A DNA stretch of 61,458 nt, filler included, from Hausera hauseri (taxonomy: Eukaryota), in assembly GCA_046269625.1 (NCBI GenBank). It is 11 parts of 11 records of this genome, joined end to end, with 100 filler letters (N's around TTAATTAATTAA, not from the genome) between each part and the next. Parts side by side here need not be neighbours in the genome. Positions count along the whole stretch, not along the records: positions 26,453 to 30,706 come from JBJURY010674217.1; 10 more parts are not named here. The stretch is one strand, 5' to 3'. Position 1 is the stretch's first letter; every line of letters starts with the position of its first letter. The translations under genes were made by a program, and so were the position numbers. Below are positions 1 to 61,458 of this stretch, piece after piece. The notes beneath the pieces were generated by a model. The model saw only the letters and a list, made by a program, of their open reading frames with translations, made no database searches and was not told the DNA's origin.

Positions 1-2568
1 TCGATGGTCGAATAAATGGTAGTTGAATTAAGGCGATGCAGGATGTCCTTGATGAGTGGCAAGGGGTACGCATCCATGATTGTCAAATTGTTCAACTGTC
101 GGTAGTCACCGAATGGTCTAAAAGTTCCGTCCGTTTTTCGTACGACGTGTAAAGGTGACGACCAAGGAGATTTTGAAAGGCGTACAATTCCGGAGCGTTC
201 TAGTTCGAGAAATTCGGCTTCTACAGCCTGTCTACGACGAGATGACAGTGGTCGTACCTTTTGGCGTATTGATAATTGATGCTGTATAATTATGTGATGT
301 ACAGTGCTGTTTGTAGAGTTGAACGAACGATCTTTTTTAAGTACGCGTGGACATGATGTGGTAACGAATTGCTGTAAAGTTGTAGGCAACTGTGAGAGAT
401 TCGGTAATGATGGTGAAACAGCTTGAATAGTAGCGGATGTGATTTGTGAATTGTTTTGTGATATTCAGTCAAGTGGTATTTGATGTAAAATGGTCGAATT
501 GAAAATGATGTTGGATGAAGTGATTTTGTCGAGTGAATGAACATTGGTGACAGTACCACAATTATCGACATCGACCCTCGATCGAATATCAATATTATTA
601 TTTAAAAATTTACGAATTGAATTGTTGTTATGGAAATTCGAATAATTTATTGATTTTCCAAAAATTGACCTCCGTGTCTCGATTGACTGCACGGTAGTCG
701 AAATGCTATTGACATGCTCAGTAATGCTACCAGTGATGACGCTCCTCAGACATCGTTGACTGTAGTCAACCAACAAATTATAATGTGATAGAAAATCGGA
801 CCCTAGAATTGCTGTCTGGATGTTAGCAACTGTAAACGTCCAGTGGAAAGGGGAAGGAAATTTTGGTAAGATGAAGGATAATTTAGCCATACAGGAAATG
901 TGCAGCGGTTGACCTAAAGCGGTGTATAAGGGTTTAATTCTGAATGGTGAATTTTGTACTGGGAAAGATTGTGGTAATAAGGAAATCGCTGCACCTGTAT
1001 CAATGAGGAAATCAGCGGATTGCGTTGTAGGAGCGGTGATTGCAGCCTTTAGAGTAAAGACAGTAAAAGAGGCGTGTCAGCATTCAGAAAGTGAAGCAGT
1101 GCCTTTGCCAGAGTTTGCCGTGACTTCTGGAGGCAAATGTAGTTTTTTTTGAAAAGGTGAACTAGGACGACTATTAGAAGAAAAGGTAATACGTCCGTCG
1201 TTCATGTCCGGTTTGAAAGTGAGGCCTGGAATGCATTTACGAGATTGATTTTTAAACTTTGCGTAGTAAATGCAAACAACGGTGTCCGAAGAAAAACTTT
1301 TGTTGTAAAATTTGCACCTTAGGCAGCATTTCTTGGCATTCTTATTGAATTTGCTGTGATAATATCAGATTGACGACCGCGCAGGCGATAATGACCGGTT
1401 TCTAGATGCAGAATGGTCGCGGTTGGCAACAAAATCCCTTCGCCGGGACAGGGAAAGCTCGTTTAATTTGTTGTTTCTATTGTTAATGGTTGCGTGTAGT
1501 GCGGTAATTTCAGCACGTAGCTGACTGAGTTGTTGTTCTATAGATATGTTATTGGATTGAATATCGTTAGGGTCAACTGCCGCCGAAATGACTGGTGGAG
1601 AATTTAAGTGTAGAACATAGTGTGTCTTGTTGGCTAATTCAGCCAATTTATCAAAAGCCGTGGAGTCCTCCACCACGGTAAGTAGGGCTCGAATTTAGAT
1701 GGGTAACGCGTTAAGAAAGTAATGACGCAGTAGTTCGGGATTGTGTTCTTTAGTGACGCCGAGAATGTGCAGATGTGCCAAAGACGTGCGTAAAAATTCT
1801 GATGGTTGTTGTGTGCCTACAGTATTGTCGTGGAAGAAGAGTTGTATGATGGTATCCATTGAGGGTTCTGTGATTTTAAGAACAGCGTTGGAGAGCTGTG
1901 AGTATGGGTTAGGAAGTTCACAGATCTCAAGGACGTTGTGAATTTGTGTTTTAATGTTATTAGGCAGTAAGAAGAGGAGATTGTGTGCCTTGGTTAAGGG
2001 GTCGGTGATATTGTTTGCCTGTAGCCACAGTTGATGGAATTGAAACCAAGTTTTGCTGGAGCCTTGATTGTCAATGAAGAATTCGGTGCAGTGAGGGAAG
2101 GGAGCGGAAAAAGTAGTAGCTGAAGGGTTATTAGCGGAAGTAGAGTGGGTTTCTGAAGTATTATTACAGATTTTGGTTTCATGGTGGTTTTATCCGTGGT
2201 GTCTACGATGGGCGATGAATTCATGCCACCACGGATGCGGAAGTGTATATGGAAGTGGATATATGTTGAAGAAGGTTGCAGGGTCCCAACGAGAGGTACC
2301 GTGGATCTATGCTGTGTGAGTTAAAAGTCAAATGAGCGAAGAAAAGTGGAAATGACGTACATAGTTGCAGTGTTTAAGTGTGTTAATGCAGTTGTGCAAA
2401 TATGTTTATTGTTTAAAAAAAGAAGGAATACGGAGAGATCGTGTAGCCGGGGGCGTGTCGTGGGCGTCAGCGAACGGTGCCGCCTGACCCAATGGTGTAG
2501 GGTGGGCGGCCGGAACTTCAGCCTCTCCGCGGCGGATAGCAAACTTCGGGGTAGCCGAGTTCCCCGCA
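1..2568 (-). mobile_element. Ty3/Gypsy LTR retrotransposon copy 1 (5' LTR, gag, protease, start of RT), degenerate; CsRn1-like CHCC gag
   Basis: Minus strand: gag from ATG 2224; CxYHxKFxxxAxxC motifs at about 1225-1370; protease FLIDTGAAIS (about 985-1015) and ILGSDFL; RT start SPWSSPLHVVRK..DYRQLN..DAYPLP (1-190). Many stops and frameshifts. Confidence 0.9.
2313..2568 (-). repeat. Putative 5' LTR (about 256 bp, TG...CA) of Gypsy copy 1
   Basis: Homologous to 11517-11777. Similarity between the two copies starts at a TG on the minus strand and runs through ...CTCACACA into the gag leader. Confidence 0.7.
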
Positions 2569-3461
2569 TGCAATGGTTTTCCATTGGTTACTTTCAGATC
2601 TGATAGGAGTTTTGTTCTTCTAATTTGTGCAGAATTTGTCATTAAACTTTTTAGTACTTCTGGAAAATTCTCTTCTTCACGTTTGCGTTTTAATTCTACA
2701 TCTTTCACGCGTTCCCGCTTTTCGTGTTCTTCTCGAGTTTCAAACTGTAATTCACTCACTGTTTTACCAATAGCCGACTCAACTGGCTTATAAACTTCGT
2801 TGGATGTGTCGTGAAAGCCGCGTGGAATTGCCTGGTAAAATGGAGTTTTATCGTTGTAGTTTATACCCGGTTTCTTCTTGTTGTTTGTCGGTTTTCCGAT
2901 TATTCTCGCTTCTGAAAATTTACGTTTTCCACGTATAGACACCAATCTCCTTACTATTATGAGCTGCCTTTCTCGTCCATTACGTTTGGCCTCTTTTTCT
3001 TGTGTATTTATTAGCCTAGCACGTGCCTTATTCAACATATCAATTTCATCTTTTGCTATGCCAATTAGATCAGATTTGGCTGGTTTACACGCTGGTGTAA
3101 CGTCGATATCATCTTGCCGTATATTATCCATTTCCGTAATTCTTTCGTTACCAGCACGACTTTTATCGATCAGTAGATTGTACTGCTGTACGCATTGTAG
3201 TGCTGTACAACCAGTTATATCTGATATAGTTCGCCATTGAATCGGCAAAACCTTTCCTAAATGTAACAGTTTTACATTTTCGTCTTGAGTCCATTTGATC
3301 TTTTTTACTGTCGGTGATAACCATTTGTACCATCGGGATTTGCACTGCTGTGCTGATTTACGATGTAACAATTAGGCCACTCTGGCCCACTGATTTGTGT
3401 CGTATTTCATGGTGGTCGATTTGAGAACTTCATGCTCAATATTTGTCCAAATACCACCCTT
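2569..3461 (-). pseudogene. CDC5L: CDC5L/Cef1 (Myb-repeat splicing factor) N-terminal part, with in-frame stop, 3'-truncated by LTR
   Basis: [67 protein letters not shown]...EIDMLNKARARLINTQEKEAKR...GINYNDKTPF matches the CDC5L N-terminus. TAA at 3372-3374; splice-acceptor-like TTTGTAG just upstream. Confidence 0.9.
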
Positions 3462-4022
3462 CTACAAAGGACCTATATTAGAACTGTTTCTCAAATTAGA
3501 CAAGGACTTCCTTGGTTGTTGTTTGCATGGAGCAAATAAATCCTTGCCTCTGAGTAGTGTTTGTTTGTTAGCTTGTTTGAAGTCGACAATGATCATGTCG
3601 TTAGTATTCTTATTGGGGGCCACATGGCTAGTGAGCGACGTTTCGATATGGGCTATTTCTGATTTGTATAAACCGATGTCAACAATGCGGCTCTTTGTTA
3701 ATCCATAAGGCATGTGCGCCTTCCTGCTGTATACCTCAACATATCACGGAACCTTACTGGGATCAGCAGAATTGATACCGAAGCGTACACCGACAACCAC
3801 CGAGGCCGGTCACCGGCCGCTAATGGCCATTGCTACGGGGTTTTTGCAAACAACTGTGGTGCGCTATTCCTGATTGGCCATGCGACTATTAAGTATATGG
3901 TGTGAGTATAATTCCAACAGCCGATCTCTATTGAATGAAACGTCGTTCGTCTGTTCAAAGTGCTCGAAAAAATTAACGGGAATATGACCACGTAATGGAT
4001 CATTAAGAAAAATGCTATCCTG

Positions 4023-4122
4023 NNNNNNNNNNNNNNNNNNNNNNNNNNNNNNNNNNNNNNNNNNNNTTAATTAATTAANNNNNNNNNNNNNNNNNNNNNN
4101 NNNNNNNNNNNNNNNNNNNNNN
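4023..4122. other. Artificial contig spacer N44-TTAATTAATTAA-N44
   Basis: Identical 100-nt linker with stop codons in all six frames. Confidence 0.98.
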
Positions 4123-4625
4123 TAATCCGTAATGTTTTTAAATTCAATTTTTAAAATTAAATGTCAATTTCTTTCTAGTGATTCAATATCACTAGTTGTT
4201 ATATTATATATAATTATATATTATATATATCAATACATTTTCCTTATCAATATATTTTTACACATCCCATTTGACTAAGACTGAATGCGGTTATCAAACG
4301 AACGAACAAATAAACCGCTTTACAAATTTTTTCAGAGTTCCAAGGCGGTGGTCAGGCTAGATAAGTTAATGTACCGCGAAGCCGACGTAATGAGAATATT
4401 AATGCATGAAAATGTTCTCGATCTTGTTGATTTCATTAAAGACGGACGTTATTTTGTATACAATTGTGTTTGTTGTTTTATTAATCTGTTTTTTATAATC
4501 AACTTTTCTTTATTGAGGAAACAAACTGTCCTGTATTATGCGATCTCTGTAAAAGGTCATGAATATCATATATGACTTTTCGTAAAATCGTTGTCAGTGA
4601 CACAAACATCATTTAATTCGGACCA

Positions 4626-6301
4626 TTATTTAATTAGGTTACTTTCGAAACATGACGTAGCTTCTAATAGAGGGTCGACTGAAATCAATTTTTCTTCATT
4701 GCTTAACAATTCTGAGCGTAATTCTTTGACAATAGACAGAAAATTAGGATTGTTTTTATTTGTAGAGTTATTAGCAACAGTGTCAAATTCTTGCCTCAGT
4801 GAATCCAGGTTTTGATTAAGTTCTTTAATAGTTACATCAAATTCATGTTTATTGTCAGCATAAAGAGATAGTGGTTTATGATATTTATTTTGAATAAAAT
4901 CGAGTAATTTCTGAATCTCTTTAATAACCACACACTTTTCCTTCTCGCAATATTGAATATTTTCTAGAGCATTTTCATAAACAGTATCGTTTACATCTGC
5001 TTGAATATAAATATCTTCCGATAAAGCATTATCCATAAACTCTAATTCTTTTTCAATTTTTTTACAAGTGGCCAGATAATTCTACAAACAAAATAAAAAA
5101 TACAATTGAATCATTATTTCACTTGTAAAAGACTCATTGACATTTGAAACTTTTTAATATCTGTATCAACATTTTCAGCAAGTTCCCGAGTATCCATATG
5201 CAATTCCTGAAGGGTGGATAAGCGTTTCTCAATATTCACATCCACCTGTATAGCTAGTTCTTTATCAACTTTTATTCTCAGATCTTTCTCCTGATCAATA
5301 ACTTTGTTGTAAATATTTGAAAATTTTTCAGCATCCTTTGAAATAGCAGTTTTACCAATTGTATTGTACAACGATTTAAATTTTTCAAAGTCTTTATTTG
5401 ATCGTTTCATGGACTCTTTATTACTTATAATTTCAGCTAGTAACTGTGAATTATTTTCCGACTTTTTTGCTTTCATTAGTCTTTTCAAATTACTATCAAA
5501 AGAATTAGAAAGATTAGATGTCATATCTTTAACTTCAGTGATAAGTTTTTTGGTGTCTTCAATGGATTTCTGTGTATTTTTCATGTCATCCAGTAAAGTT
5601 ACCAATTTACTCGAAATTGTTTTTTGTAACAAATCTAGTGGCTCATAGTATTTCATATTTGCTAGATCAGACGTGGCGTTCTTCAGTATATTTTCCAATA
5701 ATTTTTGGTGATTATTTACACTTCTTTTGTTCCGAAATATACTTGTTTGAATGACATCTAATTCAGCTGCATTCAAAGGCAATGGTGATGTTTCAGATTG
5801 GAATTTCTGCCGTAAATTTTCAATTTTAGTTAGTATAACATTCAGTGATTTTTCCATGGATGAATATCCGTCGATAATATCATTGAAAAATGATTTTAAC
5901 GACTCAATTTTAATGTTAACATCGTCTCGGAGACATCTCGTCGATATTAAGTACGTTTCAACGTTAGTCAATAAAGGCTGACTTTCGGAGTCAGTAATAC
6001 TTTTCCTTCCATAAATGTCAAGAATATTTTGCTTCAACTCAAGAAATTTCGGCGACAATAGACACAAGTCGTTATGATAATTACTTAATAATTCCAATTT
6101 TTCTTTGATTTCATTAAGCGTAACACTTTGATAGGACTTGCCAGAACGAAACATTTCAATTTTCTCATTTTCTCGGTTAATAGTGTTAACCTTGAATCGT
6201 ACTTGATTTATTTGGTCTCCAACACCCTTTAACGTTGCATTTGCATAAATTGGTTCATTTTCATTATTTGCCTTTTGACTGGATTTCAGCAACTCAATCA
6301 A
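4626..6301 (-). CDS. Long helical/coiled-coil protein fragment (possibly spectrin-repeat/plakin-like), two exons with 41-nt intron 5082-5122
   Basis: ORFs 5114-6301 and 4626-5036 join in frame via GTGAAAT...TTTGTAG (LLQ|NYLATCKKIEKELEFMDNAL). K/E/L-rich heptad composition; no family-specific motif recognised. Confidence 0.55.
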
Positions 6302-6675
6302 TAATTTTATCGTCGAAAACTTTTCTCGAATAGCTGGTATAAGCGAATCGGGTGAATCTAATGAATCTCTGTTGAGAGTTCCCTGCTTTTCTGCATTACT
6401 GGATAAAGATTATCATTTTCTTTAAATGAAATGTCAAAATCGGCGACTGCTATATCCATTCGAGCAGCATTTGGTGAAGATACAAGTTGTTTGTCTGAAA
6501 TTTTCTGTCGACGTGATTGATTTTGATTGCTTTTACAAAACTTTCGAGCTAAATGCCGCTGTCACACCTTTTTCAGAAATTACAACTTTTGCGTCGCATA
6601 CTCACATGGTGGGTAAAATCCTCTCACCGATTCGACAGCCTCAAACAGTGCAGCCACATCCTAGGCACTACATCA

Positions 6676-8516
6676 CCCTTCCCCCCGTTGCAAGACGAAG
6701 ACTGTAAAGAGAAGAAAATGAATGGAAATGATCGTAGGAAAAAGAACAGCTTATACCTATTCGGTTTTGGTACGTGTTAGACGTTGGACTCCATCTATGA
6801 GCTTCTCCCTGCTGTAAGTGCTAAACGTCACATGACGTGGTCTGTTAGATGTTGCTAGTGCTTGTGGATTTGTTTGATGGAGCGATACTGTGGATTTTGT
6901 GGTGCTGGAAGATGCTTCATGAAGAGGTGAAAGTGTACAGGAAGCTGCAAACGGAAAAGGGTCACGCGAAGAACACGATACTGGAGATTGCAGCGAATCG
7001 TGCGATGACGGTGAAAGGAGTAGTGAGTGTGCAGGCGATGACGGCGAAGTAAGCAGTTAATGAACAGTGAACGATGACGGAAATGAAAAGGACTTATTGT
7101 GACTCGATTGCTGCGACTGCTCAAAATTATTGAGGAAATTAGATAATGGCTCGCGGGAAGAGAAATTAGAGTCAGTATGTGAAACCAGGCTGTTATCCTA
7201 ATCATCATCAACGAAGAGATATGTACATTTTGAGGTTTGTCCTTGCGTAAAATAGTAGCGGTGTGCGAACAAAGGTTTAGTAGTTTGTAAGGGCCAACGT
7301 ATTGAGGCCGAAAACCAGACGGTGAAGGATCCTTCAGCCATACAAGCTTGGCTGAGAATATGTCGCTTGGAATATAAGATTTGTCTTTATTTATAAGACG
7401 GCAAAAGGCGTTTGAGATTACCTCTATAAAGTGGGACTGTGCTGCACGAATGACTTCATCTGATGGACTTTCATCCAGATTGGAGAGCTCAAATAATGCA
7501 CGAAATGGTGTCCAAAAGAGAGCATCAGTAGGGGCACAAACTGTAGTAATGGATGGCTTGTTGCGCCAACCAAGTAGGATAAGAGGAAGAATTGAGGTCC
7601 AATTACAATTGTTGTTTGCCAGGATTTTTAAAGAAATCTTCTTGGTGCGGTGGAATCTCTCAAGAAGACCATTTGCTTGGGGGTGGTACGGCGTCGTATG
7701 GAAATGGACTATCTCCAAGTGCTTTACTAGAGATTTAAAGAGATCAGCTTCTAATTGCGGACCCTGGTCCGTTATGATGTAACGTGGTGAACCAAAAGGG
7801 CTAACCCATATCTTGATAAATGCATCTGCTACTGAGTAAGTGTTGGTTGATCGAAGCGGAACGGCTTCAGGCCAGCGGGAAGCACGATCCATCATTGATA
7901 AAATGTATTGATAACCGTTGTCGGATGGCAAAGGACCGACAAATTCCAAATGCACAATGTCAAAACGGGAAGTACAAGGGAAGTGGTAAAGTGGTGGTTT
8001 TAGTTGTTTGTGGACCTTGTATTTCTGGCATGTTGCACATCCCTTGACCCAGATCTGTACATCTGTACGCATAGTTGGCCATACAACGTGGCGTTGCAGT
8101 TGGCAAAATGTGGCTTTTGAACCCGGATGATGAAGAGAGTGAAAGTGATTGAAAACTGTCTTTTGTAGCGATGGTGCAAGAATGATCTTCTTGTTGGTCG
8201 AGTTGGAAGTGTCATAAGCGATACCATCAATGATTTCAACAGATTTAAAAGCTTGGCGAATGTCAGGTGATGGCTGATTGCTTCTCAGGACCTCAGAGGA
8301 GAAAAGTGGCTGAACTCTAATAAAGTTAGCTGACCGCGAAAGAAAATCCGCTACTAAATTTTCGGTGCCTGAAATATATTTCAAGGAAAAGCTAAACGTC
8401 GACAGGTATGATATCTGTCGTTCTTGTCTGGGTGATGGATGTTTCAAAGTCATTATATGAAGTAGAGGCTTGTGGTCGGTTTGGATGGTAAATTGACGTG
8501 AAAGAAGCAAGTGCTT
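6676..8516 (-). mobile_element. Ty3/Gypsy 3' part: RNase H end, integrase (HHCC, DDE core, GPY/F) and polypurine tract
   Basis: TDHKPL; FHSLHHPG...CATCQ; VHLEFVGPLP, ITDQGPQ, TTPYHPQANGLLERFHR; YVGPYK. PPT GGGGGGAAGGG (minus strand) at 6676-6686 followed by TGATGT. Confidence 0.92.
6855..8510 (-). pseudogene. Gypsy pol fragment: RNase H C-terminus plus integrase
   Basis: 551-aa ORF with integrase zinc-binding and rve motifs; first catalytic D appears as E (VHLEFVGP). Confidence 0.88.
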
Positions 8517-8616
8517 NNNNNNNNNNNNNNNNNNNNNNNNNNNNNNNNNNNNNNNNNNNNTTAATTAATTAANNNNNNNNNNNNNNNNNNNNNNNNNNNN
8601 NNNNNNNNNNNNNNNN
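8517..8616. other. Artificial contig spacer
   Basis: N44-TTAATTAATTAA-N44. Confidence 0.98.
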
Positions 8617-9473
8617 TGTGGATGCATCCGTGGTTAAGAAGAGTTCTGCATGGGAGTCGGGATAGGCCAGGATTTCCACGGTTTTTAGATTATCTTTGAG
8701 GTGATCGAAAGCGTTGACTAGCTTGATGGTCCATTGAATAGACTGCTTTTTCTTGCCAGAGCTTAGTGAGGCAAATGGAGCGGCTGGAGTGGAGCAGTGT
8801 GGTACATACTTGTGAATAAAGTGCAAGGTTCCGAGGAAAGAACGAATCTCTGTTGATGTACGTGGTAGCTGTATGTTTTTGAGTTGTGTAATGCGCTTTG
8901 GCTGAGACGAATATCCGGAGGAGTTAATAACATATCCTAGGAAGTTGACCTTATGTTGAAAACAGAGCATTTGGAGAAATTAATTTGCAAGTTGTTTTGA
9001 TGCAAGCGCTGGAAGATTAAACGTAAGTGCTCGATGTGTTGTTTCGAGGAAGATGATGCAATTAGGATATCATCGATGTAGGGATAAGCAAAGTTTAAAC
9101 CTGAAAGAACTGTATCACTATGCCTTTGGAAGGTCTGGGAATCTCTACGGAGTCCAAAAGGCATGAAAAGGTATTCGAAAAGGCCGAAAGGTGTAATGAC
9201 AGGCGTTTTCGGAATGTCTGTTAGGGCCACCGGAATTTGGTGGTATGCTTTGTGCAAATCAATGCAGGAAAAAATGGTCGAACCATGGAGCCTGTGAAGA
9301 ATATCGTTGATTAATGGTAGAGGGTAGGCATCCATTGTTGTTATGATGTTGAGTTGGCGATAATCACCACATGGGCGAAAGGTATCATCTTTTTTGGAAC
9401 CGCATGCAGTGGTGAAGACCAGGGGGATTTGGATTATGCCTGATTTTTCCAGTTCGAGAAACACAGCCTCCAC
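8617..9473 (-). pseudogene. Gypsy reverse transcriptase and RNase H start (frameshifted)
   Basis: ORFs 8937-9473 and 8569-8970 carry YIDD and TTDAS motifs. Confidence 0.9.
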
Positions 9474-11516
9474 TGCCTCTCTGCGGCGAGGCGACAGCGG
9501 GCGGATCTTTTTACGTATTGGTCTTTGATGTGCTGTTACTACGTGATGGAGGGTGGGTTGAGATGGTACGAATGATTTGTCATTTTGCAGCAGACGCGTT
9601 CAGGACGACGAAATATATTGGTGTAAGTCAGAGGGCAAAGATGAAAAGTTTTCAGATGGTGTTGATGCATCGTAACTGGATGCAGTTGAGGTATGAGTTG
9701 TAGACGAGGTGTTGTGACTAGTTGGTATTAGGTACAGGATGTTTGTATTAAAGAGGATGTTGGGAGCTGTACTGTCAGTAATAGGTGCCACGCAGTTGGC
9801 AATATCGTATTTGTTGTGGTAATAAAAATTTCTATATAATGAATGATTATGAAAATAATTTAAATCGTAAATCGTTTCTTTTAGTATTGACTTGCTGGAA
9901 GCGATCGCCATGGTGGTCACCGTAATGCTTCTAATTTGATTAAAATTATTTCCGCTCTTTAAGGAACATCGTTCGCAGTCAACAAGTAAATTATAGTGGA
10001 ACAGAAAGTCTGAACCCAATATAGATGTGCGTACATTGGCTACTGTAAATTTCCAAGTGAATGTGTTTGGGAAATTTGGGAGTGTAAAGGTTAATTTGGT
10101 AACACCAAAAGTTTGTAAAAGTTCACCGGAGGCAGTGAACAGTTGCTTTTTGAAGTGAAATTGTTTTGGATGTGCTGTGTTGGTGGGAGTAAAGAGATTG
10201 CTGCACTAGTGTCTATGAGAAAATTAATGTTTTGCTTCGATGGTGTGACGACTGCTGCTTCCAACGTGAATTCAGCAAAAGAAATGTGTCGGCTATCTTT
10301 TTGTAGGTTGTTGCCTTTGATAGAACTTGCCGTGTGTCCTCGCCGCGAAATCAGATTTTGTACCTGGTGAGTTTGGCCTACTATTTTGTGTGAGTTTAGT
10401 GGTATTGATTTTATTGTGCGTGTTGTAGTTACAGCCAGATAGGCATTTTTGTGCTTTTTTCCAAATTTTCAGTGAGCGATTCAAACGATGTTGCTTGTAT
10501 TTAAATCGGGATAGTAAAATTTACAACCGCTGCAGCATTTCTGAGCATTGTCACCAAATTTGCTGTGATAGTAGCAAATAGACGACCGCGCGGGCGAAGG
10601 CGACAGCCTTTATCGTTGATGAAATACATTAGGGGAAGGAGTTCTAGAAAAACCTCGTTGAGGCAGCGTTAACTCATTTAATTTCTCCTTTATGTTATTA
10701 ATTGTCTTTTGCAAAATTGCATTGTCTAAGCGTAATTTCGCAATTTGTTGCTGCAGCAATGCATTTTGCTGTTGGTGGTTTGTTGTTAATTCCGCAGAGA
10801 TAGTTTGTGCTGTGTGCGAGTGCAGCACTTCATAAGCTTTGTCTGACAGTTCGGCTAACTTTTCCAGTGCCGTGGAGTCCTCGACCACAGTGAGCAAAGC
10901 TCTTATTTAAAGGGGCAATGTATTTAAAAAGTAACGGCGAAGAAGTTCTGGACTATGCTCAGATGTTACGTTAAGGGTATTGAGGTGAGACAAAAATGTG
11001 CGCAAGCATTTATAAGGCTTCTGAAAACCCATTGCGTTGTCGTTGAAGAATCTTTGAATGATAGTGTCGATTAACGGCTCAGTGAGCTTAAGAACGGTAT
11101 CATAAAGTTGAGAATATGAATCGGTGTGGTAAAGGATGTCGATGATGTTTGTAATTTTAGTTTTGATGGAAGCAAGTAAATGAAAAGACAGGCTGTTGTC
11201 TTTGAATAAGGGGTCGATGATGTTTTGTGATTGGAGCCAAAATTGATGCAGTTTTAGCCATGCTTGGGTAGAATTTTGGCTGTCAAGGAAGTATTCTGTG
11301 CAGGGTGAATGAGTGGGGAGTGTGTACTGTGTCGGGGTGTTTGAAGCACTTTGTTTGGGTAAGTAAGTGATAGAGATCGGTGGTTTGGTGGGTTTGTCTG
11401 TGATATCAATAGTGGGTGGTGAATCCATGCCACCACGGATACGGAAGTGAATGTGGAGGTGAATATAGGTGGAAGACGGTTGTAGATTCTCTACGAGAAG
11501 TACCGTGGCGCCGTAA

Positions 11517-11777
11517 TGTGTGAGGTAAAAGTCTGGTGTGCAAATAAGAGTGGAAATGAAGTTATAGATTGCCGCCGTGTTTAAATGTGTTACTGCATTT
11601 GTGCAAATATTTTTGTTATTGAAGAAAAAATAGGAAATGAGGAGAGGTCGTGTAGTCGGAGGCGTGTCGTGGGGCAGCAACGAAGGGTGCCGTCCGACCC
11701 AATGGTATAGGGTGGGCGGCCGGGGCTTCAGCCTCGCCACGGCGGGTCGCAAACTGCGGGTAACCGATCTCTTACCA
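11517..11777 (-). repeat. Putative 5' LTR (about 261 bp, TG...CA) of Gypsy copy 2
   Basis: Homologous to 2313-2568 (e.g. GAGGCTGAAG..CCGGCCGCCCACCCTA.ACCATTGGGTC). Confidence 0.7.
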
Positions 11778-11974
11778 GTCTTGGTGTGGAATGTATCCAA
11801 ACCGACAAAAATAGTCGGACTAAGCTTTAAATCAATGCCCCACGGGTCATAATAAATTTTAGCAAACATATGCATTACGGTTTTATCAGCAACAAATATC
11901 AAAGTAATATTAATTTTATTTACCTAGATTTGTTTGATGATGGTGCTATCTACAATGGCTTTGTTGTCCTTTCT

Positions 11975-13765
11975 TCATTTCTGTTCATTTTCGATGACTG
12001 GTAATTCTTTAGGTCGTGCCATTCGAGAAGTCATAGTTCGATGGAACCTGCTTAGAGTTGGAGCGTTCAGATCTTTTAAATTAACATTGATTGCCTCCTG
12101 GAATCGCCCGATCCATTCGGCCTTTGCTCGCTCTGTGCAAGGATCGCCTAAAATCGGCGAACGAGTCCATCGGATATTCCTGGCGACACCATCAATGGAA
12201 ATGTGCGGTATAAAAATTCTGTTAAAATCCGTTTTATTTTTAGTTGCGCAATGATCCATGTAGGCGAACGCCATACTCTGACTGTACTCACCGACTATTT
12301 CATTGTTGACAAGATCTAAATTGTACTTCAAGAACAGAGGCTAAGAGTTTCTTTATGCCCGACTGATAATTCTCCATGACGTGTTGAGAATGAGTTGTGC
12401 TGCCGAGTGTCATGTTCAGTAGACCACGAATGCCATTAATGCTTTTGTGGTCGCTGTCGTTAAATCTTACGTCAATACGGATATCCATGTCGTTGGACAG
12501 ATGCAAAGGTCGACCCTCAGAGTCAACACCTAATTCACATTGGGCTCCGGTGTATCTGGTGCGATGATGATCAGTGACAAGTTCTGCGGATGGAGTAAAA
12601 ATGAGGGCCATGAGAAGCCTAAGTCCGGGAATGTATGGCATTAGAGTACAGTTTCGTAACATTAAGTCGTTACCCTGTTTACCGGTAGTACATGACTGGA
12701 CACAACCGGCTACTAACAAAAGAGTCAAGTGAATTTGTGGTTCTGGTTCGATCAACATAGAACAGACAGAATCGGGAGCAATGCTAACGGGTCGTTTGCT
12801 AGACTCCGTGACACCGTGGAATTTCATCAAGAATGGATGGTGAGGTGCGCTCAACGTAACGCTTCCAATAGATCGCTTATGTTTAACTGACTGCATCAGT
12901 GTATTCAACTCATTCGTCGTGACAATGTCATCGTCCAGTTCATCAATGTCAATGTCCGATTCGCTATCGTTCAGTCCCAGGTTTTTTACGAATCTCGGTT
13001 TCGACGTTACTGTTTCGCCGGAAAACGAATCTATTTGTCGTTTATTGCTACACTTGACCCGCTGCACATTATCCTGTCGACTACTAAAACCTTCTTCAGC
13101 ATACTCGGCAATTCCCATGATTATGAGTTCTTCATTGAGTATTCGGTTGTTATGATTGGCCATGTGCACTCGCACTAGGACGACATTATCTACAACCAAA
13201 TAGACTTTACACCCAAGTGGTGTATTTATGTATTCATTTATATATTTGAAAAACACGTCCCGATCTTTACTAGTCCATGGGTCGTCGTTGTGACATGCAA
13301 CATTGAGTTTGATTTCACTGAGTGAAATTTCATGGCTAAGAAGGGGCAAATCTTCAACAGCCGTTTCGGTAGTTCATACGTATATATAGATCGTACACTG
13401 TACGTATTTCCGTAGTCGACAAAGTACACAGTTATCAAATTAGCCTTTTTCCCAATGATTTCTGCGCGATAGAATTCACTCTCAAACGGTGCTAGACAAT
13501 AGTCACTGATTTTCACTGAATTGAGTTTTTGTTTCTTTCTTGACAATACATAGTTGGCTATCTCAGAAAATAAGTCCTGTTCTTTCTCCTTATCGTCCTC
13601 ATATATACCATAGAATATTCCGCACTCCTTTTCATAAATGAAAAACACCCGCACGTAGTTGCATTCCACTTATGGATAACCGACGTGGGTCTTCGGTCCG
13701 GCAAGATATTTGTAATTCAATAGTAACAATTTGTTTTCTCGGATGTTTTGTGCATCGATTAGTTG
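11975..13765 (-). pseudogene. TDRD9: TDRD9/spindle-E (piRNA pathway helicase) C-terminal region with Tudor domain, frameshifted
   Basis: Tudor YCLAPFESEFYRAEI...VYFVDYGN, followed by spn-E-specific C-terminal motifs LMLRNCTLMPYIPGL..LMALIFTPSAEL..RYTGAQCELG..DMDIRIDVRF...INGIR. Frameshifts near 13300-13350 and 12310. Confidence 0.85.
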
Positions 13766-13865
13766 NNNNNNNNNNNNNNNNNNNNNNNNNNNNNNNNNNN
13801 NNNNNNNNNTTAATTAATTAANNNNNNNNNNNNNNNNNNNNNNNNNNNNNNNNNNNNNNNNNNNN
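13766..13865. other. Artificial contig spacer
   Basis: N44-TTAATTAATTAA-N44. Confidence 0.98.
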
Positions 13866-13964
13866 TTATCATTATTCTTATGACTATTTTTTTAAAGTTA
13901 CACGTATATTTATACTCGTTAATTGGGTTAATGAAAGAAGAACGGTAAAACAAAACAACAAAAT

Positions 13965-14369
13965 TTATTGATAATTAAAATGTGCTTCAGTTAAATGCCA
14001 AATCGGGCTTTTGATACCGGATTTTCCCTTGTATCCTTGAAATTTAATGTTCAGTCGACATTTTAAATCATCATCGTGTACATGAGACATTTCGCTACCG
14101 ATAAAGTCAAATAATTTCGTTTTCTGAGACGGTAAAACGACAGATTGCCGTTGCACGATCGTTTCGTTCAACTTTAAATCCACGTATAATTGAATCAGAG
14201 CTTCCGAAAGTTTATCCAAATTTTCACCCGAAAGCCGTTTTACACGACAGCTGTACTTGGGTGCGCATAGAGACACGGGATCATTCAGTGTAATCAGTAT
14301 GGGCGTTTGCAGAAAAGGCATCTTATACTTGCAAAAAATTCGTTTCGGTAAAATGTCTCTGTTTGGCAC
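13965..14369 (-). CDS. Polinton accessory protein, KSPIW family (possible OB-fold ssDNA-binding protein); degenerate N-terminal extension to about 14690
   Basis: C-terminal CRLNIKFQGYKGKSGIKSPIWHLTEA; homologs at 19683-20173 and about 21990-22324. Fold is inference. Confidence 0.55.
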   Translation of the reverse strand: MPNRDILPKRIFCKYKMPFLQTPILITLNDPVSLCAPKYSCRVKRLSGENLDKLSEALIQLYVDLKLNETIVQRQSVVLPSQKTKLFDFIGSEMSHVHDDDLKCRLNIKFQGYKGKSGIKSPIWHLTEAHFNYQ

Positions 14370-14755
14370 GACGGTTTTGATTTTCCTTTACGCATTGTAA
14401 TGATTGCATTTTGCATTTTTAACGTCGATTTTGCTGCTGCTAATTTCTGAGCAGGTTCCTTTTTCGTTCCCAGATAATCGCCCTGCAGACAATTGCCATT
14501 AGAAGGTTTCTATAATTGTTGGACAGGTTCCGTTTTCGTTTCCAGCAATTTGACATTAGAATTATCCTTTTTGTATTTAAGCGACCAGGACCAATCTGAT
14601 GTTTCATCATTCGCACAAGCATCATTGAGTATAATCGTTTTGTCGTCGTTGTCTTTAATGGCAGTAATGTGTGAATGAGCAGGAGAATGCTATTTATAGT
14701 TTGTTGTGCAATGTACATTATTTTAATTCACTAAAACATTTATGTGGTTTTTAAT

Positions 14756-15187
14756 TTAATTAATAATCGGTTCATAGTCCATTGTCCGAAAACCGAGTAG
14801 AACAATTTTTCCGCTGATAAACACAATGATACAAAGTGGGCGAAAAGATGTAAGTCTCACTGCAAAAAACAGTTCGGGTTCATACGTACATTCAGTGGCC
14901 ATTGCTAATTTGTACAGATTGATTGTTTGGTAGTCTAAATGAGTCATTACTGTTATTGATTGAATTTGGTCAATGACAATTCTGAATGGTAGTAGTTTAC
15001 TGTTACTGTTGTCAGCTGTGATGTGTTTGCGACAACCCATAATACGACACTTTCCCGATCGAAATATAATGTATGTAAAATCCGGTGGACAATTGAAGAT
15101 ATACTGCCTCGGCTTCAATTGATAAAAAGGTAGTGTGTTAATGTCACACTCGGTAACATGTCCGCGATAGTTAATATTAGTTAACAT
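14756..15187 (-). CDS. TATA-box-binding protein (TBP)-like protein, divergent, intronless, Polinton-encoded
   Basis: Two TBP half-repeats: LTNINYRG...YIIFRSGKCRIMGC and IQSITVMTHL...INLYKLA...YEPELFFAV...IIVFISGKIVLLG. Open frame of 143 aa from ATG 15187 (track ORF 14756-15253). Confidence 0.85.
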   Translation of the reverse strand: MLTNINYRGHVTECDINTLPFYQLKPRQYIFNCPPDFTYIIFRSGKCRIMGCRKHITADNSNSKLLPFRIVIDQIQSITVMTHLDYQTINLYKLAMATECTYEPELFFAVRLTSFRPLCIIVFISGKIVLLGFRTMDYEPIIN

Positions 15188-15294
15188 TATGGAAACAGTA
15201 TTTATACTATAACTGTTTACATATATCCGTATTTGTAACACGATTATAAACAAATCATGTGAGGAAAAGATGTACTATTATGATTATTATTTAG

Positions 15295-15966
15295 ATGAAG
15301 ATGCAGAATGATGCCATTTCCCAGACTGTAGGCCCCAGTGGAAATGTCAAAACACACTTTGTTTGTAAACTATTGCAGAACGACCGTGACCTGTTTCATT
15401 CACCGCGGTACAATCACATATACTGGCATCAGAGTGTTGGTGATGATGGTGAGTCCGGTTTGACAGATGGGGAATTTTGCAAATTAAAATCGATAACGGT
15501 AATTGATGGGTTTGATAAGAACTGGTCAGAGATATTACGCAACGGTGACGTTATTGTCATTGACGATTTATTTCAAGAGGCAACCAAATAGTCGGATTTC
15601 AACAACCTGTTCACGAAGATTGCACGACACCGTGGTGTGACGGTTATTTTCCTTACGCAAAACATGTTCCATCACGGCGGACAGCATCGAACAAAAAATC
15701 TAAACGTACACTATTTGGTGTTGTTCAAAAATCCCCGTGATCAGACTATCACTGATTATGTTGTACGACAAGCATTTCCTCACAATCGAGCCTACTTGAC
15801 AGATGCATATCATGATGATACGATCGAACCACACGGATACTTGTTCATCGATTTTAAACAACAGTTTTCCGATAACATGCGTGTACGAAAAAACATTTTC
15901 AGTCAGAAAAGTGTATGTGTCTACAAACAAATTCTAAAAATTGACGACACAATAATGATAAAATGA
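15295..15966 (+). pseudogene. A32/FtsK-like DNA packaging ATPase (Polinton), internal stop at 15589-15591
   Basis: Walker A GPSGNVKT (degenerate), Walker B VIVIDDL, VIFLTQN, LVLFKNPRD, PHGYLFID. Confidence 0.9.
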
Positions 15967-16196
15967 AGAATTTCCGAAAAACAATTCTTAAACGTAAACT
16001 TACCAAGCGGGAGCGCGGCAAGAAATGTGTGTCAAAACGAACCGCTACAGTCAAGCGATTAATCAATTCTATGCTTTGAACAACAACAACAACAAAAGCA
16101 GCAGCAGCTAAACGCAAATTACCATCAAAGTGGCAACGGTTATATACAACTACGTCTCATCACATCAATACGTCCAAAAATGCTATTCAAACGTAG
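15963..16196 (+). pseudogene. Small K/R-rich basic protein (possible core/DNA-condensing protein), internal stop
   Basis: MKNFRKTILKRKLTKRERGKK...KRKLPSKWQRL; ATG overlaps the ATPase stop. Confidence 0.4.
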
Positions 16197-16503
16197 TCAG
16201 CTGTACTTTATTGCTTTGCTCAAGGCACCTACGAGACGTAAGCGAAACATCCTACGATCATTTCCGCAATTTGTAGTAGACGATTTGATGGAAATTTTAT
16301 ATGACATCGTTGTGGGCCACGTTGACATTGGTAGTGGAAAGCGGAATTTACTAAAGTATCGCAAACGACTCATTTGTCTTGCCAACGCCCGTAGTAAACG
16401 ACTAAAGCGAGAGGTCATGTACCAGCAATACGGCGGATTCCTGGGTGAAATTCTACCGACTGCCACGTCATTACTGGGTGGACTCATTGGTTCTGCAGCA
16501 TAG
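16180..16503 (+). CDS. Conserved Polinton/adintovirus small virion protein with QxGGFL motif and amphipathic C-terminal tail
   Basis: LMEILYDIVVGHV...QQYGGFLGEILPTATSLLGGL, the typical small ORF downstream of the Polinton ATPase. Confidence 0.7.
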   Translation: MLFKRSQLYFIALLKAPTRRKRNILRSFPQFVVDDLMEILYDIVVGHVDIGSGKRNLLKYRKRLICLANARSKRLKREVMYQQYGGFLGEILPTATSLLGGLIGSAA

Positions 16504-16647
16504 TATAAACAATGACGGTAAGCATATGATGATTCGGCGATATAAGTGCATGGTTTTCATCATTTTGCCCCAGTTTACCGAATCTTTCATTTACGTTTCC
16601 TTCACATAGTTGTAATTCAAGCAAAACCGACACCATCGACGACAACG

Positions 16648-17688
16648 ATGGGCGACGTGCGGTTCGATCCGCGTCATCCTGCCGGGTATACTGGCGTCAA
16701 CAAACTGGCAAAGACTGTCAAACAGACTCGGCAACAGACCCAACGTTGGCTCGCGAAACAGTTAGCATACAGCCTAAGCAAACCGATAAGAACGTGGCTT
16801 CAAACTCGTGCATACCGTGCTGCCGATGTAAATAATGTATGGCAAATGGATCTGATGGAAATGAATCCGTACTCCAGCATCAATGATGGGTATCGGTACG
16901 AGCTGACATGCTTTGATATGTTTAGTCGTTTTTCACGTGAAATTGCTGTGAAATCTAAATCCGGTAAAGAGATTGCTGACTCTGTTCAGACACAGATACA
17001 GCAACAACAACCGACACATTTACAAACGGATTTTTGTCAGGAATTCTACAACACTTACGTTGCAGTGGTCTTGAAACGGTTCGGCGTACACCACTACTCG
17101 GTGTTTTCCCAATACAAGGCTGCACCCTTTAAACGATTTAATCAAACATTGCGCGGTCGTCTAAATAAATTTTTTACGAAGCAAGGCAACAAACGCTTGG
17201 TAGATGTACTGCCGAATATTATTCATGCATACAATCATTCAACACATCATGGCATCAATAAATTACGTCCGGTTGACGTAATTGATTATTTGGATATGTG
17301 GCTTTATCAAAACCGAAAACAACAACGACAATGACAACAGGCAATTAAACGCCCAAAATATGAAATCAATGCTTACGTACGTATTTCAAAAATACGTACG
17401 ACGCCATTCATTAAAAATTTCAGTCAGAAGTGGAGTGATGAGGTTTTACGCATTTCAGCAATCAACACAAAACAAACACCTGTCGTGTACGTTTTAAAGG
17501 ATTAAAACAGTGAAGAAATACGCCGTACATTCTACAAACAGGAACCGCAGGTACTGCTCTAGAAATCCGACCTATATCGTATTCAGGAAATTCTACGTTC
17601 ACGTGGCAAAGGTTCAAATAAACAATATCTCGTCAAGTGGCACGTATACACTGCACCGAGTTGGATTTTTGCATCACAAATTCAATGA
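16648..17688 (+). pseudogene. Polinton retroviral-like (rve) integrase with C-terminal chromodomain
   Basis: FDPRHPAGYTG, WQMDL, FDMFSRF, LQTDFCQEF, FKRFNQTL (catalytic E appears as K), YNHSTH. Downstream frames give YVRISK..QKWSDEV and YRIQEILRSRGKGSNKQYLVKW. Confidence 0.9.
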
Positions 17689-18378
17689 GCATCAGCATTT
17701 ACTTAGTACTAGGTAGTAACAGATCATTATCACAACATGACGACAATGAAAATACTTCTAAACAGTTTACCATGCACTTAGACCAACCCATCGATTTACG
17801 CCAGGGAGCCTGGGAAGTGGCTTTGACGGAATTCACATTTACATTTTCACCAATGATAATACGTCAGAACAGTTGTATTTACTTTATCCAACAATAACGA
17901 ACCTTATTTCAAGTCGTTTGTGGACAATCCGACACAATAACCGTTATACTCTTCGCAATTATTGGCGACAACATTTCTCGGTTTGTGCTTATTTTCAAAC
18001 TACCGTATGAAACTAATGCACCAAAATCTCATTAAAATGCAGTTTATTTCTATAGCTGATGCTGCGGCATGGGTTTTTCAACCAGTCAATGTACATTCAA
18101 AAGTCTACATTTTAATGGACTTAACCGAATCCGTACTAGTTGGTGGAGAACGTAAACAATTGCTGGCTTCTATCGAACTGGATTCTGACATGTACAAATC
18201 ATTATCATCGGATGAAACTGTTCGCGTTTTTATGTTCAGACCCATGTACTTATCACTGTCTCACAATATTGTGCACAGTATTTCCGTGTATATGCTTGAT
18301 GAATTTTGGGAACCCATTAAATGTCTGTTCGAGTCAACGACACATTTGACGTTACATTTTCGACATCGTCGTCGATAA
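17685..18378 (+). pseudogene. Penton-like minor capsid protein 1 (frameshifted)
   Basis: IYLVLGSN...FTMHLDQPIDLRQGAWEVALTEF; VYILMDLTESVLVGG..QLL; PMYLSL...ISVYMLDEFWEPI...THLTLHFRHR. Confidence 0.75.
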
Positions 18379-18420
18379 TAAACAAACTGCATCATCATCA
18401 TCGTCACCATTATCAAGATC

Positions 18421-19166
18421 ATGAGTATTTACACGGTGTTGCCGAGCAACAGTTGTTCGACGACTCGTCCGAACAATTCAACCAGTTAATACGTTGTAGA
18501 TGGGAACAATCCTTTGGCTTTATCTAGAAAATGGGAGGTTGCAGAGACGGAATTTAACTTTCCTAACGCACCGGTGACATTGAAAAGTAGTATGAAAATA
18601 ACGTACAACAAAACTGTTACTGAAACCAAATCACATTCTCGTCCTCTGACACTTACTTCAATAAAATAACAGTTGGAGAATCGGCCATTTGCACGACCGA
18701 AGCAAATTACGGCTCACACATCAAAATTTGTGTTTTCATTTTAGATCAAAACTTACATTTTATTACAGATTTTGAATTTATTGTAACTTTGAGTCCTCTG
18801 AGATGGCGCAGAAATTTGGATTCAAAAATACAGAGTACAAAGGTAAACATATAAAAAGTGAATATGTAGTTGGTCAAAGATTAAGTCCCTTATATTACCA
18901 GACAATGGTAATGTCTGTTGCGAATCTGTGTCACATCTCTGTCAACACTTCTTCAAATCAAAAGTACAAGGTTATTGTGGACATTTCACTGGACAAAGAG
19001 TTGGCCATGGTATTGGGTTTTGACAAACAGCGGTTTGAGGCATAGACGGCGGTTGCGGTACATGGTGCAACAGCTAAACCCAAACTGAAAACTGGTCTAA
19101 GTAAATGTACATTTACGTGAACGCCACCGAACCGATTTTGGTCGGCAGAGTACGTGTATCGCTACT
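18421..19166 (+). pseudogene. Penton-like minor capsid protein 2, interrupted by a terminal repeat
   Basis: MSIYTVLPSNS...KWEVAETEFNFP; LAMVLGF; MYIYVNATEPILVGRVRVSLL, then an abrupt junction. Confidence 0.7.
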
Positions 19167-19582
19167 AGTAGTGAGAAAATGGCGGTTCTGCCCCAGCCCC
19201 CGGGGAGGGGTAATCAATAAATCGATTTTGCACATGTCCCAATCGATAGTGCACACTGTGCACTATCGATCCATAAAGTGCCTAGCAACGGTGCCGCTAG
19301 GCACCCTTGCTAAGGGCACTTTTGCACTTTTTGCTTATCGATCGCTGCACAGTGCAGTATTGATCGAGTCGATCGGGACAAAGTGCTAATCGATAGAGCA
19401 CATCAAGGCGCATCGATTGGTATACAGTGCAAATGTGCAGCACATGTGCAAGTGTGCAAAAATCAATAATATTGGATTTTCGAGTATTCAAAAATCGATC
19501 GTTGGGGCTTGAGACCGGGTGCAATCGCAAGTGCACTTGATGTTGTATATGAATGTGCAGTTAGAATTTAAATCGATTGATT
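19164..19582 (+). repeat. Hairpin/palindrome-rich terminal repeat of a DNA element (Polinton TIR starting AGTAGT, or Helitron 3' end)
   Basis: Starts (CT)AGTAGTGAGAAAATGG; perfect 14-bp-stem hairpin at 19242-19270; many ATCGAT/GTGCAC palindromes; inverted homolog at about 43380-43716. Confidence 0.7.
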
Positions 19583-19682
19583 NNNNNNNNNNNNNNNNNN
19601 NNNNNNNNNNNNNNNNNNNNNNNNNNTTAATTAATTAANNNNNNNNNNNNNNNNNNNNNNNNNNNNNNNNNNNNNNNNNNNN
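19583..19682. other. Artificial contig spacer
   Basis: N44-TTAATTAATTAA-N44. Confidence 0.98.
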
Positions 19683-20173
19683 GAAAATAGAACCTGTCCA
19701 ACAATTAGAAAAGCCTAAATTAAAACGACAAGCGCGAATGACTAATGGAATACAGAAACGAAAGTTAAAGCCCACGCATCAAACACCGACATTTTTACCG
19801 ACGCGACGTTTTCGAAAGTATGAAATGCTTTATATGTAAACGCCCGTACAGATTTCGTTGAATGATCCGGTGTTCTTGACCACACCCAAGTACAGTTATC
19901 GTGTAAAGTAGATAACGAGTGAAAATGTTGCGAAACTTGGTTATACTTTAAGTCAATTAAACATGGACTTAAAGTTGAACGAAACAGCCTTACAATAGCA
20001 ATATGTTCTATCGGCCGCAAAATCTGAACTCATTGATTTTATCCGTCGTGAAATGTCTAATGTGCCCGACGACCTAGTGTCGACTCAACATTGAATTTCA
20101 GGAATACAAAGAAAAGGACGGTGTCAAAAGCCCGATTTGGCGTTTATCCGAAGCACTTTTTGATTATAAATAA
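19683..20173 (+). pseudogene. KSPIW-family protein, counterpart of 13965-14369, with stops and a frameshift
   Basis: KYEMLYM*TPVQISLNDPVFLTTPKYSYRVK*...DLKLNETALQ...CRLNIEFQEYKEKDGVKSPIWRLSEA. Confidence 0.75.
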
Positions 20174-20244
20174 ATGCTGTTGTTGTTTTAATTCTCTTCT
20201 TCGACAATGAGTATAAATATACATGTGTAATGGGATTGTGTAAT

Positions 20245-20482
20245 GGGGACTGACGGTTGTGGGTGGTGCCATTGATTCAGACTTTTGTGGTGAAATGAAG
20301 GTGTTGCTGGAAAACCAATCCGGCGAACCGTATGCTTTTTCGAAAGGCAGTGCAATCGCACAAATCGTTTTTCATCGATGTGAAGAGGTGAATTCATTGT
20401 AATGTCACCGGAACAATTGGGATTGTGTTGTGTCAATGAAGCAACACGAAATGAACGCAAAGAATTTGGCTTTGGTGATATG
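20245..20482 (+). pseudogene. dUTPase fragment
   Basis: GLTVVGGAIDSDFCGEMKVLLEN (motif 3), KGSAIAQIVF (motif 4), RNERKEFGFG (motif 5 remnant). Confidence 0.75.
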
Positions 20483-20580
20483 GAAAAAACGACTTATGTC
20501 CAGTGATTTTTGATAATAATAATAATAATAGTTGTTTTGTTTGTGTTATAAACAAAAAATGATTCTGTACATGACAAGTA

Positions 20581-20964
20581 ATGGCGACAGGATTTATAGA
20601 TATTGAAGCTTTCCAAGATGGTAATGCCCGGTACCTGATAAAGGAATTATGCGTTATGGACGTCGTCATGGACACTTGGTACGAAGGCAATTAAAGGTTT
20701 TGCGTATCATGTAACATGCGAGACATTTGTGATCGTTTTTACATTGAAAATATAATATTTTACATTGAAGATCAAATTGCCGGACAAAAGTTTACACAAC
20801 TACATTCACACTTTCCCGAGTTGCTAATGACGAGGTATTCAACATCGAACAGCTCGCTGGCGATGATATCTGACAATATTAGATGTCCGTATCGTGATCA
20901 TTGATCGCATTGTGCTTACAAAAAATGTCTACGGCTTTGTATTGACTATATTTCATGCAAATAA
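20581..20964 (+). pseudogene. DEDD-like exonuclease-family protein typical of Polintons, internal stops and deletion
   Basis: GFIDIEAFQ....YLIKELCV, TWYEG, C-terminal CPYRDH*SHCAYKKC. Confidence 0.6.
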
Positions 20965-21067
20965 ATAAATGTATTTCTCTATTTCTTTCCGTAAATAAGG
21001 TCCGCCGTATTGGTCAGTTGAATAATTCAAAAATTATAAATACGAGTAGGAAATAATATTAATCATC

Positions 21068-21541
21068 ATGGAAATAGTTAATCAATTGAAGCAATTGCAA
21101 AACTTTGATGCATTGCCAATTTCAGACTCGGTACGATGGGTGCAAGTACTTGATAGTGAGCTGGTTGCGAGAGCCGCAGGAGAAATTGGATTTAAAGAAG
21201 ATTTTGCGTCAATAGCCTTGATGATAGCAACAGATTGTAACTCTATAGGAAATCTAATTATTGTGTTAAATCAAATGTACATTCACGGATTGTATGATAC
21301 AAATTACTTTAATACTGCTGAAAAGGTACGCGGTGAATTAATGAACTTGAAAGAGAAAATAATGGACAAAGTACGAAACTGTCAGTTGATGTGTATACTA
21401 TGTAAACAAAGAAAAGTGGAGACGATGTTCTTAATGTGTGGCCATCTCGTTGTTTGTCAAATGTGTTCCACCAAAGTAACCCACCAATGTCCAGAATGTA
21501 AATGTGTTATAATGGAAATTGTACACATTTATTACGTATGA
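21068..21541 (+). CDS. RING finger (IAP-type C3HC4) protein, putative E3 ubiquitin ligase
   Basis: CILCKQRKVETMFLMCGHLVVCQMCSTKVTHQCPECK; intact 157-aa ORF with TATAAATA about 30 nt upstream. Confidence 0.85.
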   Translation: MEIVNQLKQLQNFDALPISDSVRWVQVLDSELVARAAGEIGFKEDFASIALMIATDCNSIGNLIIVLNQMYIHGLYDTNYFNTAEKVRGELMNLKEKIMDKVRNCQLMCILCKQRKVETMFLMCGHLVVCQMCSTKVTHQCPECKCVIMEIVHIYYV

Positions 21542-21706
21542 GCGGAGACGGGGTGGTAATTTGCATTATTCTGATGAGACAATACTTACAAAGTAAATAT
21601 CTCTGGTTTACAATGAAATATTACGAATGACATTTATTACGAATGACTTCAATAATGGGACGAAACAGTGTTAAGGGCTTCAATGACGTGGAGGTAATTT
21701 TAACTA

Positions 21707-21967
21707 TTATGTATCATTGTGATTAGACAATATGTATAATTGTGATATGAGGCAATACTCACAAAGTAAATGTCTATTATTTACAATGAATACAAACCGG
21801 TATGGACAAATCGGATATAAATAGAGATGCAATTTCAGTTCACGTTTGTCTTCTTTAAACAATGTCTTTGGAAAACAATTCAGGAGGTGATAGTCCACGA
21901 GTCTCTCAAAAAAGCCACGGTACAGCGAATATTCGCTCAGAAATTTCCGATTGTATAATGGATACAA
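21707..21967 (-). CDS. Small Cys-containing hypothetical protein, with partial tandem duplicate at about 21550-21650
   Basis: ICPY...LLCEYCLI; duplicated segment reads YLLCKYCLI. Confidence 0.35.
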   Translation of the reverse strand: MYPLYNRKFLSEYSLYRGFFERLVDYHLLNCFPKTLFKEDKRELKLHLYLYPICPYRFVFIVNNRHLLCEYCLISQLYILSNHNDT

Positions 21968-21989
21968 CTTACATTGTCTGCCGAACGCT

Positions 21990-22324
21990 ATTTAATTGCC
22001 ATTGACACAAACGGTCAAAATCAAAGCAGTGAAATATGGTCTATTGATGAAAAAGATCAGCGACCATTATTTGGATTTAATGGAAGAAACAATTAGAAAA
22101 AGTTGGCAGTGATTTGGTGTTGAGTAACGATATCCGAGACACATCGTCGATTTTTCTCAAAGGAAATATGGCCAAAATTATCATTTCACATAGGGGAGAA
22201 GCAGCAGCAGTTTTGGTACCGGAAGGAGCTAAAGGCTACCTGACACTGAAGCTCAAAGGATTCAAGGAAAGGAGCGGCGTCAAATCCCCAATATGAAAAA
22301 TGGGCTAGTTTACTATGATTTAAC
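21990..22324 (+). pseudogene. Second, diverged KSPIW-family paralog
   Basis: GYLTLKLKGFKERSGVKSPI*K aligns with CRLNIKFQGYKGKSGIKSPIWH. Confidence 0.55.
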
Positions 22325-22609
22325 TGACTTACTTTGTGTTTTTGTGATTTTAGTTTTTCTCCGATCAATAAACAAATGTATTCATGTTACATATTTTGTT
22401 TTCTCGTGCAAGATTATTGTTTTACTTTTACTTCTATCTTAATAATAATAGGTTATGTAAGTAACCGAAAACAAAACACAAAAGACACTGAGGAAAATAC
22501 GTTATTGAAATATAAAAAACAATATACATTGGATAATTGTCGATGATTGTTACAGTAACTGAATTGAACTGAACTGAATCGACAGATCACCGACTGTTTG
22601 GACGTGCGT

Positions 22610-25600
22610 TTATTTCAGCCGCCAATGTCCATACGCCCAACTCTTATTTTGCCCACCCATTTTCGCTTATCATCGTTACATGACAAAGCGACTTTCGCAC
22701 TAATTATTGTGTATAGCTAGTGCTTAATTGATCGGATGATCGTTTGAGACACATCAGCCCCTGATTGTCCTCCTTCTGCTGCTGCTGCTGCTTCATATGT
22801 ATGGCGATAATCACCGTGGTCGATTTTCTTCTGCTTCAGCTGGACTCCTTTTGCTCGCATTTTCGGTCCACAGTCCGTCATAAGACTAGCACTTTGGGCG
22901 TAGGAATATCCATTCCCAATGCTGAACCCGACCTTCACTTTCATCCTTGAAACAGCCAATTTTGTTGATTATCGCGCTGCCGTACAACGGATGATCCGAT
23001 TGGTAGGTGGACGTGTCCAGTAATTAATCTGACTGCATTTGCTGCAGTAGCGGTTCGCGATTGACTCTTCAGCTTAAGGAAAAAACTATCTGTCACCGGC
23101 AATTATACTAATGTTACAGCCGTCAAAAATTTGCCGGTAACGTGCCAAATCGCGATACTGTAGCTCATACATCCGCAACTTGCTCAGGTCTAATACCACT
23201 TGTCCGATGTAACTTGGCCGGTTCAGAACGACTTCTCTGTTTAACGGCACCGCAATCAATCCATCGGCAATGTTCATTGACCACCGAAACTGTGCCTTGC
23301 TGGTATACGTAACCAGCCGATTTTTGCTGTTGCCTAGGCGTACATTGAGCCGCTTTTTCAGATTCTCCACTGTTTTCCGTACAGGGAATTGTTTTTCAGC
23401 TTGCAATAGCCCTTTTCGAACTTTGTACAAGCTGCGGCTCGTTTCTCCGAATTTCCATCTGTGTACGCCCTCAATATCGGAGCTTGAACAAATCGGATTG
23501 CACGATTCAGCTGTGCAACGCGTACACCGAGCTGCGTGTAGAACTGTAGCGGACGCCAATGGACCACGTAATTCAGCTTTGGTTCATGCATCATGAGCAG
23601 TTTCTTCACTTTTTGGTTAAATGGTGCGACCGGCAAATTGTCCAAAACGTCATGCAGCTCATCTGGTATCTTGAGATCGACCTCCATCAGGTATCCGACT
23701 CAGCTTGCCATGTCTGCTCGTGGTAGGTTGACCATTATGTCGTCCAGATCTTGTTTGTCGACTACCCATTCAAATGAACCGTACGGCAAGGGTTGCGAAA
23801 ACGCCCAGCCTTGTAGGTTATTAATATCAATATACAGCAGTGACGTGGTATCTGTAGCACTGATCTGATGCTTGTTGACAAATATCATGCCACCTCGAAT
23901 ACCAAAATCAAACAGCCGGTATATTTCCGGGTATTGCAGCAGCTCAATGTCACGATCCAGTGACATTAGAGCTGACGCCCAACTCATTCCCTGTATGAAA
24001 TAAACGTTGAGTGGCTCAGCCTATCTTCAGCCAACGCTTTAGCTCGAAATATCTGAAACACAACGGCTAATAAGTACACTTCCTGTTTCAGATACTGAAG
24101 CATGCACTCCAACATATTTCTGCAGCCGAGTTCTGTCCAACACCTCTGTACTTTACGGTATTCATCCTCTGCGATACCTGTCCATCGCGACAGTAATTCT
24201 TCTGCTGTTCGGAGTCTCTCATATGATGTTGCAAAGTCATACGGGAATATGCCTTTGCCACGCGCAATCTGTGGGGAATTGCGTCAATGTTATCTGTACA
24301 TTCGGCAGGGTATTTACGAGCTTTACTAGAGACTCATTGAGAAATTGTAATGAGTCGAGGAAGCGTACCTGGAACCGGTTTATGCGTGCTGACAGGGACA
24401 GGTATTTCTCCATTGTTGTTGGGATTACTGACAGTTCCCAGTTGGGAAGTCCATCAATGGCCCATTTCAGTATGTGGTGAAAATCATAATATCGAAAATT
24501 ATGAAAGATCACCGGTAAAAATTGCCGCACACGCCTTGCCAAATTGCATGAATTACATGCTGCTCCGAGATCTTGATTACTAAAATGATCGTGATTCGGT
24601 ACGAGCCGTTCCAGTTCATCAAACGGTAATATTTTGTGGCACAGGTAACATTCATCTGTGACTGCAAACCTAGGGCGTTCATCATCATCTGTGTACATCA
24701 AAGGTTTATTGCTATTTCTACTGTACCAGGGTGCGATTTTAATTTCCACTATAGTTTGCAATTGCTGCGGGAAATCATGTACACAGTTCCAGCCGTGAAA
24801 GACGTAATACTGCGGCTGACCGACCGCTTTTATTGGGACAAGCTACATACTAACGGCGATTGGAACTTGTTTTTGATCATACACGTTGTGCAGTGGTAGA
24901 ATTGCCTCAATATCGGCATATACCACATATGCCGGAATGTCTATTTTCGACCAGTCACTGAATCGGAGCTCCTTTCTGGGTGCATAACGTACATGGTTGT
25001 TCCCGTTGAATTCTGCTTGCACAGCGTCACATGTTTCTCCAGTGTTGTTTTTGACCTGAAACCATGCAGACATCGTATTCGCTTTTTGATGAACTGGTCA
25101 TGTTCCATGTTCAACAGTCTATTCAGATTTGTCACTGCCACGTAATGAAATTTTTCGGCCTGCTCCAACGGCAACAAATTTACCGAGCGTCCATTTAGGT
25201 ACCGACTACGATAAATTATCTCCACATGCGGGTTCTTATAAATTTCTTCGTCTTCCGGTATTTCAATTATTGTGTTGTACCGGAAAACGTTGATTGACAG
25301 CGTCGGATTACGCCGTTCAAAAGCCGGAATGGTGTTCAGTTTTATCCTCATCCAGCATTGATCAAATTGCAATTCGGAAAAATACTGTCGATACTGATTT
25401 GGACGATTTGCATGATATCTGTTCACTTCGCTGTACTTCAGTACAGCCAGAATACTGTAAAGAAAACAGCATTCGTCTTCAGTATTTTGTACATTTACTA
25501 CCGCCCGAGACTGCTTTAGAGATGCAGGTGTCGGTATGAATGACCGTCCAGACAAATATACCACGTCACTCGACTTTGTGATGATAAAGCTGAGTGTGAC

Positions 25601-26050
25601 AATTCGTATAATTCGCCATCCACTACCCTTTTCGGTATAGTTGGCAATTTTCTCATCCAACTTTTCGCCTACATCGGCAATAAAATTTTTCGAATACTGT
25701 ACGGCTCGATGTGACAGGTACCATTGTTTCCTGTCGCCCTGTACATTTTCAAATTCTGAAAGTGCATAATATTGCACTTTGCAGTTGTTGAGTTTGAATT
25801 TCTCCACCTCTAATTTCAACCGGCTGCGCACACCGTACAGAACATGTCTGAGCTGTAATGTTGTTGTCCCCGACATGTTTACTTTCATGTCCACGTACGA
25901 TTTATTTAGATTGTACTTGACAGTAATGGAAGGCTCTTGCTGTTGCATCTGCTGCCATTCGGTACTGTTTCGGATGTATTCGTCAAGACTTGTTGAGGCC
26001 TGACGTTTATTGCTTGTTGAGGGGATACTGTTTTTTCTTGTCACCATCAC
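22610..26050 (-). pseudogene. Protein-primed family B DNA polymerase (pPolB), heavily frameshifted
   Basis: AVVNVQNTEDECCFLYSIL; VVYADIEAIL; FHNFRYYDFHHIL; RFLDSLQFLNESL; GIRGG; YIDINNLQGWAFSQPLP; EVDLKIP; KLKNNSLYGK; RPSYIGQVVLDLSKLRMY; RAKGV; DDKR..YGH. Confidence 0.93.
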
Positions 26051-26352
26051 TTTCCTTTTTGGACCGTTGAAACTGGTTCAAGTGGTCCTTGTGCTAGTTA
26101 TAAAATTGTTCATAGTTGATTTCATCAACTATCGAACAACCGGGACAAACGTAGGCCCGTTTACCGTGCACCGTTGTGGCGCCATAGTACTGCTCCATTA
26201 CACTGGCAACCATCAACGTCATGCACTCTACTACTACAGTATCGCGAGTATGTGGGGCAATGCACAACCATCATCTTTGCACGCGTAAACGGGCCAAGAT
26301 GATGCTTGTGCATCGCATAAAAGTCGGGGTATGGACAAGGGGCCGAAATACT

Positions 26353-26452
26353 NNNNNNNNNNNNNNNNNNNNNNNNNNNNNNNNNNNNNNNNNNNNTTAA
26401 TTAATTAANNNNNNNNNNNNNNNNNNNNNNNNNNNNNNNNNNNNNNNNNNNN
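26353..26452. other. Artificial contig spacer
   Basis: N44-TTAATTAATTAA-N44. Confidence 0.98.
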
Positions 26453-26456
26453 AATA

Positions 26457-28516
26457 ATGATGTTAGTGAAGCAGATGGGAGCAGTCACCATATACGACTG
26501 TGACAAATTCAAGGTGGGCCAGAAATATTCATTGATGGACTTAGAAACATGTGAGGATGCGAGGCCCCACAAGCTTCAGGCAATAGAGAAGAAATATATA
26601 CTATATCAACAACGTGAGTTAATTGTAATGGATGCAACAGAATTCATGATACGTAGGTCTCGCAGCATATTTCATTGTGGTAATATGCACGGCCATTCTT
26701 CAATAATCAAACCTACTACACCATTGATACCAATGAACGTGGACAGACAACATTGCTTAGGAGCCCGGTCAACCGGTAAAATGGTTTGGGACAGCATGGA
26801 ATTGGAAGCCCAAGAAGGAAAAATAATTAGAGCCTACAAAGTGGCAGTAGGAAAATTGAACATGCACACCGGTTATTGTGTCGGGGGAGAATATGACACA
26901 GGGAAGGGAATAGAAGGAGGAATAGTAATCGTAGATTTTTATGAAACCGAGTTAAGATCCTTAAAAGCGATGTTTCATAGCGTTACCAAACTATTCACCG
27001 AAAATCAGAAATGTCACATTTATTATGGTGCTTGCACGTTCCGAAGTTCGGTTATTGCATGGAATTCACCTTCCAAGAAGGATTGCAATTTCATCAAAAT
27101 CAAAGAGTTAAAATTTAATGAAACCACAGGGAAGCGTTATTCGAGCAATTTACATGCTAATACCAGACCAAGGGAAGATGTAATAGAACAATCCACACCG
27201 ACGATATTAATATCAGACGTGCATGGGTTATGCATGTAGTTATGCGATGTAGTTATGCATGCCACTAACTAAGAAGCATTTTTTGTAGCGGCGACAGAAA
27301 TCGACATGAAAACGTATGATTTAAAAACACAAGATGTGCGGATTGAGGATTACCTCAAAAACCGAGACAACTATTTCTATTATAAGGGACAGACCGGAAT
27401 AGCGGAGCTATATCACAAAATGATAACAAATGACGCAGATTAGATACTGAAGTCATGAGAACCAAACTGGCTTTAATTTACGCCAATCCAGAACTGGCAT
27501 CACCAATTATTCCAATGAAAGACGGTATTTTCGGGCGAGTTACTGGAGAAGTCCTATTAACTTACGAATGCGAGAAAAGAGACGTACTGATCAACGTAGA
27601 AGAGAAGAGATTTATGCAAGAATTACCGGTCATCTATGAAAATATGCAGAGACTAGCGATGCCACTCATCAGAGTATTATTGACAAACTCCACCGAACCA
27701 ACAATATTGAAGGAATGCAAAACAAGTTTAGGCGAACCTATGTTTAGACGTAGTGGAAATGACTAGATAAGTCAACCAAACGGAGGTACGGCCGCAGCCC
27801 CTAGTAAATTAACCGAGATAAATCTAATCAAAGGGTTATCGAAAGATAAATTCGAAGATACAGCTAATAAAGGAATTTATAGGCCAAAAGACATAGAAGC
27901 TTTTAGGCAATTTTTAGCATTTATGCGTCAGCGAACTTATGAACTGAATCGGGCCATGTCAGTGGTCATGGATGACACCCGCTTTCAAGCGAAATGGGAA
28001 TCGTTACTCAGCGCTAATCACTATCAAAGAGTAACTTCAGAGATATTGTATAGAATTTGGGGAAGGTTTTTAATTTTCGGACAAGCCGCATCTGGATTCT
28101 TAGCCATCTACTTCTTAATCCAATTAGTTAAAGCAATGATCAAAGCTATTATAAACGGATATAAAATATTCACCTTGACAGGATTCTCTTGCAAAATTTT
28201 GACCGCAATTATCATACCCTTTGGAAAAATGCTAAAGGCGTACGAGGAAAATCCCTGGAAAAATGACGTAGAACGACACGTGGGGTACTATAACCGCAAA
28301 CGACGAGGGAGGCCTTCGATTTTGTATAGACGTAAAAATAAGACAATAGTAACACGACAGAACGATTCAGATGATAATGAGCCTAAGGGAGGAGAAGTAA
28401 GTTCCAGAATGAGGATGCACAAAATGTACTCCGTAATTAACGCACCGTTGCCCATCACGCCGCCAACAGCACCAATATATGAAGACTGCGGCCTGCAAAT
28501 CAATCGTATCATGTAG
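26457..28516 (+). pseudogene. env: Envelope glycoprotein of chuvirus-like / gB-type class III fusion family, with stops and a frameshift
   Basis: IYDC...YSLMDLETC, LYQ, IFHCGNMHGHSS, YCVGGEY, GEVLLTYEC...QELPV, and TM WGRFLIFGQAASGFLAIYFLIQLVKAMIKAIINGY match the recalled chuviral glycoprotein pattern. Confidence 0.8.
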
Positions 28517-28775
28517 GTTCGAAATCTATCGAAAGCCTATTAATTATGAAAATCCTTATGAGAAGACAAAGCAATATGGAATACTACGGAAAATGAATGT
28601 TATCCACCAAGGACCAACCGAAAACGACCACGGAATATTGTACTCAAAAAGGATACCGCGTCACATAGAATCGAAATCAACGATCTGGGAGAACCCGAAA
28701 CTGTGTTAGATCTCAAGTTTATTACCCCAGGAACCGCTCATCGACAGTCGCGTTACCGGAATAACAAATAACGAC

Positions 28776-30706
28776 TTGTATCCGAATAGAGAATTAAGAC
28801 AATTAAAACAAGATATAATTTCATCGCCAGAAATAACGATAAACGGACACAGAGTCTCTATTATAAAACGGTCCAAGATAGTGTCAAATAGCTACGGAAC
28901 GGTAGCAGAAGGGAGACCATTCGCTAAAATACACATCGAAGATTGGGAAGTGTATGCATTAATCGACACAGAATCATAAAAATCATTTATAAAACATAAA
29001 TCTATACCAACCACATTGCGCGATTAGCTATGCCCACCCGCATTATCGGATCCAGGTAGTGTAGGAGCGTTTGGGCAAGTATCGAAGCCGTAATTCAAAT
29101 GGACCCCTACCGTTTATATGATGGGCCAAACACTTCAACATAATTTGCGGTAATGGACCAGTTAAGAGATGATTTAGTGCTAGGTTGTGATGTATTGAAG
29201 AAAATACCAGGTATGGCAATCGATGTGCACAATTGAAAATTAATTGAGCTTGAACCGATAAAGTGGACAAAAGTAATAAAGGAAAGGAAATCGGGCGAAG
29301 TATGGATTCCGGTAGACAAAAATATTCCGCCCAGAATTGAAGTGATAATTTTCGCACAGATTCGTCAAAACGAAGATTGGCCCGTATATTTTGACCTCAA
29401 GAGAATATCAATCCAAACCTCATGCTTAGCAATATTCTATGTAGAGTAGTGACGAGACGAATACCTATCAGATTAATAAACAATGCACCAATCCCCGTAA
29501 GACTACATGCTAACACAACGTTAGGTCATACTTGCAGAGTATTGGCAGTAACAATAGAAGAAAAGCCATATAAGTGTGCTGAATTTTCACCTCATGTTGA
29601 AACCAAATTCTCTTCCGAAGTGTATTGCAAATTCTGCGAATTACTATAAGTACAGTTCAGTAATTGCACAAAATGAGGAAGACATAGGCAGAGCAAAAGC
29701 TCTGAGATTAAAAATTCCACTAAGGAAGAAACCAGGCTCAAATGACGAGATCGATCTAGAAGAACAGAAAATGCCCAAGTGGTACCCGCCTCCTCATTCA
29801 TTGAGACCGGAAATAACTAAAGAAGTAGAGAGAATGTTAAAGGCCGACATAATTTGACCAAGCTACCGATCATGGTATTCGCCTATACTTATGGTTAAGA
29901 AGAAAGGAACTACAAAACATAGGTTTTGTATAGATTATCGGGCATTAAACACACTGATGATGAAAAACTCGTTCCCCCCTACCATCAGCACAAGAAGCAT
30001 TAGATAGATTATCAGGAGCAAAATGGTTTACCACTCTTGATTTACAATCGGGATACTGGCAAGTGGAAATTGAAGAAGAAGATCGATACAAAACAGCGTT
30101 CAAAACACACGACGGCGTATACGAATTTAATGTTATGCCCTTCGGCATCACCACAGGGCCAGCTACTTTTACTAGAATGGTGAATAAGATGCTTATGGGT
30201 TTGACCATGCATTCGCGTACTTAGATGACGTAATAATAGCATCAAAAACAGAAGAAGAACATTTGAAGGACATTGAAGATACACTTATGCGATAAGAACA
30301 AGCAGGGTTGAAACTAAATCCAAAGAAATATAGATGGGTACAGAATGCAGTAGCATACCTCGGATATATAGTTGGAGAGGGAGGGTCAAAACCAGACAAA
30401 TCCCTGTTAAATAAAATATCTGATTGTATGGAACCGCAGAATCAAAAAGAGCTAATACATTGGTTAGGTTTATGTGAGTATTATTCCACTTACGTACCGG
30501 ACAATTCGAAAATCAATGTACCATTATATCGTATACTGAAAAAAGGAACTAAATGGAAATGGACAGAAGTGGAGCAAACAGAATTTGACGAAATAAAGAA
30601 AATTTTATCAAACGAACCAGTTTTAAGGTACTCTGGCTTCAACCTACCATTCATCATTAAAACAGATTCAAGTAGGAAAGGCATAGGACACGAATTAGCT
30701 CAGAAA
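28776..30706 (+). pseudogene. pol: Gypsy pol: protease, RT and RNase H start, degenerate
   Basis: RPFAKI...YALIDTES, VLGCD, RFCIDYRALN, LDLQSGYWQV, VMPFGI, AYLDDVII, YLGYIV, FIIKTDSSRKGIG. Confidence 0.9.
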
Positions 30707-30806
30707 NNNNNNNNNNNNNNNNNNNNNNNNNNNNNNNNNNNNNNNNNNNNTTAATTAATTAANNNNNNNNNNNNNNNNNNNNNNNNNNNNNNNNNNNNNN
30801 NNNNNN
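30707..30806. other. Artificial contig spacer
   Basis: N44-TTAATTAATTAA-N44. Confidence 0.98.
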
Positions 30807-30810
30807 TGTC

Positions 30811-32110
30811 ATGTCTCGACCGAAAAGATTATCTAAATCTATGGCTTTGAGAGAACTACTTGGACGCAGTTGGACAGAAGAAAATGATAATGAAAATGAT
30901 GACGACGGAAGTTCGACTGATGCTGTAAGACATAACATAAACTTTGATGGGCGATATATGATATGGTTTGGTTTGACGATATGTGGTATGCTTTGTATAG
31001 GTTGATGAAAGAATAATGGAAGATCTGGAAGAAAGTGAAACCTCAGATGCAAATATTGGAAGAAGCGTCATGCCTGTGGGATCGATGGAGTTAGGCTCAT
31101 TCATTAGCAGTAGTTGTGAGATATGGAGCGCACGTATACCAGAAGCTGTAGGTAAGCTGGCAGCCAAAAATATTTTAACAACACGACCTGGCATCACCGC
31201 ATGGCCACCAGTAGAATTATAGGTAACCCAATATTAGAGACATTTAGAGTGATATTTGGCAATGAAATGACGCGCACGATCCTATAGAGAGGCTAGACGT
31301 GTTGCTGGAGACGCCTGGATAGATATGGATAATGCAGAACTTCGTGCATTCTTAGGACTGTTGATATTACGCGGTGTATATAAGGCTACTGGAGAGGCAG
31401 TTGATGAACTGCGGTCAGAAGATAAGGGGTGGTCAATATTTTGGAAAACAATGTCGATAACCAGGTTCAAAACTATACGACGTCATTTGCGTTTTGATAT
31501 TAGGGAAACCAGGGCTGCTCGTTTGGCTAGAGATAAATTAGCTGTCTGACGTTTGCTTACCGAAGAATTTGTAAATAATTTTCAGCGTGCTTTCATTCCG
31601 CACGAATGTCTCATGGTAGACGAACAACTGTACCCATGCAGAGGTAGGTTCCCACATACGCAATACATGCCAAAAAAACCGTCAAACTATTACTGCGCAA
31701 ATTTGAAAATATACTGCAGTAAAAAAGAATGGGCAGGGTGGTTATTGATTTGACGCGATTTCTTTACGGCACAGGTCGCAACAACGACTGAGAATTTTTT
31801 ACGAGATGTCCCTAAGGAGCTTACCCAGTACCAGGGCCGCGAGACGTTTTCCACAATATTTACTTTATCAGAGAGGGAAAAAGTTATCCTTGCGTTCAGC
31901 TCACAACACCGCGACGTTTCTGTATTGCCAGGTGATAAGAAAAAGCTTGTGGAGATGAATTATTACAATTCTACCAAAGGAGGTGTGGATGTTGTAGACG
32001 AAAGAGTTCGGACGTACTCGGTAAAATTTGCTAGTAGGTGGCATGTTTTTGTGTTTGCCAATTTGTTGAATTTTTCGCTGTATAATGGCTACGTTTTGCA
32101 TTGAACAAGA
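30811..32110 (+). mobile_element. piggyBac transposase, degenerate, with 76-nt intron 30925-31000
   Basis: ELRAFLGLLILRG, MSITRFKTIRRHLRFD, RDKLA, VDEQLYPCRGR...YMPKKP, YYNSTKGGVDVVD. GTAAG...TGTATAG intron joins ORFs in frame. Confidence 0.88.
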
Positions 32111-32849
32111 ATAAAACGCACAGACAACGCAGGCATACAACTAGAGCAAAAGATGCACTAACTACCAGATAAATGTGGAATAATATTTTAATCATTATCG
32201 TTGATTGCGCTGTTTAGTTACAGCTGTAATATTTTTACTGTGTGTAGCTGTTTCAATCAATTATTGGTAAAATTATTTTTAATAAACGATGGTATGTAAT
32301 AGCATTGGCTTCTGTATAGTGCCAAAAATTATCCAAACGCCCAATAAAACCTCGAATTTCCCAGAGTTAATAAAAGTGCAGAATTACCAAAATTGTCCGT
32401 GCACCTCACAAACAGTCAGTTCACAATTGCCAAAGTTTGGAAAAACAGTAATTGAAAAATTTTGTTTAATTAATTTTGCGGCAATAATTCAGACACATTT
32501 GACATTTTGGATCATTCCGATTTAGAACATTTCGTTCGTTTCTATGACGATATATTTTTGATTTTCGAACTTGTTAATAATTATTTTGTGTTGCCATTTT
32601 TGTTCATTTTTTTGTATTGATGTAAAATTTCGAAATGACAAGTCGGTAGATTATTGGTACGATAGAAAATGTTCCCTTGTTCCCAGTTGGTTTTATTCGT
32701 GGGGTACGGTGGCGTGGATGTGCAAAGGATGATCTACTGTGCCCCGAAAGGTAGTTGATTTTGGACCTAAAAATTTTCCCCGATATCTGCAGTTATGTGG
32801 TTAAAGTCCAAAACCAACAGGCAGCACCAATCGAGACAATCGAAAAATT

Positions 32850-33255
32850 TCAAAGCAAGATCGATTTGGCAAGAAAGCTATGTTGTGCATCTGGTGAAAT
32901 TTTGAAGGAGTTTTGCATTTTGAGTTAGTTCCGAACAGTCACCCCACAGCGTTTACGACAAGCTGGAGGATAATTACGGCGTCGAGGTTCTTCCGCATCC
33001 ATCCTATAGCCCAGATTGCGCCTTTTCCGCTCAATACAATACTTTCTAAATGGTAGTCGATTCGATTCCTTTTGATGAAGTTCAGGGAGCGTATCGAAAG
33101 TTATTCGATTCAAAGGAGCTGGACTTTTACTTCGAGCATATCGATGGCAGAAAGTTGTAGATAATGATGGTGTCTATGTTGAGGAATAATTTTTGATGTT
33201 TTAAATAAATTTTGATTTTTTTCCAAAGGCCAGAAACTTTTTTAACAACTTAGTA
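32850..33255 (+). mobile_element. Mariner transposon 3' fragment with right TIR
   Basis: DRFGKKAMLCIW*NFEGVLHFELVP; VLPHPSYSPDCA; RWQKVVDNDGVY; terminus AGAAACTTTTTAACAACTTAGTA resembles a mariner TIR plus TA. Confidence 0.8.
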
Positions 33256-33712
33256 AGATTAACAGAACATGAAGATAACACTATAAATCGAATAATAATG
33301 TATAATGGGGGGGGTGGAATTTGAACAATTGCCGAAAATCTCCAATTGCATTATATTTGGCATGTCTCTCTAATTAAATGTGCAAATGACCGCAAATTCG
33401 AATAATTGTCCGAATTGTTTTATCGAACAATACTTCATGTAGTATTCTATCAATTGAAATATTACAGAATAATAATAAATACTGCCCATTCTTCGTCTGC
33501 CTGACATCCAGCAAGACAAAATTACAGTATGTCAATTTCAGAATTATACAAAAAAGAGAGAATAAGTTCGAGTACCGAATATTTGCGACAAAGTGAAATT
33601 ACAACTATAAACAAGCTGTATGGTATGTAGAATTGAATATAATTTAAAAATATTTGAACAAAAATTTGACATATAAGAAAGTATTCTAAACTGCCCCACC
33701 GAAACCCCTACG

Positions 33713-35720
33713 CTATGTAAAAATGTAAAATCCTAAACGTATCATTATCATCGAGAATTCACCTCTTATGGCGAGTTCCGTAACCTCCCTGGCCAGCAAG
33801 TCGAGGTTACGAGTAATTTCCGCAGTTGCTGGATCCTGTGACCCATTCGGACTGGTGTCGTTCGACGGTTGAGGACAATCAGAACCGGCCGACCATGTTG
33901 GCACAATACGAGTTGCTGGTGAAACTGAAGACTGATCAATGAGCGTATCGACGACCGGATACGTCTGACATTGGAGAAATAACTCCATCAGAGCACTTTG
34001 GTTTGGGGCGCTCATTGTCCGTTCTACTTGGCGTTTGATGAATGCCTGATGGGACATGTCGGTGAATTGCTGGGGTTGATTGAACGCTGCAGTTGACGCG
34101 GTCAAATGGACGGGTAGAGTCATGTCACCATAAGGTAGGTAGGGTTTGTTGTGAGATAATTGGAATCCCAATGCCGGTGGTACCGGACACAGTTGGTCGA
34201 GAATGGAACAAGCAGGAGTGGGCGGTCGGACGATGGTTGGCGCATTGCCATTGGGGAAATTGCACGTCTGCATGGTGAGTTGCTGTCGTCCGCTGTTTTT
34301 TCTATGAGTGGTGACTCTTTGGGATTCGTTGGTTTTTCGTGGAGGACCTTTGGAATTCTCTAATTGATTTCTCCAGGACATGCAGAGATTCTTATGACGA
34401 GATGTGAATGCCTATGGACAAAGTAAAGAGGAGAAAAGTTGTGTGTGACAAACATCATGATCCAAAATGGTGTCAATGATCTGAATGAACGTGAGGTAAC
34501 TCTCATCATCCACCTTCTTACTAACAAGCAGTTGTGAACAAACTCTGCTCAAACACCGAATGATCTGACCAGGCAGATCACCCTGGACAACGTCACCATT
34601 TACGGAATGCGGTGGACTATCAATGCCAAATGACGCTGTAACGACATAGCCGGAATTATCGGGGGAAAATAATTTAATTGGAGTTGCCAAAACATGTTTC
34701 ACTTCATTTACACAGGCTCGCAATGCGGCAATACTGCCCGATGAAATAAGGTCAGATTCCAGCTGCCTTAGTGTCGGCTGTCGTGATTCGAGTTTTTGAA
34801 TATTCAGAAGGATTTTGTTTCGTGCGCCTTTTGTAACGTTCTGTGCCTCAAGCCAATCATCCGTAATTGACATCATCCCATCATAATCCATCTGCTGGAA
34901 CAAACTAGCATATTTATGCAATCGCAGACTCTTCAACCATCCAGGTACACATGCCATACCAGAACTATATTTCTGCTCTAATTGGTGATGATGATAATGA
35001 TGATGATGCAATTGATACTGATGAATAAATGAATTACGCCGATCACCAAAATCACCAATTGTATGACGCATCAATGGTACTGATGATGACAACGACTGAC
35101 AACATATCCCATCTGACTCATTGTCATCATTATCATGTTGTAATGAAGGTCCATTGTTATCCATCGCTGCTGTATTTGTCGTTGTTGTTGTCGTACCTGT
35201 CAAATGACACGTACGAATTGTCGTACCTCCTACCAATACTGATGATCCACTGCTTGGTGTTGGTGTGTCCATTGATGACTGACCCTGCAGAGATCCTGTA
35301 CGAGTTACCTGATTGTTATCTGATGACGATGAACCATTATTATCAATCATGCCAATACAACATGGCGGATTATTGTGACTGTTGTCAGGGTCATATGATA
35401 CGGAATGAGGTAACAACATTTGTTCATCACCTGCACAACTTGATGTGCTACTCTGTGGTGACAATGGTGGTTGCGTACGTCGACCAACAGATGACTCAGC
35501 ACCAGACATGAATCCACTGGAATTGTACGAGCATGCCGATTGAGGTGATGCCGATGCAGACAAACAATTGCCACCTCCACCAACAAAAAATTGCGGCACG
35601 AGTAATGAGAATGAGTGGGTCTGTGACAGATTCGTTCCAGTGGCGAATGGTGATAAAATGCTGGGTCGACGAAGTCGTTTTGGTTCTTCTTTTTCATCGA
35701 GTAAATGTCGTTCGGTGGCC
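33713..35720 (-). CDS. SAMD4: Smaug/SAMD4 homolog C-terminal part (SAM plus PHAT domains), 42-nt intron 34412-34453; fused in frame to COG3 fragment
   Basis: SGMACVPGWLKSLRLHKYASLFQQMDYDGMMSITDDWLEAQNVTKGARNKILLNIQKL; GDLPGQIIRCLSRVCSQLLVS; spliced DHD|AFTSRHKNLCMSW; VERTMSAP; EITRNLDLLAREVTELAI. Confidence 0.85.
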
Positions 35721-35759
35721 AATTCATCAATCACGGAATGGCGATTTATTTCCACAGAT

Positions 35760-37082
35760 AATAATTTCTGCATGCTCTCAGCAATTGAAATCATCATTTC
35801 CAATTTTGCTGGATAAGCAAGATCGCCGGAAGACGGAGAATACCCAAGTATTTGTGATTTTATATAAATATGGGTTCTGAATACGAGTCTTTCTTGCACA
35901 TCAACCAAAATTATTTGACACATTCGATCAATTGGTGAATCCGACAACTCTGTTTTCGCTGAAAAGTCTTCAACGAGCTCAAGTTTCAAAATACAACAAA
36001 GTTCAGCTAATGTTTCAAGATGATTTATATGTATAATAAAAGGCCTGAACTCGTCATATAAAATAGTACAAAGCTGCGTCAGCATTTCTTTAAGCATTTT
36101 ATAATCTGAGTTAACAAAAAATTGTTGATATAAATTGGTTTCATCATCGCGCATTCGAATCATTAAAGTTCCTCCACTCCTGACGAAAGCACAACGATCT
36201 TTTGGAAATCGATTGATTAAATCGTCAATAGAACACTTGATTACTTGATTTAAGAGCTCTTTTCTATTGGAAATAAAATGTTTTTCGCATTCTTGCAAAC
36301 TTTGTCCATATAAATCACAGATAAGCTTCCTGCTTGAAATTAACTCGATAAATGGTCGTAACTTAACACCCTGAGAACGAAATTTACCGCACAGCATCGT
36401 GAATGATTTATCCTGCGTAATTTCAGCCTTATTAGTAAACTGGGCAAATGTTTTATTAATTTCTTCAGTAAAAAATGTAGAAATTCTGTTTAAAATTTTC
36501 CATAAACAGTCTGTAACTTTCAGTAAATAATTTGATGATTCCCGGTAATTGATCTTTGATGAAAGAAATTTATAACAGTCATCAATCTGATTGAGAATAG
36601 GTTCCAAATTTTCAACGGTTAACTACAGACTGGGAAAAGATATTTTCATAGTTAAATTGTCTACTGCAATAAAATATTTTGAATTTTCCTCAATCGATTT
36701 GGCTTTCTCAATGTATTGGTTCTGATCATTCAAAAGATGTTGACATGCTTCATGCAATGCATTTGTTTTATTAGACGTGTTTAAGTATAATGTTTTTAAC
36801 TGGCTCATTTTGTCCAAACACTTCAATTTCCAAATGAATTTCATCACATAAGTTTTTCTTAGATTTTATGTCCAAAATAATGTCGTTGCTTTCTGCTTCT
36901 TCATCTACATTATCAAGAGACTTTTCTACCGAATCGAGCCAATTATAAACTTCATCAGCTAAAATTTCTTCGTAATCCGGAAATTGTTTAATTTTAAATT
37001 CAGCCTCGAACGTTTCTGAAACCATTAATTCACTATCCACATCCCACTTCTGACACCAATTTGTGGGTTGATTTAAATCCAT
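35760..37082 (-). pseudogene. COG3: COG3/Sec34 N-terminal part, with one frameshift and one stop, 3'-truncated
   Basis: TSNKTNALHEACQHLL; LNQIDDCYKFL...NYRESSNYL; LCTILYDEFRPFIIHINHLETLAELCCILK; DVQERLVFRTHIYIKSQILGYSPSSGDLAYPAKLEMM. Confidence 0.88.
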
Positions 37083-37440
37083 TGTTTAAAATAAATTCCA
37101 CAATGTAAATTCCAAAGAAATGAACTAGCAAAGAAAACAGTTGAGACTGTAAAGTTTATTCAAAAGTTTTTTATCGATCAACTTAATTAATGATTACATT
37201 TCTTTTATCTACAATATTTACATAAAAAGGCATTTGTATATATATACAATGAATGTCTAACACGTTGACTAACAATATTTACATAAAAAGGTATTTGTCC
37301 ACTGTCCAAATTCAGATCACCCATTTGATTGTCCAATAGCGGGAATATTGACAAAGTGTGGAATGACGTATTTGAAGTAATTGATTGAAGAGGATTGACA
37401 AGAAAGAGTATTGAAGAGTTGTAAGATGACGTAATCACAG

Positions 37441-37560
37441 GTTGTTATCTTCTGATTTGTTGAACGATTTCATTGAACAGGTTGTTATCTTCTGATTTGT
37501 TGAACGATTTCATTGAACGCGTTGTTATCTTCTGATTTGTTGAACGATTTCATTGAACGC
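37441..37560. repeat. Tandem repeat, 3 x 40 bp
   Basis: GTTGTTATCTTCTGATTTGTTGAACGATTTCATTGAAC(AG/GC) repeated three times. Confidence 0.95.
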
Positions 37561-37877
37561 GCCCACGACCGCGGCACCACATCGAGGTCCTGTCGATCGG
37601 TAATGTATTTATGTTTTTACTTCGAAGTTTCCGGATTGTCTGATAATATTTTCTAAGCACCACAATTTTCTTTGCTAGTTAACAGATAAAACTAAATTCA
37701 GTTTTCAAATCTAGTATTAATGAACACGAAACCTACCGTAAGGTTTCTTCTGATAAAATTATCAAGATCAGTTATATCAGGTTTTGAGAGAGCAAGTTAG
37801 TGTTAGTGTTGTTTGTAAATATCTCTGCGTGTATTTATTCTCTTCGATCTAGTACGGATATCTAAATTTAATTTTTT

Positions 37878-38075
37878 ATATTCATTTGACGTCAATCTAG
37901 TGATAACGGAAATTTAATTTTATATTCATTGGATGCATTTGACGTCATTCTGGTAATAACGGATATCTAAATTTTATATTCATTTGACGTCAAACGGCTG
38001 GCTGATTCAATTTCTATAATTAAGTTACTGACTAATTTCTATATCCAAACGACTGGCTGATTCAATTCTTATAAT
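37878..38075. promoter_or_regulatory. Repeated enhancer-like block with three TGACGTCA (CRE) palindromes, possibly LTR U3
   Basis: CATTTGACGTCA at 37887, 37940 and 37985 in about 50-bp imperfect repeats; CTGGCTGATTCAATT twice. Confidence 0.45.
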
Positions 38076-38367
38076 TAAAATTTAGTTATAAAATTCATGA
38101 TTTTATAATGGCTGTAAAATGGGTCACAATTACATACATACATCAGTAAACAAAGGAAATCCATCAACGGGTTCAACAGTTCAAAAGACAAAAGAGGATT
38201 TATTCCATTAAATATAAGTTGTCAATACATTAACTGTCATAAGTGTCAAAAATGTCAAAATCATGTTAAATGAACTGTGTCATTGTTAATGTCAAAGTTA
38301 TCGAAGTCATATGAATTGAGAGTAATAAGTCTGAGTCGGATCTCCAATAATCCCCAATTAATAGATC

Positions 38368-40742
38368 TTAACACTTATATAGCAAATAAGATATAGCCCT
38401 TTGAGCTTTTTCTCGCGTAATTCCTGTAGCCAACATCTTCTCCAGAATTTCCAATTTGTGTAGCTCATTTATCCTTTCTTCCTCTAGATTCTCATAAAAT
38501 TGTCTACTTATTCGCAGCATTCTATTACATAACGTAGTGAATACTTCATCTGGAATTATTACTTGCGTGTCGAATGAGCAAATGATGTGTGTAGCCTGGC
38601 CAGTAACGTTCTTAGTAAGGGATCTATGTCCACTGGTTTAGGGGAGTCATTTGTTCCTGCTAGTAATAAACGTCTTACTATTTCTTCATTTCTAACTTTC
38701 CTATTTTCGTTCCTCTCGGCCTGCCTCTTCTCTTGGCTTCCGTCTGAACCGTAACGTCTTGTGTATCACCCATAGGGTTTTCTACTCCTCGTTGTTCCAT
38801 TTCTCTTAGGATATCTTCCACTGTTGCTTTCGCTCTTGCCTTTGGATGTATTTCAGTTATATTTATCGGATTATAGTTCTCACTTCTGCATCCGATTCTC
38901 AGTAGTCTATAGTAACCGTATAGTGTCCTTCCACAATAAATTAATCCATAAGGACTGCCTTGATAAAATGGTTCCAGCTCCTATATCTTTTCTCGTAAGG
39001 TTTGTATGTCATCATTTTTGTTCATCCGGATGACTTTCATATCTTGATTTCCTTCTTTTATCGTTATTCCGATAGCTTCATTTCTTCATTTCTCTTCTTC
39101 GGCAGCTTTGGCTGGCACAGTCCTGGCTATTTCTCTCACAGGACTGATATCTTGGGCTAACAATACCAATTGCGGTAAAATTTCATTTATTCTTTCTACC
39201 GTTACATTACTGGTAATTATCTTCAGTATTGTAGTAGTTGTTTTATCTACATCGACTATATTATTGGGGTCTATTGTCACTACAGATTGTATAATATCAT
39301 CTTCTTCGTCTAAGTCTACACCGGGATTCTTTATTATTTGATCCAATATCGTGGCATCAAAAATCGGTGAGGCTTCGGTTTCCTCCTGACTAAGGGAAGG
39401 TGTACTGAGATTACTCTTCTTTCTTCACCTTTTCTTTTCCTTTTCTACTTCTTCTCTTTCTGTTGACGTCTCTCTTAACTCGACGTCCATGTCGACTATT
39501 TTCTTATTACTTTTCTTTTTTCCTTTACGAGATATCTGTTTCTCCGGTTGATCTCCTACCATGTAGATATTACTTTCTTTCAGTCTTTGTTGTTGTCTTT
39601 TATACTCCTTCACTTCTATTTCTAATTGCTTCTTCATACGTAGGGATAATGAATCATTTATATAGTTAATACTTTCTTTCTTCTTGTCTCTCTTCTTAAC
39701 TTCTTGTTCACTAACACTATCATCCGTTTCGTATTCTCTGTCGGATGATTCGTCTGACGTAGCTGATACATTATCTCTCTTTTGCTTATTCTTAATACTT
39801 GGTTTTGAGGAGTCCCTTTTACGTGATCTACATGATTTTGCTATGTCCATACTTATTACAATTGAAACATTTTAGTATGACTTCGGAATCTATGTTAGGT
39901 AGTGATCTTCCATCTTTCTTATATTTCTTCTTATAACTTGCTTTTTCTCCGTCGTTCTGTAAATTGAATCTCACTTTTCTTTCTCCATCTGATTCAGCTT
40001 CGGTGGCTGACGTTTGTGAGGGGCTTCTATTTCTTTCATAGCGTTGATATTTTTGCATACTATTATTTCGTGTTTTGTCGTAGCCATTATTATTACTTTT
40101 AAATTTATTCCACCTATACAATTCCGCATCTCGTTCGGCCTTTCGTGCCTTTCTTATGGCTTCCTGGAAGGTAGGTAAGTCTGCTTGTGAGATTATCATC
40201 CTTAATCTTTCTTCTAATCCGTACTGAAACTGGGCTAACAACGCATTGTTTCGTATCGTAACGTCAGGATGTGCTCTCGCTGCGAGTTTCTCCAATGCGC
40301 AGACAAAGGCCTGGACTGTTTCATCTTTTCGTTGCCTCCTTCTTATAAATTCTTCAATTCTCTCCTTTCCAGAGGGATCTATCAGAAACTTTTGAGGCAG
40401 ATTTTCTTTAATTCCTTTCGAGTCCTTCTTATTTTCTTCAGGCATTTGGAAATAAATCACGAAAGCCGTCCCTTTTAAATGAAGGGGTAATCTTTCCATT
40501 CTTTGCTTGTTGTCTCAGCCAAAACTTTTGGAATATACTTCGTATTCCATCATAAAATCTTGTATATTTTCTTTACCTGAAAACGTCTTCATTGGTAAGG
40601 TGAAGTCAGCCTTTGACTGAATCATCTGCTCTACATTTTGGTTTGCCATGGGTTATTCTTCGCTTAAATTTTGTATATACTCTAATCCAAAGGGTACGTT
40701 TTCTTCAGGTTGGTACACTGTTCCTTTTCTTGTCGTTATCAT
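38368..40742 (-). pseudogene. gag: Retrotransposon Gag polyprotein: capsid - CCHC knuckle - charged linker - ubiquitin-like domain - AT-hook - UBA-like tail; no pol
   Basis: KTFSGKENIQDF...G*DNKQRMERLPLHLKGTA, RRQRKDETVQAF, QFQYGLEE, CFNCNKYGH(fs)IAKSC. The same frame continues through three stops to IGITIK...DDIQTLREKI*ELE...GLIYCGRTL and KRRGRPRG. Confidence 0.75.
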
Positions 40743-40778
40743 GCTACCGTTAATCTAAAGGCCTATTAATTAAAATGT

Positions 40779-40796
40779 TCCCGGGTCACGGCACTA
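40779..40796 (-). other. Primer-binding site, tRNA-His-like
   Basis: TAGTGCCGTGACCCGGGA versus canonical TGGTGCCGTGACTCGGAT, just upstream of gag ATG 40742. Confidence 0.75.
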
Positions 40797-40855
40797 GTTT
40801 ATTCAGTATTCACTAAGGGTATCCTTATAACTACAATTAAAATCGTTCTTTTGTC

Positions 40856-40955
40856 NNNNNNNNNNNNNNNNNNNNNNNNNNNNNNNNNNNNNNNNNNNNT
40901 TAATTAATTAANNNNNNNNNNNNNNNNNNNNNNNNNNNNNNNNNNNNNNNNNNNN
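40856..40955. other. Artificial contig spacer
   Basis: N44-TTAATTAATTAA-N44. Confidence 0.98.
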
Positions 40956-43379
40956 AAATCCTTTTATTGGCTTTCTTATCGACCATCAATTTCATTCGAG
41001 ATTCCTTCGTTCGTTGCACCGTATCGTTCTCCTGGGAATCATTCGGGGCATAGTGTCGCTAGCGTACGTGTTCTCGGAAATTCGTCCGTTGTCATTCTTT
41101 TCGGTGATGTGTCATGTGAGCCTTTCCCTTTCATTCAACACATAGGATTGTTCTTCCAGGAATTGCTCTGCGCGTTTTTTGCTGTCGTTCGTTTTCTGGG
41201 TAATTAAACGGCAGTATCCTTTTCGGTCGTCGATTTTATCTGAACCGTGTTCGATTCTGCCCTACCTCGTCTATTGATGTTCATATCGTTCGTCTGCTTC
41301 ACTCTATCCTTCCCTTTTGATTCATTGTAGAAGGTCGTTCTTCTGAGAATGGTTCGTTTGACTGTTTCATCGGAGGCTTTTCCTTTCGTTTGTCGTTGAG
41401 ATTCCCTCTGGTCGATCTTACCGGATTGGATTGATTCGGCGTTTGAGTGAGAATTTTTCTTTTCATTTCAGAAAACCAAAATCTCCTTTAAACAGCATAT
41501 TCAAACAAATTAATTCCTTTTTTCATCCCATTTCCTGATTGACTAATTTAATTTTTTAAATTGACTGGAAGTCAGTTCGTGGAAATTCGATGCAGATCAA
41601 TTTTTCTGAAATTCTTCGAGGGTTTCGAATTTATTTGTAGTTTCCTGCCTTATATTAGTGGTTTTAATTTCGCAGGGTTAATGTCATGTAGGCAAAATTT
41701 ATATAAACGAATTGATTTCGTGTAGTTTTTTCACGTGAGCGAGACTGAATTTAAATTTTGCTGTAAAGTAACGCATTACATTAACAATTAAATATGGCTT
41801 TATAAAATGTATTCCCTACACTTGGAAATTAGCAAAATACTACGAACCAAAAACTAAACACATTGTTAGAAATCCTTTCTATACCGGAAGAAACGAAATT
41901 TCACCTAGATGGATATGCTGTTGGATCCCCCACCTGTTGATGTTTTTTTATAATCATGAAAAGTCAGAATGATGACAGATACCCTATAGTCGATGAAACC
42001 AACAGTTCAATAGTGGAAGCGGAAGGCCATATTTTATGTCCATCAAGAAGCTGGAAGGGGTTTTCAGTGAAAGTTATGTTATTCTTTTGGTTCGATTCAA
42101 TTTAATAATTAATCACCAGGAACAACAGTTAATCCAGATGAATGAAAATATTATGTTTCGGTGAGCCCTACTTAACACCCGAACTATAACAATGAAACTT
42201 AAAGTTTGGGAAAATTTAAATGCAGTCGATTTGTGTCGAGTTAATGCAAAGTTAATAACGTTCTTCGACCTATATTTTATGTAATTTTAAGTAAAGTTTA
42301 AACCTATGGTGGTCAAACTCTCCTGATGGGACAGTGAAAAACTATATAGAAATTTTAACAAAAAATAATTCAAATAAACTTTATTTCGCGGTAAACAACC
42401 TCAGAAAAAGAAAATCGATCAGTGAATAAGTTACGTCAGTTCAATAATCAGTCAATTAATGGTACGTTCAATTTCTCTCGAATCGGTTATAAGGTCGACG
42501 TGATTTCAAATGGATCGTTTTGATTCCTGATTTTCAGTATTTGAAGCCTGCTTATATAGTGGAACTGGTCACCGTATTTACAATCTGATTAAACAATTAA
42601 TTTAAATTTTTCAGGTTTTAATACCATTGCAATTATTTCCATATTTACTATTTGATTGTTGTGTATTTTGATAATTGAAATTCTACAATAATTCTATGAT
42701 TAATATTTACAATTCAACTATTGGCTTAAATAAACAATTTGCATTCTAACTAATTTCGACTGTGCCAACTCGTTGTAATGCATTACGTTACACATATATT
42801 GTTTCCTATCCAAACCGGCTTAAAGATTTATCGATTTCAATGTGCTTCACCTTCAATTTTACCTCAACTGCACATTCAAATTAAGAACCGTTGAATTACA
42901 TAGTATTTTTACTGAATTTTACCATATTGAAAAACCTTGTTTTAATACACCGCGACGCCCTGCACCTCACCAATTTCGATTTGCTTATAAGTGTTTGTGC
43001 ATGTGGAATCGAACTAGGTCGTTAGATTCTTCGAATAATGTACGCTTGACCGAGTTTTCAAGTTTGAATAGCTAAATATTCGACTTTTGATCTCAATTTC
43101 GAATAGGTGATATCATATTCCGATTCGCCATATATGGATTCCTATTTGTATGCGGTTATTAGATTTATCGATTTATGCCTCACTGAGCTCAAAATGCACA
43201 TGTTTCTTAAATCGAAATATTGATTTTATATATATAGAACATTTTTATGGAATAATTTTAATGGATTTTTCGAAAAATTCGAAGTTCAATATTGGGGCAA
43301 AAAATTTTTGAATATGTGACTCAATATTAGAGATCTCCATACTCGGTTTCATATTTGTCCCCGCTCAATGTAATATCGA

Positions 43380-43716
43380 ATTTTCGATTTAAATTCTAAT
43401 TGCATATTTGTTTAGTGCACCATTTTTCCAATAGATTGCACCAAGTGTCATTTGTTAATCATCAATATTAGAATAATCGGAAATCCGATATTATTGATTT
43501 TCACCCATTTGCACATGTGCACGTGCAATGTATAATGCACCAATCAATGCGCCTGGATGTTCACTATCGATTAGCACTTTGTTCTAATCTATTCGATCAA
43601 TACTGCATGTGCCGATCGATAGCGCACCGGATGCATTATCGATTAGCTTATGTGAAATATCGATTTATCGATTACCTCCCCCTGTGGTGGTGGCGAAAGC
43701 CCATTTTTCCCTAACG
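43380..43716 (-). repeat. Second, inverted, diverged copy of the terminal repeat at 19164-19582 (may extend left to about 42800)
   Basis: CAATCAATGCGCCTGGATGTTCACTATCGATTAGCACTTTG matches the reverse complement of 19380-19420; ends GGCGAAAGCCCATTTTTCCCTAAC. Confidence 0.75.
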
Positions 43717-45595
43717 ATTACACAAAATTTTATTTAATTCAAGGTACTTTAATTTCAATAGATTTAATCCAGATAATGAGAAAATCTTTTAGTGATCCTG
43801 TTCAAGAACATTTTAGAAGCCTACCATCGATGATTTTGTAATTATGATTAAAAAAACTATTATTGAATAGGATTTTTTCAGATAAAATGTTGTTAATGAT
43901 AGCAAATGGAATTCGTGGTGAAATTTCTCGAGTTATGGGAAAACACAATTTATCAGTATATAATAAGCATTTAGATAAAAAGAAATTGAATTGCACAGAA
44001 AATTAAATAAATATGAATTAAATGATTCACGAAAACATTTCAAAATTATTTATATTATATATTTAGGTGGAAATAATCTATATGGTTATGCAATGTCTTA
44101 ATGTTTACCAAGAGAAAATTTTAAGTGGCTCAAACCAACAAAAAAAATCATAAATTTTTATCAACACCAAAAGATTCAAAAATAGGTTATATTTTAGAGG
44201 TTGATTTAGAATATTCAAATAAACTGTTGACAGATTGATTCCCATTAAATTCAGAAACAATTATTTCAAAATTCTGTGATTTATCAGCATACCAACAAAA
44301 TATGATAAATAAAAAGGAAGTAAAAGTATGAAAATTATGTACACAAAATAATAAAACAAATAATGTCATACATTATAAGAATTTACAGTTTTTGGTTAAA
44401 TCATGGAATGACACAAAAAACAATTAATAGCATTTTATCACTCAATTAGTCTCCATTGTTAAAACAATATATTTGTTAGGAAAATTAGTAAGTTAAATAG
44501 AAATTAATAAAACTAATAAAATTAAAACTGTGAATGATGATAATTAAGTGCAATAGAATAGCCGATTTAGACTAAGTAAATTATATAGCAAATTCAGTCT
44601 TTGTTTAAAGTAATCAATTTCAATGCATGAGGTGATCACGACTAGTCTTGATTCCTATTGGCTAGATCTGATTGAAAATTGTTATATAAACCGTTGATAT
44701 TTTACATTTGTTTGAACAATTTTTCTCCGTAAATCCGAAGAACAGTTTCCTCACGGTAATTCCGTAGAGATATAGCTGAATCAGCAAAGTGCTAAAAAGG
44801 AGCTATTTTACTGCATGTTTTGCAAGTGTTATTACTATTCACCTCAGTGTTAGAGATAGTTTTCGCTGCGTAATTTTCAAGTATTGTTACAAGCCACCAT
44901 ATTGGTAGAATCTTTTTTATTGTGACTGCATAAATTGCAAATACATCTGTGTTTTATTCTGTAACGCTGGTATCATTTTGGTTTATTTATAATTGGTTTA
45001 CTATTCAGTTTGGTTGGATTATTTCAAATAAACAGTCGTCGTTTCATCGGGTTATTCTTGTGAAATAGTTGTATTTGAGTTTAGAATAAATAGTCGCAGA
45101 CTATCGTGAACTATAAGAATTTTAATTACAAAGAACCGTAATTGTAATATATTGATTTAAATACTCAAAAAATAAGTCAGACAAATAATGAATTCGACAA
45201 AGACATGTATTGGTTATTAAATCATTCAAGACAAGACAACCTGCTAGTTACACCAAATTTAGCAGAAGCAAGAAAAATAATAAGAAAACCAACATTTAAA
45301 AAGAAAATTATACTTCCAGAGGATATAATGACAGTTCATAAACGCAGAACAAAGACAAAGTTTGAAAAACCAGTTTCTTTATGGATTTGTATGTTAGAAT
45401 TATCGAAATTATTAATGTATGAATTCTTCTATAATATATTGGTACCAAAATTTGGAAACAATATTGAATAAGGCTACATGGATACGGATGCATTCATTTG
45501 AAATACAGATGATATGCGTATTCAGAGATTTGATTGATTTAAATGAATATATGGACTTTTGTGATTATGACGACTATCATAAAATATCTGATGGT
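43717..45595 (+). pseudogene. Second Polinton pPolB relic (AT-rich, different family), interrupted by a solo LTR
   Basis: DYTKFYL..., ANGIRGEIS, YLGGNNLYGYAMS..LP..NFKW, GYILEVDLEY, KQYI|DLNT, KPVSLWICMLELSKLLMYEFFY, YMDTD. Confidence 0.82.
44474..45149. mobile_element. Solo LTR (676 bp) with 4-bp target-site duplication TATT
   Basis: TATT|TGTTA...TAATA|TATT; removing it restores pPolB CAA TAT ATT GAT TTA AAT (QYIDLN). Internal TATATAAA and AATAAA. Confidence 0.8.
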
Positions 45596-45695
45596 NNNNN
45601 NNNNNNNNNNNNNNNNNNNNNNNNNNNNNNNNNNNNNNNTTAATTAATTAANNNNNNNNNNNNNNNNNNNNNNNNNNNNNNNNNNNNNNNNNNNN
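45596..45695. other. Artificial contig spacer
   Basis: N44-TTAATTAATTAA-N44. Confidence 0.98.
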
Positions 45696-47195
45696 TTTGG
45701 AGCAGGTTCTCTGCGCAGCTGAGGCTCCATCTGTCTCAGTTTGAGAATGACGGCAACAATAATAATAGTAGTAATAACAGTAATACCGGATATAACACCA
45801 GCAATGATGATGTATCTCTGTTCCATTTCTAAGGCTGAATCAATCATTGTGGCGTTTGTGAAATCAACTTTGATATATAAATACGTGTTGTTATGAAGGC
45901 GTGGGTTTCCAAAGTCTTGGACAGAAAATGTCAGTCTGAAGTTTGTTTCACTGCTTCTTGTCAGACGTCTCGCCAAGTAAACAGCGCCAGTGGAATTGTC
46001 AATGCCGAAAGTCTGTCGAGGATTACCCTCGGCGATCAGGTATAGGAGCTGGGAGTTTCTGCCGAGGTCTAAATCTGTGGCACTGACTGATGTAAAGACC
46101 GTCCCCGGAGACATGTTTGCACTGATTGTTATGGAATCATTTCCAGGCCAGGGATAGATAATTTGTGGACTGTTATCGTTGGCATCACTGACGCTTATGG
46201 TTAGGGTTGCAGTGGTGGTTAACGAAGGTGTTCCCATATCACATACAGACACGATGATTTTATAAACGTCCTCTGCTTCCCTATCGAATGTCTTCACGGT
46301 AGTTATGGCGCCAGATTTAGAAACTTGGAAGCTTGTATTCGGATCGGAGACTAGATGAAACACAAGCTTTCCGTTGATACCCTCGTCTCCGTCTGTGGCA
46401 CTAATTTGAGCAACGAATGTGCCAGGTTCCTCATTTTCCTTGGTTTGGTACTCAGTTCTCGTGATCCGTGGGGAAATGTCATTGACGTCTTCAACAAATA
46501 TCGTCACTGTGACGCTTCCTGTCAACGAGGGTTTTCCTTTGTCGACGGCCTGAATGGTTAGATACAGTATTGGATTAGCTTCTCTGTCGACTGCAGATTG
46601 AAGGGATACCCAACCTGTAAATGGGTCAACAGTGAATGCGTCACTAGTGTTCATCGTCAGGTGATACGTTACTTCACTATTGATGCCTTCGTCAAGGTCA
46701 GTAGTGGATACTTGGACAACATTTTCATGCATCTTCTCGTTTTCTGTAACACTACCACTGTAGCTTGATCCAGGGAAAACTGGACTGTTGTCATTGACAT
46801 CAGACACTCGAACCGTGAAATTCACGGACGTTGACAGACTTGGCAACCCTCGATCTGAACACTTCAGAATAACAGTCATCTCGCTTTCCGATTCTCTGTC
46901 CAGCGTCGCCTTGACTTCGATAGCAAGACCGTTTTCTTCAATAGGCGTAAGAGCAAAATGAGAATTCAAAGAAACGCAGTCAACTGCCCCACTGTCTCCT
47001 TCATCAGTATCGTGGTACCTCAGTCTTCCGACAAACGATGCCAGTGAAATATCTTCGGATAATTGAACGCTATTTGGATAGACTGGGTCTGCAAGAATGA
47101 GTGATAGCTTGGGTGGTGTGTTTCCAACATCGAGAACATTAATTACAACAATAGCTTGTGATGCTTTAGGAGATCCCCCATGATCCTTTGCATGA
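45696..47195 (-). CDS. Protocadherin large exon (at least four cadherin repeats plus TM), 5'-truncated or interrupted
   Basis: LDRES, VSDVNDNSP, VDREA, EDVNDISP, FDREA, SDANDNSP; TM YIIIAGVISGITVITTIIIVAVIL. Sequence upstream of AKDHGGSP is not cadherin. Confidence 0.88.
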
Positions 47196-50100
47196 GTTGT
47201 GGGCGTGACCCAGAACCGGCATCTGTGTTGGGGCCTGCAGTACGAACTAACAAAGTTTTTCTGAGCGTTATGGATTACAAAATGTTGGAACACCGCCTGA
47301 CAAAGCTCAAACAGGACAATATAATCATATACCTGCCTACTGCGGTGGATGGATGGGAGGGAGACCTGAAGAAAGGTGCTGCTGATACATGTTAGCATTT
47401 TAGCTAGGCTACTTGTTGCTTCTGACGCTGGAGCCATGAACAACCTGTAGCATATCAGTACCTGCACGGTAATAAGGTCGGTCGTGTTTTGTTAAAAGAG
47501 GTGAGATATGATCTTATTTACATTAGAGCAGATGTAGAGTCCACCTAATGTCTAATCTCCCAGTGCTAGAGTTGATAGGGAGAATGAAGAGTTTACTACA
47601 GAGCAAATCCAACATGAAGCTTAAGTTAGTTTCCAATTCCAGCTTCCAACTCGGAAAATGACTTAAAGGCGATAACAACTAATTTTTCACTACCTCTAGC
47701 AAATATTCTCTTATTAGTGTAGTTTGAATAATGTAGTACTGGTTTGATGGATCTGGGTGTTGTAGTTTTTGAGCTAGAGCAGATTAATTATGCTAGAGGT
47801 AGTGAAGAAATAGTTGGATTCATCCTTTAATCATTTCCTGAATCGAAAACTAACTTTAGCTTTGTGAAACCAACCCACAAACATTCCTGAATGAACACTT
47901 TCATCCACCTTTGCTGGGATTACTGCAGCTTGATATGAGAGGACAAAGAAGGAAACAAAACTGCTCATGGAGGCTCAAAGGTCCACTGTGGAGCAGAGGT
48001 GTGTCCTGACCACCTCACAGCTCCATGTGACTCTCAGGTTTCTGTCAGCCCAGTGGTGACATCACATGAACAGAAGATGGAAAATGTGTCATTCTTCCAA
48101 ATGGGCAAAGTGGATACTACTTCCTGGTGAGTAAATATTGTTACTTACAACCTATGAACTAATGTGACAGATACTTGTAAACATTCATTAAAATAAACCA
48201 TATTTAACATTTCTTCTTCCAGGTCCAGCTGACAGCGAGGTGCTGGCGCTGCAGAGCTGAAGGCTGCTGATCTGGACACCAAAGAGCAGCTGGAGTTGGA
48301 CATTCCATCTGACAAAAACTTTACAGATGCTCACATGAAACGTCTCCTTAATTTATACTTTTCACACATACTTTCATCATCGGTAGATGAATTTGTGCAA
48401 ATAATATTTAGATCTGCCCCAAATACCTGAATCTCTTCAAAATACAGTAAGCAGATAAATGTTATGTGTTTTACATAAAGAAAACATAAAAAAACCCAGA
48501 ATGAAGCTAGAAGAAAAAATAAGTCTTCATTTTTGTTTTCCTTTAATTAAAAGCATAAAACTTAAAAATAAAGTAATTAAGACATAATCACACTGTACAA
48601 TACAGAGAAACATTATTTTCAATTTACATTTGTGTTTACAATTTAATAAAATGATGTAGTTATAAAATCTATTTTTCCTGTTTAGACTTCAGTCTGTTTA
48701 GTTATTCCTGTTTTTAGAAAATGGTCAAAAAATGAAGTCTTCTTAGTTTTCACTTAAAATCAGTTTAGCTCTTAAATTCACTAAGCCTGCACAGATCTTA
48801 CTGTTTCAGGAGGCAACCACAAAATACAACACTTGATGTGTTCTGACATTATTCACATTTCAACAGTTTTGCTGACCTGATCTTGGGATGTTTTAAACTG
48901 CTGAAGGCCCACTTTAGGTCACACTGTAACTTGTTCCAACTTATGAAAATTTAAAGACATCTACTCTGAAGATGAAACAAAACAAATCATCCAGAAGCTA
49001 TTTTACACGTGTCAATACCGTAATGCTACCAAAATAATAAAACAACTTATTTTTAATTTATACGTAAAAAAATCCCAAGATGTCTAAAATGATATAGTGT
49101 GACCGGGCCTTAAATGACCCGTGACAAAGTTCTGTTTTAGTTTAATCAGAGTCAGGATTTGGTCCAGAACAGGCAGAGTTAGTGAAACAGGAGTAAATGG
49201 TTGTAGGCAGGATACAAGTGTGTGAAACTCTGAATGAGTACAAGAGGGAGTCCACATCTGTCTCAGACAAACTGAGGCTCTTCATGTTTTTAAGTCTTTT
49301 CTCTCTGGCTTTTGACTCAGCTTGAAGTGCTGTTTTTACAGTTACCCTTGTTGGTTCTGGTTATTATGTACACCACTGTTAAACTGTGTTGTTTTAAAGT
49401 GTTTTATAAATAAAGCTGGCATGGAATAGTTGTGTTACTCCATCTTATCGCTGTGTTTGGGCATCACAGGTTGGCCTTGATGTTGATCACAGCTCCTCGT
49501 TCTCATCCACTGCGTCAGGCTCATCTGAAGGTAGCAATAAAACACAGGTATTAATGTTAGATTAAGATTGTTCCCTAGCAGTATAACATGTATCCTCCCA
49601 TCAACCTTTATTTATGAAGGACGCGATCCCCTATCTTTCAATCATTTACTGCTTTAAATTAGTTGAAAATAAATAGGAATTAAAATAAAAATATTTTTAA
49701 TGATTTAAAATCAGTGTTTATATTAAATGAAGTCATAAATCATCTAGGACCGCCACTGACTGAAATATTTTTTCACCCTGACTAAAATCTTTAGAAAACC
49801 TGGTGCACAGATACAGTAACATTTAGATTAACATAAAAGAAAAAAGTGCCACAGGACTTCTTCAACATGTTTAATACATGTCTTATGTTTCTCTGCCATA
49901 AACACGTATTTTAATTGCAGAGAAAATAGTATTAAATATGAATGAATTCTATAATGCAGTGCCCTTCAGACACTAAAATCATACCTGATATTCTGGTTGT
50001 TTTAACCCTTCTGAGGATGCAGCGTCTCTGCTCCGGTTGTTGGTTGAAGTCCAGACACAGTAAAGCTTTTCCTCCATGGGCCGTTTCACAGCAAAATGAA

Positions 50101-50570
50101 ATTAACCAACACGCAGCGTTTTGGAAGGTTTCTTCAGGCTCAGATTTTTTCAGCCATTCTTTCTAGTTCTTCGTCTGTAGGAAGGTGATGGAAATCATAC
50201 CATTTTTCACCGGAACACTTTTTTTGCGTTTTGGGTCCGTGTTCTAAACACCGTTGTAGCCACTGATTCAGTTTGAACAGAACAGCACGTACCTGAACTC
50301 TGCAAGGTCATAGTAGTTAACTGTGGTTGTTCAATAAAGCTAAATAAAACAAAAAAATAAGTATGTTCCGGCAAGCCTAATGCAAATTTCTTTCGAATAT
50401 ACTGCAGTCCGTTAACTTAGCTTACGGCTACTTCCGGTGTTTAGGACAAGAAGTTGTAGCCAGGAGAACAGTTTCAGGAAAACTAATGGATGTGCGAGGA
50501 TCAGCCAATGAGCGTGCAGGTCCAACCCACTGACGTTGATTGACAGACCAAGTCATTGTGCTGAAAAAAG
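47196..50570. mobile_element. Degenerate THAP-domain DNA transposon (ISL2EU/Harbinger-like), boundaries approximate
   Basis: Minus strand about 50060-50275 gives, across frameshifts, CLEHGP..KCS...FHHLPTDEE..EWLKNLSLKKPSKTLRVG*FHF (THAP). Plus strand about 47440-47490 AYQYLHGNKVGRV resembles the accessory-ORF N-terminus. Confidence 0.45.
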
Positions 50571-51242
50571 TCATTATGAAATAAATAAGCCATTGGGAAA
50601 AACGCCATTATGAAATAAAAACACCGTTATGAAATAAAAAAGGACTTTTTTAAAAAAGACATTTTGGAATAAAAACTGCTTGAATTAAATAAAATTTACA
50701 TAATTGATATAATTATTAAAATTAAATTATTTTAATTAAATTATAATTAAATTATTAAAATGTATATAATTATTAGTTATTGGGCACATGCACTTTTTTT
50801 TTTGTTAGGTCAAGTTCCAATAACCCACAAATTCCCCTGACTCCAACTCCCTGGCATGTAAGAGGACGTACAACCCCCATGTGGATTCAGATGTTGACAA
50901 GTATGGTAATAAAACAGAACATTTTGTGGTGCTTGTTTTAAACAACAAACTATTAACATCAAATTCTCCACAGAAACAATGTTTAAAAATGGAGTTTATA
51001 TGAAAGCAATGCATGCAGACAGCCCCACACACAAAAAATGCCTGTCATAAAACCAGAACTGATTTATGATGAATTAGGACATAGTGCAAAGGATTTTGTA
51101 ACTCATTCATAAATTATAATTATGAACATGGAGAGATATCTTCTTATCACCATCCTAAATAATAAACATTTAATGGATGACTCGCTGTTTCTTTGTAATC
51201 ATGAGTAGAATATTGGATTAGAAAGGATTTAACTGACTCACA

Positions 51243-51440
51243 TCAACTTAGTGATTAGTACCCTCGCTTGCTGACTGTATGGTCATGAGTTCAATCCCGG
51301 CTGTGATGGGATGCATTTTTTAAACCAAAGCTGCAGTATGGGTCCACCCAGCTCAAAAAATTTGGTATCTGAGAAATTCTCTCGGAAAGTGAAAGTGGCC
51401 TGGCATTATGCCAACAACATGACCCACTCATGTGGCGGTG
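51243..51440 (+). mobile_element. tRNA-derived SINE fragment
   Basis: A-box-like TTAGTGATTAG and B-box GAGTTCAATCCC, followed by GTCCACCCAGCT core-like segment. Confidence 0.5.
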
Positions 51441-51786
51441 TCAATTATGGAAAGGTAGCTCGAAAAAAACACTTGAACTGGTGATACAGGACAAAGATAC
51501 ATGCCATGAGCTGGTGGGTGACCGTTGATCTTTGACACCAGGTGAAAGAAGTGACGATGCTGATGTAAATAATATTCACACAGGGCCGTCTAAACCCCAT
51601 TATAAGCCATGAATAAGTTAAGGCATTGCGTGTCTTCTCCACTTCCACTCCCGCTCATTCAGGAGAGTCCAGAATGTAAAACCCGCTAGAATGGTTATAA
51701 CATCTGGGAAGCTGGCCCTCTGTGCCCCATGCTTTAAAACAGAACTGTTTATCTAATTACATTCCCCTTTTGTCACACGCGTTCTT

Positions 51787-51895
51787 GGAGGGTGATTGTG
51801 AATCTTGGTTGTGGAGGGTGGTTATGAATCTTGGTTGTATGGAGGGTGGTTATGAATCCTAGTGGTATGGAGGGTGGTTGTGACTCTTGGTTGTA
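51787..51895. repeat. Minisatellite, about 4 x 26-28 bp
   Basis: GGAGGGTGGTTATGAATCTTGGTTGT(AT) imperfect copies. Confidence 0.85.
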
Positions 51896-52149
51896 GTTAA
51901 TTTTCGACAGTCCTTCTGAATTAAGTTCTCAGGCTAATATGTACTTATACACAATACGTATACTTCTGTAAACAATGAGAAATGGTAGGTCTAGAAACAT
52001 CAACAAAAGGCTGATGTCTGGGAGACATGACACCCCCCCCCTTTCACCACCCAATCAATAGAATGTAAAAAGAAACTAGGAATGAATCACTTGACCGAAA
52101 GAGGTAACTTCTAATGATCATTTGATCATGCTTTGATTTGCTCGCTTCT

Positions 52150-52249
52150 NNNNNNNNNNNNNNNNNNNNNNNNNNNNNNNNNNNNNNNNNNNNTTAATTA
52201 ATTAANNNNNNNNNNNNNNNNNNNNNNNNNNNNNNNNNNNNNNNNNNNN
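52150..52249. other. Artificial contig spacer
   Basis: N44-TTAATTAATTAA-N44. Confidence 0.98.
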
Positions 52250-53172
52250 GGGAATATTTCAGGCTCATAAGTGCATGGTACATTCTCTGATAAACCGTAT
52301 AGATTAATTGATTGTTTGAGATAAACTGTTAGGTTTAATAGTCCGATAGAAGTTTTGGGTCCGTCGACCTCAAAACCTAAGCCTTTATTTGTCCTTGGAG
52401 CAATCTGTGGGTTGCTATAGTTTATTTGTATTTAATGTGTGTCTGTCGCTAGAAGGCACAGTAACCGACTTTCCGCTTAATTATTAGTAGTTTAGACAAA
52501 CGTACTTAGGGGACGTTATACCAAAAGTCTGTCCTGTTTTACAAATAAATTAATTACTATACTATAATTAGAGTTATATTATAAAAATAGTACGAATAAG
52601 AGAAAAGTTGAATGCTGTAAACTAATTTAGTGTTTCAAATAAACAATCAATCAAAATAATAAATAAAATGAAATTTGGAATAAATAACTCACAGCAGTCA
52701 TAAGCATTTCGTATCATCATAAGCATAAAGACTAATAATAGATCACAAATCAAAAAAATAAGTTAAGTTTGTGAAAAATAAAACTAGTAATTATACTAGT
52801 TCATGTGTGTGAAGATTTCACAGCAGTAAATTTTCAATTATATTTCATATCATAAAATTATAATAATTAATTAAACTGCATGAGAATAATTAATTAATTA
52901 AATTAAATAATTAGTTTACACAAACATGGAAATAATTAAGACATAAAATGAAAGAAATTGGAATACAAATTCCTAAAGTCAACAACAATGTTATTGTATT
53001 ATGACAATTTTGCTTCAATGGTGGACTGTTGTAAGTTTGCTTACTTTTGTTTCCTCAACATATTTTTATTGAAAACAAAAAATTAATAATATTTAAGTTT
53101 ATAAATATTTGTAGAATAAAGCGAATATTTGCAAAAAATGAAAGCATAAAAATAAATATAAATTTGAAACAT

Positions 53173-53985
53173 TTATTTAACACATGTAAAAAATTCATCT
53201 GATAAAATTTCTGAAAATGATATTCTTGAACATGGATTCTTCTTCAAACATTTTCTAATCAATCGTTCTGCGGGTTTCGTACAAAATCTTAATCCCGGTA
53301 TTTGACCTTTCAATGTATCTTCTTTTGAATCGAACACCATCACCCCTTCTATGCAGGTGAACATCAAACAACCAAATGAAAATACTTGGCTTTTTTGTAC
53401 GTCATACTCTTGTCTCATTAAGATTTCAGGACTTATGTAACCCATAGATCCTGTATGTCGGCTATCTCTCGGAGTCTGTGTATTCACATTGTAATAACTG
53501 TCTTCAAAATCAATGAGCTTGATATCAAAAGATTTTTGATTTACCATTACATTTTCTGGTTTAATATCCATATGATACACCCCTTTGGATGAAAGTTCTT
53601 CAATACTTTCAATAACGTTTCTAAAAATTGTTCTCAACACGTCAATTGGTCTCTGAGTTTCCGTATATTCAAACAGATCAATCCAGTCGTCACTCAAGTG
53701 TTCCATGACAACATGAAATTCTTCTTTGTTTTGGAAAGTATCGAGAACCTTTGGACAGAATTTGCTATCTTGAAATATTCGAAGAAAATGCAGTTCTTTT
53801 GGAATCGGATAAGGAAATTCATCGATTTCTGTAAAACTATTTTTGTGATATTTTTCAAAAACCTTCACAAATGTAGTTTGATGAGATGTATTGCGATTAG
53901 TTTTGTTTCGGGCAATGTAATTCAAGTTCTTGTTTCGAGTATCGAAATCACATATTGGTTCGTATAACTGATGACGCATTGTCAT
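53173..53985 (-). CDS. Ser/Thr protein kinase, PIM-like, single exon
   Basis: FVKVF, IPKELHFL, DLFEY, YHMDIKPENVMV, KLIDFE, GSMGYISPE, VFSFGCLMF, LIRKCLKKNPCSRI. Confidence 0.85.
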   Translation of the reverse strand: MTMRHQLYEPICDFDTRNKNLNYIARNKTNRNTSHQTTFVKVFEKYHKNSFTEIDEFPYPIPKELHFLRIFQDSKFCPKVLDTFQNKEEFHVVMEHLSDDWIDLFEYTETQRPIDVLRTIFRNVIESIEELSSKGVYHMDIKPENVMVNQKSFDIKLIDFEDSYYNVNTQTPRDSRHTGSMGYISPEILMRQEYDVQKSQVFSFGCLMFTCIEGVMVFDSKEDTLKGQIPGLRFCTKPAERLIRKCLKKNPCSRISFSEILSDEFFTCVK

Positions 53986-54419
53986 TGTTTATGATGCTTC
54001 TTTGAATGTGGATTTGCGTGAAATGGAAATTATTTTTTGGATAAATTTATTTATTTTCAAATTTGTTGGATGTTGAAATTGTAATTGTTTTCTTATTGCA
54101 TCGTGTAATTGTTGGACAATTTTATCATTATTTACATTAGCATGAAATCCGTGATAACTTTGGATTTTTGAAAACCCATTTCTCTCATTTATGCGTTCTT
54201 AAAGTAACTTTGTTGATAAACTGTATTTTTCTTGAACATCATATTGAAACTGGCACTAATTACTAGTTTTTCCAACGTTATAAAATATTTAAAATATTTA
54301 ATTTTACTTCATTTACTTTCATGTTTCTACCCTATACTTCTAAATGCATATTTTGATGATATTCTGTATAGTTAGGTAATTTTGTATGCTGAATAAAAAT
54401 TTAAATTATTTTTATCTTA

Positions 54420-57268
54420 TGCAAATGCTGAAAAGAAGGACACACAAGCAGGCAGTGTTCCGGAAGAAAACCAATAAGATACTACGGATGTGGTCAGCTA
54501 CGGCACATCAAACGAAATTGTACAAACCTTAGTTGTGCAAGATGTCACTATAGGGAACATACCGAAAAGGAATGCTACACCAGGCTGCAGGGGAAAATAA
54601 AACTAGGATGGGATGCATACTACGTCTAAAGAAGTTACGGGGATCATCTGAACAGAAGACGGGGGAAGTCGCAAACGCAGAGGAAGAAGAAACAGAATCG
54701 GAACAGGAGTCAGTTGCACCAAAATGCAGAGCATCGATATATGTGAAGCAAATCGGGGTACTACAATAGATTGAGTCTCCAAAAATATCGTTATGTATAA
54801 TAGTAGTAGTATATCAAACAGTATAGATGGATCAAGAAGAAAGGGACATTGAGATATCTTGATGGATAAAAGGACGCAGGAAAAAGTACGGAAATATGTG
54901 AAAACGGAAAATTTCCAGGAAGTATCCTTCAACGGAATGGAGGAGAGTGGGTACGATACGCAGATCTTCACTCTAGAAGAATTGTATGTCGAACGGATAT
55001 CATACAGAAAGTTTAATTGACGACCAGGACTCAAATTAAAGATACAAGATAGATGGGAAGATTGTTATTGAACAAGAGTCCAGGGTAAATATCATAAGCA
55101 AGAAAACCGTGGATAAACTTGCAAATACACACAGAGAAATCTAATACCACACTACGATGTGCGAATAATAGCCCCTTAGATTACCTGGTCAACTGACAAC
55201 ACACGTAGAAATCAATGGACTAAGGAGACGCTAAACATTCCTGGTAGTGTCGGAATTACGTCCAGAAATAATAGGTGGTATTGACCTGCAAAAGGCATTC
55301 AGAATAGAACTGGAGTAGAAAGGCATGGAAACGGAAACATTACAACAAGACATATGCAACTTGAAAGGCAAGTTCAGCCGTAATGTGACTAACCAAGAAC
55401 TGGTCAACAGGGCGAAGGAAGTTTTCAGGTGAGTGATAACAAAGAGCTACTCAACATTATACAGAAATACCCAGAGGTATACATGGCCAACAATTGGGAC
55501 ATAGGGTGCACACCTCTCATCAAACACCGAATAGACACGACAGGAGCGCCGATTAATATCAAACCTCACAGGCAACCAGTAAATCTAGAGAAAAATATTA
55601 ACGAGTCCATCCGAAACCTATGGGAAAACAACATTTTCAAGCCATGTAACTCACCATGGAATACGTCAATGATATCCGTATGAAAGAAAGACAAAACGAT
55701 GTCAGAATATGCCTGGACTTCAGACAACTGAATCTCATAACGGAACGGCAGGCTTTCCCATGCCGAACGTGGTAGAGATATTGGACAAGTTATGCGGGAC
55801 CAAATTTTTTACGTTAATCGACCTAGTGAATGCATACTACTAAGTCGAGCTACAGGAAGACTCCAAATTAAAGACGGCGTTTTCAACAAAATTAAGCCAG
55901 TTCTGTTTCAAAAGGATACCATTCGGTATAGCAGCAGCGCGGGGCACCTTACAAGTATTAATGAATAAAGTACTAGGGGACATTGAATAAACAGTGGCAT
56001 ACCTAGATGATATACTAATCGTTTCTAAGACTCTAGAAGAGAATTATAGGATACTATAAAAGGTATTGCAGCAGATCAGGGAAGCAGGTCACAGAGTATA
56101 CCCCGAGAGAACCAAGAAGTAGAATTTTTAAGGCATATAGTGAATGAAAAGGGGATGCAGACAGACCCATCAAAACTGGAAGCAATTAAGTCCTTTGAGA
56201 AACTAAAATGTGTCAAGAATTTGTGAAGCTTCTTAGGGATCTGCAACTATTACAGAAGATTTATCCGAGGTTACGGAGCAAAAACCAAGACATTAGAGCA
56301 ACTATGCGGATTGAATAACAAGAAACTAATGTGGACCAAGCAATATAACGAGGCCTTTGAGTCAATGATGAGAGCCTTAGCCACACCGCCAATACTAAGT
56401 TTCCATGATATCAAAAGAGAATTTATCTTCGATCTGCACGCAAGCTTCGACACAATTGGAGCGGTACTGTCACACAAGGATAGCTTTGGCGCGAAAAAGT
56501 GACTGCGTACGGATCACACGCAATGATCAACCATAAAAATGATTTTGTATAACTCGGAAGGAACTGCTGGCCATGTATTATTTCTGCCAACATTTCAACC
56601 ATTACCTATACGGTAAAGGGTTCACGTTGAGAATGGAGCACAACCCAATAATGTTCATGGTAAAGACAAAATAGCCGATAACAGCCCAACTTCAGACATG
56701 GATCAACTACCTATCCAATCTAGACATCATCCCGAAGTACAGAAAAAGCACAGATCATGCGAATACAGATATTCTATTCCGCATGCCTTTGAAACATGCA
56801 GCCAGTGTCTACAAAAACATGACGATGCCAAAATGCAGAAAAGCAAGACTCGGAGGATAAACGTCGTTGATACAGCAGAAATACACCAATACCAGAAGGA
56901 CAGTAGGGAAATCAAAGAAATAAAAGAAACCATTGTCCGAAGGAAACAAAGACGATTTATAACAGAAGACGAAATAATAAAAGAACAAACAGGTAAGATT
57001 CGGATACCCACGAACAGACGAGTAGAAATGATAACGCATAACCATGTCATGCCGTCTCACGCACGACCAGAAAAGATAATAAAATACATTGACAGTAACC
57101 ATGACATGGACTACCTATGAGAAGCAATCCGGACAGTAGTTCGACATTGCGAAGCTTGTCAGCGAAGCAAAACCTTGACAACGAGCACGAGGGAAGAAAC
57201 AGTGAACCTATCAGCAAACGAGCCATTCGAGAAAATATACATAGATATCTGTGGACCAATAAAGGAGA
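54420..57268 (+). mobile_element. Ty3/Gypsy element (gag knuckles, RT, RNase H, integrase start), highly degenerate
   Basis: YGCGQLRHIKRNC..CARCHYREHTEREC; IKHRIDT, SPWNT, CLDFRQLN, IPFGIA, YLDDILI, FLGICNYYRRFI, HASFDTIGAVLSH, HNHVMPSH...CEACQ. Confidence 0.85.
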
Positions 57269-57368
57269 NNNNNNNNNNNNNNNNNNNNNNNNNNNNNNNN
57301 NNNNNNNNNNNNTTAATTAATTAANNNNNNNNNNNNNNNNNNNNNNNNNNNNNNNNNNNNNNNNNNNN
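57269..57368. other. Artificial contig spacer
   Basis: N44-TTAATTAATTAA-N44. Confidence 0.98.
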
Positions 57369-59654
57369 AATGACGATTTCAATATGTCTTTGTATCGCTT
57401 CTTTTGGTCTCCTGTTTTTCGGTTGCCTGTCTGCAGATCCCCAAACAGAAGCTGCTTTGGGATATGACTGTCAATCATAGTAACTAATTAACAACTTAGT
57501 CATGGATTGTGGATTTGTTCTTTTTTATTATGAATATTTAAAAAGGTATAATTGTTGGACATGGTGATATCACACCGCCAAATACCACTCTGAATGGAAA
57601 TAAACTTGAAACTGTTAGATTTAATTACCCGTGTTCAATTAACTGAAATGCAATGTTTAGAAAGGGAGGTTAATACATGATTTGGAAAGGCGGGTACAAC
57701 TTTTGGAATGGAATAATACAAAGCTAGAGCTCAAGACTAAAACTTATTTACCATGCCTGCGTTCTCGCACTCATCAGATTACAGAATACACCGACGAATA
57801 CAGAAGTGCTACATCGTGTCAAGCTGTCATCTCTCATGGCATTACTTCGCAACGGAATGCTTAGATTGTTGCAAAATATTAGTTAAAACATGACAACCAC
57901 GTTCCCAGACAAATTTTATTTGGTGAATTTTCAGAGGGGATAAGGTCAAGAGGGTGACCAAAGGTGAGATAAATATCTGTAAATTAACAGTCAAGGACAA
58001 TCTCATTGCTAATAATGATGTACTCTGAGCGGAGCATGTCTGGGAATGTCTCTTATGCCGTTATACTGGCATGGCTCGTGTTGAACCTCCGATCTACACG
58101 TGTAAATCATAGAGTCACTACTACGGCTGGACATTGTTTTACAAGATTTCTACTTCACAATGTTCTGAAGTATGTTGGTGTATCATTTGCGTTGTCTTAA
58201 TTTTGCTAATGTGTTAAATAATGGTCCACCTTAGCCGAGTGGTTATTGGACTTGCCTGCTGGCCAAAGAACTGCAGGTTCACTTAGCCTGAAACAGGTAC
58301 CACGGTTAAACATAATAAGCAAATGCGGCGAGAAAGTTGGTGAAGTCCCTTCTCAAAAAGCCGAAGCCTAGAAAATTGAACGGACATAACAATTCGTCAT
58401 TCGTTAATGTCATTGAAGTGGTTTGTTAAAATGTGTTAAATTGCGTTAGCTGCAATTGCTATGTCATTTCCTGTACACTAAATTTTTGAAAAATTAAACG
58501 ATGAAGAACAACGTCTCGTCGTTGATAAATTAGTTTTATGTTTGGCACTGTTTACGGTGAGATGATAATCGCATCCTAGCCGATCAAACTGAGCTATTTC
58601 ATTTTGTGGTTTAGTTTAAGGTATTTACAGATCGTCAGAATCCAGTAAGTACAATCCGATTTTTTTTCTATTCTGCCACTAGAAGACGTAACCAAGAACA
58701 AGAACTCAGGAGAATCTGAGTATTAAACATATTTTAAAGCAATCATTTCTCAACTAGGCATAAACAAAGAGAAAACATGACAAACTAGAAAGGAGACAGT
58801 AGACACGAAATGCAAATAAAACTTAGATTTAGACACACTGACGCTAGAAAACAAACACAGACTTTTGCGGGTAAAGAATTATACCTTATTTGAGATATCC
58901 AAAAAAAAAAGTCAGCTAGCTAAAACAAAAAATGCACGACAGAAACAAATAATACTTTACCTGAATATCCCAGTTCTATCCATAGCCAGTGCGATAATAT
59001 GAGAAAAAAAAGATATATATATATAAACATTCATGCATTGATTGTTATCATTTTGATTGAAAAGAAAAAACTAAGACAAGAGAAGAAAAAAGAAATCAAA
59101 ACAAATAGAAAATAGAAGACCAGAAACAAAATGAATGTTCACATTTCTATATTCGTACTTTTATGGAATGTCAGAGGTATGATTGAGAGATTTTACGGTA
59201 ACGGTACAGAGAATAAATGTCCATCCATATGTGATGTTTATGATGGATGATACACGTACAAATTATGATCATATGCATTGATGAAACAGGAGTATGTCGG
59301 ACGAATAGACATAAATATTCGACTGCCTTGATCAGTCAATGATGAGGATAAATCGATGAAAAAGCCATTGGTTTAAATGAATTCATATTGAAGGGATGGA
59401 CATTGTAGGGAGCTATAACTTTAGTTAAAGAACAGTCTTAGTTTCGGGTGAAATGTTAAAAGATAAAAGGAGGTGAATTGAAACGACAAAGTTTTGTAGG
59501 TAATATACATCGAATATTTATGTAGATGAAGGAACATTATACATAATGATATGAAGGCAACATAATTATGTAGAACGCGAGACATAAGAGAACTCACTTA
59601 AGGAGGGAGGATAAAGCGGTGTGTCAGGGGTAAATTCTCTCACGGTTACTGTTG

Positions 59655-59975
59655 GGAGCTCAATGGTCTCGAGGTGGGATCTCCGCCTTCGAGTGTTAGA
59701 GGTACTGGGTTTAAATCCCGCTGGAAGCATTTGGGGATTTTTTTCCTCTGGATCTTCTAGTAATAAATTCCCCTGATCTCTCGGTAGTCAGATTGAACAC
59801 CCGTCTACATTGTCGTGCACGGCACGTTAAATGTCCCTTGACAGTTTAAAATCAAAAAATAGTAGGAGTAACTGCCGTTCTCCTAAAAAACTTTAAAGAC
59901 AAATCAACTCTCAAGGCAGAAATGTAAAAAGGCAATACTGCCTTTTTCTCGACCATGTTAAAAAAAAAAAAACAC
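59655..59975 (+). mobile_element. tRNA-derived SINE with A-rich tail
   Basis: A-box TGGTCTCGAGG, B-box GGTTTAAATCCC, internal CGGCACGTTAAA motif, poly(A) near 59960. Confidence 0.55.
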
Positions 59976-60281
59976 TTCTTGATGAAGTCTACACCGTAAC
60001 AACGTAACCTGAATGAGTGAATGTATCTTTATTTAAACGGGGTTGAGAAACTGGCACTTAGCCTTTTTACATTTATGCCCTAGACAGCAAACATAATAAT
60101 TCAAATGAACATTATATGAATAAAATAAACAGTGAAATTAAGTAAACGAGTTCATACGTTTAAAATACATGCAGATACTCTCAACTCACACACACAGAAT
60201 AGATGAATGCATATGGGCTCGAGCCATCATATACTCTGTTGGCTGTCTGTAACCTACGTCTACCTTATCTGGCTCACATAA

Positions 60282-61458
60282 TTATAACAGTTTAGCATAT
60301 GAGTGTAGTTTGTCTTTGAATGTGCTGTAGCTGCAAGATTTAATCTGCTTTGGTAAATTGTTCCAGGCAATGGCAAAAGAATAACTGAAACAGATACGAA
60401 ATAGATCAGTTCTTGGTCTTGTTATGTTTATAATTTGATCGTTTCGTGTTGAGTACAGACAGTGTTTTATTTGGAAGAATGTTTCTAAATAGGACAGCGT
60501 TTTTTTAATCCAGTAATTGATAGACGTATATACGATCTCGATAGTAGAAGAACTTGTTGACAAGTAGGGTATTTAGTACGGAAAACATGTGTGTGCTTTC
60601 CATGCTTTTTTCTAAGCAAATCAGACGCATCTTCCTCTTTTGGACACACTCAAGCCTCTTCAAGGCAGTAGAATTTCCTCGACTCCAAATACTGGAACAA
60701 TAGGAGAGGTGGCTTTGTATATGCACATGATAGAATGCTAATCTAGAGTTAAGGCATAGGAAGTGCTTGATTTTGGATAGCTGGTAAAATTTTTGTGCAA
60801 TTTGCTTTGCCGTGTAGAAGATATGTGTCTTCCAGCTTAAAGTCTGGTCTATGATGCCACCTAATAATGAATGTTTGGAAACTTGTTCAATATGTTCTCT
60901 TTCTAACGTGACTGACAATTCAGTAGACCGGCAGTTTTGAAGTGTTTGCCTTGTAGATATTATTAATGATTTAGTCTTTGCAATATTGATGAAAATTTGG
61001 TGACTATGCACCATCGGTATAACAAACTTTAGTGGTGTTGTAGAAGAGACTCTAGTAGAGATAGACCGGTAGCTATTCATCTCACCAGGTGGTTTGTCTC
61101 TTTTGAGTATGGGTATGATGTTGGCTGTTTTCCATCCTGTAGGTGCGGTGCCCTGTCTCCATGTTTTGTTGATAAAACGTATGATTGTCTGTGATCCTTT
61201 CTTACCAAGCTTGAGTAACATTTCATTGGTGATGTGCTTTGACCCTAGTGCTTTTTTGAGTTTCATCTTGTTGAGACTGGACTTAAATTCACATGTAGTT
61301 AATTCATCATAAAAGGTGCTATTATTGGCTTTCTGTGTTTTCATCATGCGATTGGTAAGGGGTTTGATGGCTTTGTCCAGCTTCGGTCTTTTACATTTCT
61401 TGTTGATATCAGAAAAGAATGTATTCAATGCTTGGGCTTTCTATTTGTCTGTGCTGGC
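60282..61458 (-). mobile_element. Non-LTR retrotransposon (LINE) RT fragments, chimeric or internally deleted
   Basis: KKALGSKHITNEMLLKLG...WKTANIIPILK..SYRSIS joined to INIAKTKSLII...LLGGIIDQTLSWKTHI...SHLSYCSSIWS...AWNNLP; the YADD core is missing. Confidence 0.82.

Follow-up and report, generated by a model that had tools for sequence, protein, structure and literature searches.

Organisation of the locus

The window analysed here is a stretch of DNA of 61,458 nucleotides consisting of a chain of unplaced contigs, in which the assembly linker N44-TTAATTAATTAA-N44 is present 10 times. The element under study occupies positions 26453-30706 and coincides with a single contig, 4254 bases long; nothing on either side of it belongs to the element. 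As the contig ends are assembly linkers, the gag gene, the integrase and the long terminal repeats (LTRs) have been cut off by the assembly and are not missing from the element itself. The contig carries an envelope gene (env) followed on the same strand by a linker without assigned family, a weakly matching aspartic protease, a reverse transcriptase (RT) and the start of an RNase H domain (Table 1), all of them searched against Pfam in translations in which stops were read as X.

Table 1. Features of the env-pol contig and of a related fragment in the window
Feature	Position	Strand	Evidence and remarks
Assembly linker N44-TTAATTAATTAA-N44, left end of contig	26353..26452	.	Same linker 10 times in window
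Env N-half: tail of signal peptide and predicted class III (chuvirus/gB-type) fusogen ectodomain	26454..27440	+	PF24664 E 3.6e-16; AlphaFold2, Foldseek, VIA
Two internal stops of Env N-half	near 27237, near 27270	+	
Env C-half: remaining ectodomain, membrane anchor, cytoplasmic tail	27443..28490	+	PF24664 E 3.7e-30; hydropathy; 29-32% identity to most relatives
Frame break ahead of Env C-half and one internal stop	stop near 27764	+	
Linker between Env tail and protease; frame break near start and one stop	28491..28907	+	No gag or Pfam match
Aspartic protease, catalytic motif degenerate; several stops and frame changes	28908..29230	+	RVP E 0.095, Peptidase_A3B E 0.048 (weak); motif seen; position as in relatives
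Protease-RT spacer, broken; site of dUTPase-like domain in Burro	29231..29767	+	tblastn to P0007, P0047, P0053; no Pfam match
Reverse transcriptase and connection; stops and two frame changes	29768..30559	+	RVT_1 E 1.7e-17; Ty3 RT 4ol8 E 3.9e-19; 40-48% identity to env-first polyproteins
YLDD of reverse transcriptase	30218-30229	+	
Start of RNase H-like domain, cut at contig end	30560..30706	+	RT_RNaseH_2 E 1.3e-11, profile 1-49 of 100
Assembly linker, right end of contig	30707..30806	.	
Decayed gag-side fragment, same kind of element, other contig, no physical link to the element	38374..40604	-	48% identity to Gag of P0004; weak zf-CCHC and Ty3_capsid matches

The envelope gene

Both halves of env match the Monjiviricetes_fusion family (PF24664), the N-half over profile positions 14-335 and the C-half over 343-600 of 653. 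The gene begins with the tail of a signal peptide at the contig start, encodes 14 cysteines and a hydrophobic segment at about 28097-28153, and is broken by three stops and by one frame break near 27.44 kb. This coverage of the profile from 14 to 600, together with the cysteines and the anchor, bears out an earlier note on this DNA, made from the sequence alone, which had recognised a near full-length class III glycoprotein with the tail of a signal peptide, a cysteine pattern and a transmembrane segment.

The AlphaFold2 model of the N-half, computed from an alignment of 17 rows, has a mean pLDDT of 70. In Foldseek searches its top match among viral models is a chuvirus-like G protein (E 2.3e-17) and its top match among solved structures is the gB of a herpesvirus (HSV; E 2.1e-7), and the comparison with chuvirus G and herpes gB that had been suggested as a check of the fold is thereby positive for both. 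VIA-align places the model on HCMV gB with Z 8.3 and an rmsd of 7.3 over 233 aligned residues, a Z near 8 being modest on its own, and the VIA rows comprise gB, rhabdovirus G and the thogotovirus glycoprotein, all of which are class III fusogens. The profile matches and the modelled fold support the assignment of env as a class III fusogen of the chuvirus/gB type.

Pol and the decay of this copy

The best match of the RT core among solved structures is the Ty3 RT, far above the foamy-virus RT, while the connection piece of the RT matches the caulimovirus-type enzymatic polyprotein and Ty3 about equally. The comparison set in which Ty3 ranks first contained no BEL reference, and the relatives of the element carry Gypsy-type Pfam sets. 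The Ty3 match and the order of the protease, RT and RNase H families in Pfam agree with the original assignment of the element to Gypsy.

Between env and the protease, no match to a gag capsid or zinc knuckle was found by Pfam, by motif or by comparison with relatives, as had already been noted from the sequence. The protease-RT spacer and the gag-side fragment have no Pfam match to SUMO-like, BCL2-like, BIR, ankyrin or dUTPase-like domains, the accessory types of Burro-like elements; a BCL2-like domain was considered for the gag-side fragment and was not shown, a first search giving no match and a second E 0.056.

The second frame that had been described as starting at 28479 and running through two stops into the protease motif does overlap env and does contain two stops. 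It is open from 28437, and its two stops stand on either side of the degenerate protease motif, the second of them close behind it. Its supposed continuation into the RT does not hold, since about six more changes of frame are needed to arrive there. The approximate coding path of the whole contig contains about 12 stops and 8 frame changes, and the copy is therefore dead.

Relatives with env-first polyproteins

An exhaustive protein search with the env N-half among 1.84 billion representatives gave 39 matches, and a search with the env of one of the relatives, P0007, among proteins of 1444-4598 amino acids gave 11, P0007 itself included. A word-based search of longer proteins that used the env N-half as query gave no match, pattern scans with the env alignment over metagenome, prokaryote and viral contigs gave no locus, and a search of prokaryote genomes with P0007 gave no match. 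One candidate relative, P0024, was set aside as an unrelated repeat protein. Among the 49 relatives examined, 13 have env and RT in one open reading frame (ORF), with env first in every one of them and the integrase 3′ of RNase H in all 13; seven combine gag, env, RT and integrase in one ORF. The contig is collinear with P0007, P0047, P0052 and P0053 from the start of env to RNase H. Identity of its env to the relatives is 23-32%, and its RT is closer to the env-first polyproteins (Table 1) than to two further RTs of Gypsy type from the window (29%). The RT tree, built without reference lineages, leaves its forks open and has three long branches; the branch of the contig is long and does not fall inside the env-first clade with support.

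The whole design is present at the DNA level at locus L001, where one ORF of 3703 amino acids encodes Gag, which has two zinc knuckles, then ubiquitin-like stretches and env, and after these a pair of proteases, RT, RNase H, integrase and a second membrane module. No LTR, primer binding site (PBS) or tRNA gene was found at L001 or at a second locus, L002, the ORFs of which begin at or near a contig edge. Weak accessory matches occur in the relatives, to Bcl-2 in P0005 (E 1e-3), to PF11976 in L001 (E 0.018) and to ankyrin in P0043 (E 5.5e-6). The relatives have a signal-like segment before env, and their first protease motif lies 148-297 residues past the anchor motif (both motifs were present in 14 of the 17 scanned), the corresponding distance in the contig being about 300 residues. 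The P0004 Gag, to which the gag-side fragment of the window is 48% identical, belongs to an ORF that continues into the closest env.

Gag lies ahead of env in the same ORF in 10 of the 49 relatives, which are all of those with a gag match. This order, together with the lack of a capsid or zinc-knuckle match in the linker, speaks against an env-gag-pol element in which a very short gag is hidden in the linker, as reported for oribatid mites. A linker of about 140 residues to which no family is assigned would offer a place for it, and the available text of PMC13524379 describes an ENV-GAG-POL order with a short gag in Arachnida, and even so the chance that this explanation is right is minute.

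The earlier note had proposed an independent capture of an RNA-virus-type fusogen by a Gypsy lineage, which would be one unrelated to the planarian element Burro. In keeping with this, chuvirus-like G proteins are the best structural matches of env, its identity to the relatives is low, and GAG-ENV-POL elements are not monophyletic as far as the available text of PMC13524379 goes. However, the best matches of env among the 1.84 billion representatives include retroelement polyproteins of the same order, and env and RT of the contig match the same set of env-first polyproteins. P0040, a stand-alone glycoprotein of 653 amino acids with the highest PF24664 score, ranks only 37 of 39 in the env search. 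The motifs of env also resemble, by eye, those of the Schmidtea C1a envelopes shown in the available part of PMC13524379. A separate capture is thus very improbable, and the proposal is not upheld.

Another contig of the window carries a fragment of the COG3 gene with trematodes as its top matches (44%). In a tree of 26 rows, which took in 25 of at least 120 matches, its long branch joins the flatworms with support of 100/99. This one gene points to a host that may be a flatworm or another fast-evolving spiralian.

Continuity of the env-pol junction

Two public runs, X1 and X2, contain the element family, and their contigs were matched to the element at 80% likeness; one of the two may be the run from which the window itself derives. 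Among the runs listed for the family there is no RNA run, which carries no information on expression. The family is multi-copy, with 12,700 contigs of X1 and 234 of X2 falling on the contig and filling 30 of 30 bins in each run. Copies that differ by 15-19% bridge the env tail and the linker, for example over 28370-28676, 28364-28774 and 28608-28969. Among the matches listed, no run contig spans the interval from anchor to protease, and the continuity of the junction is therefore read stepwise.

A junction produced by nested insertion, deletion or misassembly, joining env and pol of different elements, had been named in the earlier note as the case that would overturn its reading. The assembly is fragmented and the contig short, and, besides the missing single run contig from anchor to protease, the linker matches no family and exceeds that of P0007, P0052 and P0053 by about 100-130 residues. 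Against these points, both runs contain divergent copies that cross the junction, only 1-2% of the X1 matches run into unlike sequence, base composition is even across the contig including the junction, and the same relatives match env and RT in the same order. A chimeric junction is thus largely refuted, with only a very slight chance of being correct.

The frame disruptions at the junction are not shared by most copies. Measured by X1 depth, which is not equivalent to copy number, the env-tail frame break is absent from 86% (11 contigs), the linker stop from 90% (51 contigs) and the stop beside the protease motif from over 99% (69 contigs), and both X2 contigs that cover the env-tail break are without it. 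These values answer in the affirmative, for the family, the question of whether env and pol share a frame: the stepwise copies and the 13 env-first relatives have env in frame with pol, and this broken copy does not.

A different possibility is that env, though placed ahead of pol, is a separate ORF, with Pol produced at the env tail by a programmed frameshift or by readthrough. The env frame of this copy closes at the stop 28514-28516 and the protease frame, open from 28437, overlaps with it; about 14% of the X1 depth shares the break seen in the window. A 1:1:1 ratio of Gag, Env and Pol, as a single polyprotein would give, would be unusual, and this counts for a separate env. Protein searches also favour fused forms and are unable to reveal relatives with a separate env ORF. 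On the other side stand the absence of the break from most of the X1 depth and from X2, the presence of env and RT in one ORF in every relative that has both, and the approximately eight frame changes that decay has introduced into this copy. A separate env ORF is accordingly improbable, and the overlap of the env and protease frames is most simply read as decay of one frame.

The contig is very probably the middle part of a dead copy from a multi-copy family of Ty3/Gypsy (Metaviridae) elements with a gB/chuvirus-type env before protease, RT and RNase H. The element is likely Burro-like, and its intact form would encode one Gag-Env-protease-RT-RNase H-integrase polyprotein. The env-first relatives and the bridging copies support the (gag)-env-pol order, or Env-Pol polyprotein, that had been suggested at the outset. 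Gag, integrase, LTRs and PBS are attributed to the element by way of relatives that are 23-32% identical in env, and would be expected in intact copies.

Proposed mechanism

A single Gag-Env-Pol polyprotein must cross the membrane of the endoplasmic reticulum (ER) much as the polyproteins of flaviviruses and alphaviruses do. In an intact element, Gag would be made first and stay in the cytosol, after which a signal sequence inside the chain would direct the Env ectodomain into the ER. Transfer would halt at the anchor, with protease, RT and integrase remaining on the cytosolic side, attached to the Env tail, and signal peptidase together with the protease of the element would release the parts. 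In this way Env, in place of a Gag-Pol frameshift, would bring Pol to the budding membrane, and the fusogen, as a trimer, would let particles enter other cells. The copy in the window is itself incapable of any of these steps.

A second predicted membrane module is seen in the relatives, at a site that lies beyond the reach of the contig. Two hydrophobic segments follow the integrase in 7 of the 12 RT-bearing polyproteins scanned; the module has no Pfam match and no fold match at E 0.001, and its model folds poorly (pLDDT 37). This module could be an attachment protein. A compact Burro-like family in a little-sampled flatworm-like host, in which one polyprotein supplies both a gB-type fusogen, placed between Gag and Pol and holding Pol by its tail, and a type I membrane attachment protein behind the integrase, is a tentative and rather unlikely extension of the model; if true, a single polyprotein would give the lineage an entry machine of two parts. 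The available text of PMC6431247 and PMC13524379 contains neither a mention of the post-integrase module nor a test of the processing of a gag-env-pol polyprotein, and either may stand in Sacco 2022, Grohme 2018, their supplements or the figures of PMC13524379.

Comparison with known elements

The arrangement is already published, and the element is new neither in its order nor as an independent capture. The order, which the earlier note had called non-canonical, has precedents in gag-env-pol elements in the available text of both PMC6431247 and PMC13524379. The former describes the planarian Burro/GYPSM1 elements, giant Gypsy elements with an internal region of up to 25 kb and a total length of over 30 kb, with an env that is placed between gag and pol in the same frame, has its matches among the glycoproteins of mononega-like viruses and is followed by protease, RT and RNase H; in what is available of PMC11410931, Burro is merely named. 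The contig is like Burro/GYPSM1 in having an RNA-virus-type glycoprotein gene 5′ of protease, RT and RNase H, and its relatives show weak ubiquitin/SUMO-like, BCL2-like and ankyrin matches. Of the giant size, LTRs and accessory domains of these elements the 4.25 kb of the contig show nothing, and the copy is dead. Over the 4.25 kb seen, the element works like one of Burro type, and none of the defining features tested speaks against this.

The available text of PMC13524379 (Chary and Hayashi 2026) reports GAG-ENV-POL elements with a gB-type env in Nematoda, Bryozoa and Platyhelminthes that are not monophyletic, and treats gag, env and pol as ORFs, its main text containing neither "polyprotein" nor "Burro". 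Schmidtea errantiviruses 1-6 (group C1a) in that source share with the contig the env-pol order, a gB-type env, a Ty3/Gypsy pol and a likely flatworm host, and their envelopes are alike in motifs and cysteine spacing in a comparison made by eye only. The nematode C1 and C2 envelopes shown there are, by eye, less like the contig env than the flatworm ones, and the host gene points to flatworms. The same source cites non-canonical endogenous retroviruses of nematodes (Sacco et al. 2022), in which a metavirus env of RNA-virus glycoprotein type precedes pol.

Insect errantiviruses have a separate env ORF 3′ of pol, whereas env of the contig lies 5′ of the protease. The nematode elements of Sacco et al. 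2022 reportedly form one gag-env-pro-pol ORF. Mosquito BEL/Pao elements with a chuviral glycoprotein (Dezordi 2020, as cited in the available text of PMC13524379) have a glycoprotein of the same broad family, and the contig differs from them in its Ty3-like RT and in having env 5′ of pol. Rotifer elements (PMC5408684) and Cer1 (PMC10309623) were rejected as closest kin, their extra ORF lying 3′ of pol in the available parts of both sources. The contig has a compact spacing from env to RNase H and a single protease motif, in which it agrees with P0007 and P0053 and differs from P0043 of 4844 amino acids. With it, the published gag-env-pol Gypsy elements gain one more decayed family, and the view that they occur in flatworm-like hosts receives support.

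Mobile elements and host-gene fragments in the window

The lineage of the main env-pol element is also represented by a decayed gag-side fragment, which ends about 80 residues short of the expected env start; it lies on a separate contig from that element and cannot be physically linked to it. Two contigs have in common the 5′ part of a different Gypsy family, and near three other decayed Gypsy pol genes sequence comparison in the window found no env match. Of two further fragments, one resembles part of a DNA polymerase B of Polinton type and the other a transposase of piggyBac type. Among the intronless host-gene fragments, one is taken to be CDC5L-like and another, for which a Pfam search gave no match, is assumed to be Tudor/spindle-E-like. 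The COG3-SAM ORF, whose SAM-domain region we take to be Smaug-like, is possibly a chimeric retrocopy.

Features of the window and of two DNA loci of relatives (L001, L002)
Feature	Location	Strand	Remarks
Gag-side fragment	window 38374-40604	-	48% identity to Gag of P0004, a related protein
Gypsy 5′ region	window 1305-2550; 10514-11760
Gypsy pol, decayed	window 3-338	-
Gypsy pol, decayed	window 7530-9671	-
Gypsy pol, decayed	window 55411-57261	+
Polinton-type (presumed)	window 23086-26077	-
piggyBac-type (presumed)	window 31271-32104	+
CDC5L-like (presumed)	window 2406-3371		Adjoins 1305-2550
Tudor/spindle-E-like (presumed)	window 12300-13373		Adjoins 10514-11760
COG3-part/SAM-domain fusion	window 34415-36622	-	Intronless, 736 aa; Pfam
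Cadherin repeats, protocadherin-like	window 45698-47491	-	Intronless, membrane segment; Pfam
Post-integrase membrane module (predicted)	L001 10063-10860
Downstream ORFs	L001 11375-13473; L002 10617-12666

Additional modules in related elements

In L001 and the related proteins P0007, P0045, P0047, P0049, P0052 and P0053, a second predicted membrane protein lies 3′ of the integrase within the same ORF, with a predicted layout of signal-like segment, ectodomain and anchor. This module had no match in a Pfam search, and its predicted fold is poor. By eye, L002 seemingly carries a further membrane module of such kind between its proteases. The database entry for the env-pol retroelement polyprotein P0007 (HBK71150.1) gives it as a Flavobacteriaceae MAG protein; it is likely animal DNA binned with a bacterial genome. 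Aspartic-protease motifs number two to four per single polyprotein in P0006, P0008, P0043 and P0045-P0051, several of which have one such motif 3′ of the integrase.

Both loci have a short downstream ORF whose sequence, judged by eye, resembles a coiled coil. Both also contain a downstream exonuclease-like ORF (PF00929, E 1e-3 and 1.4e-5). The downstream ORFs of L001 and L002 are reminiscent of the DEDDy extra ORFs in rotifer elements (PMC5408684).

Follow-up and report, generated by a model that had tools for sequence, protein, structure and literature searches.

A dead copy of a repeated Ty3/Gypsy-type element whose Gag very probably carries a long coding tail and, within it, a likely ubiquitin-like domain of Rad23 type

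The stretch of DNA analysed here (the window; 61,458 nucleotides from Hausera hauseri, made up of eleven segments joined by spacers) contains a retroelement copy that opens the minus-strand end of the segment at positions 30807-40855. The type of its capsid, its repetition in two DNA runs (X1 and X2), the coding nature of a long extension behind its zinc knuckle, the selection on the end of that extension and the absence of pol beside the copy are direct observations. On balance, we take it to be a dead member of a Ty3/Gypsy-type retroelement family that exists in many copies. Its one long gene likely encodes a capsid, one knuckle and a conserved tail of about 490 residues, in which there would be a probable ubiquitin-like (UBL) domain of Rad23 type as well as an AT-hook-like motif; the enzymes that copied it were likely those of another element. 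The host is an animal and not a plant, as seen from cadherin repeats (E 5e-66) and a Spindle-E relative elsewhere in the window. The copy (40742-38368) is broken by five stops and at least three frameshifts and consists, in minus-strand order, of a gag frame, a second long frame and then an open frame that runs to the final stop codon (Table 1). The motifs and coordinates given in a preliminary description of this DNA were correct to within 1-2 bases when the sequence was read again.

Table 1. Features of the element copy and its flank, in minus-strand order
Feature	Position	Strand	Remarks
PBS-like 18-mer	40796-40779	-	59 bases from segment end
gag frame	39831..40742	-	ATG at 40742; Ty3/Arc-type capsid at about 40619-40128, then first half of one CCHC knuckle
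Single CCHC knuckle	39825..39872	-	split by frameshift near 39840
Long frame	39838-38684	-	exactly three stops: 39427-39425, 39088-39086, 38983-38981
Charged Lys/Arg-rich linker	39371..39838	-	13 K/R in residues 106-140 of translation P0001; stop 39427-39425
More hydrophobic stretch, no known family	39098..39370	-	chance-level matches only
Likely Rad23-type ubiquitin-like domain	38850..39076	-	stop 38983-38981 inside; stop 39088-39086 just upstream
AT-hook-like motif KRRGRPRG	38711..38734	-	single pattern match; no family match
Frameshift zone	38578..38700	-	at least two frameshifts
C-terminal helical tail	38368..38577	-	under purifying selection; ends at family stop codon 38370-38368
Low-copy non-coding 3' flank with 53-bp tandem array	37600..38367	-	possibly a diverged piece of 3' UTR/LTR, or else foreign

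The Gag gene and its coding extension

The gag frame has only two stops in 304 codons (40655-40653 and 40517-40515), where the other two minus frames have 22 and 26, and none of 2000 shuffles was as open. Arc is a domesticated short gag, and the best significant match of the capsid (residues 42-205) was to Drosophila Arc2 (dArc2, PDB 6taq; E 9.9e-07), from which the present gene differs in its long tail and in being part of an element that is repeated and decayed. By this match, the Gag is of the Ty3/Gypsy type. The Pfam matches to the gag frame were all below the cut-off (Ty3_capsid, E 0.029; PNMA, E 0.05; zf-CCHC, E 0.04), and the last of them covers the first 11 residues of the knuckle. The capsid and the CCHC sequence named in the preliminary description are both there, but the knuckle itself is split by a frameshift and the gag frame holds two extra stops. 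Word-index protein searches, one over longer sequences and one for near relatives at E<=10, gave no homologue of the gag frame.

Behind the knuckle, a single frame with three stops had been described, and this is what the sequence holds. The extension has 3 stops in 385 codons, versus 40 and 33 in the sister frames, and no shuffle among 2000 was as open as either the extension or the linker, while 3 of 2000 were as open as the tail and 45 of 2000 as the 84-codon UBL part. The further claim that each of the three stops arose by one C-to-T change misfits what other copies carry at 39088.

These other copies were compared as contigs of the two runs, which bear two organism labels, aligned to the window. 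X1 contigs differ from the window flank by 1 letter in 266 and 1 in 314 bases, and this run may come from the source species. Over the region 36400-40855, 8,338 X1 and 1,029 X2 contigs align, mostly 80-95% alike, and each variant place within 38457-40741 is found in 22-100 X1 contigs, while those of the flank are found in 2-3. Contig cover is continuous through the linker, the UBL part, the AT-hook and the tail, and pieces from X2 span 38856-39060, 38984-39216, 39227-39417 and 39497-39686 of the extension. Nearly all other copies differ from the window at the stops at 40655 and 39088, both of which are among the best 40 of 755 variant rows; the remaining three stops are absent from those 40. 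At the knuckle break (39842), 16 X1 and 7 X2 contigs leave the alignment with loose letters that look, by eye, like the window's next bases at a short offset, and this likeness suggests that in the other copies, too, the knuckle is followed by this linker. Other copies also leave the alignment at 38702, 38652 and 38578, with an indel difference at 38577, and no contig among those listed bridges the knuckle break or spans the whole element. Of the variant places with the top share of contigs, 12 of 13 in gag fall at codon positions 1-2 (p 0.039), as do 10 of 14 in the extension, where there is no codon bias (p 0.48); the count carries no information on the UBL.

The C-terminal tail, in contrast to the top-share places of the extension, shows a codon phase. 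In the region 38280-38560, to which 457 X1 and 34 X2 contigs were aligned, 40 variant rows were listed; after removal of 2 from beyond the repeated part and of 4 duplicates, there are 34 places, of which 24 are at codon position 3, 9 at position 1 and 1 at position 2 (binomial p 1.0e-5, for a test that covers the tail and not the UBL part). The share is 24 of 32 without the two places private to the window copy and 14 of 17 (p 5e-5) in the subregion 38374-38460, and although variant places are not independent events, the phase is nevertheless clear. The tail is under purifying selection. The summed depth of X1 drops from 945 at 38370-38379 to 20.6 at 38360-38369, and 10 X1 and 3 X2 contigs continue in different letters at 38374, with 9 more contigs doing so at 38406. 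The extension of about 490 codons belongs to the repeated element and is coding: contigs cover it throughout, its frame is far more open than the sister frames, its tail is codon-phased and the shared sequence ends at a stop codon, so that it is not unrelated inserted DNA. In live copies, capsid and tail very probably form one frame of about 790 codons.

The AT-hook reading of KRRGRPRG, which was present where it had been reported (38734-38711), is one that we presume from the pattern. The frameshift zone that follows likely holds about 40 more codons in a second frame; 38693-38562 is open in that frame, but 363 of 2000 shuffles were equally open, so that the openness is not beyond chance. The LEKMLATG tail was also found after the frameshifts, in the frame ending at 38370-38368. 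A single-sequence fold model of the tail gave helices at 10-50 and 55-68 (pLDDT 87), that is, a two-helix hairpin and not the bundle of a UBA domain, and no UBA was among the weak PDB, Pfam, NCBIfam and Foldseek matches. The weakly UBA-like tail of the preliminary description is hence unsupported, and the analogy with UBL-UBA shuttles falls with it.

The extension as a whole appears to be without recorded relatives. A search of PDB sequences with all of it gave nothing at E<=10, residues 150-385 had no homologue by word-index protein search, and a HMMER search over 1.84 billion representative proteins gave 0 matches at E<=0.001. In the JGI metagenomes and IMG/VR, 314 and 13 pattern matches, respectively, led to 0 loci, PHROGs gave nothing of use and Rfam had 0 matches in 36900-42000. 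Since no homologue turned up in these protein or DNA collections, the mechanism discussed below has the anatomy of the gene as its only basis.

The putative ubiquitin-like domain

The likelier reading of 38850-39076, though sub-threshold, is that it encodes a true ubiquitin-like domain. The query was an 84-residue piece of a decayed copy with an X at the stop. Among 177,635 PDB sequences, 4 matched at E<=10, and the top three (E 0.39-0.51) were constructs of the RAD23A UBL. The alignment begins at the first strand of that domain and has two gaps and 18 of 54 residues identical, LIY.G..L among them. Among the 18,950 NCBIfam models, the sole match was rad23 (positions 3-53, E 0.019); the two matches are not independent of each other and neither is significant alone. 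Our preference for the UBL reading comes from the family having been named before the search and then having come top of both lists. The preliminary description had aligned this stretch, which begins with IGITIK at 39073 (minus strand), with ubiquitin over a single gap; ubiquitin was not among the four PDB matches, but the RAD23A UBL was, over two gaps. The likeness to the Rad23 UBL-UBA shuttles, whose UBL was the best match in both libraries, is confined to about 54 residues and is sub-threshold, and no UBA or other part of Rad23 was detected. The putative domain does not end in Gly-Gly and would therefore be an integral domain, not a conjugated one.

It is also conceivable, if rather unlikely, that the extension is real and selected but its resemblance to a UBL is accidental, the tail being an orphan nucleic-acid-binding or scaffold region. 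The E values of 0.39 and 0.019 are within the range of chance matches in neighbouring fragments of the extension, which hit unrelated proteins at E 0.052 and 0.82, and Pfam gave nothing at E<=10 for the UBL part, PF11976 included. The preliminary description had expected a beta-grasp on 38850-39073, and the single-sequence fold model did not give one: it has a hairpin and a helix, but residues 45-63 are helical where a UBL has strands (pLDDT 63.6, the other four models reaching 41-46). Foldseek found no match under E 0.001 for this model or for that of the tail, and the weak top rows held many beta-grasp domains, such as the UBL of hPLIC2 (E 0.56, TM 0.26). In the VIA structural comparison, the best match was RctB domain IV (Z 5.1, rmsd 3.9, 57 residues aligned), and VCPIP1 588-666 (Z 3.2), PB1 (Z 3.1) and SUMO (Z 2.3-2.7) came in lower rows, none of them prominent. 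Against an accidental likeness, the family was named beforehand and then came first in both libraries. The alignment also sets in at the first UBL strand, with the hairpin, the helix and the LIY.G motif in order, and a decayed query with an internal stop lowers the scores.

Ends of the element and the absence of pol

A PBS-like 18-mer lies before gag as had been claimed, and its primer tRNA is presumably that of His or Phe; the 14-mer used to search for it occurs in no paper of the literature searched. No LTR pair or target-site duplication was found around the copy, whose segment begins 59 bases before the PBS-like site, and apart from one 30-base match nothing downstream resembles this 59-base flank or the end of the next segment. 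A PPT-like run of at least 10 purines was likewise missing from 38400-37000. The end of the next segment (41530-40956), considered as a 5' LTR, resembles the element in base make-up and has no downstream twin; one other pair of window segments is continuous.

After the stop codon, all six frames are closed, with 13-27 stops per 256 codons. Protease and RT motifs were absent from the three minus frames of 39838-36996, except for a lone DSG at 37306, where the frame is short, and tblastx of the downstream DNA against the window's own pol stretches gave no match. The statement that no protease, RT or integrase follows thus holds for the window copy by motif scan, lack of a long frame and tblastx. 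The wider label of a pol-less LTR element is borne out in part: pol is absent from this copy, but no LTR pair bounds it. As neither paired LTRs nor a PPT-like run nor a target-site duplication came to light, the copy may simply have been cut after gag, and the 3' flank may be either a diverged UTR or the mark of such a cut. Whether the family as a whole does without a pol of its own we judge to be evenly balanced. Run X2 gives no cover over most of the 3' flank, nor over COG3, and by itself this proves nothing.

A cut copy would fit a quite different parent, namely, an autonomous Gypsy or Burro-like family with a long ORF1 and a separate downstream pol ORF, of which the copy was cut after ORF1; the UBL reading would stand in this case too. 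We regard such a parent as possible but less than even in probability. No 3' LTR bounds the copy, which is old and broken, and the 3' flank is not common to many copies, other letters following at 38374 and 38406. Burro is also described, in the available text of PMC6431247, as uniting Gag, a Ubi2/SUMO-like motif and pol. However, the likeness between copies breaks off at the stop codon, give or take a few bases, as it would at the border between coding and fast-changing non-coding DNA, and a deletion ending just there would be chance. A few variant X1 contigs of the flank do exist, so that it may be a diverged UTR, and there is no protease within 490 codons of the knuckle.

Possible role and relation to known elements

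The Rad23 UBL binds UBL receptors of the proteasome system, and the tail may be of use to the particle in which it is carried. In our tentative proposal, Gag would package its own RNA, which would be copied by pol from another ORF or element, and the tail would travel with the particle that the element itself makes, so that selection could act on a Gag packaged in cis. Through the basic linker and the AT-hook, the particle would reach the nucleus and chromatin rich in AT, and the UBL would bind the UBL receptors of the proteasome system and thereby control the turnover or uncoating of the particle. Selection on the tail suggests that the encoding copy gains from it, which makes a particle-bound role the simplest; a particle-borne module of linker, AT-hook and UBL is for us the most likely use suggested by the anatomy, though we would put it well short of probable.

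The tail might instead act in trans, as an anti-silencing or host-manipulating module on chromatin that the AT-hook targets and the UBL adapts. The AT-hook-like motif and the basic linker would suit this role, fragments of piRNA-pathway genes lie beside another LTR element in the window, and Burro has been suggested, in what is accessible of PMC6431247, to interfere with apoptosis and ubiquitination in the host. Selection at the level of the copy would, however, have more difficulty in keeping a benefit that is shared in trans; we consider a trans role unlikely.

Retroviral p6 lies after the knuckle, and the UBL sits in the corresponding place. The preliminary description had proposed a role in ESCRT budding, the UBL being a built-in late domain that recruits ESCRT for release of the capsid. 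PT/SAP, PPxY and YPxL motifs are absent from the translations P0001 and P0002, so that nothing else there would fill the role of a late domain, and ubiquitin on the C-terminus of foamy-virus Gag promotes budding via Tsg101 and ALIX, according to the text available of PMC2958808. On the other hand, the best match is to a Rad23-type UBL and not to ubiquitin, and the translated gag frame has no Gly2 or other membrane anchor at its N-terminus, whereas one was supplied by design in the foamy-virus experiment (Lck-Gag), as far as the same text describes it. The basic linker and AT-hook also point to the nucleus, and the copy has no env-like gene. Nothing here supports a budding role beyond the analogy, and we find it improbable.

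Among known elements, two kinds come closest. Burro/GYPSM1, a giant gypsy-like element of planarians, has, by the portion of its description available (PMC6431247), a Gypsy-type Gag with CCHC followed by extra host-like domains that include a Ubi2/SUMO-like motif (PF11976), in an ORF1 of 4,873-5,140 amino acids with 2-3 knuckles, MATH, BIR, BCL2, ankyrin, env and an in-frame pol. By that description, the present gene is set apart by its size of about 790 codons, its single knuckle and AT-hook-like motif, its Rad23-like best match and its stop without in-frame pol. Burro-type MATH, BIR and BCL2 domains gave no Pfam match at E<=1 in this decayed copy, and both the frame and the shared sequence end at 38368, unlike an ORF1 of about 5,000 amino acids. 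The TR-GAG elements of plants resemble the present copy in having a single gag-type ORF and no pol, and its family in being present in many copies, and the accessible parts of PMC4350172 propose that such gag-only elements are mobilised in trans; they are defined there by LTRs, a PPT, a 5-bp target-site duplication and a length below 4 kb, and no extra C-terminal domain is named in those parts. Our element differs in its animal host and in that no LTRs, PPT or duplication were found around the copy. On the features tested, it falls outside both Burro and TR-GAG, yet works like a cross of them.

To call the fusion apparently undescribed, as was done in the preliminary description, is too strong, since Burro already joins a Gag-led polyprotein with a Ubi2/SUMO-like motif (PMC6431247, in its available text). 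The literature searched, with few subscription papers in it, has no description of a compact Gag-UBL or of the present element; the supplements of the Burro papers may contain shorter derivatives. The full reading, that of a pol-less, Gypsy-derived animal family whose sole gene is a Gag of about 790 residues with a selected Rad23-type UBL and an AT-hook, and thus a capsid with its own handle on the proteasome and on chromatin, strikes us as doubtful when all its parts are taken together. If the UBL is true, mimicry built into the capsid is a way for retroelements to take over the ubiquitin system, and a compact Gag-UBL would join the Burro polyprotein of 5,000 residues as a second case that is much easier to study. 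It would also be relevant to the contact between Gag-derived proteins and proteasome shuttles (cf. UBQLN2 and PEG10) and to the question of why non-autonomous elements retain long coding tails. If it fails, the result is a modest one: a Gypsy family that is not on record, with an orphan tail under selection.

The UBL was probably captured from a host mRNA by template switching. Pieces of host mRNA join LTR elements by this route in animals, and in-frame proteins can result, as reported in the text available of PMC5131818; this published route, together with the host-gene pieces beside LTR-element parts in the window, makes such a capture likely. The retrocopies described there, which place host mRNA pieces in LTR elements as may have happened in ours, are young and mostly single events, whereas ours would be an old gain, selected and fixed throughout a multi-copy family. 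Elsewhere in the same window, pieces of COG3, Spindle-E, Piwi-like and Myb genes adjoin parts of LTR elements.

The COG3 locus and the Myb-repeat frame
The COG3 reading continues into a SAM-domain gene within a single 736-codon frame (Table), and this second gene presumably resembles Smaug. In its 5′ part, the frame carries a frameshift relative to a second contig of X1, a coded sequencing run that may derive from the source species. Two features come ahead of this part: a repeated stretch of 550 bases (37590-37040) and, at 37058, a second PBS-like 18-mer. The locus is likely a chimeric LTR-mediated retrocopy. The decayed Myb-repeat frame at the start of the window is taken by us to resemble CDC5L, and the leader downstream of it is 69% alike to the leader of the element in the segment 8617-13765.

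Features in the window, with positions and supporting matches
Feature	Position	Strand	Support or context
Myb-repeat frame, decayed	1-3371	-	Pfam Myb
Tudor domain	within 10907-13669	-	Pfam, E 2.6e-13
Spindle-E/TDRD9 C-terminal part	within 10907-13669	-	PDB 9nhs, E 3e-20
Piwi piece, weak	start of frame 11923-10907	-	E 0.062
Integrase, lone	16546-17334	+	E 2.9e-06
Protein-primed PolB piece	24237-26077	-	E 1.4e-06
Monjiviricetes-type fusion glycoprotein piece	26453-28516	+	E 5e-21
COG3 reading, intron-free	within 34412-37590	-	Pfam COG3_N, COG3_C
Tandem array, 40 bp, 3 copies, 97%	37437-37558		3′ flank of Gag element
Tandem array, 53 bp, 2.5 copies	37854-37984		3′ flank of Gag element
Cadherin-repeat exon	45696-47491	-	E 5e-66
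Protein kinase frame, intron-free	53173-53988	-	E 9e-34

Flanks of the Gag element
Facing the PBS-like site of the decayed Ty3/Gypsy-type Gag element, across a spacer, is a purine-rich stretch at 40956-41530 on the minus strand (A, 0.40; G, 0.23) with the same strand bias as the element itself; it may be the 5′ LTR or leader of this element. On the 3′ side, the 53-bp array contains repeated TGACGTCA words, and repeated words of this kind are often held by LTR enhancers.

Probable mobile-element pieces and window layout
The glycoprotein, PolB, and integrase pieces are likely what is left of a retroelement that carried env and of Polinton-like elements. The 11 segments of the window are 4 to 10 kb each, with N44-linker-N44 spacers, and a Gypsy pol in segment 8617-13765 carries on in segment 4123-8516; therefore, some neighboring segments are adjacent in the genome. 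Immediately 5′ of a Gypsy gag-pro-RT, within 10907-13669, are the fragments of piRNA-pathway genes (Tudor, Spindle-E/TDRD9, and Piwi pieces), and with such pieces of the silencing machinery aboard an element, small RNAs could be turned against that machinery.
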